A stretch of 64,000 nucleotides of DNA from Podarcis muralis (taxonomy: Eukaryota), in NCBI RefSeq assembly GCF_964188315.1, contig NC_135665.1:38750001-38814000 (forward strand), read 5' to 3'. The notes under the pieces are model-generated. The model was not told the DNA's origin and ran no database searches. It worked only from the letters and a program-made list of their open reading frames with translations. Below, in pieces: positions 1-64,000 of this stretch. Every line of letters starts with the position of its first letter. Position 1 is the stretch's first letter. A program made the translations under genes and the position numbers.

Positions 1-1889
1 GTACTGTTTGTTATGCTGATCAAAACATGGAAACACTCAAAATTTGGCAGGGCAGCCCTTTTCTTAAATAGCCTTACAGGTGATGGTTAGATTTCAAAAT
101 GTCAACTGAAACTCAGTTACACTCGGATATGACCCATTCAGTTTGTGAAAAGGAAATCTGGCAGACTTATTATTGCTGAAACACCACTGCCCAATCAAAA
201 AAGCCAAACATGAAGTTCTAAGTCCTGTAAAAATCTTTCTATACAGAATATTGACTACAGTATTATGTTGGATGGTAGAGGACATTTAGCCTCATGCACC
301 TTTCTTCCTAGAAGACACTAATGAACTCATGGATTTTGGAGATATAATAATGCAGGAAATTGTTGTAAAGGCAGATAAAAATCATACAATCTTGATCAGG
401 CATAATTCAGTAAGTTTTTGACAGTTTGAAGCAAATCACTTAAACACTGTTTATCTGTTAACTCCCAAACATAAGGAACAGATATAAAAAGAATGGCCTA
501 AAATCAGTTCTCAAAACCGGTAATTGCTTGCCCTCCACCAACTACAATTGCTTCCCTGCTTGAAGGTAAGGTGGATTTTGAGGAGCAGAAGGAACAAGGC
601 TATTTGGCTGGCCATTTGCCCTTGTTCTTGAAGGTGCTGGATAAACCCAAAATGATCAAGGGACTGCAGCAACTCCTCTATGATTAAAGGTTAAAGAGTT
701 TGGGTTATTTAGTTTAATTTAGATTAGAAAAAAAGCTAAATGGGGGGACATTCTGGAGATGAATGAAATTATGGATGCAGTATGGAAAGCAGATAGATGC
801 ATTTTTCACACACATATCATACTAGAACTGGGATGATCCAATAAATCTGATAAATACCTAAGGGCACTTGGGAAAGAACCAATGAAGGCAAATAATGACT
901 GAAAATGGGGGGAAAGGGAGAGAGATTAATTTTGCTTTCAACAAATCTCACTTTAGGTGTTACATATGAACCAGGAATCCTGCTTTATAGGCAATATTTA
1001 ACTAACCCATGGTTTGAAATTGATTTGTCTGTCTATTTTATAAACCACAAACCTATTTGTATATGACTGTAAGCTGAGATTCTGAACTTTTCTGCTGCCA
1101 TTGAGACTTGATGGCTACTATGCATGATAACATTACTACATCCAGTGTCAGAGGCCGTATATGTCTCTGAAAACCAGTTGCACAAGTGAGGAGAGCGCTT
1201 ATGTCCTGCTTGTGGGTTTCCGACAAGCATCTGGTTGACCACTGTAAAAACAGGATGCTGGACCAGATGGGACCTTTGGTGTCATCTCATTGATTCTCAA
1301 ATCTTATTTCAACTGAAGATTTATAGTATTTGAATGGCAGAGGCATGTAGTTTTAAAATGTTTTGGAGTTCTGTTTGATTAGTTTGTACTGAAAGATAGA
1401 ATCCAAAGTTGCACCTGATCTTGGGCAATTTGTCACTCCCCCTGCAGCTGCCTGTACCAGAGCCCATACAAGATACTGCTGTGGAGAGAAGGGCGTGGTC
1501 TTCTGCTCAGTCAGTATTGGAATAAATCCAATATCTATGGGTTCTGCATTATGTCCAAGTTGTATGAAACTGTATGTCTTTGGATTAAGGTGCATCTTTT
1601 CACTGAACTGTCAAACAGGTTGTACACTAAATGTACACAGGTTTCCTAGGTTGTAATTATTTTGGAAATATCTTTGGCCTTTTAGACAAGTTTTAGGATT
1701 CATCTTTTCCTCTTCAATCATTTTATTATATGACTAACCTTGGGTATGCTGATGAATTTCTGAACCAAGGAAAGGGAGAAGGTTATTAAAAGGATATGAA
1801 TACTGTAACTCTAAAGCTTGACACCTCTTTACTTAATGTTAGTAAATATGTCTAAACAGACTTGTGTTTTAGTTTTCTCTCATTCTTAC

Positions 1890-2066
1890 CTGCTTTGAGT
1901 TGGTTAAATATAATTTTGCTCCAAGATTTAAAATTTGCAGCTTCACAAGGTCATCTTCATCAGTGAAGCTCTTGGCCAGTTTTCTTAAAACATCAGGGGC
2001 TATTTTTGGAACTCGTTCACAGTATTCTCCAGTAAGCCAAAGAATGCTGGCCCTAGCCACGGGAAC
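1890..2066 (-). CDS. AP3B1: AP3B1 exon 15
   Basis: 177 nt; [59 protein letters not shown]; aag| and |gtaaga. Confidence 0.97.
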
Positions 2067-5000
2067 CTTAAAATAAAAAATGAGTAAACACACAATAATT
2101 TATGCATTTGTGAAATACATTTCCTCAATGGTATGTACGTTGGAAAAATTAAGATACTTGAAATAAAACCATGACAGTCAAACTAATGGTAAATTAGTAT
2201 CAAATGCATACTTAGGACTAGTATAAGGCACAAAAACAAGACCTTAATAACAAATACTCAGTTTTAAGAAGCCTTCACTTCACAAGAGAAATCCTAGCCG
2301 AGGAGCGGGTAAGCCTTCAGGTTTGCAGAATACTTGGTTATTTTACCAGACTCCAGACAGCCACGAACTGGATTGGGTGCAAAACCAAGGCAAAGGAAGG
2401 TGAGGGGCAGAAAGCCAGGCACATCATGGTGGTTCAGAGGGAACAGTCATTTTTACCTACTGTAGGTTTTGGGGGGGGCACTGCATGTACAAATACAGAT
2501 TTACAAAAGAATGACTAGAGATCAAGGTTTTTAACAGTATAATTTTGCTATTGGGAACAGAAGTCTTTTTGCTGTTGCCATTGTTAAACAACTGGGAATT
2601 GGAAACCACTGCCACTCTACCATGAGGCTTCTCAGTAGATTCTTGTCTAGTTCCTGCCCTAGTTCATCAGAAACTGTTGGATGAAAGACTCAATGTGTGA
2701 GTCTGATAACCTTCAATAATATGACAATTATGAATGGCACATGCATTTAGATTTGTTTGCTGGTTACATATAAAACCACAAAAAATGAGTTATGCATACC
2801 TATATGTACCACGAGAAAAATAATTTACACATACAGTTCATAACTGACATGTGAATACTTTGTACTCTGGTATCCAAACCCATATGCAAAACATATTGTA
2901 ACTGGGCACCCAGCATAAAAAAAACATCTTCATGCTACTAACAAGATTCTAAATATTGGGAAATGTTAACATGCTCGCTTTACAATGTAACTTTTTTGTG
3001 TTTGATATGTTCCAACACCTGCTCTTCACAAGCCTCCTAAATAGTCCTATGCCAATCATATTACTCTTTTATCAAACCTTGGCTCTGTTGCCAACTCAGC
3101 TACCAATGCTAACAAAAAGAGCTGAAGAGTAGAACAGTACAGTGGTACCTCGGGTTAAGTACTTAATTCTTTCCGGAGGTCCGTTCTTAACCTGAAACTG
3201 TTCTTAACCTGAAGCACCACTTTAGCTAATGGGTCCTCCTGCTGCCGTCGGAGCACGATTTCTGTTCTCACCCTGAAGCAAAGTTCTTAATCCGAGGTAC
3301 TATTTCTGGGTTAGCGGAATCTGTAACCTGAAGCATATGTAACCCGAGGTACCACTGTATAGTGGTACCTCCGGTTACGAACTTAATTCATTCCAGAGGT
3401 CCGTTCTTATCCTGAAACCGTTCTTAACATGAGGCGTGCTTTCGCTAATGGGGCCTCCCACTGCGTGCCTGCCTCTAGCGCACGATTTCCACTCGCTTCC
3501 AGGAGCACCTACTTCTGGGTTAGCAAAGCTCATTACCCGAAGCGTTCGTAAGAAGGACGGTACATAACGAGAGGCATTACTGTAGTAAACAATGATGCTT
3601 CATTTATCATGTTCATATTACTCCTCAACAGGAGGGCAGCAATACTTTAGATTGACCAGTTGAACATTGTTGCCATCCAGAAATGTTGAGCTTCAGCCCC
3701 TTCTAGAGTGGCCAATGCTTGGACTATAATTCCCATCATCCATAACAATACCTGGAGGGCTACAGGTTTCCTTCCAACTAGGATCACAAGATGGTGATTA
3801 AATTGCTATTACTGGACAAGCTAACTAGGATGGCTCATACTATGAGGCAAAGTTGTCATGCCATAGATGTAATATTTTAGAAACTGCAACTGCTTTTTTA
3901 CGCTACTTTGCCATACCTTTGGGATACTCACTTTGATTCTTCTCAGTAAATGATTAAGGCTTCATCATGTACATTTTACGTATCTATGTGCATGTTCTGA
4001 ATCACCACAAATACAAGATCTATGGGCATCATATATTTAAGCACTAGTCTGGTTACCACAGTCCAAAAGAGATCATATGAAGGTGAATGAGCAGGCTGAC
4101 AGGAGAGGGATGGAGCGCTCTGTCCGTCTTGTGCATGCAGAAAAGAAAAGCAACAGGCTACTGCATGAAGAACTTCTCCATCCCTCCTCTGCAAGCCCTT
4201 AGCTGGCTAGTATTTTTTTTAAGGGTGGAGCAAAGCTAGTACCTTTTATGATCTTGTTTACAAAACTGGCCTACGAATTTCTGTGAGATGGATAGATGTC
4301 AATTCACCCTCAAAATTATGTTCCAAGTAGCATGTATTTCAAGCATGTTAGCATATTTTATTATGGCTCCTCCTAGCTCACTTTTTCTCAAATTCAAAAC
4401 AGAGATGGCATGTTCAAGTTAACCAAAAGAAAATGCAATCTACTACATTCCTAATCTACCTAACCATTTATTTGATTGATAAGGTAACTACTACTAAATT
4501 ATTTGTCATCTATCAGAGAAAGTGAGGATGCAAGCAAGAGAAAGTTAGTATACAAATGTTAGAATATACTGATAACACAAACATGACTGGCTTAACCATG
4601 ATATAGAGAGATACAAAACTAGAATATGCACACAAATATTCTTTTATTGACATCTTACATCCATGCAATCATCTGTGAAATAGTAACCTGCATTTTAAAA
4701 CACATGTAAGTTTAAAATGAAGTATTCCAATGCTCAAGAGCTGCAGTGTAGTAGGATCTAACTGGATTGGTCCCTTGAATTTAAATTACCTATATATCAA
4801 GAAATAACTAACTAAAAAAGGTCTCCTTTCCAGTCTTCCACATCTCATCTTTCCCTTGCCCCAAGGGCAACACTATTTGGAGATATTGATTTACATGAAT
4901 CTTTGAATCTTGGTTGTTGTAGGACAGTTAATATATTCCTGTGCATGACTCAAAACACATAAAGGTCCAGTAGCTCACCCACTATTTTAGTTCATTGGAT

Positions 5001-8000
5001 CTATTTTAACTTACATTAATATCCTGAGTTATTCTCAAGTAAAAAACCTCAGTATTTTTTAAAAAGAAGAAGAAAGGTTTGCTTAACTCTTGGTCATCAG
5101 ACGAAACATAAATGCCCATTTCACTATTTGTCTGTTTACTTCTAGTGGAAAGGTTTTCATGATTTATGAATTCTCTTGCCCCATGAACATGAGGAACAGA
5201 TGTAAATTCTCAAGTGACCTTAAGTGTCATACAGAATGTGCTCTCTAAAGTTTGTGGGACCTAAGTCATCTAGTATGATAATCTTCAACTGGTGAAACTG
5301 GGACCCAAGCTAGGTTACAACAATAGCACTACTACCATTCAAATTTAAAGCAAATAATTAAGAAATGGATCACCAAATGCATGTTTGCGTTATAACTGAG
5401 TCTGCTCTAGGAGGCTATAATGAGAAACACAGCTGTGAATTATTGTCTAAGGCTCCAGGAAAATAGCCCTGAATGCTGATATATCCTGCAACCCACCACC
5501 TCTGGTCCATTTATGCCAAGATATAAGCCAGTTTGCTTCTGCACTGATGCATTCTGCATCAACCACAACCTTTAAACAGTCTTCAAGGTCAGCCTCAACT
5601 TGAGGCTCCAGAAGAGTGAGGAATACCATTACCAGAAAAACCACTGGGATCTGTTTTGTGCTGTATATAGCTATGAAAGGGAAAGGCCATTTAAAGTCCA
5701 TTAACTACTCAAAGAGCACCATAAACAGTTTTTTAAAAAAAACAAAACAGATCATCAGCTTCTTATAGCAAAATTCAAGCTTAAACTGTAGTAGGAAAAA
5801 CCACTGGGCCCATCACCTCCTGGCAAATAGGGGAAGAAATGGAGGCAGTGAGACATTTTACTTTCTTGGGCTCCATGATCACTGCAGATGGTGACAGCAG
5901 TCATGAAATTAAAAGACGCCTGATCGCCGAAGAATGGATGCTTTTGAATTATGGTGCTGGAGGAGACTCTTGAGAGTCCCATGGACTGCAAGAAGATCAA
6001 ACCTATCCATTCTTAAGGAAATCAGCCCTGAGTGCTCACTGGAAAAACAGATCCTGAAGCTGAGGCTCCGATACTTTGGCCACCTCATGAGAAGAGAAGA
6101 CAATGTGGGGAAAAACCCTGATGTTGGGAAAGAGAAGGGGACGACAGAGGACGAGATGGTTGGATAGTGTTCTCAAAGCTAGCAGCATGAGTTTGACCAA
6201 ACTGTGGGAGGCAGTGGAAGACAGGAGTGTCTGGCGTGCTCTGGTCCATGGGGTCACGAAGAGTCGGACACGACTAAATGACTAAACAACAACAACAAAG
6301 ATTAGAAAGCGGGCCTTTAAGTTTTACTGGCCAGTCCTGTGAAACACCCTGCAAACAGAGATTCAGAAGGCACCTTCGGTGTCAACACCTGCTGAAATTT
6401 TTTTGGGTCCTCCATATCTATGCAGGCAATTAAGAGTACATCCCCCACAATGGACTATTAATGTTTGTTTTTAATTTATTTTTGTTTTCAACTTGCTTTT
6501 AACTTTTTATGACGTTAGTGTATGATTTTATATTTTTATATTGTTGTAAACTGCTGTGATAGATTTTTTTAAAATGCAGCAGTATATAAAGAAAGAATAA
6601 TTTTTAAAATTGTATGAATGGCAACAAGCAAGACTTCTTTAGAGATATTGTCACTAGAAAACATTCTGAGCTATACATCTCATTAGGACTACCTTTCACC
6701 CTCCCAGCTAGGAAGGAGGGCTAATGAGTCTAACATGCTCTAGAAAAAGTCAGCAGCTCCCCTGGTAAAATCTGACAAAGAACATCCTCTTGAAGGTAAG
6801 GGATGAACTACTTGAACAGTTACTGGCATAATTATCCTGTCCAATAAAGCCTAATGAGTACTAGCCTTTGTTTCATTTCTCTAAGGATGTCCCAAGATGA
6901 TGCAGAAAACCAGATACCAATTGATTATTTCCACAGGTTCACTAATCTTGACTTACTTTGTGCTCTCAAAGTGTCTTTTGTCATGGAGTTCCCTACTTGA
7001 CCAGTAATAACCTGAGCTTCTTGTTCTAGAAAGGAACCACCTCTTTACTTCACATAATGTGCTTGGTTACTATACGCATGACATCCCATTACAATACAGA
7101 CAGATACCCTATGGTATTTCATTCTATACTTCATACAGCTGCACAGATGAAAATGTCCATAACTAAAGACCCTAATGCATTCTACTTAAACTAGATCCCA
7201 ACAAAGCATTATGGAAAAACTGAATTATTAGTCTAATTCAGAATATAAAGTACAATTCTATGACAACAGCATTTTAATTTTGAAACCTCCAGTGACAAAG
7301 TGAAAAGATGCACTGAACATCTATTATGCAAGAAAAGTTTTAAATGCTTGAGTACATTTGCTGAATGAAATGTGGTTAAGACTGATGTCATTAGTATACA
7401 GTGGGAAAGGGGTTATTTCTAACGTTCCAAAGGTTACGCTGCATACCTTACTCCCAAACTATTATTTTAAATTGGACTAAAGAATAGTAATTGAGTGGTA
7501 CATTAAATTTTCAAGTATAGGAGAAGTTCAAGCTGCCTGCAGAACTGACAGATACTTCTAAATAAGAATATATGGGTAACTTCAGTTTTCAGTTATGATA
7601 AATTATCTAAAGAAATCTCTATTATCCACTTGTGTTTAAATGTTACAGTAGTACCAGATGTTACACATGGCCACAGTTTATACTAAAGACAGAAGTCTCC
7701 AGTCAAGGGGAGGAACATAATAAGAACCCTGACAGATATGACCAAATATCCATCTGGTCTCACAAATGCACACACTCCTTAGTTAGGGCTGCAGAAGGTT
7801 TCAGAGATATGTTCTTCACAGGCTTTAACTGTATATGAGATTGTGCAGAAATCATTAAGAACATAAAGCTTCATATATTCATTTATACAAATATATTTAT
7901 ATGAATACCTCCTAATGTAGCAAGAAAATGCAGCTTTATGAAAGAGTTTTTTCATTTGGCCTAGGCTACACAGTCACTATGTAAACATTAAGGGATGGAT

Positions 8001-11000
8001 CTGGACTGAGGCTACAATCCTATCTGCACTTACCTGGGAGTAAGTCCCACTGAATTTAATGGGGCTGACTATAGACTTGTTAGATTAGCTGAAGTTACAC
8101 TCCCTAAGAATTTTGCACAACAAAGGCTATCTGTCAAATCTATGGCCGTGTAGATCATTATAATAGAAGATATATACAGAATTGATAAACATATCTGACT
8201 ATTTTGATAATGTTGGTATCATGTAGCATTTCCAGATTTCATTGTGCCCAATCCCTTGAACATGTAAATGTTTGCATATAATCTTGGAATCCTTCTGTCA
8301 TCACATTTTATATAAAGGTGATTAACCTGTGGCCCAGCAGATGTTGTTGGACTCACGACTCCAATTAGCCCCAGCCAGCATGGCCAATGGTCAGAAATAC
8401 AGGAGCTGTAGTTCAGTGATACTTGTGTGGCCAAATGTTAGTCAACCCTCATTAAGAAGTTCACAAGCAGATAAGAAGATATGTCAAAGCCTTCATTGTC
8501 TTTTCCAGTGTTGTATAAGTGGGAGCCTTGAACTTATAAGAACACAGGAAATAATGGATTCATTATATAGCTCTGCATTGCATTATCCTCAAAGGCCGAA
8601 CAGGATTGTAAATTGCATTGCCTGATATTTTATTCCACATAGCATGAGCAAGTGGTTAAGTGCACTTTTCAAACCTTTATGTCAGAAAGCAGCTTTTGCT
8701 ACCATTTGAACCCATTAACTTGTCTGCAAAAACAAACAAAAACAACGAGGCCTTGGTTTTTTAGAGCAGTTACAAGACAGACATCTAGAAAGATTTTATA
8801 AATCATTCTGTAAGCAGTTCCATTTGAAAGCTGTGGTACTTCAAAAGCTCATCTTATTTATGATACACACCTCTGGATAACACACAATATAATTTTGATT
8901 TTTCAAGTCTAAAGTTTATCACATAAAAACATCCAATATACTTCATGTTTTAGCTGAGAGATGGTAGCGACCCCACAGGATCTCAGGTAAAAAACTGGAA
9001 TTAACTTAATACCCTCAGGTATACATTTTTCCTACTATAAACAGGGTCTAAGTTTTTAATGTTCAAGTCTTAAACAACTGAATCATCCTACCTGGTAATC
9101 CTGCTTTGGTTTGATAAAACTGGAAGATTTCCTGGGTTAAATTTAATGTGATTCTTCCACACAATAGTGTAGTTTACACTAAGGTTACCAGACGTCCCCA
9201 TTTCCTGGGGACAGTCCCCAGATTTACAAATCTGTCCCCATACAAAATCAATTGAAGTTGAAAAGTGTCCCCGGATTCATTGAAAAAAATCTGGTAAACC
9301 TTAGTTTACACCCAGCAGATTCTAACCCTATAACTACCACCCAGAATGAGGCTACTATGACTTAACCAAACAGATCTGAACTATGGTGATGCTATTATGG
9401 CATAAGAAACTGGCTTAAATTTACACACACACATACACGCATTTTAAAAATTATTTACTTGTATTAAAAATGGTGATTTAAGGCTTTACTCCACAAACAT
9501 ATCCACAAATATAGTCAAGACACACTTTGCACCCACACACTACATCCCAATATTTCTGTGTCAATTCTTGATTCCCTAGTTACTTTGGATAACTAAGAGG
9601 CAGAATGGAATAAATACTCACGGTAATACTGTCCAAGAGCTTGGCCATGCGCTTTATTATTTCGCCATGGTGTGCTGGCTGTGTCTGCAGCAGTTTCTTA
9701 ATTACAACAACACTTTCAGCAACTACTATTTCTGGTAAAGACAAAGACAATAATAATTTTAAAAGAGGAAAATATTCACATAAAATCAATATCATTTAAC
9801 ATTTATCATTTATCATTTAAATCATTAAAGTATTTAGATGTTTTGAAAATATACTTTATACTTTTGAAAATATACTTTGTAAAATCAATACAATAATTTT
9901 GTGTCAGATGCAGATCACTTTCCAAATTTTAACAGATGTCTGTCAAGCAAAATAAAACCATAAAGAGAAGAGGCTTGGCATTCAAAATCTTTAAAGTCTT
10001 ATTTTCTAGAGCTATGTGTGTTTTACTACTCTTAGTATTTCTATCTTTGATATATGTGAAGCTCTGATAAAACAGATCTTGAGAAACATACAAAGCAATA
10101 GCCATAATCTTAGCTTTGTAATTGCCCGAAAAACTGCAAATATGTTTCGAAACCAAGTCATATTGATTTAGGTAAGCAATGTTCTGAAAATTCTTTTCAT
10201 CAATTTAGCATCTAATTGTGTAATATCCTTTTCCCTGGTTCTAAAAAATAAAGCACACATGCCATTTAGAGTATACTGATGCTCAGGATGTTTGAAATAA
10301 TAGAGCTAAATAAAGGTGGTAGTTCAAAGATTTACAGGGATGTTATGCAACAAAGTACTTTATTGAACAAGGAATATTAAAAGCTTGATTGAACTAACAT
10401 ACGTTTATAAAAACTAGTAAATCAATCACATTAATGCCAATTCTTAGCCAGGAATTACACTGAAAAGAAAAGGGCAAACCTGACCAAATGTACTATGTTC
10501 TTGCTGCAGCCTAATAGGAAAAGCAAGACATTTTATTCAATCTTCCTTCCACTAAACCACATTTAAGTGTGACGAGAACAAGCCACAGTGAACCGTGGGT
10601 TTGCACACACTGACACAGCTACGTTTGGAAGCTTCTGCTTATGATTTCCATTAACAGTTTAACAAATTGCCTGAACACTAAAGTATAGTTAATGTTAACT
10701 GTTGTTGTTTACACAAGCCAGCTTCATAACCTATGGTTTTAAGTTACTAATCACAGGCAAGCCATATTTCAACCAAATCATATTTAAGATTAAGCACAGT
10801 CTGTCAGGTTGGACTCCACAGCTGCAGTTAATCTAAACCAGAAGCAAGAGCTTCTGAACTCCTCCTTATAGCTGAACCAGAGGGGGAGGGGACAGGAATA
10901 TTGGGAGGGAATGTCTTGCCTTGCAGAAGTCTTGCTGTGGCACATTCTTGTACCCATGAATCCATGGCTTATGCATGATGTCCTAACTACTAATCATCTA

Positions 11001-14000
11001 AGCTTTTACACCGCTTTCTAGCAAGCATCAGTTAATAATGCCCAATGTTCTCAAAGTCTATCATTTGTATTCTTTACTTCAGGGATGGGGAACCACTGAC
11101 CCTCCACATGTTGCTGAAATCCAACTCCCATCAGCTCCATTACCAGAAAGGTTTTGCTGCGTGGACTGCAGCATCAAATCCCCAAATGAGCTTACTCCAT
11201 CAGACATTACTAATAGAACATTGAAATTTCTTTCTGTCTACCTTTAGAACACACTTTAAAGCTACTGAAGGTATCATGTGCCAGGAATAAAATTTATCCT
11301 ATATTATTTGTTTGCAGACTATAACCCTTTAGACACTATCTTTTTTATTTTCCAGAGAAAGAGAAACAACAATTGGTCTTACCTGAAGTGGAGATTTAAG
11401 ACTGGAACGCTGTAGACAATGGAGTGGGTACATCTCTTGTCAGCTGGCTTCCTCAGTTTTTCAGATTTGCCAAGCAGCCAGGCACTGACAGAGCCACTGA
11501 AACAAAAACCAATCCTATCTGCCTACTTCCGCCTTCCTGGCTCAGGAAGAAAAGTGAAGGGGGGGGGGGAGGCACAGAATTGAAAGACTAAACATAGAGA
11601 AGTGCATGACAGAGCAGCATAGGGTGGGGTCCATGGTCTATGGCATTCCAGTCTTAAATCTCCACGTCAGGTAAGACCAATTGTTTTATTTACTTCCTGG
11701 AATGCTGCAGCCAATTGAGTGGAACATGCCACAGCGGAGAAAAATATGGGCGGGTCCCAGCTCTGCAGATGCACCAACTATAGAACTTGGTGGAGGACAG
11801 TATGACCAAAGGCCACATCACATTGGTTCAATGTATAATGTTTGGAAAAAGTACTAAAAGATGACCAAATGGCCACTTCACAAATATCCAGCAAGGAAGC
11901 AATGGCCAAGAAAGCTGCAGATCAGGTGGCGGCAGACCTGGTTGAATGAGCTAATACCTGCGTTGCCCGGGGCAAATTGAGGGAATCATAGGCCAGGAAA
12001 ATACAGACCCTAATCCACCTCATTAAGGTTGTACTAGTGACCTTGGCCCCTTAGGTAGAAGGATGAAAGGATACAAATAAGGAATCTGTCTTCTGGAAGG
12101 GTTTCGTTCGGTGAATGTAAACTTTGAGAGCTGTCCAAGGAATACCACACCTTTTCCTTCATTCCTTCTGAAGGTGCTTTCCAGATTTCATGTCCAACAG
12201 GAGTTGGTTCTTCCCACCTTTTTCCCTAGCCCAAAATATCCGAAGGAAAAGGTGTGGTATTCCTTGGATGTCCGCACAGCTCTCAAAGTTTACACTGAGG
12301 GTCTGGATGGAGAAGTGGTCCCTGCTGCAATAGGGTGGGTGATACTGGAAGATGGAAGGGCGGAGCCACTGACAGAGTTTGAAGCTCCAACAACCACGGT
12401 CTTTGGGGCCAGAAGGGGGTTAGAAGCACCACTCGAGCCTTTTCCCATCTGATTTTGTGAAGAACTCAAGGAAGAATTGATTGCGGGGGAAAGGCTTAGA
12501 GCTGGCCTTGAGGCTACGGGGCGATTAGGGGATCCCATGCTTCTGCTTGAGGGTCGTGGAACCTTGAATAATAACGTGGCAGTTGGGGACTGGCTTTGCT
12601 CGCAAATAGATCCACTTGGAACAGACCCCAGAGAACTTGATGGAATATTTGTCTGGCTAGCATCCACTCTCCAGGGTCCAGATGTTTGCGGCTCAACCAA
12701 TCTGCCTGATAGTTGTCATCTTCGGCAATATGTTCCGCTGATAGGGAGAGCAGATGGTATTCATCCCAGTTAAAGAGACAAGCGGCTTCCATCTGAAGAG
12801 TGACAGATCGAGTGCCACCTTGATGGGTGATACGGGATTTCGCCATGGAATTGTCGGTCTGTATCAGGACGTGGTGTGGACAGAACCACCAAGCAAAGTG
12901 AATGATTGATAGTCTGGCCACCCGCAATTCCAGCCAGTTGATGGAGTGAAATTTTTCTAGATCCATCCAGAGACCTTGGATGAACTGGTTCCAGCAGTGG
13001 ACTCTCCAATGCTGGAGGCTCACATCCATGATAATCAGAGTTGTGAAAGGGGAAAAGCGTCTTCTTGGCCTTCTATCCTGCCTTTGACTAATAAGAATTT
13101 TCCTCTTATCCCTTGATTCTATCAGGACATCTTTTAGTGCCCCGTCTCCAAAAAGCTGACTGCCCGAAGAAGAAGAAGAAGAAGAGTTTGGATTTGATAT
13201 CCCGCTTTATCACTACCCGAAGGAGTCTCAAAGCGGCTAACAATCTCCTTTCCCTTCCTCCCCCACAACAAACACTCTGTGAGGTGAGTGGGGCTGAGAG
13301 ACTTCAGAGAAGTGTGACTGGCCCAAGGTCACCCAGCAGCTGCATGTGGAGGAGCGGGGAATCGAACCCGGTTCCCCAGATTACGAGACTACCGCTCTTA
13401 ACCACTACACCACACTGGCTCTTCTCCGAGAAGGGAACGGTGGAAAGATTCACCTTAGATGCTGTATCAGCATTCCAATTTTTTAACCAAAGAGTGTCTC
13501 TAGCTGCTACTTGGGATGACATTGCTGTAGCTGCAAATTGCATAGAGTCCATAGTAAAAGGTGAAGGTAAAGGTAAAGGTACCCCTGCCCGTACGGGCCA
13601 GTCGTGACCGACTCTAGGGTTGTGCGCTCATCTCACTTAAGAGACCGGGAGCCGGCACTGTCCGAAGACACTTCCGGGTCACGTGGCCAGCGTGACAAAG
13701 CTGCACTGGTGAGCCAGCACCAGTGCCGCACACGGAAACGCCGTTTACCTTCCCGCTATAAAGCGGTACCTATTTATCTACTTGCACTTAGGGGTGCTTT
13801 CGAACTGCTAGGTGGGCAGGAGCTGGGACCGAACGACGGGAGCTGACTCCGCCGCGGGGATTCGAACCGCCGACCTTACGATCAGCAAGTCCTAGGCACT
13901 GAGGTTTTACCCACAGCGCCACCCGCGTCCCTAGAGTCCATAGTGGCATCTGCCATAAAGGCCTGAGCTTTCAAGAGTTTAGAGAAAGTTTGGTATTGTT

Positions 14001-17000
14001 GGGCAGAATCTTGGGGGGGGATTTTATAGCAGATCCTCAAGCCACACAATACAGGCTTGGGCACAAGATGTTGCGGTGCAGGAGGCCCTCATAGGCAGGA
14101 CTGCTGCATCATGGATTTTGCATAGAGCCAACTCAAGTCTCCTATCCATGTTATCATGAAGTTGGGCATCTCCTTCACAGGGAACCAAATGGCGTGAGGA
14201 AAGATTCAAAATTGACCTGTCTACCAAAGTTTTAATATAGGCCATAAATTTTGGGTCTAAGGTATTTAATTTATCTGCTAAAATGACATTTTACTTAGAA
14301 TGCATGGAAGAATCCAGTTCTGACTTCGCAATGGCCTTTAACACTGACAGCACCAAAATGGAATTAGAAGAGGTGCGACTATCAGTTAGTAGGGATATAT
14401 CGCTATCTGGCTTTGGAGTTAAGGATGGTAATCCAAAAACATGCATAATTTTATGTTTTAGAATGGGAGCACAAACATACAGAGAGAGGCTCATCCTGCA
14501 CTGATGCACCACTCCTTTCATCATCCATTTCAGTTTCCATAAGGTAGTAGGGGAGGATGAAGAGACATAACCATCATTCCCATCACTGCCCACTAGTGTA
14601 AAGGGGTTAGGAGAGGATTCTCCTACATCAGTTCCCACTTGCTGGGGAAAGGAATCTGTCTCTGGTAAGGCTGGTCGCTTGGTGGGAATTTGTAATGGGA
14701 GATCAGATGATAGTGAAGCAATAAGTGCTTCTTTCAGCTGCTCAATTAATGGTGCTGGATTGGTAGATTGAGGGTTTTGCACCCCTTGACCATTTATCCT
14801 TGGAAAATCCTAAAAATTCTGATTGTGAGTCAGATAAGCTGATGTTAAGATGTCTTTCACCAGTAGGTGGTAGCAAATGATTAGCATTCACATGGCCAAC
14901 ATTGCTTTTAGGTAAGGGGGACTGCACTGTAGCGGAGTCCTGAGATTGAGGAATAGGCATAGGGGAAGGGCGTTTTCTATGAACTGGGGGGCCAGGCTTG
15001 TTGTGTCCCCCAACTTTGGAAGGTAAGAGGTGTTAAAGTTTTTGCTTGGTTTTCTTTGGAGATGGTTCAGTCACACCTTGAGAAGGCTCCATAGTGGAGG
15101 ACAAGATGGATACATTCTCTCCCAATACTGATAGCAGTGGAAGCCAGACGGGCACACAACGCGTTATGCTGAATCGTGGACCACTCCGTCATCACTTTTA
15201 AGGTGAACCGGGAGGAATTAGCCAGCCTTAGACCTCTGATGCCTCTACTGCAGACTATGGGGGAGGGCAGCGTGACTCAGTCAATCTCCACACATACTCT
15301 CTCCATGTCACTTAAGCGAACTGGGGGAGGTTAACTCTGGAGGTTGTATTGGTAACAGGCAAGCACTGCATCACCAAACGAAGTGGACCAGGAGGCAATA
15401 CTGTGAATGGTGTAAATACCCCTCTTCCTCTGCTGTACCACAGACCCGGAGCGCAGTAGTAGGACCATGGAACACACACACTAGATTAATAAAAGGCAGC
15501 TGCACACCTACACAAATAACAAAGGAAATAAATGTGATCCCAGAAATAACGTCTGAAAAATAACGTCTGAAAGAAAAGGTTAGAAAAAAAGAAATGCTGC
15601 AGCGGTGAGTTGAAAGCGAAAGGAGGTGGCAACAGACAAAGTGGGCAGCTGCCATGCACTGCAACAGCGGAACAGAGACAACCAAGTAAGGGCACAAAAA
15701 CAAACAACAAGAATAATATGCCTTAAAGGAAGGAACAAAGAAAGAAAGGGGTTGTAAGTGCCTTAAAAAAAAAGAAGAAGAAAGAGGGGGGGGGAATGAA
15801 ATCCCAAGGAATAGAAGGGAAGAACTAGTAGAAAAATAAGGCCAAGGGGAAAAAAATCAGAAACCTAATAACCAATAAACTTAGCTAGTCAGTAGAGCTG
15901 AGGAGGAATGTTCTGCTGCGTCAGGTAGGGAAAAAACTGAGGAAGCCGGGCCTACTTCTCACAAATAAAAACTTTGCTCCTGCCTGTGTCAGCTGACAAG
16001 AGATGTACCCACTCCATTGGCCACAGCATTCCATGAAGTAAATTAAGCAGGTAATAATTGCTTAAACCTGAATACTACTGGTCAGGAAGAGAAACAAATC
16101 ATTTGTTAAAACTCTGGTATGGAAGGTGAAGAACTGTTCCAACCTATGTTGGAACTTAGCCAACACTGCTCCTTTGCAATGCATCATCAGGAGGCAATGG
16201 TTTTCCTGAAAGAATGGGGGGAGATGCTTAATCCTAGTCCTGCCCTTTGCTTTTCCATGGCAACTCCCATCCAAGATGCTTTCCTACAACTTTGGTTCCA
16301 GACCAATAGTTGTAATAGAGTTGCAGGAGGGAAGCAGCTGGTGGGGGCACGGTTAAACACTTCTTTCTCTTCTGCCCCTCCAGAAACTGCATGTCAAGGG
16401 AAAAGTGACACCTGATATAAACTCACAATGGAATTTTTAGTTTTGCCTGAACTATATGCTAGATTCAAATGTTTAACTATATGCATACAAACAAATATGT
16501 GGATTTACTTCCAAGTAAAACCAAGCACCTATCAATCCAGGTGAATATACTGATGACATTCCACATGCAAAGTAGTGATGAAGGCAAAAAATGGGTACCA
16601 GGGATTTATTTTGGCACCTCATGACATTATAAGCAGACCTGATTTCCTTATGTTTTTCCTTCTATAAGATTTAATGTTGTTTTTTGAGAAATAATTACAC
16701 AGCACTGGCTTAGCTTTTATCCCTGCTTGAATTTTCCCTCTTTTGTATATTAATATAGAAGAAAATAAACGATGAAGCATGGACAACTTTGTTGGCGGCA
16801 GTCCTAAACTGTTTGATATGCTATCTTATTTAGCCACTTACAAACATAAAAACCCCACATTTCCCTGCTTGTAGCACCCTCTGCAGTACAGCCACTTTAA
16901 TGCAACTGGGGAAAAAACATCACAATGCTCTGGATGAAGACAACATTCTACAAATTTTAATTATAGTACTTTAAAATATTTCAGATATCAGTTTCAACTG

Positions 17001-20000
17001 TATACTGACAGCAACCCATGCTAATAATTAAAAAAGGAAATAATTTTAAAGAACTACAAACAGGAACTATAAACAATGCCACTGTTTATTCAGAACATGC
17101 CATTTAAGACAAACACTATATTGTTTTTATCTTGTTCTATCTGGGAATACTACCAGAAAATACAAGCTGCCAGTCACTCAAAATACAAAATAGAACAATT
17201 AACTTACCATCCCTGTTAGACAGCAAACACACTAGGCCGTTAAGACATGTGTCAGTCACTTCCGAGATGTTGGTTGCACATCTGCCTATTGCCTGAATTG
17301 TAGCTGCAGCAAATTGTTTATCTTGGCTTTTCACATAGGTCTGAAGAAAATAGGAATTTCAGTCTTCAACACATTGGTCTCATCAGTTTAAATCTTTAAC
17401 AAACCTATCCTTCCCTTTGGAAGCTACCTTCAGTTTTTTTAATTAGCGAATGTGAGTGATATAGAAATAGGGCAACAGGCTATCTTTAGTTACCCAATGC
17501 CAGAAGGGATTCAGCCATCATGTATATTAGTAGTGGGTAACAACTCAAAGCCAGTGATTAGTCTGAGTGTAAGAACAGCATGGTTCATGAATAGTTCTCA
17601 GAAATATTTCAATTAACTTGCTGAATCCAACTAACAACTAACTAACAAACAAAAGGTGATAGTGAAACAATTGCTGCATGTGAAGATGCGAAAAATGAGT
17701 TCTTTGGAACACCACAGATGTTCCAAATATAAATATTATATACCAGTAGGTTCTGAAACAAGAGCAATGTGAGTCAATCAAAAAATACAATCAGAACATA
17801 AGACAACTCCTTTTTAGAATACTAGTATCTAGGGAGCTTTTGCCCATCTGCAACTTGTAGCAGAATCAAGCTGATTTACAACAAAATACAAACCATATTT
17901 TGTGTTCTATGGGTGATATTCATGATCACAAGTGGACTTCCCCTTACTACCCGCCCCCAGCCCCTGTAACCTCCCATGCACTTTCAAAGTATGCATCAGA
18001 GGGTTGGACGACCCTCCATAACAGATCTGGGGTGCACATGGGGGCTATAGGTGTGAGAAAAGAAAGAAGTCCCATTACACAACTGGAAAACCACTGCACA
18101 GTTGGGCAGGCATCACTAGATAAAGTTTCAAAACCTTTAAAATAAAAGAAAGGAAGCTGTTTTTCTAATGGAAAAATCTTGAATCAAAAAATCTCGAATC
18201 AGCTTAAGCATATGCTTCAAGTGATGTTTCATAGAATAAGAATGATGTACAAACCTGAAATTCTCTGAGAAGAGTTGAAATGTTGGCCTCATTTGCTAAG
18301 TTAGTTAAGATTTCAAGCTAAAAGAGAAAAGAAACTGATTAGGAAAACTTGGAAGAATAAGGAATGTTTTCTACATTGTGAACAGTTCTGAATTACAAAA
18401 CGAAAAGCCCTCAGCAAGTTGAAGGCTGGAAAATAAATCATCATGAATTTTTAGTAAGATAACTGTTGTCAGGATTAAAGGAATTGATTTGAAAGCTGTG
18501 TGGTAGCTCATATGATCCATCTGGATTGCAAGAACTCCTAACATGGCCCATGCCTAAGGCAATGTTCTGAAGCTTCTATCCAGGTGTAGAAGAGAGGCCT
18601 TTTCTGAACAAAAAAAATTCCTTCCAGTAGCACCTTAAAGACCAACTAAGTTAGTTCTTGGTATGAGCTTTCGTGTGCATGCACACTTCTGAAGAAGTGT
18701 GCATGCACACGAAAGCTCATACCAAGAACTAACTTAGTTGGTCTTTAAGGTGCTACTGGAAGGAATTTTTTTTGTTTTGACTATGGCAGACCAACACGGC
18801 TACCCATCTGTAACTGGAACTATGGAAGGCCTTTTCTGAAGTTGGAAAAAGGAGCTAGAAAAATAAACACTATGCCAGTATTATATAACGCTTCAGGAGT
18901 TGGGAACCTCCTGTCTGTTGGCCTAATTAGGCCTGCCATACTTCCCGATATGGCCTGAAAGGCTGTTGTGGGCAAGCCACACTCACTTGCCCTACACCTG
19001 AGTAAGTCTCTGTCCCACTGTCCAGTTTTAAGCTGCTGCGGCGTTGGGACTTTTCCTCAGACACTGGAATCACTGACCCATAGTGCCTCCATCTTGGCAA
19101 GATTCAGGTATGTTCCCTCATCCATCTCACCACTGCATCCAAGCGCTAGTTCATGGTCTGCACTGCCTCTCCCAATTCAGATGTTAGGGAGAAATAGAGC
19201 TAAGTATCATCAGCATATAAATGACATCTTGCCCCAAATCTCCCCATGACCACTCCCAGAAGTTTCATGTAGCTATTAAATAACATTGGGGATAAAATGG
19301 TGCCCCAAGGCATCCCATAGAGTATTTGCCAGAGGGCTGACAATGCTACTCTGTGAACTCAGCCATGAACCAGAACTACTGTAACACAGTACAGTGGTAC
19401 CTCGGGGTACAGACGCTTTGGGTTACAAACTCCACTAACCAGGAAGTGGTTGCTCCAGGTTAAGAACTTTGCCCCAAGATAAGAACGGAAATCGCACGCC
19501 AGCGGTGCAGTGGCAGAAGGCCCCATTAGCGAAAGCAGACCTCAGGTTAAGAACCGTTTCAGGTTAAGAACGGACCTCCGGAACGAATTAAGTTCTTACC
19601 CTAAGGTACCACTGTACCCCCAATTTCCATTCCTTGGAGCCAGTCCAGGAGGACACCACAATGAATGGTAATGAAAGGTAAAGAAGCAGAAAGGTAAAGA
19701 AGCAGAAGCAGGGTCATATGCCCCTTGTCCCACTCTCAGCAAAGACCAATTCAAACCAGATTCAAAAAGGTCTAGATAGGTGACCTTTTCCACTGCCTTC
19801 CCTAGGAAGCAGATCTTTGCAATTGGTTCCACACCAACTTCTTTACGAGTGGTTTTCTCAAGGCAACAGGGGCCACCCCTTCACGTTATGAAGTGTTAAT
19901 TACATTCTGGACCCAAACAGTCAAACACCCTTTGTGAGATCTAATAAGCCAAAAGGGACAGGAATCAATAGGATCTATGGTTGGGTGAATAGCCACAAGC

Positions 20001-23000
20001 ACCCTGTGAATAGCCACAAGCACCCTGTCAACCTCATCTGGCTGCATAAGCTGAAACCTATTCCACAATGCATCATCAGTTGTGGCACTGGGTACCTGAC
20101 TTGGAAATGAAGAGTCAAGGTCACTCTGAAGTTGAGAGACTTTAGACTCAAAACATTTTAGTCATTATATTCTGTACTCAATTCACAATTTCACATCTGC
20201 ATTTCTAGTGATGTATATATATAAAATATACACAAATTTATGTAATCCCAATCTTTCTAATACAGTGGTGCCCCGCAAGACGAAAAACCCGCAAGACGAA
20301 AGGGTTTTCCGTTGCGGAGGCGCTTCGCAAGACAAATTTCCCTATTGTCTTGCGAGTCTTGCCATTTTCCCCCGCTTTCCCCCCCCTTTTTCAAAGCCGC
20401 TAAGCCGTTAATAGCCTTTTAACAGCTTAGCCACTAAGCCTTTAATAGCCGCTAAGCCGCTAATAGCGCTAATCGAATAGGGTTGCTTCGCAAGACGAAA
20501 AAACCGCTAGACGAAGAGAATCGCGGAACGGATTCTTTTCGTCTTGCGAGGCACCACTGTAACTAATTACAGAAGAAAGTTGTTCTCTTTTCCCCTGCTA
20601 CATCATTCTTTGCTTCCTATACAGTAGATCAGGCTTCCTCAACCTCAGCCCGCCAGATGTTTTTGGCCTACAACTCCCATGATCCCTAGCTAGCAGGACC
20701 AGTGGTCAGGGATGATGGGAATTGTAGTCTCAAAACATCTGGAGGGCCGAGGTTGAGGAAGCCTACAGTAGATTATTTAAACAAATTACATGTAACAACT
20801 TACGTTTCTGTCCTCTTTGACATTAGCAGAGATTAATTAAATGCAGATCGTTTACTTATTGCTTACTACAAATTGCACTGAGGTTCTGCATTCAAAAAAT
20901 GTCTTCCTTTTAAAGACTCAGCAAGCGATTTTATACTTACTAGAAAGCAAGCCTTGTTCAACACAAGTTTTCCTGCTAATTAAACATGTGCAAGAGAATG
21001 CTATCCACAATTTAAATTGTTCACAACACAGAGTACCGTATACACTTGAGTATAAGTTGACTTTTTCAGCACATTTTTAATGCTGAAAAAGCCCCCCTCA
21101 GCTTATACTCGAGTGAGGGTCCTTTCGGGCTGCTCCTTCCTCCGCCGCCGCCTTTGCCGCTGTCAGAGGAGGAGCGAGCAGCCCGATTCCTCCGCCGCTG
21201 CAGCCACCACCAGGTTTGTGGAGTGGTGAACTGGCTTATACTAGAGTCAATAAGTTTTCCCAGCTTTCTGTGGTAAAATTAGGTGCCTCGGCTTATATTC
21301 GGGTCGGCTTATACTCGAGTATATGTGGTATATTCCTCATAATATTGCTCAAGATAAAATTTCCTAAAGAGATGAGTTGGAATTTTGTTCTTTTTGTTTT
21401 AGTATTACAAAACTGTTATCTTAAGGTCAATGCTGAGGAACAAATATATTCATCCTATTAAGAATAATTAGTGTATTTAATATACCGTATTTTTCGCCCC
21501 ATAGGGCGCACCTTGTTTTTTTGGGGGGGAAATAATGGGAAAAAAATTTAATTCCCCCCGCAAAGCCCAGAAATGCAGGCAGCTCTGCGCAACCCTAAGG
21601 AGACCGGTGCAACTTCGCGCCGGGCTCCCTAGGGTTGCACAGAGCTTCCTGAAGCCTGGAGAGCGAGAGGGGTCGGTGCGCACCGACCCCTCTCGCTTTC
21701 CAGGCTTCAGCGAAAGCCTGCATTCGCCCCATAGGACGCACACACATTTCCCCTTCATTTTTGGAGGGGAAAAAGTGCGTCCTATAGGGCGAAAAATAGG
21801 GTAAATATAAAATATAAAACCATACCTTTAATGTCTTGATCATAGTTGGATCAGTTGACCTAACATAGAAACTCTTCAAGTAAGGCACAAACATGCCCTG
21901 GGGAGGGAAAACACAAATTAACAATATGTAGTAATTATACTGAGGTTAAAACGTAGCAATTTTGAAGTTATGTATTCAAAACGTCAAACCTTGTGTTGGA
22001 TTGACATCGTTGCTATATTCTGGAGAACAATGTACTGTACTTCCCTAAAAGTCAACGTTAGATAATTAATATGCATAACTCTCAAACACTGCTCTATTAG
22101 AAACATTTTTAAAGAGCTAGATTCAAAAGTAAAGGTTATTTAAATTCTTAGAATGCTCTTCAAAATGATTTTGAAGATATGTTATATAATGAAATATCCA
22201 AGTTCTTTGTTTAAAGTACTAAATGGGTTCAGAGTTATTGCAAACACTGCCAACATTGATGGAAATGAAATCTGGTACACTCCTTTGGGAACGTTGATTA
22301 CACCCATATAGTCAAAGTAAATTTACAGAAGCATACCTGGTTTCATTTCATTTTAAAAAGCCAGGATAGGTGTATGTAGGGAACTAACATGAGAGAATGG
22401 TGGCAGGAGAGGGAATGCATAAATCCTGAAACTTAATCTTTAAAACCTACTTCCATTGTATGCTTGTGCCAGATCTTGATTTTGAACCAAATTTATACCT
22501 TATGAATGTACACTATACTTCTTTTCTAGTGAGCTTTATAAAACTGAGCTCATTAAATACTATTAACATGTTTCAGATTTTGTAAATATTGATCAAATCC
22601 ATGTATGAATAATGAATACCTAAATTACTGTTATACAAGTGAAAACCAGTTTACCCTTTCATAACTTTTTACCAACCACTGTTGGGAAAATCAGCAGAAA
22701 TGTATGCTTGATTTACCTGTTACTACGAAGTAAACGTACTAATGATTTAGCAACAATCCCAGCTTCAGATTTGGGTGCTACATGCCAATAAAGTTGTGCA
22801 ATTGCCATCACCACCTGAAAAAATGACGACAAGTCACCTCCTTTCATCTGGTAATTACGCTTTTCTTTCACATAGTATAAACGTATTTGCATACAGAAAT
22901 TTTTAATTTCTTACGTTCCTTGAAGCAAAAGAACATATTCAAAGACATCAGGTATTACATTATTTTCTCTGAATTATAAGCAGCTTTCTCAGCAGATGAA

Positions 23001-24355
23001 AAAACAAGTGTAGGAAAAAAAGCTAGCTTCAAGGTCTAACCCCCCCCCCCCAGCTTTAAAATATACTAAGCCACAATACATGGCAAGGTAGGCCTGCACG
23101 TTACACGGTGGTTATGTTTGGATATCTATTGTACTCAGTACAGCCTATTTTCAATGGCTAAATTAAAAAACACAGCCTGGCTTTAAAACCCCCCAAAGAC
23201 ATTTATGAAGAAAGTTAATCTTACAGCAGCATTCCGGCTTTGTAGTAAAGGCTTTGTATTTCGTATAAGCAATCGGTGGTCTGGGTCCATAGAATAGGGC
23301 TTGTTTGCTTCCTGATTTTTCTCTTTCTGCTCTTCTTCAGATCCATAGAAATTCTTCTCACTATACTCTTCCAGAATTCCCTCCTATCAAAGGTGAGAAA
23401 AACGCATAAAAACATACATATTGCTTTACTTTTCACTTTCAGGTAGCACCAAAAACATAAATATGGTATGTCACCTTCTAAATTTTGTTTAAAATATTTT
23501 GAATTTGAACTACAGCTCAAATTTCTCAACAGATTCCTGGCAAACACTGTTTCTTTCTCAGAGCCTGTAGAAAAAACATCTATTGGCTGCCTGGGCCTCT
23601 GTAATTCAGCTGACCAAGCAAAAGCTCAATAAGTAGTATGTCTATATACTAGAATAATAGGAGGAGAACCATAAATCAAATATAGCATGAAACCTTAGAG
23701 ATCAATCAGTGAATCTTCCAGGGTACAAAATCTATTCCCCCATACTTTCATATACGCTTAACCACCTATTTCCCTGAGACCATCAAGAGACATTATGAGT
23801 TCACATAAAATAACAGCCTGATTATTTGGCATGTTATAAAAAGTATATGCTAACTTCAATGTTTTCAAATATCATACTGCGGAGACAAAAGATTCGGAGA
23901 GTAATGGTTTGCTGTTGTTTTCTTAAAGACTACAAGGATGTAAAATTATTGTGCCCAAGTTACTCTATTCAATACTCAAGAAATATCTGTAGAATCTTAA
24001 ACTTAGAGTGTAACTACCGTATTTTTCCCTCTATAACACGCAGATTTTTTCTCCTAAAAAGGAAGGGGAAATGTCTGTGCGTGTTATTGAGCGAATGTGT
24101 GGTCCCTGGAGCCAAATGGCAAAAAAAAATCAGGCAAAAATCAAATTGCGCGTCTCGGAGAAGGGAAACCTGAAAAGAGGAAGCGGCTGCTTTCCTGCAT
24201 TCTGCCTCAGGGTCTTACTGCCCACCCTCCTCTGTTTCCTTGCTGTGTTTGCTCAAATGGAACAAAGAGCAGGGAAAGCCCCTCCCCTCCAGGCAAGCAG
24301 AGAGGAAAGGAAAGGATCGTCTTTCATTCTAATTCCTCTCCGTGAAAACATGCAG

Positions 24356-24398
<43 letters not shown>

Positions 24399-27300
24399 CG
24401 CGCGAGCTGGCTGGCTTGGGTGGGTAGGTGAGGGAAAACTTTTGCCTTCCTTTCCTCCCTCCCGTTATACCCCTCTCCTGCATTCTTAGCCAGCTGCTTC
24501 TCTGCACACCCCTCTCCTGCTCCTTGTCCATTCTGTGTTTTTCCTTCCCTCCCCACTTAAAATGTGGTTAAAAACCATGGATCCTCAGGATCTTTGCATT
24601 GGGTCACCCCAAATTCACCATCAGATCACATAGCATGTCCATGGCTACAGCCTGCCCCCCAAAAATCACACACCCACATACCCAGTCCCCCCCCAGCCGC
24701 TTCCTTGGTCCCACAGGAAAGCCAGGCAGGGGCTGCACATCCTGCCCTCCGCCTCTTCCTGCTGCCCCCAACAGACAACCAGGCCTGCAAGCTTCCTCTT
24801 CTGACATCGCCCAGGCCCCCACGCAGCCCCCCACCAGCAAAACGCCCAGGAGTTTGAAGGGACCCGAGGGCCACGCAGCCAAGGGGTCTAACTCTGCAGG
24901 GAAAAGCTTCCTGTCTTTCCTCTGCCCCCTCCCCACCGGAAAGGGATGGTGGCTGCAGGCTCTGCCCCCCCCTTAACATCTGCAAAATGATTAAGGCTGA
25001 TACATTGTGTTACAGGATTTTATCTAGGTAACTTCCCTGAGCTGTCAAGTTGAAAGGGTACATTCAGGCATAATATTTCAACATTTAACAACTTTAAAGA
25101 TGTGCCCCCCCCCTGTAATTTCCATAACAGTTGGAAGGACAAAAATATAACCTCCTATGACAACTCCTGCAACCCATGAGCTTTCAGACAAAGATCATGC
25201 ATGGACAAATGTAAAGATCTTTGGAAAGTATTGATCGAAACCACAGTAACAAACGAATCAATGTATCTTCAAGGGAAAGAATAAGTAGATCCATTTGCAT
25301 ATATAGCTCTGTAGGCTTAATGAGATTCCCACAAAACATTAGGAAGGCCTTTCTGGTGGTGAGAGCAGTCAGACAGGGGAAGGGGCTTTTAGGGAGAGGT
25401 CGGGGGGGAGGGCATCTGCCAGGGATGCTTTAGCTGTGAGTCCTGAATTGCTGGGGGTTGGACTGGATGACCTTTGGGTCCCTTCCACCTCTATGATTCC
25501 ATGACCTTTAAGGGAAGTCACCTCCATCTTCCTCTCAGAGCAGATGCCCACAAGCCCTGGGCGGGAAGAGCCCGAGAGAGAGAGAGCCCGAGAGAGAGAG
25601 AGAGAGAGAGAGAGAGCCCGAGAGAGCGAGAGAGAGAGAGCCCGAGAGAGAGAGAGCGAGAGAGAGAGAGCGCAGCCAAGCCCCCTTCACCGCCAGCCCC
25701 CTCTCCCCTCCTCCCTAGGCGGCAGCTCCGCCATGACCACAAACGGCGGCGGCGGCAGCAGCAGCCGCGCGCGGCCCGGGCTCCCCTCGCCGGCCGCGAT
25801 AATTTTCTTAAATTATGTCAGCGGCGCCCGGCAGAGCAGCCCTCTCGGCCACGGCAGCCCAGCTCTCCCAGCCCCCGGGGGCCGCCCTCCTCCCTCGCGC
25901 ACCCGCAGCGTTCCCGCCGGGGAGGCGGCGCCCCCAGGAGAGGCGGCAGCGGCAGCAGCAGCCGCGCGCGGCCCGGGCTCCCCTCGCCGGCCGCGGGAGC
26001 CAAGGCGAGGGAGCCAAGGCGCGCGGACATTTTTTTAATTATTGGCGGAGCCCCCCCATGGAGTTGGCGCCTATGCAGTCCAATGATATACATGTCTACT
26101 TCAGAAGTCTCTTTGTGCTTAATGGGGCTTTCTGCCAGGTAAATGGGTACAGGACAGCAACCTCAGAGTTTAGGACTGTTATGAGGGAAAACAGGGCACT
26201 TGTGATTTTAACAGCTGTATCTTCACTCGGGAGATACTCAGCAGTGGGCCAGAGGTCTGTATAATCACTGCAATGACTGAATTCATGAGTAAAATTTAAC
26301 GCACAGTGCTAGATGTAGTTAGTTTATCACCTTTTTTGTTACCCACTGAAGGCAAAGTTGCCAGGCAAGATCTGAATTCTTATCCCAACAATTATACCAA
26401 CCGCTAATGATTCTGTGTAATTAAGCTTGGAACGCACATTTTAAAATCAACAGCTAATGAATTGGTGAACTTAAAAGACATGCTTTCAAGATACTCATTT
26501 ATATGAAATAATAGCTAGAGTGTTTACACACTAAATATTTTAAGTCTTATATCAGTATGACTAGCACTACTGTACTATCACAAAATCCTAATAGGGATAT
26601 GAATCTTTATTCTTTTGTAAGAATGAAGATAATAGGGCTTGTACCAAAATTAATACACCGTAAACTATTATCTTCCTCTATGTTTATTGGTGGGTCCCTT
26701 TACCTGTTGAGGCACACAAAATAATTCAAAATTACTAATCCTGCAAGAGCAGAACATTTAACTTGGGGAGGAGGAAATATACTGCTCTGAAAAAGAAGGT
26801 AAATTCATAAAATAAAAATGCAAATATGCATTTTAACATTCTTGAANNNNNNNNNNNNNNNNNNNNNNNNNNNNNNNNNNNNNNNNNNNNNNNNNNNNNN
26901 NNNNNNNNNNNNNNNNNNNNNNNNNNNNNNNNNNNNNNNNNNNNNNNNNNNNNNNNNNNNNNNNNNNNNNNNNNNNNNNNNNNNNNNNNNNNNNNNNNNN
27001 NNNNNNNNNNNNNNNNNNNNNNNNNNNNNNNNNNNNNNNNNNNNNNNNNNGNNNNNNNNNNNNNNNNNNNNNNNNNNNNNNNNNNNNNNNNNNNNNNNNN
27101 NNNNNNNNNNNNNNNNNNNNNNNNNNNNNNNNNNNNNNNNNNNNNNNNNNNNNNNNNNNNNNNNNNNNNNNNNNNNNNNNNNNNNNNNNNNNNNNNNNNN
27201 NNNNNNNNNNNNNNNNNNNNNNNNNNNNNNNCACAAGAAACCTTGTTATGTGTTTATTTAAGAACCTATTGAAAAAAGCATGGAGACCTGCTGATTTCAA

Positions 27301-30300
27301 AGAGGTTCTCCTTCTATTTTAGCAATTAAATTAGCAAGAAACCAATCTGGTTTCTGAACTTTCTTGCCCTGTGCAGACATAATACTGCCAATCTCTTAAT
27401 CATGGTTAAGAGACAGAGTGGCTCCCAGGTTTACAAACACAATCCTCTTTCTTTGTCAATTTTAAATGTGCTGTAGTATTACATATGGACTGGTACTAAT
27501 CTGGGCTACCACCAGTGCAGTGGTAATGAATACAACACTAAAGGAGAAGCAGCATGTAAACCACTTGCAGTTTCTTAACAACATTTATGAGTTTGGACAC
27601 ACTGCAGTTGTGCTGGGCCTCTATCAGGCAGCATTTATGAGTGAGCAGCTAGTGATATTGCCTGTTCTTAAAGACTGCAATACCTTGTCATCCTTGTGGC
27701 AGCAAAAGCTAAAAATGTGCCCATGCTCACAAGAATGGTACAGAAAGAAACAAGGATTTGAATGAAAAGCGAGATAACTACAATAAATTTTCCAATAACA
27801 ACAAAAATACAACTTCATTTGTTGCAACTATTATGAAGGTTTGGGGTAAGATATGAAATGCTGTTGTGGCAATTCTTCTAAAACTCCTTCACAACAGAAA
27901 GGAGTTCATGAAACAACAAACATAAATTATTTTCTTTCACTGCAAGTCCTATCGAATCCAAGAGATGGAATCCTCTTATCAGTAACCAGTGATGGGCAAT
28001 GCTGATGGCAGCAACAAACGTTATGAAAATCTAATCTACTGAATTATTTGCTTCGAAGTTATCAAATAAAAACAGATAACAAAATTCCAGAATGCAGCAA
28101 GGTGACTGAATCATTGAATGAATGCTATTCATCTCCCTCAAGCACAATAATATTCCTTTACAGAGTATGTTAATAGAAGTACACTAAAGAAGAAAAGAAA
28201 AAGACATCTGGATATGAACAGGAATGTTAGTGTGCAGGTTAAACAGCAAAAAGATCTTGTTTCACATGTAACTGGAAGCAGCATTGTCTTTTCTGTTCTG
28301 ACTAGACTGACTTTGATCAATCCAGGTCATGAAGCTATTTGCACTACATATCATAATTTTGTGGAAAAAAATACTATGTACATAGGAACGGGAATGACAA
28401 ATGGGAAGAAAGACTTCAGGATTGCACCAATCTCATCGCTGCTGAACCTGTTTATCATGAATACAGCCACACACAGCCTTCGAGTCAGCAAAGGAAGCTA
28501 CAACTTCCATAACTGGATAACCCATTCTTCAAGGACATCCCCAAAATGAAGATGGGTGTATAGCATTAATTGATCCCACTGAGACGCTGATATAGTCTCC
28601 AGAAAATGGCTTGTATATGCTGGCTGAAACTTATATACAGTGGTACCTCGGGTTACATACGCTTTGGGTTACAGACTCCGCTAACCTAGAAATAGTACCT
28701 CGGGTTAAGAACTTTGCTTTAGGATGAGAACAGAAATCAGGTGGCGGCAGCAGCGGGAGGCCCCATTAGCTAAAGTGGTGCTTCAGGTTAAGAACAGTTT
28801 CAGGTTAAGAACGGACTTCCGGAACGAATTAAGTAAGTAACCAGAGGTACCACTGTACTCTAATGGGCTCTAAACTGGCAATGAGTGACCAGAAAAGATA
28901 TTTGTGGTAAATATCGCAATAAAAATGTCAACAGATGTAAAGTATGCAACAGCTGTGAAAAATTTTTATTTTAGGACTCATCAGAAAAGGGATTGAAAAT
29001 AAAACTGTCAATAGCATAACATTATACTAATCTATGGAAATCTTTTAATAGTATGTGCAGTTCTGCTGCGGCACCTAAAAAAGAATATTGTAGAACTAGA
29101 AAAGGTTCAGAAAAGAGTACCCAGAATGATCGAGGGAAATTATGAGGAAATATTACAGTATGAATGAACAAACTGAATCTGATAAAAGTGTCCTTTATTC
29201 TTGCCTATATGAAACAAGTCAAAAAGCTAAGCATTAATCCATCATCCATTGAATCATATACACACTAGGGGCTGCCACCACTGCTTGCTCCACCCACCAA
29301 CCCCACCTACCTCCTTGCCAACAGCCCTTTCCCCCCACATGGCCAAACACACTCCCTTTATGCCTCCCCCATGCTCACCAACTCTCCTTTTAAAAATTTG
29401 AGGGAGGTGCTTCACAGAGTGGCTTGCTAAACTGCTGTGTGAAGAGCCTCCCCTGCTCCATTATGCCTTGCTCCAGATGTGTTTAACAGAGGGGACAGCA
29501 GTGCACATTGCCTCCCCTCTCCCTGGGCCTGCCTACTGGTGTGGCCACCAATATGGCAGATGATTACTACACCTTACATTGTGTGCGCGCGCGTGCATGC
29601 GCAAAAGTTCTATTCTGCCAACGTTAAGGGAAAAAATATCATGGTGTTGCACAGCATACAATTACATTCCTAAAACACTGTATAACCTCCTGTCAACCTT
29701 GGGGATAAAGCAATGGAAAAACCCAATCCAAGTGTCTGCACACAACATGTAGGCTAGGACATGTGATGCTTAGAAGAAGCCTTTCAAACAATATATGCAG
29801 AAGATAAAATACTACACATGCCAACACAAAAAACAGTAACACACATAACATTATCTTGTAGTACTACAAGTATTACTAGAGGATGGAATTTAACATACAG
29901 TGGTACCTCGGGTTAAGTACTTAATTCATTCTGTAGGTCCGTTCTTAACCTGAAGCACTACTTTACCTAATGGGGCCTCCCGCTGCTGCCACGCCACCAC
30001 CGCACGATTTCTGTTCTCATCCTGAAGCAAAGTTCTTAACCTGAGGTACTATTTCTGGGTTAGTGGAGTCTGTAACCTGAAGCATATGTAACCCGAGGTA
30101 CCACTGTATAAGTGTAGGAAATACAAGTTTACGACGGGATGAGAGCAGTAATAGAATGATGGTAAATCATTTCATATCTGAAAATGCTCTCACCAGTTTT
30201 AAAATGCAGGAAGCCAGTACAACTCAATCTGACAAACAATCCAATATGATCAATAATCCATTAAGTAAGCCTTGTATTTAACAAGTTGCCTGGTAGCAAT

Positions 30301-33300
30301 AGGTGACCAAGAATTCCATGCAGATGAGTGGGCTGGCAGAAAAGGAGAAGATCATTTCATTCCTTCTCTACCAACCCACTTTGTTACTGTGCTAAGCATG
30401 AGGAAAGAAGGATCTGTTTGTCCACAACTAGTACAAAACAGAGATAGATCTGTCCTTCTCCACCAAACCTGCTTGATATAATGGGTTTTTTTCTACTTTT
30501 TTTCTGCAAGGTAGTAACTTTTGTGAGCCAAGTTACAAGACTGCACTAATCTTCAAGATCAATCTATCTGCCTGACTGTAAAGTGTCAGAAAGTGTGGTA
30601 TTGCAAGTGTATTTCCAGAAATACAATGACTAAGACTTCATTTAGAAGATCCAATCAAGCCCATACTAGCTGATGTGGAGAGGAGTTGACTGCTCATTCC
30701 CCACAAAAATGCTTTCTTTCAGAAATCTACAAAATAATGATGTTTATTCATTTTGATACTCATGGTCTGATGGTCTTGATGCATGACAAATCATTAACAA
30801 TGCTAATAAGCAAACTGTTGGATCAGTTGTACTGGCCATCTGAGAGCTATTGATGTACATTCCTGAAAGTGTTTGTTACTAAGCCTGCTCCGAACAAGCT
30901 AGAAGTATTCAAAGTAACTTTTTAAAAGTTACTTACCTCTTTCCAAGGGCTGACAAACTGCATGCGTGCATATCGAGTCAGCATGTGGATGATGACAACT
31001 TGTCCCCATTCCTCCACATCCACCAACAGATTACAGAGTTTTCTGTAGTTCTTGTGAATCAGATCTATCCTGTCTGGACAGACTTCTTCAAATGCCATCA
31101 CAACACTTCCTGCTACAAGCTAGAGAACAAGAATCAAGCATATAAGAATCAGTAACTCCAATGGACTTACAATAAGTTTGAACAAGCTGTAGGAAAGGGC
31201 ATGTAGGTTAAGACTACTTAGCAAGTTTGTGAGAAATGCAGCTGCTATGTGGCCTTTATTTCATTTCCTATATTGTGGAAATGCTCTCCAGACAGTGGAT
31301 GTGCCACTTTATCTAATTGGCTACATCTGCTTTCTTAATTGTCCATCATTGATATGACTTTATTCATTGGCAAAAAGCACTTAAAGGTGGGAAGAGCACT
31401 TATCAATCCAGAAGAACTCAGCCATAGAGGACCACTCTTCAGGCAGATGTGTGATTTATTCATTTAAGATTATATACATATAACTGGGTCTATGCCCCTG
31501 CTCGCTCTGCTCACCAACCCCGCTGCCATTCCTCCCATATTAACCCCCTCGAGCTTCTCCTTCCCACCTCATGTAACTACTAAGTTTGCTTTTAAGATTC
31601 TGAACCCTATTTCTGAAGCTACTTCTCTCTTCTATTCTGCAGTCCTGCTTTGCACCTCTTTTCACCTTCATCCCCATTTCCATATCTCCTCCTTCTTTCT
31701 TTTGTGCAACCCCATTACATGCAAACCAACCCCATGGTAACCCCTTGCATCTTCCTCCTCCCAATTATGGAGCAGTCTCCCCCTCCTTTTCTTCAGACCC
31801 GTTCATGCCCCTGCTTTCATCTTTAACCCCATTCCCTCCTTTTTTGGAACTCCCTTTGCACCCCCCATTTTCACTTTCACCTCCTTTTCCTCTCCAACCT
31901 TCTCCTTACTTCTTCAACTCTCCCTTGCACACAGATCACTCCCATTTCCATGCCTTATTCACTCTCTCATTGTACAGCCCCCTTGGCACACACAGCTCAT
32001 GATGATATATGTTACTGTAGCTTTAATATGAATATGAGCTTAAGAGCAAGCCCATCAGCTATCTTGTTCAGTTAGATAAGGTGTAGTTCAGTTGATGGAT
32101 GTAGTAGGTATAGGGGCGTCCACTTGTTAATATCGCTTCTAAATAACAGCACTGAATATGAAACTTGAAGACAACACATAGTACCAGGAGTAAAATACAT
32201 TGTAGGAAGGTACTATGGAATATTTGAGGGCTCTTCATTCTTCAATTCTTTCACACAGTGTTTGAAACTCCCATTGCTCTAGGAGCATTTTGCGACAGGG
32301 AATTTCACAAATGCAAGCAGTTTTTGAGCTCTGGGCACTGTACTATGCCTAAGATTTCAGATTAAAATCGCCACTGTTACTCAGAGGTAAATCCCAACCA
32401 AGTTCAATGGGGCTTCCTCCCAAGTAAAACGTGCATGGATTGGGTACCTGAAAACTTTCTTTTCTTTTCCTTTAAACCCAACATGTTTTGTTTAGGTTTT
32501 AGTTGCCTTGTTTAATGTACTTTTAATGAATGATGTGCTTTTAAATTTGAAATATACTAGCCAGTTAGTTATGATGGTTTGAGTAGTGCATGTTAAAAGT
32601 GTTATCTACCTCAGACTCTCACAGTGATGCTTAAAATCAAAACAAATTTTAGAGTGGGATCACTGAAGGACCCATAAGTCTTTGTCAATATAAAAAAACT
32701 GTTAAATGTACAGCCATAAATGAGTGCTTATATCCACACTAGTGTTTGCAGACTACAGTATTGTCCATATATACCAGAGAAAGCAAGAGATCATATGCCA
32801 CGGATGGCAAAAAATGAATATTTACTGTGCCAACCTCTTAAAACATACATAACAAATTCAAACTTTATCTGTCCCCTGTAATAATATGTAGTACAAAAGG
32901 TACATATTAGCCACATACACTCTCACGTTCCTCTGTCACAAAATTATATTACATCCTAAGATTGTTCAAAGATTAATGAGATTACCTTCCTGAATGATAA
33001 GCAGTGTGCCACTTTATTTCAGACAGCCTTAAAAAACCATTTTGAACCTTTTGATTTTTTTATCTACCAATTGTTGCTTGTACAAGAGTTAGCAAAAATA
33101 CTAGTAGTACTGAAAATAATGCATCTCATTGCCCTGTCAGCTATCAGTTGCAAATATGACATAACCACTTGTCACTGTGTATTGCCTATTATCTCTTCCC
33201 ACCCCTCCAGCAACTGCTTTAATAAATTTTGGTTTTGTTTCCACCACATGCTATGCAAAATAGCTCCTATGATCAGGCTTCTGTATGAAGCAACTGATAT

Positions 33301-36300
33301 GTATGCAGTTAAGCATGCATGTGAAGCCGCTTTCTGTAAGAAAATTAATGTCACCTTCTAGCAGAGCACTGGGGATCTGCATTTCAACCTCTAAAATTTC
33401 CCCAATGATTTAAAGTAAGCAATTAAATAGAAGTACAATTTACTGAAATGGCACTTTTGGAAAAATATTAAATACAACGATATTCACTTGTTAGAGTTTT
33501 CCCCTATTTTTTGGTTGACATTTGGTTTATTAGTATGCACCTACGATTACAACTGAAAGAAAACAGCTCAGAATATAGTCTTGCTATTATGCTAAACAAG
33601 TTCCAAGTCCTGTGGGGATTTCACAAATTACCAATAACTATAAACGTGACGTTGCATTTATTGTCTCCAGCCCTGCAATGTACTGGTACCTGCTGGTCCC
33701 AGCATGTATACAACTCATTCCATAAAGAAGGGAATTGATTATTTGTAAAGGACTAAAGAAAATGCATTATACTTACATTTATTTTCTATATCACATCACT
33801 TGTAGGAGGAAAATGTCTCATTGTTGACGTTTACAATCTTTTTCTTTCTACAGTTTTTACAACTATTTGCATTAGTTAACACTGCCATTAATTAATATTA
33901 TCAAGATTACCTGACTACATATGAAAGCATGCAAGCTTTCATATAAAATAAAAATATTGCACTTAACAAACCTTAAATGTTGCATATATAAAAAAGAATT
34001 CTTTCTGTCCATTCCCCCTATTTACATTATCTAAACACATACATACACCAAGATCCCACAAACAACCTATAAACCTGCATTTAGCTAAACATAAAAATTC
34101 GTAATCATTGTAGCTACAGGTGCTACTTCTCCACAAGAGTTTTAAGGGGAGCAAAATGAAGAATAGGTACTCCACAATTGCCAATATTCAATTTAAATTT
34201 CATATTACCCTAAAATTAAGGCTACACACAGAAAGCTCAGAATGTTGCCTTTTGGCTAGCTAATTACCAGTTAGGCAGAAACTGACAGTTCCAAGACTAC
34301 TAATAGTAAACTAAGGCACTGTTCTTTCTACACCTTGAAAGAGGGTGTGCAAATTCAGTAAACACAGAGGTGGGGCAAAATCAATTTGTGTATTTAGAAT
34401 GACAGGTCTTTCACAAGGAGTAAGAATCTTCAGCATCCACTTTTAAAAGTTCATTGTATTTATGAAAAGATAGATATGAATATTAACTTATTTGTAAAAA
34501 CTCCATCATATAACACTCCACTCCACCCTCCACGCCAGAATTTACAAACATGTTCTGCGCTAAACATAAATGATTAACAGTAAGTTCTTTCCAATTCAAG
34601 CTATAATTTGAATTGATCTTGATTCTACATGTTTTTAGACAACAGCACACCTCAAAGCAAATTTCCACTATGCTGGGACCTATCTAAATATTTGGGAAAC
34701 AGCTGATGATCTTAGTTTATTAAATGTTCAATATCCCATAAAACATTGAATTAAAACAAAATGATTCAATCAAAACATAAAAAAACAAAACAAAAAACAG
34801 TTTACAGTGACACTGACATACTGAGATGAAAATTAAATAGTTTTTTTGTGCAAGAAAAAATAAATCATACCTACAAAACTACCAATGAGCTCAACAAATT
34901 CNNNNNNNNNNNNNNNNNNNNNNNNNNNNNNNNNNNNNNNNNNNNNNNNNNNNNNNNNNNNNNNNNNNNNNNNNNNNNNNNNNNNNNNNNNNNNNNNNNN
35001 NNNNNNNNNNNNNNNNNNNNNNNNNNNNNNNNNNNNNNNNNNNNNNNNNNNNNNNNNNNNNNNNNNNNNNNNNTCATNNNNNNNNNNNNNNNNNNNNNNN
35101 NNNNNNNNNNNNNNNNNNNNNNNNNNNNNNNNNNNNNNNNNNNNNNNNNNNNNNNNNNNNNNNNNNNNNNNNNNNNNNNNNNNNNNNNNNNNNNNNNNNN
35201 NNNNNNNNNNNNNNNNNNNNNNNNNNNNNNNNNNNNNNNNNNNNNNNNNNNNNNNNNNNNNNNNNNNNNNNNNNNNNNNNNGATTGATAATATGGTGCAA
35301 GTTGGCCTATGCTGCCAACATTTCCTTCTCTTAAATTAATGGCCATCCCACCTGCCCTAATCATACAGCCCAAATGATATTCCCCTTCTTATTTCAATTT
35401 TCTGGAAGCATGGAAGCTGGTAAAGATCAGTCATTTATCTTCTAATAGCTGGATAATAGATCTATCACAATACAGCATCTGCACAAACTCAAGTTATTTT
35501 CCCACCACAGCAGTAAAGCTTTTTATCAACATTGAATCAATAACTTTGGAAAATCCTAGGTTACCCTTACATCTGTAATCTGAACGCCAGACATTACTTC
35601 TAGCATATATCTGTTAAATATGTTAAAAGAATGCACCTTACTTTGTTCCATTTTCCCAAAGGTAATATTCTAGTTTAGAACACATCAGTAATCTCATCAC
35701 AAAGCCATCACCAATTCTTCAGCTCATTTTTAACAAGCAAATTATTTGACCTCCCAAGAGTCAGCTGCTACAGATAATCCTATCTAGCCTTCACAGGGCA
35801 CATGGGCACTCAATTTGCTTCAAAAGAAAGCTGTATTTACACCCACAGCTGGAGACCTTAAAAGCCCTTTGAACATCAGTGAACTAAGAATCTGCTATAA
35901 AATAGCGGTGAGATTGTCATCCTTACTCCACAACTTTAACATTTTGTGTCTAAGGATGAAAGAAAACCATTTTGTTTCTATTCAAGATTCCAGGGAGCCA
36001 AAATATAACAAAGTCCATAGAATGGCAACTTGTTACTTTCCCAACATTCAACCTTGGATCATCCTAGGGACTCATATGACAATTTGGATCACAGTGAAAC
36101 AGTGGCCAGAGTGTTTTCCTTAAAACTGTAAGAGGATGACATTTTTCTTCTGATTCACACATGTCTGTAATCATGGCACGGATTAACAATGAAGATGCTC
36201 TCCATACCAGACTGCATACCATGGTGTTATGTGCGGTCTATAAAGGCCAAATCTGCTAAGGAACTAATCTGAATACAGTAGCCTTCTCAGTAGCTACCTG

Positions 36301-39300
36301 GACATTTAGAGTGAACATCTTTCAAAAGATGCTGTTGCTTCTGGAACTGGTTTCCAGCATTCACACTCAAACAGCTACACAGGGGGAAAGGAAGAAGAAA
36401 CTTAACGACTGAGGTTTTATGGGTTCATTTACATAAGAATTGATCCTAAAATGTCTCTTCTTGGCCTCAGTCCTTTCAGAAAGGACTGAAATATAAACCG
36501 AAAGAAATAAGCAAGGCACTGGGGTAACATGCTTCTCCACCCACAGTGCCAAATTGTGTCTTCTGCCTGTCTAGTTATTCTACCCTGTTCAGATTAAAGT
36601 TTAAAGTACCATAAAGTTACAGGTGAAAAGAAGAGTTTTGATTGCATTACAAAGAAGCTGAATCTGTATTACTTACAGTGCTCTTGTCTTTCAGAAGTTT
36701 CTCTATCACTTCAATTAACAGTTCTTTTTGCTCAGGATCAAGGCTAAAAAGTGAACAAAAAGAATTCAGATTCTCTCATTTTAAGAGTGGAATTATGAAT
36801 TTCACCAAGGGTTATTCAAGCTACTTCTTAATGAATGGGCTAGAAGTCCTGCACGCCATCCTTTCAACCCTGCCCATGGAAATAAAATATTTAAAGTTTT
36901 ATTAAGAATATTCTGTCAAGATGTAGGCTTCATTTCTTTGTTTTGCTCAACAGACTATGTTTTAACGGTGTTTGGTGCTGTACTAGGTTGTTTCATGGAT
37001 CTTCTATTTACGGTTGTGAACCGCTTTAAGGATTTTTTGATGGAAAGCAGTCTAAAAATTATTTTAAATACAACAAAAATGTATGCAAAATGAAATCAAA
37101 CAATTAATGGCAGGAGTTAATCTGACTAATGAAATAACTTTGATAAGTGCTGCAAATATACAGCACTGACTGGTCTTCACTATGTTAATTCAGAACCTTT
37201 AGTCAAAGTTGTCTTGCTCATTTTATGCCCATTAGCAGGAAGCAGTTATCAAAAGCTGTAGCTAAACTTCATTATAACACACTCTACTGAGCACTAAATA
37301 CCTATCTTCCATATTTATGGCTAGAGAACATACCTGTAAAGCTTTTGGATTGCATGGGCGGCATTTTTTCTAACGTAGGGTGATAAATCAGCTGATGCTT
37401 CTTTGATAGCAAGCATCATAATCGGAACAATAATTGGCACTCTGATGCTGGATAGAACTCTCAAAGCACTTGCACGGATTAACTGATTAGGATCCTAAAA
37501 TAAAAATAAAATACCAATAGTCATTAGATAAATTCAAGCATATGCTCTTTTGTACTGGAGACTATTTTTAAAATGTCATTTTAAGTTCTTAGTTATAATT
37601 CAACGCTTAGTCAAAATAGTCTCCAGTACAAAAGAGTGCCTTCCATTTATTGCTACTATTGTAAACAATAATTCTGCAGGCAAGTCACCATTGTCTATTT
37701 TCCAAATGAAAACACCAAGATTAAGAGAATCATTTGCCCAGGCCAAAGTAGTCCATAGAAAGGGAAAACTGCAAGAGATATATCAGATGTTATACTGTAT
37801 TGCAACAATGCTACTTTGTCAACCCAAGGAGATACCTCATAATTAAATTTAAAATCTTGATTTTGCTTTATGGTGATAGTTAAATTGCTTGTTACTGTAC
37901 TTAAAGGATCTAGGAGATATCGTAACATTTTGTCCCTCTCTTTAGATTCCCTTGCTGTTTGCACAGGACTGATATACACAGTTCAAGCCTGTACAGTACT
38001 CAAGTCTACATGTAAGAAATATTTCTTCATACTCTTAACACCACCGAAGTTGTTAAAAGCACCTGAGCTCACCCCACAATCCAAACCCAAATTATGGGGA
38101 AAACTGCTCTAAAGCCTGAGACAGCCATGTCTGTAGCAGCCAAGGTTTACATTTCCCTTTTCTCATCTGGGCATGAAGCCCTTTTCAAGAAAGGCCTGTT
38201 ACCAAGCAATGAAGGCAGGATCTTTATAAAATGTGGATGCAAATCTGGTATGCTTTTAGACAGTATTCTGATAAAATAAAGAGAAGCGACAGCCAAAGTA
38301 GCGTAAAACATCAAAATTAAGGATTGCTTAGCTTGAATGTCAATACCAAGCATGACTTAAAAATGTTCAGGCACTGACGGCATAATTTCTAAGCTGCCCC
38401 CAAATCAGAACAGAATCAGTCAAACATGTGCTACCGATCCTACCTTTTTAAACCTAAAACATCTCACTGCAGTAGCAAGATCTCATTTCCACATCCCCAT
38501 GGTTCTGAGCCCATTATTGGGAAAGGCATGTAAATGACACATCAGAGTTGAAGAACTTCATCTCTGCTACATAAACTGATTATCTTTTAAATTAGGAATG
38601 AGGGAAAGCAGTCTTTACAAAATTCACAAACTTTCTGCTTGTGTGTGACTAACATGACTAAACAAATGCATACTTCATATGCAAAACCAGAATATTTTCT
38701 AAGCAAAGCTGATCCCCCAATTGGAGTCTCTGTTTAATAACAGTAGCCGTACCAAGTAGGCCAGCATCATCACCATAAGGTTCTAGGACATGTTAAATAT
38801 TCCTCTACTTATCCTTAGCTAGTTAGTTCTAGCTTTCCCCAATAAAAATTATGTGTACCTTTGTAATGACAGACAACTTCCCAGGAAAACACTGCTAACT
38901 AGAAATTTACTCACTTTCAGAGCACGCTGAAAGGTGCTAATTGATAGCAATGCCAGGTCCTGCTGCTCTTCTGCATAGCGCATCAGGTATACGTATACAA
39001 GTTTTTTAATCTGAAAAACAAATTAGTTCATAATAGTAAAAAACAAACTTTATTATGGTAGCAGACCAGCATAAGATACAAACATGCAAATAAAATAAAG
39101 CACATAAGACTTAAAGAGGAGAGGGATAAAAGTTAATAGTTAAAAGTGGTTATAAACTTAAAGCAGATAGACACAAAAGACAAGCGGTTGAAAGGAACAA
39201 TAAGGGAAGGAACGTGAAGCAGCACAGGTCTTGCATTCTGTTGTTGTAGTTGTTGAGGTTCATGATAGTCAAATCAGAATCATTTAATATAGTTCAGAAT

Positions 39301-42300
39301 ATACACTCTAACAGATGTCCAGGAAGAATTTTGCCTTCCAAACTTATTTTATGCAATGTGTATTTCTGAAGGGGCACAGTCATGAAGAATGGTCATTGTA
39401 TTTTCCCTAGGACAACAGATTCACAGATTAAAGGCTTCCAAGCTCTAGTTTCATGAGTATTACAAATTAGTCAGTTTGATCTTGCTTAGGCTTAAAAAAA
39501 TTATGCTTTAGTTAAGTTCTAAACGAAGTCTGTGTATGTTTAACTAAGCACAGAAAAAATTGTTCTGAGTTACATATTGACCATAAAGGTTTATATTGGA
39601 GACTCTGAAAACCCCTTAACTACAGCTGTGCTATAATTATTATCACTATATGAAGAAATATTTTTCTGCCCATTCTGCCAAAAAGCAAGATAATGAATCA
39701 CAGAAGGTTAGGAGCCACTAAATTATTTGTTGTTCTACTATGAAGAAGCAGCAATCAACATTGACAACAAGAGGCCTTTGTAGTGAATGACTGCAGGTGT
39801 GCAGAGAAAGCCTACTTTCCTTGAAACCACTCTGAGACTAGAGGCAGGAGGACTTTGATTTCGTGCCTAGACCATTCTTTTATCATTTACCTTCATTCAA
39901 TGTTACAGCACTCCTCCCTTTAAAACTAATAATAACAGTGCCATATTAGAGCTGAGGAACAGAGGCAGATCTGTTTAATTAGTTTATCAATACAAGTATA
40001 TCAAACTTCATGAGTTATTGACTAAACCTTTGATTATTTCTGTTCTACACCACCAATTGCTTTCTAGGTCACTTTTCTGCATCTTTTGACATGACACATA
40101 TAACAAGACTAGGGCAGAATGTTCTTATCAAAATGAATTTTACTAGAACAACAAAACGTTTTTCACTAGTTTTGAGGGCAAAAATTCCTTCCCACCCATG
40201 TCACATGCCCTCTGTATGATTCCAGTTTCTTAAGGGAATTCTAAGCTGGAACACCACCCACAGAAGAGAACGAATGAACAAGCATGACCCATGCCCTGGT
40301 TCTATGTTGGCAGAGTACACAGCATCATTGGCAAGTATCCAAAAGGTCACTTGGCAAGCCTCAAGTTACAACCAGCTCCCCTCCCAGCAGTCAAAATGCC
40401 ATTCAGAATGCACTGAAACAGTGCAGTTTTTGCCCACAGAAAGGTTGTTTTATTTCTATTGCTACAGCACTGTAAAGAAATGAAACATGCAGAAACTTGA
40501 GGCCTGCTATAAAATATAAGTATTCTAACATTATGCAGTCTTTTGCTAGTTGTTGTAGAAAAGCACCAGAGGTTAATTTTATTTTGTTCAACGTTCTTGG
40601 ATCCAATGGTACATGTCCAGCATCTGTCCAGCACACTGTTCACTTAACAAGTATTTCACCACTTTACTATGAACCAAACAAATTCTGAATACAGTACATG
40701 ATTTTCTCTATTTCAGCATACAGTTAAATCTACAAGTATTTTTAACAGTGAACTCTCATAAAAAAAACACTTTCATGGGTAGAATTGAAAACATTTACAT
40801 TATAAAAGAATAAAATTGCAAGGGTATAAGCTTTGTTATCATACCTCAATATTTTTACTCGCTACATTCTTCACTACGGAAGGAAACAATTCAGATGCAT
40901 TCTTCCCTCTGGCAATCATCTTGGAACACAAAAGAAAACATTTATTATAGAATCATAGAATTGGAAGGGACCCAAGGGTTATCTAGTCCAACCCCCTGAA
41001 ATGCATAAATAATTATATTATAACAATTATATTTCTGCAATGCAGAAAAATTATAGCACACTATTTTCAAATAAAGTCCATGATTATGCTATCATGGACT
41101 TAAATTAAGTTACTATATTTCACTTCTAAAATTCTTCAGAGCATCTTCATCTTTAAATGAAGTTAAATGTGTCCTTTAAAATATCAAAAGTTGTCTACTA
41201 GATAGCCATGCAACTATTATTATTTTTTTACAATCTGAAAAGTGTATGAAAGATTTACAAAACACAAGCAGTTTTGGTATTTATTGGGCAAGAAAGTAAC
41301 AAACACAAAAGGAAGGCAAATCAGAACACTCTTGGCATTTCTATTCAACTTTATTAGTCATCCTCTGCCTCTCTGCCAGGATATCCTGTGAATTTTTGCT
41401 CTGATACATACCTAGCTAAATTAAGATAGAAACTTAGGACAATCCTAAGAATGCTTACTCAGAAAATCCACTGATTTCAGAATTACTTCTAGGTAAACGT
41501 TTACCGGATTGCAGCCTAACTTCACCATTTCCAGAATTAATGCTTTCCCCACTAACAGGTCTCAGATAATTTGGCTGAGCAGTTTAATACTACAACATAT
41601 GAAAAAAGTTTCAGGCATATTTATAAACACACACAATTTGTTGTGATGGTATATTTGGAATATCACTAGCTTTAATATATATCATAGAAATTCACATGTA
41701 TCTTGCATTATTTAACTGACCAACCATAATAGCTGCAGTGTAGCATGTAAATATGTATTTAGGATCTTTTTAAAGTGTATTTTGTCTCATTAAGTCATAA
41801 TGATCAGTGTAAATCCTCCTTTGTTCATGGCTCATTAACCCAAGAGAACATAATGGGTCTTTCAAAGACCAAGATATCATTTCAGTTTAGCAGCTTTAAA
41901 TAGCCTGAATGTTAAAAGCTTTGGTATTGCATATTATATAGAATGAGAGGTTAAGAGTTTGCGATCAGGAAAGTTTCTTTGCTAACCTGTTGCAGTTCAC
42001 AACACAGTAAAATGCTGGCTATCATAACCAGTGCTTTACAAATTACCCTTTACAACAGGAATGCAACTGCTCAGCCTAGCTGTAATAGTGTGAGTGTAGA
42101 ATCTATGCTGGAGTCTGAAGCTTTAGCTCCGTCATACTACAAATCTGGGTACTATTCTCTCACTATAACATTAAGCAATCTCTCCATTGGCTTATTTACA
42201 ACATAAACTCACAGTTCATTATCTACTTTCAGGGTATGACAGGGTGGACTGATTTAAATCAATGAGATTTCAACCAGATACACACCCTTAAAAGGGAAAG

Positions 42301-45300
42301 ATTTGAATTATTGGTTTAAATCAAGTTTTCTATTTTGAAACTTATGGTAATTCCTAAAGAAGCATAGAGTAGTTAATCAGCTCCCTGTACCACTTAAAGC
42401 AATCACAATCCAGAACCAGATTACTATGGCCAGGAGGTCCCATGCACCTGTAAACTGGCAGAAGAAACAAAGTGCCTAGTTGCCAAGCAGATTTACATGT
42501 CCCAATTACAGAACCAAAATGCTGTTAGTATTGTGGACTTTAAAATCTACTCCGTTCCAAGGATATATGTTGTATTTAATCTTAGTAAATACAAACGGAA
42601 GTTCCTCACTGGTGAGGGTGGTGCATACTCATGTCATTTATTTCTGGGGCTGATAGTTCCAAATCATGCCTTACCGTGCTCAAGTCTGTCAGAGGTAACT
42701 TTGGTTTGTGAGGAATTGGGTGTACTAGTGGGCTGCATCATACTTTGATCAGGTAGAATACTACCTACACATTTTTCCGTCTTGGTAAGCCAATTGGCAA
42801 GAGCCTTCTTTGTATCATTTTTTAAAGAGAGAGAGAGAGAGACAAGAATCCACAGGATCTGCAGACCCAATTTAAAATTCCTCCTCTTTGCCACAGGCTC
42901 ATTGGGTACATTACTTTGCTGCACTGTCAATCAAAGGGTTAGTCAGCTAGCCATGACCCACAGCAGAAAAAAAACTACAGTCCAGTAGCAATTTAAAGGC
43001 TAGCAAATGTCTTACTGGATAAGCATTCATGGATTAGCAAGAATGATGGACTTGAGCCCCCAAAAGGTTATGCCTTAATAAATGTGTTAGTCTTGAAGGG
43101 GCTAGTGCAGTTCTTTTTGCTGCTTTACTCAAATTGCACTGTGGTCTACTTCTTAAGTTTTTTGACAGAACAAAATAATATAAAACCCTTTGACAAACTA
43201 AAAATGCTATTGCAAAAAGGAGATTGGTACCAGGGATGTTTCAGTTAAGAACTCCATGTGTAACAGCGCATATGCAGTATGGGAGCATGGATTGCACCCT
43301 GCCAGCACTACCCACACAGGCAATCCTGTCACAGCAAATAGCCGCATATTGGATTTGTGGACAACCTGCATGAAACTTTCATTGTTTGTAGCCCTGAATA
43401 TCTTGGTTACATGCGAGAGGCTTTTCTCTTTAAGTTTTTTTCATGATTTCAAATCTCTCTCCCCTCCCCCCTTGTTCAAAATTAGGGGTAGGCAGGCAGG
43501 GCAGTCTTTTTATTATTGTTGGTGTTTAACAGCATTCTGTTTAGATCTGTCTTTCCTCCAAAGATCTCAAGGTAGTATTCATGGATCTCCTTTTCTCCAT
43601 GTTATCCCCGCAATAGCCTTGAGGGTAGGTTAGACTGACTGGCCCAAGGTCACAGAGTGCATTTCATGAATGAGTTTTACCTTTGTCTCCCAGATGCTAG
43701 TCCACTTAATATCCCATCATTTTATTCCACATTCTTAAAAAATGGTGTAGAAGTGAATAAGCAAAGAGGGAAACAATCTTTTCCCAGAGGTCTGGAAGTT
43801 TATGGGGGCCCTTGTTAACAGTCCAGTGGTACTTCTGAGTAATGTACAGTTATTGTAACATGAACCCACACTATGACGGGGGAACCCCTGCAATGATTAG
43901 CACTTAAATAAACTGAAAAGTGTTTTACCTAGGTTCAGAAGGGATTCCTAGTCATAGTTGTGTATTTTTCTGCCTCCACATCAGTGTTAGAATTCTATCA
44001 GTTATATTTTATCTTTACAATCTGAATGAATTTCAAGAACCAAAATGCTTTTTCTGTGCAGCCTCAGCAGGAGCAGTCACCATAAAAAAAGAAGAGGTAG
44101 GAATAGGCCAATATATATGTGGATTGTCTCTGGATCAAATGACTTTTCTTCTTTAATTTCTCAAAGTTCTTAACCTAACTCAAGGTTGTCATCTGAACTA
44201 GCCAGGTGTTTAACTGATAATCAATCACAGTCAGTCCATCACATAAAAAAGAGACTTTAGAGCTGTCTTACCCAAAAACAACAACTAGATATTCTGTTTT
44301 GGTGACTGTAAACTTGGTTTAAGGAGCCATTTGGCGCCTAGCATATATGAGTTTCGAACACTGTTCCATGTGTTTTGATTCTCTCCCTATCCTCTTCTTC
44401 CGTAGAGAAACAGTGAGCACTTGATCCCAGGGTCCCCTCAGCTAGGTCCACCTGCCATAGAATACTTTGGACTTCTGAGAGGAGTTTGATATAGCAGAAG
44501 GGGTGGTGGAAGAGGTGGTGGTAATGTTTTGTTGCACATCACCTTGGATATACTCAAGTAGCTTTTAGATTCCAGATTGTGAACTAGATCCATGCTAGCC
44601 TGTCCTTAGTAACCAGAAAAGTGGGGGAGGGGAGAGATTTCAAATAACCACTGAAATGGAAACATTCAAACATATTATGTCCATATCCAAGGTGCTGAAG
44701 CTACAAGCGTCTAGCTCTCAAAATAATATAGTCTGTTGTGTGTATATATGCTATTACTAAGGTGCACAAAACACATGTTCATTGTTTTCCTGAATAAAAG
44801 GTAAAGGTACCCCTGCCCGTACGGGCCAGTCGTGACCGACTCTAGGGTTGCGCGCTCATCTCGCTCAAGAGGCCGGGAGCCGGCGCCATCCGAAGACACT
44901 TCCAGGTCACGTGGCCAGCGTGACGAAGCTGCAACTGGTGAGCCAGCACCAGTGCCGCACACGGAAACGCCGTTTACCTTCCCGCTATAAAGCGGTACCT
45001 ATTTATCTACTTGCACTTAGGGGTGCTTTCGAACTGCTAGGTGGGCAGGAGCTGGGACTGAAGGAAGGGAGCTCACCCCGCCGCGGGGATTCGAACCGCC
45101 GACGTTACGATCAGCAAGTCCTAGGCACTGAGGTTTTACCCACAGCGCCACTCGCGTCCCTTTCCTGAATAAATTAATGCTAATAAGGACAAAAAATACA
45201 TAGTAAAGCCAATAGCTTTTTTTTTATAAAAAAAAACTAGTTTCAGACTAACTCTGAGAAACTTAAATTTGTGTGTGCGTGCACGTGTGTATTCAATGCA

Positions 45301-48300
45301 TGAAGAAATACAACTTTCAGAGCTGCCAACATTATATGCACATTAAAATCTAGCATACCCCAACAATCCTTTTCATAGCATCCAGCTTAGCAGAATCTTT
45401 GCTGCTTTCCAACATTTGCTTCAAATCTTCATTTCTATAAAAGGAAGAGAAATAATGAGTTGTCATTTGTATCACAACCTACTAATGAGGATACAAAAAA
45501 GTGTTCCAACATGCCCCAGAACTTCAAATTTTGCAACAATGCTGCTAATTGTTTTTTAAAGAGGGAGGATGCTGGAAATTAAAATGTTGCATAAATATAT
45601 CCATCAGGGTGGGGAGGGGACTGAGAAGGCATAAATAAAAATAACGTGTTCTGAAGGCTGAGGATGATCAATTTAAGTAGCAGTATGGGAGGAACATTTT
45701 GTTTGGGGTGTCAAGCTATTGGAATCATTTCATAGAAAATCTCATACTAACAATCAAACACTTTATGAATTGTAATTGCTACTGATTTTACCAAATGTGG
45801 CAATGAAAGTTTGGCTTTAAAATACACACAAGAATATACTGGTGGTGGAGACCTAACTCCAAGTCAGCACGTTTCAAGACACGGACTGGCTTAATTTTTA
45901 CAATGTTTCCAAAGAAAATGCGAAAGAAAGAACAATGAATTGTCTCAATGTGGCAACTGTGGGTAATTTTTTTCTTCTTCATCTAGGTACACACTGGGAT
46001 AGCTGAAATTCATAAGAAATAGTATGTGGGAAGCCTTCTCTCTTTTTAGTAACATAAAATAAGTTGAAAATACCCTTTAATGCGAGTCTATGTAACATTT
46101 AGACAATCATTGTTGCACTCACACATTAACAGAAAAAAAGAGATACTACTGGGGAGGGAAGAAGGTGACAGGAAGAGGTTTTTTAAAACTGCCAATCCCT
46201 TCTTCACTGAGGAAACAATGCCATATCCCTCTCTAAAGGCATATAGTAGTACATTTATTTAGGCCGGAATCCAAAGACTTAGTTTAGGCTGAAATCTTAT
46301 ACACTTTCTGGCCTGAGTAGATGTGTACATAATTCTTCTCTTAGAGACAAAACACTTGCATGAGTTTGTTTAAAAACAAAACAAAACTTCCCTCATCCCC
46401 TAATTTCCTTAACATTCTGTGAAGTGTCTCACTTTTAAATGAAGTTTACCATGTGGGACTGCTATATGAAAAGCTCAAATATATTTCCTGCAACTTGTTC
46501 AGGGTGTCAGATATTTTAGGATTCTGGCTACACACACTTAGGAGGCCAGTTTGCTATTACATTTATGATTGAGCTGATTTCGCCTCTGCGTATCATCATC
46601 AATGAGATAAGTACGAAAAATGCAGGAATTATCACTTCATTAAAAATTGTGGCATTTTCTATGTTATCCTTAAAAAGCATTAAAAAAAATTCTGTAAGAG
46701 ATTTAGAACAACAGAACATGAATTGCTACTTCAAACAAACTCTCGCCTAAAAATAAAGGAATTAATTTAGCTTGTACTAAACAGCACTTCAGTGCTGATC
46801 TAAGCCTCTTGGCGACGTGCTCAATTAAATAAGAAGGAGTTATTTTTTAGTGCACAATAACAATACATTGTTACGGCTCAGATAGTTAAAATATAACATT
46901 CACAGTATAATATTGATTATTAGTCATTCTGCACTGTATGAAAAGTAGATCACAAAAGACAGGTGAGCAACAGCAAGTTTACCAATACTTACAAAACAAG
47001 GTTTTCCTCACATGGCTCAAAAGTACTAGTAATCCCACTCTCTTCTATACTAGGATCTGGTTTTAAGGTAACTTCTAGGGATGCTGCTTTTTCAAGAATA
47101 AATCTAATATTGCAACTAGAACTACTCATTTTAGCCAACGAAGAGTCTTGCTCCACTTCTTCTAACTCAGGAAAAAGAATTAAGTGCACTGGTAACCAGA
47201 CCTTATCAGGATCAAGATTGCAGTGTGGTTTGAAAAAACCTATGAGGTAACAGGATACCCACTCCCTTCACTTGAAGAAAATGCCTACTGTATAAAAGGT
47301 CATTTCCTTTTACAGAAATACATCTTACCAGCCAACTTCAACAAACAATCTTATTATATTGCCTGCTTGCTTTAGCTTAACAAGAATTATGGAACATACC
47401 AGGAATTTTATATAGCTGTAAAAATGAAATCACATGCAACAGATCCCTCATAATGTCTATGCTGAATTCTAAAAATCAATGCAAAATTATATGATTTTGG
47501 CCTTGTTTCCGAAGCCTCTTTATAAATATTACCTTTCTGACAAAGGGCCAAACTAAACGAAAATTAGATTTCAGGTTCTCTTCATAGTTGAAGACCTAAT
47601 TTACACTGGATTGGAAGCCAACATCCTTCTAGACCTTGGGTAGGCAAACTAAGGCCCAGGGGCAGGATGTGGGCCAATTGCCTTCTAAATCTGGCCCGCG
47701 GATCAGCGTGTTTTTACATGAGTAGAATGTGTCCTTTTATTTAAAACACATCTCTCGGTTATTCGTGGGGCATAGGAATTTGTTCATTATTATTATTTTT
47801 CAAAATATAGTCTGGCCCCCCACAAGGTCTGAGGGACAGTGGACTGGCCCTCTGCTGAAAAAGTTTGCTGACCCCTGTTCTAGACCGTCTAGAGCAGCCT
47901 TTCTCAACCTGTGGGTCCCCAGATGTTGTTGAACTACAACTCCCATCACCCCTAGCTAGCAAGGCCAGAGCCTAGCTAGCAAGGCCAAGTCAGCACAGAA
48001 ACAATTACCGTATTTTTCGCACCATAGGACGCACTTTTTCCCTCCTAAAAAGCAAGGGAAAATGTGTGTGCGTCCTATGGAGCGAATGCAGGGGGGAGGC
48101 AGGCGGGAAAAGCCCTCAAGAGCCGCACACAAGCTTCGTACGCTCTTGCGGGCTTTTCTCCAGGAGGGAGAAGGGACTGACTGGCCGCATCAGTCCCTTC
48201 TCCCTCCTGGGGGAAAAGCCCCCAAGAGCGGCGCCCTCTTTAAAGGCTGTGCGGTTCCTGCAGGCTTTTCTACGAGGTGGGGGAATCCCCCCACCTCCCA

Positions 48301-51300
48301 GAAAAGCCAGGAGAAGCCACGCAGCCCCTTTAAAGAGTGCGCGGCTTCTGCGGGAGGTGGGGGAAGCTGCAGCAGATTCCCTCCTCCCGGGCTCCCTTTG
48401 AAGAGGCAATGTGGGAGGGGAGCAGCTTACACTCGTGTAAGCAGCTCCTCTCCCACTTTCCTCCTTCAAAGCAACTACGGAGGAGGGAAGGAAGGGGACC
48501 ATGCATCCTCTGCTGGCAAATGCAGCAGATTCCCTCCTCCGTGATTGCTTTGAAGCAGGAAAGTGGGAGGGGAGCAGCTTACACTTGTGTAAGCAGCTCC
48601 TCTCCTACTTTCCTGCTTCAAAGCAATCATGGAGGAGGGAAGGAAAGGGACCATGAACCCTCCACTGCTTGCGGCTGCAGCGGATTCCCTCCTCCTGGGC
48701 TCCCTTTGAAGCAGCAAAATGGGAGGGGAGCAGCTTACACTCATGTAAGCAGCTCCTCTCCCACTTTCCTGCTTCAAAGTGGAGGGAATCCACTGCAGTT
48801 GCGAGCAGAGGATCCATGGCTCCGCTTCCTTCCCTCGAAGCAGGGTGCGGGGGTGCAGGGGGAAAGACGGCAGGAAATAGATGCCGGGCAGGAAGACACA
48901 ACCACACTTTGACCACTGAAAGTCCACCCCAGCCTCCCCAGATTTCCACTGAGACGGCCAGGCTAATCTCAATGGCCATAAGTCAGGCTCAGCATTATTA
49001 ACTGGACTTAGATAAGCCATGGTTCCCCTTCCTACCCTCCTCTGAGGCTCGATTTAAAGCAGCAAAGCAGACAGGAGCCACCCGCTTTGCTGCTTTAAAT
49101 AGTTTAGTGCAACATTTGATTCAGAATATTTTTTCCGTATTTTCCTCCTCTAAAAACTAGGTGCGCCCTATGGTCAGGTGCGCCCTATGGAGCGAAAAAT
49201 ACGGTAATTTCAATGAACATTGAACTATTTTCTAAATGTTAGGCATGTCAAAAGAATGTCACAACCAGCACAGGGACTCTTCACTAACAGACCTGGAGAA
49301 TCACAGTGTTATTTACATCTTTTACACTTACTGCACTACCACACCCCAAATAAGGTCTGACATTTTATTTATGCAATAAAAATAGCATTCTGCCAAAGTC
49401 TTGATAGCTTGCAGCAATGCTACACAGATTAAACAAAGCAAGATTCTAAACTTCTAAAATATAATTAATGCCATCCCTCACCCTTGGGATATGCCCCAGT
49501 GTGTACATTTTCAAAACATATTCACAATGTGTATAAAATATTTCAAGCTTCAAAGCACACTTTCTGCCATCACTTTATACCACAGCTGTTTGAGTGACAT
49601 CTTGTGGCATGATTCCGACATTACCATATTCAGCACTAACAAATTCATTTTATTTATATATTTTATTGGCTTTTTATCCCACCTTTCTAAAATATACAGA
49701 TGGCAACCTATAAATGTTAGAATAGTAAAACAGAGCCCTAAGAACAAAACCAGCAGCAGTAACCATTGTAAACTGCTGCTCATCCTTAAACATTCTAAAC
49801 ATCCTTCAGAAATACAAATTTAGAGAGACATGCCTTTTTAGGGAGGCCCTTCAGAATTCTTAGTGCCACAGCGGATGAGGCCCCATCTATGATACCCACT
49901 TGCCACCTGTGATGAACCAGAGATACCTGGAGAAAGGCCTCTAAAGTGCAACAGAGCTCCTGGAGAAGGAGAGTAACTCTGGTTCCAGATTATATAAGAC
50001 TTTAAAAATAAAAAAAACATTGCTTCAAACTGGACCTGGAAGCAAATTTTAGCAAGAGAAACAGATAAAAGTTTTTTGTGAGATAAGATGTGCCATGTAG
50101 GCAACCATATTCTGAATCAACTGAATTTTCCAAATTGGCACCAAGGGCAGCCCATTATATAAAACATATTATAGTAATTTAACCCTGAAGTGACTAGAGA
50201 TCTGGCTGTCCCAGGAAAAGATACAGCTAGTATATAAGACACAGCTGGAAAAAGGCATTCTTGGCCACTAGCACCACCTGGGCATCAATCTCAGGAACTG
50301 CTGCAGCCTTATCCAATATAGGATGCCCACTCCAAGATTACCAGAACCCCTAAGAAACAGTACTTCCAATTTGTCTGGATTCAGCTTTTTAAAAGATGCT
50401 TTATTTGGACAACTACCTCTTCATAGATCATTGCCTTGTGGTGGCGAAGAACTTGAATAACTCAGAGAAGCTATGAGCTATGCCATGCAGGGTCACCCAA
50501 GATGGGCAGGTCATAGTGGAGAGTTTTGACCAAACGTGATCCACCTGGACCAGGAACCGGCAAGCCACTCAAGTATACCTGCCAAGAAAACTCCATGGAC
50601 AAAGTCAACAGGAAGATGAGCCCCTCAGGTCAGAAGGCGTCCAACATGCTACTGAGGAAGAGAAGAGGACAAGTACAATGAGATTCAGAGCTGATGAAGT
50701 GGCTGGGCCAAAGCCGAAAGGTCGCTCAGTTGCGGATATGCCTGGAAGCGAAAGGAAAGTCCAATGCTGTAAAGAAAAATATTGCATAGGAACCTGGAAT
50801 GTAAGAACCATGAACCTTGGTAAGCTGGATGTGGTCAAAAATGAGATGGCAAGAATAAATATTGACATCCTGGGCATCAGTGAACTAAAATGGACGGGAA
50901 TGGGCGAATTCAGTTCGGATTAGCATCATATCTACTACTGTGGGCAAGAGTCCCGTAAAAAAATTGGAGTGGCTCTCATAGTCAACAAAAAAGTGGCGAA
51001 AGCAGTATTGGGATGCAATCTCAAAAACGATAGAATGATCTCAATACGAGTCCAAGGCAGACCTTTTAACATCACAGTAATCCAAGTTTATGCACCAACT
51101 ACTGGTGCTGAATAAACTGAAACTGACCAATTCTATGAAGACTTACAACACCTTCTAGAAATGACACCAAAGAAGGATGTTCTTCTCATTATAGGGGATT
51201 GGAATGCTAAAGTAGGGAGTCAAGAGATAAAGCTGAGACTCCAATACTTTGGCCACCTCATGAGAAGAGAAGACTCCGTGGAAAAGACCCTGATGTTGGG

Positions 51301-54300
51301 AAAGATTGAGGGCACAAGGAGAAGGGGACGACAGAGGACGAGATGGTTAGACAGTGTTCTCGAAGCTACCAGCATGAGTTTGACCAAACTGCGGGAGGCA
51401 GTGGAAGATAGGAGTGCCTGGCGTGCTCTGGTCCATGGGGTCACAAAGAGTCGGACTAAACAACAACCACCTCTTGGTAAAAATAAAAGATTTCTTTAGA
51501 TGCAATACTTGAAAAAGAATGAAAAGCCAGTCAAAAAATGCTGTCATAGAATGAGGAATCCTCTGAAATAGCATATTGGTGTGAGGCAATGCAAGGGAAA
51601 GAAGGGGGCGAGATTCCTATTCCCACCCTGATGTTTGCTGAATCAAAGTCATTTCTAGTCATGGAAGGGCATGTCTGAATCTATCCCATTTTACTTAACT
51701 GCAGAATCAGGATTAACCTCAGCGGGGAGGGAACATAGCAAACAAAAAGTAGAGAAGACATACGAAGATAAAACAGTATTTTGTTGATTAAGATAGAAAA
51801 ACTAAAAGTAGTAACTTGCAAACCAGGTCCATCAATTCAAGTGATACTTTTTTTTATACATAAAATGTATTTTTATGGATTCGCTTCTTGTACAGAGGGG
51901 GTGGGGAGGACCAACATACTATAACTTACAATTACAGGTGAGAGATTAGTATCCCAGATACTCTTCATCACTAAGAGGAAAAGTTATTATAATCTATTAT
52001 AAACTATTATTGGCAATCACTCAACCAATTAACAGGTTGACAGCTAATCATAGGTATCCAACAACACTTGCATATAACAACATGTAAAAAATTTTGTGTG
52101 TGTTATGTTTACTCTGGAAATCTGTGCTTGAAGAGGAAAACACAGTTCCAAAACATGCAAATATTTTTTACACAAATAGTTGGTCGAAGAAACAGAAATC
52201 ATTGTTTCTAGGCTGCTCCGAAGGCTGGCGGTGGGGCGGAGACACCTTCTCCCCGCGCCAGCCTTCGGATGGCTGTCCTGAAGACTTGCGGTGGGAGGAG
52301 GGTTTTCCTTCCCACCGCCAACATTCAGAATGCTGTTCTGAATGTTGGCAGTGGGGAGGAAAAACCCTCCTCCCACCGCAAGCCCCGGGAACAGAGGAGA
52401 AGCGCTGCGCGCCTTCCCCTCTGTTCCCGTACCTGTCCTGAAGGCTTGCGGTGGGAAGAAAAGCCCTTCTCCGCACCGCCAGCCTGGCAAGCGGTCTCCA
52501 TAGGAACGCATTAATTGATTTTCAATGCATTCCTATGGGAAACCGTGCTTCGCAAGACAAAAAACTCGCAAGAAGAAAAAACTTGCGGAAGGAATTAATT
52601 TTGTCTTGCGAGGCACCACTGTAAAGGTGCTAGAACTCAAAGCAGATCTGTTTAACTACCAGATTTAGGCCTGCACAATGGAACACCATCCTATCCTCCT
52701 TTCCCCCCACCCCCAAAATCTGCTCTGGAGGCTCCACCCTGCCCACTCCTTCTAGTGTTTTAAGAAGGGGGTCAGCTTCTTCCAACAGCCCCTTTTCAAA
52801 GGGTTTTATGAGAGCCCACCTCTTTCCCATCATAACCCTCATAGGCTCAAACAGAAGGGGGGCATCTTAAAGGAAAGAGGGTTGTCTTAAAGTTTTCATA
52901 AGTCTCTCCATGGTCCTCTTTTAAATCTTCAATATCAGGAGTTTAAAATAGGAGGGGACATCATATGATTGACGGGAGGCAGTCCCACAATGCCAGCACA
53001 GCCAAAAAGGTTCACCACCCCTCCTCTAAAAAAACACTTAAGTACTACAGTATCCAAGACTTGTTGGATAAGTAACTGTTACTGCCCTTCAACAGCTCTT
53101 CTGCCTTTCCCATTCAGAAAAGGAGCTTCCATCTCTTGCTGGTTAGTTGCTTGTCCCCTCTCCCCTCAGCAGCAAATGAGTGCTGCTAATACAGTGGTAT
53201 ATGGGGGGAGGAGGCAGGTGGACACTTGAAACCCACCAATATGTTTTGAGGCCCCATCTTTTGATTGGTGGGCCAGCAGTGACGTAGAATAGGAGGCTTA
53301 GCTTAGTGGTAGTGCCCCTTTGAGAGAAGCGGCAATGGTGACAGGAGGCAGAGCAGAACTGCTGGGCCATGCGGAGGCTGTGACACAGCACAGGCCCAGC
53401 GGAGACATGGTGTTCGGGACTTGGCAACACCTCTCTGCCCAGAGCTCCTTGGGGTGGGCGGGCTGCCCCTGGCCATGGAGGCTCTGTTGCTGGCTACCAT
53501 GTTTGACAACTGAATAAGGGGTGGCTGCTGAGCAGGGGGTGGCTGCCTGCCAGGAACTGCAGGGGTCAGGTTAGTTGGCTCTCAGGGACCTTCTAACTCT
53601 ACAGATCCCTCTCTTCAGTTAACCACTGACCTAAAGGATCGTGATGTTCCTGTATCATAAGCAACATCACTTGCAGGTTTGCGCCACAGATTTTTCTAAG
53701 ATAAACAGGTGGTATGAGCCTATGCACATTGGACTCCATGACTGATATCCAGTGATACCCACCCACTTGTGCCATGGACGTCAGCTTGCAATGGGTCTTC
53801 TGGTTTATATTCTGCCCCTCTAGCACCCTGTGCTTCCCTAAAATATGCTCTGGAGGGTCCCCATATCCCCTGAAACAGATTTTGTGTGTGGAAGAAGAAA
53901 GGAAGGGAAAACCTCACTGAATGAGCAGGTGCCTACTCACGTGATGTTGGAATGTCAGTGCATACACATTGACCTATGCACTGCAGGGGGTTGGTCCTTA
54001 GAGTCCCTTCCAACTCTACAGTTCTGTGATTCTATTATCTAATCCAGTTTCCTCAAATTTGGCCCTCCAGATGTTTTTGGCCTACAACTCCCATGATCCC
54101 TAGCTAGCAGGACCAGTGGTCAGGGATGATGGGAATTGTACTCTCAAAACATCTGGAGGGCCGGGTTTGAGGAAGCCTGATCTAATCCATGGACATGGAG
54201 GCACAATGTAGACAATCCTAGTTCCTCAATACATTAGGATTGCCCAGTTAGAACCTCATCTGAGACACACATTAATACTACCCACACATCAGATCACAGG

Positions 54301-57300
54301 CATTTTCTATCATTTTATGCTATTTGCTAATATTGTGCCACAGTTTGAGACTCAGATTGGACCACGCAGATTTATTAGCTCAAAATTCATTAAGGACTTA
54401 CTTTATAGGATATTCCATCCAAACCATTCATCCTTTCTGGCTTGTGTGCCTAATGAAACTGGCATACTACTATAGTAGGAGGCACAGTGCCATACTAACA
54501 GATGGCCCTGATGGTAAACATGCCAATGAACCAGTATATGCATCACATATAAATATCAGGGCTAGACTACTCTAAAATAAATCCAATCATTTATTTCTAT
54601 ACATTTCCATTACTTTTAAATAAGATGTGTATGCCCAGTGTGCACTAAACTAAAGGATTCTATATATAAATCCTGTATAACAACAGAAGTTATTCCGTCT
54701 CTTTCAGCATTAAACTCAGGAATCAGTATTGTACTGAAACACCATCTTCAATCCATTCTCAGCAAAGGAGCCATTTGCAAAACTCAAAGGCAGTTTGCTA
54801 CCCTGCTGCATTTGCTAGTACACATGTACTCTGAAAAGGGAAAAGGCTCCAATAAATTACAATCACATTTTGTTTGGCAGGAATCTAGTCTAAAGATGCA
54901 AATTCATGAAGTTGAACACTATTCTTCTAAATTTTGCCATCTGTTGAAATGTTCACATATTCTACCTACCACTATGCACTTTCCATATAATATGCCTCCA
55001 AATTTTGACATTTGGTTAAAGATTTCATTTTTACTGTTGCTGTTAAGATGCAGTTTCCAAAGGTAAGGAAAAGAAAGGCTTTTATAAAATTCACACATTT
55101 AAATATGACAGAACACGTTTAATTTGGAATCAGAACAGTAACTGCTGGCAAGAATAAACACTCTTGTATGAGAAACATTCCAAAATATCTGTAAAATCAG
55201 AAAATCAGTTCCACCTTAAATCAGCTGAACATTAAAATATTTTATACGTCTCTTCCTAAAGATATTCCAATCAAATAAACTTTACGTGAAGGATCAGTAT
55301 GAGCTATTGATATCTGGATCTTTTATAAAGCTTGTGGTTCTTGGTTTAAATGGCCAGATTACATCTTGATTAAGGGAACTTCTATCAATACTATTCAGAC
55401 ATTAAAACGAATTTTCAATTCTATCAAGAGATCTGAACCACTGCTTTCTCATCATATCACTCTACCCTCAGGTGAACAAGCTTTGCTATTCATTTCTGTG
55501 TTCCTGACATGCTTGGTCTAGTTCTAGCAATCAAAGTATTTGTTAGAAGTACTGCATACTGAATAGTTTGATGACGTTCTTCACCTCTGGTTCAAGTTCT
55601 AGAAACACTCTTACTTTTCAATGCAATTCAATTCAACCATTCCACACTTATCTTCAATGATGTAGGGCAGCAACTGACAACCTTTTAGGCCTGTGGACAT
55701 ATTTATAATTTTGAGTGTATACGATGGCATCACCTTCTCTGGATGCTTCTCCTGTCCCCCCAGACATAAAGTGCACACACTACTTTGCTTTTCCCAAAGG
55801 GTATGGGTAAAAGTCAGATTCAGCAGAATTAAAACAGTTCCTCTTGACACAGAGTTCCCCCAAAACAGCATCACTGATAGACAGCACAGAAAAGAAAACA
55901 ACTACCCTACAGATTTGGTGCTTGGATGGAATCTTGGATCCAATTATTTTTGCACAGGATGGCAACTAAACCACAACAAATTACCCAACATATATATATG
56001 AACACAGAGGTGACCAATAATTTGATGACATTTTTAGGGGATCCCATGTAAAAATTATGAGTATCCATAACTTGGAACTGTATTTCTCCACGAATTTTAT
56101 GTTTCAGTCCTTTCAGTCATGGTTCACAAACGTGAACCATGATTTGATGATGTCTGGGGAGGGAACCCATGAAAAAGCATGCAATTTAATGATAATTCAT
56201 TTTACTGGATCTCAGTTTGCATGTGTACGTGCACATGTGCCCCTTCTGTCACTCCATTCTCTCTGTCTCTGTCAACTCCTAAGGCACCCCACTTTCTCCC
56301 CCCAGTAGGGCTGGGCAATATCTGCTTTTCACCATTGTAATATATCACAAGCTAAACATTGAGATATACCAATATATCACAATGTCTGATATAAGGATGG
56401 AGCTATGTAGAGGCATTGGCTGGCTTCATGGATATTGCCGCATCGTGATTTTTGCTGGCACCTGCTCTTGTGATTCGCTGCCCCCTGCAGGAGGCAGGGG
56501 AGAGCTGAGCCAGCCGTTATAGGGGCTGCAGGAATTGAGAGAAGCATGGGCTGGCTTCAGTTTTCCAACATTGTGATTTCTGCATATTGTTTGTGCGCAC
56601 ACATATCATGATACGCTTGAATTTGTTTTATTTTGGATTGCTTTATTTGATGTTTTAATGTGTTATAAACTGCTTTGAGAGATTTTCTTTAAAATTTAAA
56701 GTGGTATAGAAATGAAATGGATCATAAGTCATTGGGGTGGGGTGGGGAATGGCACAGAGGCATTCTGTTGTGGCAAACGTAACCAAGATTTAAGGTGCCA
56801 TTTGGCAATTAGCTTATACATCTGAGTTTCTAACACTGGAAGCTAGGATGGGTAGAGGTTACCCAGTCAGTTAGTCCTAATTGCCTTAGGCCATGGGTAG
56901 GCAAACTAAGGCCTGGGGGCCGGATCCAGCCCAATCACCTTCTAACTCCGGCCCGTGGGTGGTCCGGGAATCAGCGTGTTTCACATGAGTAGAATATGTC
57001 CTTTTATTTAAAATGCATCTCTGGGCCATTTGTGGGCACAGGAATTCGTTCATTCCCCACCCCAAAAAAAATATAGTCCGGCCCCCCACAAGATCTGAGG
57101 GCTAGTGGACCGGCCCCCTGCTGAAAACGTTTTCTGACCCCTGCCTTAGGCCCTCCCCTCAACAGCCAGGTGTAGAGTTGTAGCCAATCTGAGCTGGGTG
57201 ATGGACCTCACCCTACAACAGCAGATCCTTCCTGTTGAGTAGGAACTCATGAGTTTGCCATGAGTTCTGCGAACAAGGCTCTCCTTGGTCAGAAGGGAGC

Positions 57301-60300
57301 AACTACGATAATCTCCCCTGGAGCGGATCTGACTTGCCTGAAAAATCTCTGGATTAGGACCATAGGAGTAAAGGCATATAAAAGCCCCACCCAGCCACAT
57401 CAGGGTATCCATGCCCATTGCTCCTTGGGTCCTGAACCGGGAAAACACCACCTTTCCATTTTCTGGACTAGCAGCAATGTCCACTCTTGGAAGGCCAAAG
57501 CAATCCACTATTTTCTAGAACATCTATGGATGAAGGATCCACTCTGTCTGCAGGTGGCTGACCCAGTCTGCTCAAGTATTGGGGGCACCCGCTATGTGCT
57601 CTGCTGATAGGGATTCTAGATACTGTTCCACCCAGGAGAGGAGGCTGGTTGCCTCTTGCATGAGAGCCTGTGACTTGCTTTCACCTTCTTTACATATATA
57701 TGCCTTGGTGGCAATGCTGTTGGAAAGGATCAGCCTGTGCTTGCCCTCCACCAGCCTCTCAGAGTGGAAGAGGGCCAGTCTGAGTGCTCCGAGTTCCAAC
57801 CAACTTATGAGTTATTTGGCTTCCTCCTTGGATCAGGTTTCTTGGACATACTGATCTTCTGTGCGGGGTCCACACACCAAGAGGGTCGCATCTGTCATTA
57901 TCTGCACCCATGGCTGCGCCCTGAAGGAGTGTCCCCTTTCTAAAGCCAGGGAAATCCACCACCTGAGGACCCTAATGGGCCTGTAGGAAGTGGGAGAACA
58001 TGGGGACTGCAGGTTGGCCCCAGAGCCTGACCTAGCCAGGTGAGTCACTCTGGGGTAAATGGCAGCATCTGGGGGGGGGGAGGCATGAGCAGTTGCCCTC
58101 CCTTCCTTTCATGCTTACCAATACTTCTGGGAGCACTGCAGCTTCTAGGACAGGCCATTCAGGTCCCCCATTACCTCTGTGGTCAAAAGACTCACTGTTG
58201 GGAACAGGGAGATCCCAGATCCATTTGCATGGGTGGTCTGGTTTCTCAGCCGATGAGTCCGCAGAGAGCTCCCCAATAGTAGTCAAATAACTAAGACTGA
58301 GCTTTCAGCAATCCCAAAATTAAGTTACAATAAGCATTTCCTTTTAAATTCTGTTTCACAATACAATCTAAAATTGCCTTGAAAGATCATAATTACTAAG
58401 GTGTTTTGTTTTTTTAACAAAAAATAAATCTTCTCTATAAACTCCAAAGTTTCAGAAACAAATGTTTCACTTGCAACAGTGCCTCTTTGAAAATGCCAAA
58501 TTGCAATGATACATTTTATTGAATATAAAGAAAGGAAACAACTAGATTACGAACAACAAGCAACACAATTACGTTTTAACCACACTTCCCAATTTACAGA
58601 ATGTAATGAAATCTTATTTGGTAATTAAATGCCAACTTAAACAAGATTGCCAATACAAATTACGTAACAAATGAATTGTGAGACTGCATGTGCCTCCTGC
58701 TCCAAAAGCTCTTCAAGACCTTAGATTTACCTGCAAGATCTGCCAACTCAAAATGGCATTTTTGATACCTTTCAGCCTATACAATATTCCAATTCTATGT
58801 TCTTCAGTAATCAAGTTTATTAATGGCTCATCTCATCTCATATCAATTTATCATATAAACCATAGGGCCACATTAGATATTCTTCTTACAAAATATTAAG
58901 GGCCAAACTAAATATAAAATTAACACAACTTGTTTGGAATGCCATGATTTTTTTTAAGAAAATAAACAGCAGCTTTGGGGTAGTGGGGGAGAAAAATCAG
59001 GACCAAAACCAAGGCAGGGTTGTTTTTTAAAGCACTTCAATAAATTTGAACATGAACACACATACACAAAGCTGCTTTCATTGGATGGCAGATTCTTTCT
59101 TGATGCAAATAGTAGCTGGGAGGGGCAATTTTTATCAGAACTACAGTGTGGAAGGAACAGGCTAGAAAACCCTCCCTCTTTGCTGCAATCCCAATTCTGA
59201 CTTGCTTCTCCCATATCTGCTATATAAAGTTAAAGAAGAAGCACACAATACTGTTTAACAAAGTGTGTCTAGTCCCAGGCCTACACTTCTGGGTGGTTGG
59301 CAGCAAGCTATCAAATTATGTTTTGGGAATTACATTAACTTACATTTATTAATTTTAATTTTTTACTGGTGTTGGGTATTTTACTAAACTGGACTTTTTA
59401 GCATTATGGCTGGTTCTGTTAGTGAATATTTTAGTGTTTTTTGTGTTTTGACTTCTGTATATTTAGGTGTGTTAGGACTCTCTAATAAAAAAACCCACCC
59501 AATTTGTGTTAATAGCAAATAAAATGTAAAGCAGAACTCTGAGCTATGTCATCATGATACCTTTTCCCTAGTTAAAGTTAAGACACTGGTGCTGACACTA
59601 CAAGATGAGCATCTCTTTGTTGTAAAAATTATTTCTCACTTTTATGGATACATGATTTAAAGTAGCTTGCCATGCCACAGAAGACTGAAAATAGGCAGTA
59701 CTATGTCCGAGAGGTAAAATAAATAATGGCACACAAACAGCATACTGTAGGTAGGAGACTAGTTAGAAGTGAAAGCAGATTAGGGTTTATGTTTCCACTT
59801 CTGTGAAAGCAAGGTTTCAAAAGACCACCTGTGAACATGACACATTACTACATAAGACTTATTCCCAAGGCACATGTTCAGGTCTGTATGTGTAAAGTAG
59901 CAAAGGTTCCTTAAGGAACCCTATCAGAAGAGAAAGCTAACAAAATTACTCAATTATGTGATTTAAATTAAGTATAAATAATTCTGTTCTATTATTCATC
60001 TAGGTTTATAAATGGTTTGAACTTCAACTTTAAAAAGTATTTTCTTCTGTTTTGTTTAAATGAATGAACAGCACTGACTAGCAACCTTTTTGAACTCAAA
60101 ACCTTTCTAATTTACAATGTTTCAAGAGTACAGACTAATCACTCACTTGTACACACACATGCACACAAAGTAGTATTATCAAGCTATAACCAGCAAAATT
60201 AGATATTCTACATGTGGCACTTGTTTTTACTGGAAAATGTATTGTGTTAATTTCCTTGAGAATATTGCAGACAAACCTGAAACACTGAAGTTACAAATAG

Positions 60301-61501
60301 CAGAATTTATGATTAAGTCTTCTAAATAAAGGGTTCCCAGTACAGTTTATTTCAATTTTAACATTTGTTAAAACAATGGGCACTTGAAGACCATTAAGAG
60401 GCTAGCCAAGATCTTGTGGGAACAGAGCACAACATAATCAAATTTAAAAGGGGAGAAAGCATATTGCCACCTCCGGCCCATCAACAAATATGAAATGCTA
60501 CCAATATTGGCAAGCTGAAATGGCAATATAAAGAGTCCATGGGCCAGTATGAGCGGTAATACGAAATAATACCCCTTCATCAAGCATGAATCAAAGGTTT
60601 ATCCAGTCTCTCCACTGTGGCCAACCCAACTTGACTGAAGAATCAAAAATAACCTTGTGATCCTATCCCACCCTCAACATAACTTCCGCCAGTGTCTCCC
60701 TGATTTCAAAGCTATCAGTGTCTCCAGGAGCACAAGAGTTTGCATGTTTACACAGAAGGAAATCCCTACCAACTTCGCTGTGACTTACTCCCTCGTGCGT
60801 TTAGGATTGCAGCATAAAGTGCATAAAACTGAAAGGAGGGGTCCCTGAGGTTTCTCATGCTGCTCTCAGCGGGCACTTCTCCTTACAGTCATTTATTACT
60901 TCCCTTGCATCGATATCCTGTATACAACTTTTTACCACGTTAGTAGGAAGAATTCGGACTTCTCCCTTACTCCACAATTCAAGGCAGAAAAGAAAATCCG
61001 ATACAGCCGTGTTGATCTGCAAAGAAAAACAACTGAGCTCTGAAAGCGACCGCAAGGCAGTAACTTTATTAGGGACCAACTCCCAACGTCACTCAAAGTC
61101 GCAGAGCAACTCATAACGGCACAACCCCGCTTAGCTTTGCAGTAAGTTTCACAAAGCACCGTATTAAGGACCCTGAAGTTGTTAATAGGATTTGGGGTGG
61201 GAAGGCGGCTGGGAAGCGAGGGGAAGAGAGACCCACGGGCGGCTGAGCTTCTGGTCTCCTCGAAGGAAGCAGCGCCTGCACTTACTTCCCTGAGGAGAGG
61301 AAGCCCAGCCCCCGGCCGCCCCAGCCGCGCCTCACCCCGCCTCCGGCCGTTCCTTACTTACTTCTTGGTGTCGCTGCTGAAGAGCCCGAAGGCCGTCGAG
61401 GCGGAGGAGGAGGAGGAGGCGGCGGTGGGTGTCGCTTCCTGGCCCACCTCGGGCTGAGCGTCCCCGGCCTGCTCGTTGTAGCCGACATTGTTGGTCGACA
61501 T
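1890..61501 (-). CDS. AP3B1: AP-3 complex subunit beta-1, spliced CDS exons 1-15 (5' partial gene; continues left of the window)
   Basis: 15 minus-strand exons join in frame (140+76+75+96+161+67+183+159+98+55+72+63+133+110+177 = 1665 nt) into [11 protein letters not shown]...[38 protein letters not shown]...LYLTNSKQ, matching the vertebrate AP3B1 adaptin trunk as I recall it. All splice sites are GT-AG. Confidence 0.98.
3140..3357. mobile_element. Tc1/mariner (Tigger-like) MITE
   Basis: TIRs CAGTGGTACCTCGGGTTA / TAACCCGAGGTACCACTG, TA flanks. Confidence 0.9.
3360..3582. mobile_element. Tigger-like MITE, older, directly abutting the previous copy
   Basis: TAGTGGTACCTCCGGTTA...GAGGCATTACTG followed by TA; same internal layout, more diverged. 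Confidence 0.82.
5800..6298 (+). mobile_element. BovB (RTE LINE) 3' fragment, 5'-truncated, with internal deletion
   Basis: [23 protein letters not shown]...[12 protein letters not shown] peptide; GGGGTCACGAAGAGTCGGACACGACT followed by a (CAA)n tail. Confidence 0.93.
9180..9303. mobile_element. hAT MITE
   Basis: TAAGGTTACCAG...CTGGTAAACCTTA with 8-bp TSD GTTTACAC. Confidence 0.85.
9622..9731 (-). CDS. AP3B1: AP3B1 exon 14
   Basis: 110 nt; (E)[36 protein letters not shown]; cag| and |gtgagt. Confidence 0.97.
13168..13425 (-). mobile_element. tRNA-derived SINE (Squam3-like) inserted in the DIRS gag
   Basis: Head AGCCAGTGTGGTGTAGTGGTTAAGAGCGG...GGTTCGATTCCCC (A and B boxes), (CTT)n tail, short duplication CCGA at 13164-13167 and 13426-13429. 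Confidence 0.88.
13556..13931 (-). mobile_element. Sauria SINE (Squam1), full length, inserted in the DIRS gag
   Basis: Head GGGACGCGGGTGGCGCTGTGGGTAAAACC, (ACCTTT)n tail, 13-bp TSD TAGAGTCCATAGT (13543-13555 / 13932-13944). Confidence 0.93.
17208..17340 (-). CDS. AP3B1: AP3B1 exon 13
   Basis: 133 nt; [44 protein letters not shown](E); cag| and |gtaagt. Confidence 0.97.
18255..18317 (-). CDS. AP3B1: AP3B1 exon 12
   Basis: 63 nt; [21 protein letters not shown]; tag| and |gtttgt. Confidence 0.97.
18607..18815 (+). mobile_element. Penelope-like element, fold-back (inverted pseudo-LTR) fragment
   Basis: Perfect 84-bp inverted arms (18607-18690 / 18693-18776) containing AGTAGCACCTTAAAGACCAAC, then the tail GACTATGGCAGACCAACACGGCTACC; contains a hammerhead core. 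Confidence 0.85.
18960..20130 (-). mobile_element. L2-clade LINE RT fragment interrupted by a MITE
   Basis: Degraded RT peptides: [37 protein letters not shown]...VINTS; 21-bp tandem duplication near 19988. Confidence 0.82.
19392..19614. mobile_element. Tigger-like MITE nested in L2
   Basis: CAGTGGTACCTCGGGGTA...AAGGTACCACTG, TA flanks. Confidence 0.9.
20263..20559. mobile_element. Tigger-like MITE, second subfamily
   Basis: CAGTGGTGCCCCGCAAGACGAAAA...TTTTCGTCTTGCGAGGCACCACTG, TA flanks. Confidence 0.9.
20630..20765. mobile_element. hAT MITE
   Basis: CAGGCTTCCTCAACCT...AGGTTGAGGAAGCCTA with 8-bp TSD CAGTAGAT. Confidence 0.9.
21036..21328. mobile_element. Tc2/Kanga-like MITE
   Basis: CCGTATACACTTGAGTATAAG...CTTATACTCGAGTATATGTGG, TA flanks. 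Confidence 0.8.
21485..21801. mobile_element. Tc2/Kanga-like MITE with a central palindrome, 24 nt from the exon 11 donor
   Basis: CCGTATTTTTCGCCCCATAGGGCGCAC...GTGCGTCCTATAGGGCGAAAAATAGGG, TA flanks; internal hairpin at about 21648-21710. Confidence 0.85.
21826..21897 (-). CDS. AP3B1: AP3B1 exon 11
   Basis: 72 nt; [24 protein letters not shown]; cag| and |gtatgg. Confidence 0.97.
21990..22044 (-). CDS. AP3B1: AP3B1 exon 10
   Basis: 55 nt; (R)[18 protein letters not shown]; tag| and |gtttga. Confidence 0.96.
22717..22814 (-). CDS. AP3B1: AP3B1 exon 9
   Basis: 98 nt; [32 protein letters not shown](R); cag| and |gtaaat. Confidence 0.97.
23225..23383 (-). CDS. AP3B1: AP3B1 exon 8
   Basis: 159 nt (156 if the distal NAGNAG acceptor is used); [53 protein letters not shown]; |gtaaga donor. 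Confidence 0.94.
24017..24678. mobile_element. Tc2/Kanga-like element, left end present, right end missing
   Basis: TA then CCGTATTTTTCCCTCTATAACACGC; internal (GA)n at about 24358-24393; no matching right TIR found. Right boundary approximate. Confidence 0.65.
25343..25505 (+). mobile_element. CR1 LINE 3' end
   Basis: GGGGGTTGGACTGGATGACC...GGTCCCTTCCACCTCTATGATTCCATGA, the typical CR1 terminus. Confidence 0.82.
25545..26140 (+). promoter_or_regulatory. Second, intronic CpG island with candidate antisense first exon (unidentified)
   Basis: Compound GA repeat (about 25570-25670), dense CpG and GGC/GCA repeats, 47-bp perfect direct repeat (25752-25798 = 25949-25995), ATGs at 25733 and 26058, donor-like CAG|GTAAAT at 26138/26139, then a drop to AT-rich sequence. 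Confidence 0.55.
25570..25670. repeat. Compound GA microsatellite (GAGAGAGAGAGCCC / GC units)
   Basis: Directly visible. Confidence 0.95.
26847..27231. other. Assembly gap (385 nt of N, lone G at 27051)
   Basis: Directly visible. Confidence 0.99.
28638..28855. mobile_element. Tigger-like MITE
   Basis: CAGTGGTACCTCGGGTTA...TAACCAGAGGTACCACTG, TA flanks. Confidence 0.9.
29050..29160 (+). mobile_element. CR1 RT C-terminal fragment
   Basis: ...AAAAAGAATATTGTAGAACTAGAAAAGGTTCAGAAAAGAGTACCCAGAATGATC, encoding a [18 protein letters not shown]-like peptide. Confidence 0.6.
29898..30106. mobile_element. Tigger-like MITE
   Basis: Same TIRs as the 3140 copy, TA flanks. Confidence 0.9.
30937..31119 (-). 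CDS. AP3B1: AP3B1 exon 7
   Basis: 183 nt; [61 protein letters not shown]; tag| and |gtaagt. Confidence 0.97.
31490..31990. repeat. Pyrimidine-rich low-complexity tract
   Basis: Strong C/T bias on the + strand; no credible ORF or unit structure. Confidence 0.6.
34902..35281. other. Assembly gap (380 nt of N, island TCAT at 35074-35077)
   Basis: Directly visible. Confidence 0.99.
36677..36743 (-). CDS. AP3B1: AP3B1 exon 6
   Basis: 67 nt; (S)[22 protein letters not shown]; tag| and |gtaagt. Confidence 0.97.
37334..37494 (-). CDS. AP3B1: AP3B1 exon 5
   Basis: 161 nt; [53 protein letters not shown](S); tag| and |gtatgt. Confidence 0.97.
38915..39010 (-). CDS. AP3B1: AP3B1 exon 4
   Basis: 96 nt; [32 protein letters not shown]; cag| and |gtgagt. 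Confidence 0.97.
40845..40919 (-). CDS. AP3B1: AP3B1 exon 3
   Basis: 75 nt; [25 protein letters not shown]; aag| and |gtatga. Confidence 0.97.
40947..41005 (-). mobile_element. CR1 3' tip just upstream of the exon 3 acceptor
   Basis: Reverse complement GGGGGTTGGACTAGATAACCCTTGGGTCCCTTCCAATTCTATGATTCTAT. Confidence 0.82.
43585..43710 (-). mobile_element. Old, degraded core-SINE fragment
   Basis: Shares GACTGGCCCAAGGTCAC with the 13168 SINE, otherwise diverged. Confidence 0.5.
44799..45160 (-). mobile_element. Sauria SINE (Squam1), full length
   Basis: Near-identical to the 13556 copy; 13-bp TSD TTTCCTGAATAAA (44786-44798 / 45161-45173). Confidence 0.93.
45359..45434 (-). CDS. AP3B1: AP3B1 exon 2
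   Basis: 76 nt; (K)[25 protein letters not shown]; tag| acceptor, |gtatgc donor. Confidence 0.97.
47635..47877. mobile_element. hAT non-autonomous element
   Basis: ..GGGTAGGCAAACT...AGTTTGCTGACCCCTG with 8-bp TSD TTCTAGAC; a partial second hAT MITE follows at about 47893-47985. Confidence 0.88.
48008..49204. mobile_element. Tc2/Kanga-like non-autonomous element (1.2 kb) with an internal hairpin minisatellite
   Basis: CCGTATTTTTCGCACCATAGGACGCAC...GTGCGCCCTATGGAGCGAAAAATACGG, TA flanks; about 3 x 154-bp internal units. Confidence 0.87.
49820..50390 (-). mobile_element. Degraded L2-like LINE 3' region
   Basis: Resembles squamate L2 post-RT sequence (CCAAGGGCAGCCC...AGTAATTTAACCCTGAAGTGACTAGAG); recognised by recall only. 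Confidence 0.55.
50422..51462 (+). mobile_element. BovB with 5' end, endonuclease start and 3' end, middle deleted
   Basis: EN motifs [28 protein letters not shown] join directly at about 51228 to [14 protein letters not shown]. Flanked by ACAACTACCTCTT (50409-50421) and ACAACCACCTCTT (51463-51475). Confidence 0.92.
52190..52621. mobile_element. Tigger-like element (second subfamily), right end only, with internal GC-rich repeats
   Basis: Ends in GTCTTGCGAGGCACCACTG plus TA; repeated GCGGTGGG/CCCACCGC units; no left TIR found. Confidence 0.75.
53940..54036 (+). mobile_element. CR1 3' tip
   Basis: GCAGGGGGTTGG...GTCCCTTCCAACTCTACAGTTCTGTGATTCTA. Confidence 0.75.
54045..54179. mobile_element. 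hAT MITE (same family as 20630)
   Basis: Near-identical body; 8-bp TSD ATCTAATC. Confidence 0.9.
56892..57143. mobile_element. hAT non-autonomous element (same family as 47635)
   Basis: CATGGGTAGGCAAACT...TGACCCCTG with 8-bp TSD CCTTAGGC. Confidence 0.88.
57150..58290 (-). mobile_element. Second DIRS-like fragment (RNase H / Dam region, degraded)
   Basis: Frameshifted peptides: [14 protein letters not shown]...[17 protein letters not shown]...[14 protein letters not shown]...[17 protein letters not shown]. Same domain order as the 12.5-13.0 kb copy; no ITR found. Confidence 0.82.
61362..61501 (-). CDS. AP3B1: AP3B1 exon 1 (coding part)
   Basis: ATG at 61501; [46 protein letters not shown](K); donor AA|GTAAGT; phase 2. 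Confidence 0.95.
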
Positions 61502-61513
61502 GCCCGCGCGCCG

Positions 61514-61543
61514 TTACTACTACTACTACTACCACCACAACTA
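61514..61543. repeat. (CTA)5/(CAC) trinucleotide repeat in the AP3B1 5' leader
   Basis: Directly visible; reads (TAG)5TAA on the sense strand. Confidence 0.9.
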
Positions 61544-62408
61544 CTCCCCCCGCCTCCGGTTCCCTCGCGATCCGACTCTTCCCCGGAAGCTGAAGGAAGA
61601 GCGGCTGCCGGAGGATAGTCACGTGGCGGCCGAGAGGGGCGGGGAAGAGCGGCCTAGGGGAACTTTCTCCGGCCTGCCTCCAGGCGCCGCCGTTGCCACG
61701 GCAACGAGGCCCTTCACGCCCGAAATCCTCCGGCCCGCAGTCACGAGGAAAACCTCCTGCTCGCGACTTCCCGAAGGCGCGCCTTACACCCCCCCCACCC
61801 CACCGCGAGTCACGAGGACACGGAGAAGCCGCTGAGCGATGCCACGTCACCCGCTAAGCGGTTGGTCTCGTGCGCGTACTTGGCGCCACGTGTGCGAAGC
61901 TAAGCTTTCCTTAGTGCCGGGGCCGGACCACCCTCGAGGCACCTCAGGCGGCAAAATCCCATTGCTTCTCCTCACTTCTCTAGTGATGTGGGGGCTGGAG
62001 AAGTGAGGAGAAGCGGAAGCAGCAGCAGTTTCTGATGGGAGGGTCCCTCTACCATGGGAGAAGCGGCTTCTGGCGAGATTTCACCAAAACCTGGAAGTCA
62101 GCAAAGCAGGGCAAAAGGTCCCCCGGTGGTGCTGGAGAAGTTTATCTGCTACTGCCAGAGATGTGAGGAGAAGCGGCGTGGTACAGCAGCAGGCCCACCA
62201 CTACCACCACTGTGCCTCATGATACGATTCAGGAGTGACCAAATTGAGAGGACTCAAGGTCCCTGTTCCTTTCCTAGGTGATCTAGCTGCACAGACACAC
62301 AAAGAGAGAAAGCAACTAGAGGGTTGTTGAGAAGGCCACTACATTTTAAATGGACAAAGGAGGGTTGAACAGCTTTCCAGAAATTGTACCATGTTATTCC
62401 ATACTAAA

Positions 62409-62540
62409 TGGTTGGACAGTGTTCTCGAAGCTACAAACATGAGCCTGACCAAACTGCGGGAGGCAGTGGGAGACAGGAGTGCCTGGCGTACTCTGGTCCA
62501 TGGGGTCACGAAGAGTCGGACACAACTAAACAACAACAAC
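62409..62540 (+). mobile_element. BovB 3' tip (5'-truncated)
   Basis: BovB 3'UTR with (CAA)n tail; 13-bp TSD ATTCCATACTAAA (62396-62408 / 62541-62553). Confidence 0.92.
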
Positions 62541-62690
62541 ATTCCATACTAAAAATCATACTAGAAAACCCCAAAACCTTAAGCACTGCTATACTCAGGA
62601 ACATAAGCATCAGCAGAACAGTCACTGTTTCCTGGACAAGCTGGGAGGGGAGAAGAAATCACTGTTCAGAAAAACCCAAAATTACATATA

Positions 62691-62916
62691 CAGTGGTACC
62701 TCTTGTTACACACTTAATTCGTTCCGGAGGTCCGTTCTTAACCTGAAACTGTTCTTAACCTGAAGCACCACTTTAGCTAATAGGGCCTGCCGCTGCTGCC
62801 GCGCCGCCAGAGCACGATTTCTGTTCTCATCCTGAAGCAAAGTTCTTAATCCGAGATACTATTTCTGGATTAGCGGAATCTGTAACCTGAAGCGTATGTA
62901 ACCCGAGGTACCACTG
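62691..62916. mobile_element. Tigger-like MITE
   Basis: CAGTGGTACCTC...CCCGAGGTACCACTG, TA flanks. Confidence 0.9.
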
Positions 62917-62989
62917 TAAATGGTGGGCACAATTCAAAAATCTGCAAACACCATCAAACACATACCTACCTGGCATAGGAAACACCTTG

Positions 62990-63235
62990 ATCAGCAAGGG
63001 AGAAACCTTGAAGGAGGTTTTCCCAGGGTGAGGCTCATCCATTGCACCAGGCAAAAATATTTCTCTATAACGAGGCCTTTGGCTGATTAAACAATAGGCT
63101 TTTTAATGTAATGGGGGGTATTGGTTTGTTGGTTTTGTTATGTATTTTGTGTTCTCATTTTGTATCTTTATGTTGTGAACTGCTCTGTGATCTTTGGATG
63201 AAGGGCTGTATACGGTTTAAATAAATAGATAAATA
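62990..63235 (+). mobile_element. L2-like 3' end
   Basis: GAGGCTCATCC...GGCCTTTGGC...TTGTGAACTGCTCTG...AAATAAATAGATAAAT tail. Similar degenerate tails at about 6470-6600, 36960-37075 and 56630-56710. Confidence 0.55.
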
Positions 63236-64000
63236 CTGTGAAACTTCTGTTCACCAATTTTCATTTATCACGTTCTGTTGTTTTACTGTTGTTTTATTAA
63301 GTTTATGGGGGGGGGTTTCTTGCAAACCATCCTGCAATAATTTATTTGCTGAATGCTCAGGTTGTATATCTAAACAACTGTCATTTTACTGACTGCAATA
63401 TGGGGCGGGGGAGAGGGTCAGTTGGCCTTATTATGTAGGTACCAGCATACTTTTTAGTGTTAACTGTTACAGTATTATCACTGCATATTTGTTTGGTGCC
63501 CTCTTGTGGTTCAGATTGTGAATTACAAAGTTAACCTTAGTTGTAATTTTATTACAGTATGTAAAGGAAGTGGCCGCCTGATCTTATTCATGTCCACTTG
63601 TAAGTAAGCCCCACTAAGTTAATTTGAAGTGTGTGTGTGTCTCACACAAACTTGCAATTGTTATCCATATATTTTTTTGTTTCATTAATTATGCAGCAGA
63701 AAAAGGGTCACTTCCGGTCAGTATCCAGTATCCAGTATTGCTTCTGAAATATAATTGACCTTCACACTGGCATTGCAGGTTCCATTTCCCCTAAATTTAA
63801 TATTTATTCTTCCCGGTTAGCAAGAAATCAAACTTTGTTAGTGGAACATTTGCACTCCAGTTGCACCGGATTACTAGGTTAGAGCTTTAAAATTTCTTAT
63901 CATTTGTTCAGTGGTTCTCTGCTAATTAACCACAGAATCCCCTTGGGGCACTCCAGTAAGAGAGTGGAATCCAGGAGTATTTGCAAACTATAAACCTTCT

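What the first reader, a model, noticed from the sequence alone, without database searches (positions are those of the whole stretch)
25545..26260. Unexplained CpG island with a candidate antisense first exon inside AP3B1 intron 7
Seen: a promoter-like block on the strand opposite AP3B1, with a GA microsatellite, CpG-dense GGC/GCA repeats, a good-context ATG (CCCCCCATGG) at 26058 opening 27 codons ([27 protein letters not shown]) that end exactly at a phase-0 donor-like CAG|GTAAAT (26138/26139), then AT-rich sequence. An upstream ATG at 25733 opens a 101-codon low-complexity ORF ending at 26038. CpG retention on this scale usually implies germline hypomethylation (established). I know of no nested gene in amniote AP3B1 and do not recognise the peptide. 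Inference: first exon of a nested antisense gene or lncRNA, or a transposed copy of another gene's promoter.
Basis: partly seen in the sequence, partly recalled or inferred. Interest (0 to 1): 0.7.

Follow-up and report, generated by a model that had tools for sequence, protein, structure and literature searches.

The report
Silent intronic CpG-rich block, partly duplicated
A real but ordinary 0.5-kb CpG-rich stretch sits in intron 7 of a lizard AP3B1 gene; nothing supports its proposed antisense first exon, and part of it is a young near-identical copy of DNA found elsewhere in the genome.

Summary
The CpG-rich block is far above background: 25551-26150 has GC 0.68 and CpG o/e 0.82, against 0.31 for the window. 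It lies in AP3B1 intron 7; AP3B1 is on the minus strand.

The candidate first exon (26058-26138) is not supported:
- Two stranded RNA-seq runs cover AP3B1 exons 8-10 at 2-18x with correct splice joints. They give zero reads over 26025-26846 and no joint at 26138.
- Low-depth contigs of two other runs cross the donor unspliced.
- Equally good donor-like sites occur about 0.7 per kb, and 31 in the window follow an ATG-open frame.
- No Pfam, word-search or full phmmer relative exists.

Part of the island (25815-26007) has a 97%-identical copy elsewhere, flanked by different DNA. All four listed differences between the two copies are CpG transitions. Recent duplication alone can therefore explain the retained CpGs; germline hypomethylation is not required.

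No TIR/TSD, LTR ends or retrocopy marks bound the block. It is thus not shown to be one of the promoter-carrying hAT transposons that this scan reported earlier elsewhere in the same genome.

Verdict: an ordinary orphan CpG-rich block built from young duplicated low-complexity DNA; its function is untested. Low interest.

The parts
25567..25671 (.). Compound GA microsatellite with a 24-30-nt higher-order period (GA runs interrupted by GCCC/GC)
   Evidence: Tandem Repeats Finder; direct-repeat family D1
25680..26057 (.). CpG-dense core of the block (GC 0.75, CpG o/e 0.91, 47 CpG)
   Evidence: no other copy in the 64-kb window
25745..25798 (+). First copy of the internal 54-nt direct repeat (GGC/AGC run plus GC-rich tail)
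   Evidence: family D2, 98% identical to 25942-25995; the flanks align only weakly
25942..25995 (+). Second copy of the internal 54-nt direct repeat
   Evidence: family D2
25995..26021 (+). Perfect 14-nt tandem duplication (1.9 copies), a recent slippage event
   Evidence: 100% matches
25815..26007 (.). Segment with a near-identical copy elsewhere in the genome (193 nt, 5 substitutions and 1 gap). The 503-nt contig that carries it, at depth 40, diverges from the window on both sides.
   Evidence: tables 7 and 8 (run X15, record 7); its flank 30-mers are absent from the window; the four listed differences are all CpG transitions
26058..26138 (+). It is unsupported; the frame runs on to 26264.
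   Evidence: zero RNA depth and no joint; no relatives; chance-level pattern
26136..26144 (+). Donor-like CAG|GTAAAT, not used in the reads examined
   Evidence: contigs 26118-26376 and 26081-26297 cross it unspliced (table 8)
25444..25502 (+). Tail of a dispersed repeat just upstream of the block, with a second copy at 40947-41005 on the other strand
   Evidence: 85% over 59 nt

Best explanation
The block is a lineage-specific, young, GC-rich low-complexity segment inside AP3B1 intron 7. It was built by recent duplication and slippage: a compound GA microsatellite, a 54-nt internal repeat and a 14-nt tandem duplication. At least its 193-nt centre is a recent copy of, or donor to, a sequence elsewhere in the genome. 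It scores as a CpG island mainly because it is too young for CpG decay to have worn it down, not necessarily because the germline keeps it unmethylated. It is not the first exon of a nested gene. In the RNA sampled it is silent, and the ATG-ORF-donor pattern is coincidence.

Shown here: the composition, the repeats, the paralog, the absence of RNA and of splicing, and the absence of protein relatives.
Inferred: that youth explains the CpG retention, and that the block has no coding role.
For: - Composition and repeats.
- Paralog: a 503-nt contig at depth 40 matches only 25815-26007 (5 substitutions, 1 gap) and differs on both sides. Another contig fits up to 25816 and then continues differently (tables 7 and 8). 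The flank strings of both are absent from the window.
- CpG decay: the four listed substitutions (25861, 25909, 25948, 25968) are all CpG<->TpG/CpA transitions, two in each copy, although only 28% of positions lie in CpGs.
- Young repeats keep their CpGs in this genome: copies 13569-13932 and 44797-45161 are 95% identical yet still show CpG o/e 0.96-0.97.
- RNA: AP3B1 exons 8-10 reach depth 2-18 on the expected strand with GT..AG joints. Depth is zero over 26025-26846 in both runs, there is no joint at 26138, and the few reads over 25695-26024 lie in both directions. In X23 all three reads that cover 25916 carry the extra C also seen in the paralog contig.
- No relatives: Pfam, word search, and phmmer against 1.84 billion representatives. 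The single phmmer hit is a 73-residue tandem-repeat protein at 25% identity and is spurious.
- Exon-like patterns are common by chance.
Against: - Only two RNA-seq samples of unknown tissue were read, at about 12% of each run, so tissue-specific use (testis, embryo) is not excluded.
- Methylation was not measured, so a protected unmethylated island remains possible.
- The paralog was seen only as contigs of a run whose library type is not on record. Genome-wide copy number and the direction of copying are unknown.
- Two small runs of unknown library type have unique low-depth contigs right next to the block (25106-25567, 26081-26376) but none elsewhere in the introns laid. This could hint at local enrichment such as open chromatin or local transcription.
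Confidence: 0.55

Rival explanations
1. It is a genuine orphan (non-methylated) intragenic CpG island. It would act as a tissue-restricted promoter of an unannotated antisense lncRNA or short transcript, or as a CpG-island-type enhancer or Polycomb target, and is simply inactive in the samples read.
For: - It meets the sequence criteria for a CpG island.
- About half of mammalian CGIs are orphans, and many are intragenic and active only in some tissues (PMC2944787, PMC8873577).
- A CCAAT-box complement (ATTGG) next to a GC-box-like GGCGGAG lies at 26042-26052.
- Small runs show contigs clustered around the block.
Against: - There are no RNA reads and no joint at the candidate exon in two stranded runs.
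- GC skew of the core is negative on the + strand (-0.155 at 25700-25999), opposite to what plus-strand CGI promoters usually show.
- CpG sites are visibly decaying in this copy (25861, 25948).
- Much of the block is microsatellite and recently duplicated low-complexity DNA.
Confidence: 0.28
2. It is the cargo of a mobile element, either a Pack-type hAT like those this scan reported elsewhere in the genome or a Helitron-like carrier, that captured a host promoter or 5' exon and dropped it into intron 7.
For: - Earlier notes of this scan describe many hAT elements with CpG-island cargo in this genome. These are leads, not tests.
- A near-identical copy of the 193-nt centre exists elsewhere.
Against: - No terminal inverted repeats with a target-site duplication bound the block, for right ends up to 26846 or from 27245 to 30900.
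- No parent gene was recognisable from any frame.
- Sequence right of 26057 behaves as single-copy (depth about 3 against 40).
Confidence: 0.1
3. It is an assembly artefact, with a GC-rich piece wrongly placed or duplicated in the reference.
For: - DNA runs hold only 0.61-0.68 of the sampled words of 25680-26400.
- X23 reads carry an extra C after 25916.
Against: - Fourteen runs, most of them marked as probable DNA, from five studies hold most of the stretch.
- Contigs join the unique flanks to the edges of the block (25106-25567 and 26081-26297).
- The missing words are as well explained by poor short-read assembly of 75%-GC DNA.
Confidence: 0.04

Closest known systems
Orphan / intragenic CpG islands of vertebrates (Illingworth et al. 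2010, PMC2944787; review PMC8873577)
   Same: It is a CpG-dense, GC-rich block of about 0.5 kb inside a gene, far from any annotated promoter, and it passes the standard sequence criteria.
   Different: The defining non-methylated state and transcription initiation were not shown. No RNA was seen here. Much of the block is microsatellite and recently duplicated DNA, and part of it has a 97% copy elsewhere.
Pack-type hAT transposons carrying captured CpG-island promoters
   Same: Both involve promoter-like CpG-rich DNA sitting in an intron, a first-exon-like ORF no better than chance, and at least one further copy of part of the sequence.
   Different: This locus has no TIRs, no 8-bp target-site duplication and no identified parent gene.
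Young CpG-rich dispersed repeats of this genome (e.g. 13569-13932 and 44797-45161 in the window)
   Same: Both show CpG o/e near 1 that persists only because the copies are recent, with differences between copies enriched in CpG transitions.
   Different: The repeat in the window is a defined element of about 365 bp with two full copies 31 kb apart. The block studied here is a mosaic with only one segment shown to be duplicated.

Membership tests
CpG island (sequence definition: Gardiner-Garden & Frommer; Takai & Jones) | Length >=200 (500) bp, GC >=0.50 (0.55), CpG o/e >=0.60 (0.65) | tested here: met
   25551-26150: 600 bp, GC 0.68, o/e 0.82
Orphan CpG-island promoter | Non-methylated in germline or soma | not testable with these tools
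   No bisulfite or CAP-seq data were available. Indirect evidence: two CpG->CpA changes in this copy relative to its paralog.
Orphan CpG-island promoter | Transcripts initiate at the island | tested here: not met
   Zero depth over 26025-26846 and about 1 read per bin, in both directions, over the core. This was in two stranded RNA-seq runs with AP3B1 exons at 2-18x. Only two samples of unknown tissue were read.
Protein-coding first exon of a nested gene | Splice joint from the donor at 26138/26139 | tested here: not met
   No joint or loose end is listed at 26138, and contigs 26118-26376 and 26081-26297 are unspliced
Protein-coding first exon of a nested gene | Encoded peptide has relatives or a known domain | tested here: not met
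   Pfam gave none, the word search gave none, and phmmer on 25815-26138 gave only a spurious tandem-repeat hit
Pack-type hAT transposon | Terminal inverted repeats flanked by an 8-bp target-site duplication | tested here: not met
   An exhaustive scan found one chance-level pair only. Ends hidden in the N stretch 26847-27231 could not be examined.
Pack-type hAT transposon | Whole unit present in several copies; cargo traceable to a parent gene | tested here: inconclusive
   Only 25815-26007 is shown to have a second copy. The parent was not found. A genome-wide search is not possible with these tools.
Processed retrocopy | Poly(A) tail and flanking direct repeats | tested here: not met
   There is no A/T tail at either edge. 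The flanking 8-9-nt repeats are at chance level: local alignment scores 29.5 against a null of 26.8 +/- 4.4.
Solo LTR | TG...CA termini with a 4-6-bp target-site duplication | tested here: inconclusive
   Only 4-5-bp matches at scattered positions were found, and none coincides with the edges of the block
Known structured RNA (Rfam) | Score at or above the family gathering threshold | tested here: not met
   The best hit in 23900-26846 scores 25.9 bits against a threshold of 99

The most novel reading that the evidence does not exclude
The block is a recently born, lineage-specific promoter. It would be a duplicated CpG-island fragment that landed in AP3B1 intron 7, stays unmethylated, and drives an antisense transcript in a tissue not sampled here (testis or embryo). 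That would show promoter birth by dispersal of CpG-island fragments without a recognisable transposon.
Probability: 0.08. Interest if true: 0.45.

Novelty: new member of a known kind. Interest (0 to 1): 0.15.

Why it matters
It matters little for gene content, because there is no evidence of a nested gene in AP3B1.

It is a useful caution for scans of this lizard genome. A block that passes every CpG-island sequence criterion can be young duplicated low-complexity DNA. Here, CpG retention does not by itself show germline hypomethylation or promoter function.

If the island were later shown to be unmethylated and active, it would be one more example of orphan-island promoter birth.

Tried and rejected
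- Self-BLAST of the block against the window found only the internal 54-nt repeat and a flanking dispersed-repeat tail.
- TIR+TSD scans found nothing convincing, with right ends tried before and after the N stretch.
- The LTR-type TG..CA plus TSD scan and the long-TSD scan gave chance-level hits only. Three colinear 8-9-mers between 25315-25423 and 26117-26139 looked suggestive, but local alignment is not above shuffles.
- The Rfam scan gave nothing.
- Exact-product look-ups of four island ORFs found none on record.
- The word search with the 149-aa ORF gave none. It only sees proteins of 82-260 aa.
- The full phmmer search gave one spurious repeat-protein hit.
- Earlier findings searched by sequence and by relatives were blank.
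- The orthologous intron of other lizards was not fetched.
- The N stretches at 26847-27231 and 34902-35281 were left untouched.

Full report
**Context**

The window carries the 5' half of AP3B1 on the minus strand. Open frames with unmistakable AP3B1 peptide text mark these exons:
- exon 1 at about 61361-61513, inside its own CpG island at 61151-62050
- exon 2 at about 45370-45450
- exon 3 at about 40850-40930
- exon 4 at about 38900-39010
- exon 5 at about 37330-37494
- exon 6 at about 36680-36760
- exon 7 at about 30925-31119
- exon 8 at about 23223-23383
- exon 9 at about 22716-22812
- exon 10 at about 21987-22043

Stranded RNA reads confirm exons 8-10 and their GT..AG joints on the minus strand. 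Earlier notes of this scan name the genome as a wall lizard (Podarcis). I did not test that.

**Observation**

All sequence features are present at the stated coordinates. The block is strongly CpG-rich. Region 25551-26150 has GC 0.68 and CpG o/e 0.82, and the core 25680-26060 has GC 0.75 and o/e 0.91. The window mean is 0.31 and the sequence just downstream is at 0.24.

The block is one of seven CpG-rich blocks in the window. One is the AP3B1 promoter. Two (13569-13932 and 44797-45161) are 95%-identical copies of a dispersed repeat that still shows CpG o/e 0.96-0.97. In this genome, CpG richness therefore often just marks young repeats.

**Anatomy**

The block is largely recent low-complexity DNA. 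It contains:
- a compound GA microsatellite with a 24-30-nt higher-order period (25567-25671)
- a 54-nt direct repeat at 98% identity (25745-25798 and 25942-25995), whose flanks align only weakly
- a perfect 14-nt tandem duplication (25995-26021)

No other copy of the core exists in the window.

**The candidate exon**

Two stranded RNA-seq runs (X23, X24; about 12% of each was read) cover AP3B1 exons 8-10 at depth 2-18, all with the first mate on +, which means minus-strand RNA. The same runs give depth zero in every bin from 26025 to 26846, and no joint or loose end is listed at 26138.

Over the GC-rich core there are only about one to two reads per bin, in both directions. In X23 all three reads across 25916 carry an extra C that is also seen in a paralogous contig, so they probably come from elsewhere.

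Two further runs of unrecorded library type hold low-depth contigs (26118-26376 and 26081-26297) that run straight across the donor unspliced.

On statistics, donor-like sites scoring at least as well as CAG|GTAAAT number 41 on + and 45 on - in the window. The scoring used a simple position matrix written from memory. Of these sites, 31 follow an ATG-open frame of 20-100 codons. The ATG at 26058 has G at +4 but C at -3, and the frame continues to 26264.

None of the island's ORFs matches Pfam. The 149-aa frame has no relative in the word search, which covers candidates of 82-260 aa. A full phmmer search of the 108-aa frame 25815-26138 against 1.84 billion representatives gave one hit. That hit is a 73-residue tandem-repeat protein at 25% identity whose score is summed over six repeats, and it is spurious. 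The exon reading is thus unsupported. Tissue-restricted expression cannot be excluded, because only two samples of unknown tissue were read.

**A copy elsewhere**

In run X15 a 503-nt contig at depth 40 matches only 25815-26007 (193 nt, 5 substitutions, 1 gap). It carries 60 and 249 unlike letters on its two sides. A second contig fits up to 25816 and then continues differently. The adjoining 30-mers of both are absent from the whole window, so these are other loci.

The four listed substitutions are all CpG<->TpG/CpA transitions, two in each copy: 25861 A/G, 25909 C/T, 25948 A/G and 25968 G/A. Only 28% of the segment's positions lie in CpGs. At 25948 the window's own first repeat copy and the paralog agree on G, so the CpG was lost in this copy.

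The island is therefore at least in part a recent duplicate, and its CpGs behave like decaying, hence methylated, CpGs. At about 2.6% divergence only a small share of CpGs would have been lost, so youth is enough to explain the CpG density. It is also not disproved, since no methylation data were available.

**How the copy arrived**

This scan has reported many hAT transposons with CpG-island cargo in this genome. I tested that lead here and it is not met:
- No terminal inverted repeats with a target-site duplication bound the block. Right ends were tried up to 26846 and from 27245 to 30900.
- There are no convincing TG..CA ends with a duplication, and no poly(A) tail with long direct repeats.
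- Suggestive colinear 8-9-mers proved no better than shuffled sequence.

An end hidden in the N stretch 26847-27231 cannot be excluded. I did not try to fill that stretch. No Rfam family fits.

**Verdict**

The CpG-rich block is real. It is best read as young, duplicated, slippage-prone GC-rich DNA that happens to pass the CpG-island criteria. The nested antisense first exon is not supported.

The main rival is a true non-methylated orphan island with tissue-restricted activity. This is a common and well-described class (PMC2944787, PMC8873577). It stays open because methylation, CAGE and chromatin data are lacking. One small oddity could hint at local enrichment: two small runs of unknown library type have unique contigs only beside the block.

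Either way this is an ordinary kind of feature, and interest is low.

Noticed in passing
window 25024-25199: RNA reads at depth 22-33 (first mate on +) match this intronic segment. All of them carry G>A at 25058 (71/71 and 108/108) and share one consistent foreign sequence before 25024. An expressed near-identical paralog of this roughly 175-nt piece therefore exists elsewhere, at a level above that of AP3B1 exons.
   Followed up: no
window 24015-24700: This is a very abundant dispersed repeat, with contig word depths in the hundreds to thousands and RNA depth up to 100 on both strands. It has further partial copies at 48003-48088 and 21721-21803. It holds an 18-nt-stem hairpin (24025-24042 / 24078-24095, 89% complementary) that gives a weak sub-threshold Rfam match to mir-2068 (25.9 bits against 99). 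Reads show strand-switch joints there.
   Followed up: partly
window 13569-13932 and 44797-45161: These are two 95%-identical copies of a CpG-rich repeat of about 365 bp (CpG o/e 0.96-0.97) in AP3B1 introns. Six of their 16 differences are CpG transitions. They are a handy internal control showing that young repeats mimic CpG islands in this genome.
   Followed up: partly
window 26847-27231 and 34902-35281: Two N stretches of about 380 nt lie in introns 7 and 6, each split by 1-4 real letters. The first is only 700 bp from the CpG block.
   Followed up: no
window 24500-25000: This GC-rich (0.58) but CpG-poor (o/e 0.21, TpG o/e 1.57) stretch lies just upstream of the block. It looks like an old, decayed GC-rich repeat and contrasts with the undecayed core at 25680-26060.
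   Followed up: no
window 25106-25567 and 26081-26376: Runs X15 and X16 (library type not on record, guessed RNA) hold unique low-depth contigs only beside the CpG block and none in the other unique intron stretches laid. This is unexplained. It could be local transcription, open-chromatin-type enrichment, or selection bias, because the runs were picked for holding this stretch.
   Followed up: no
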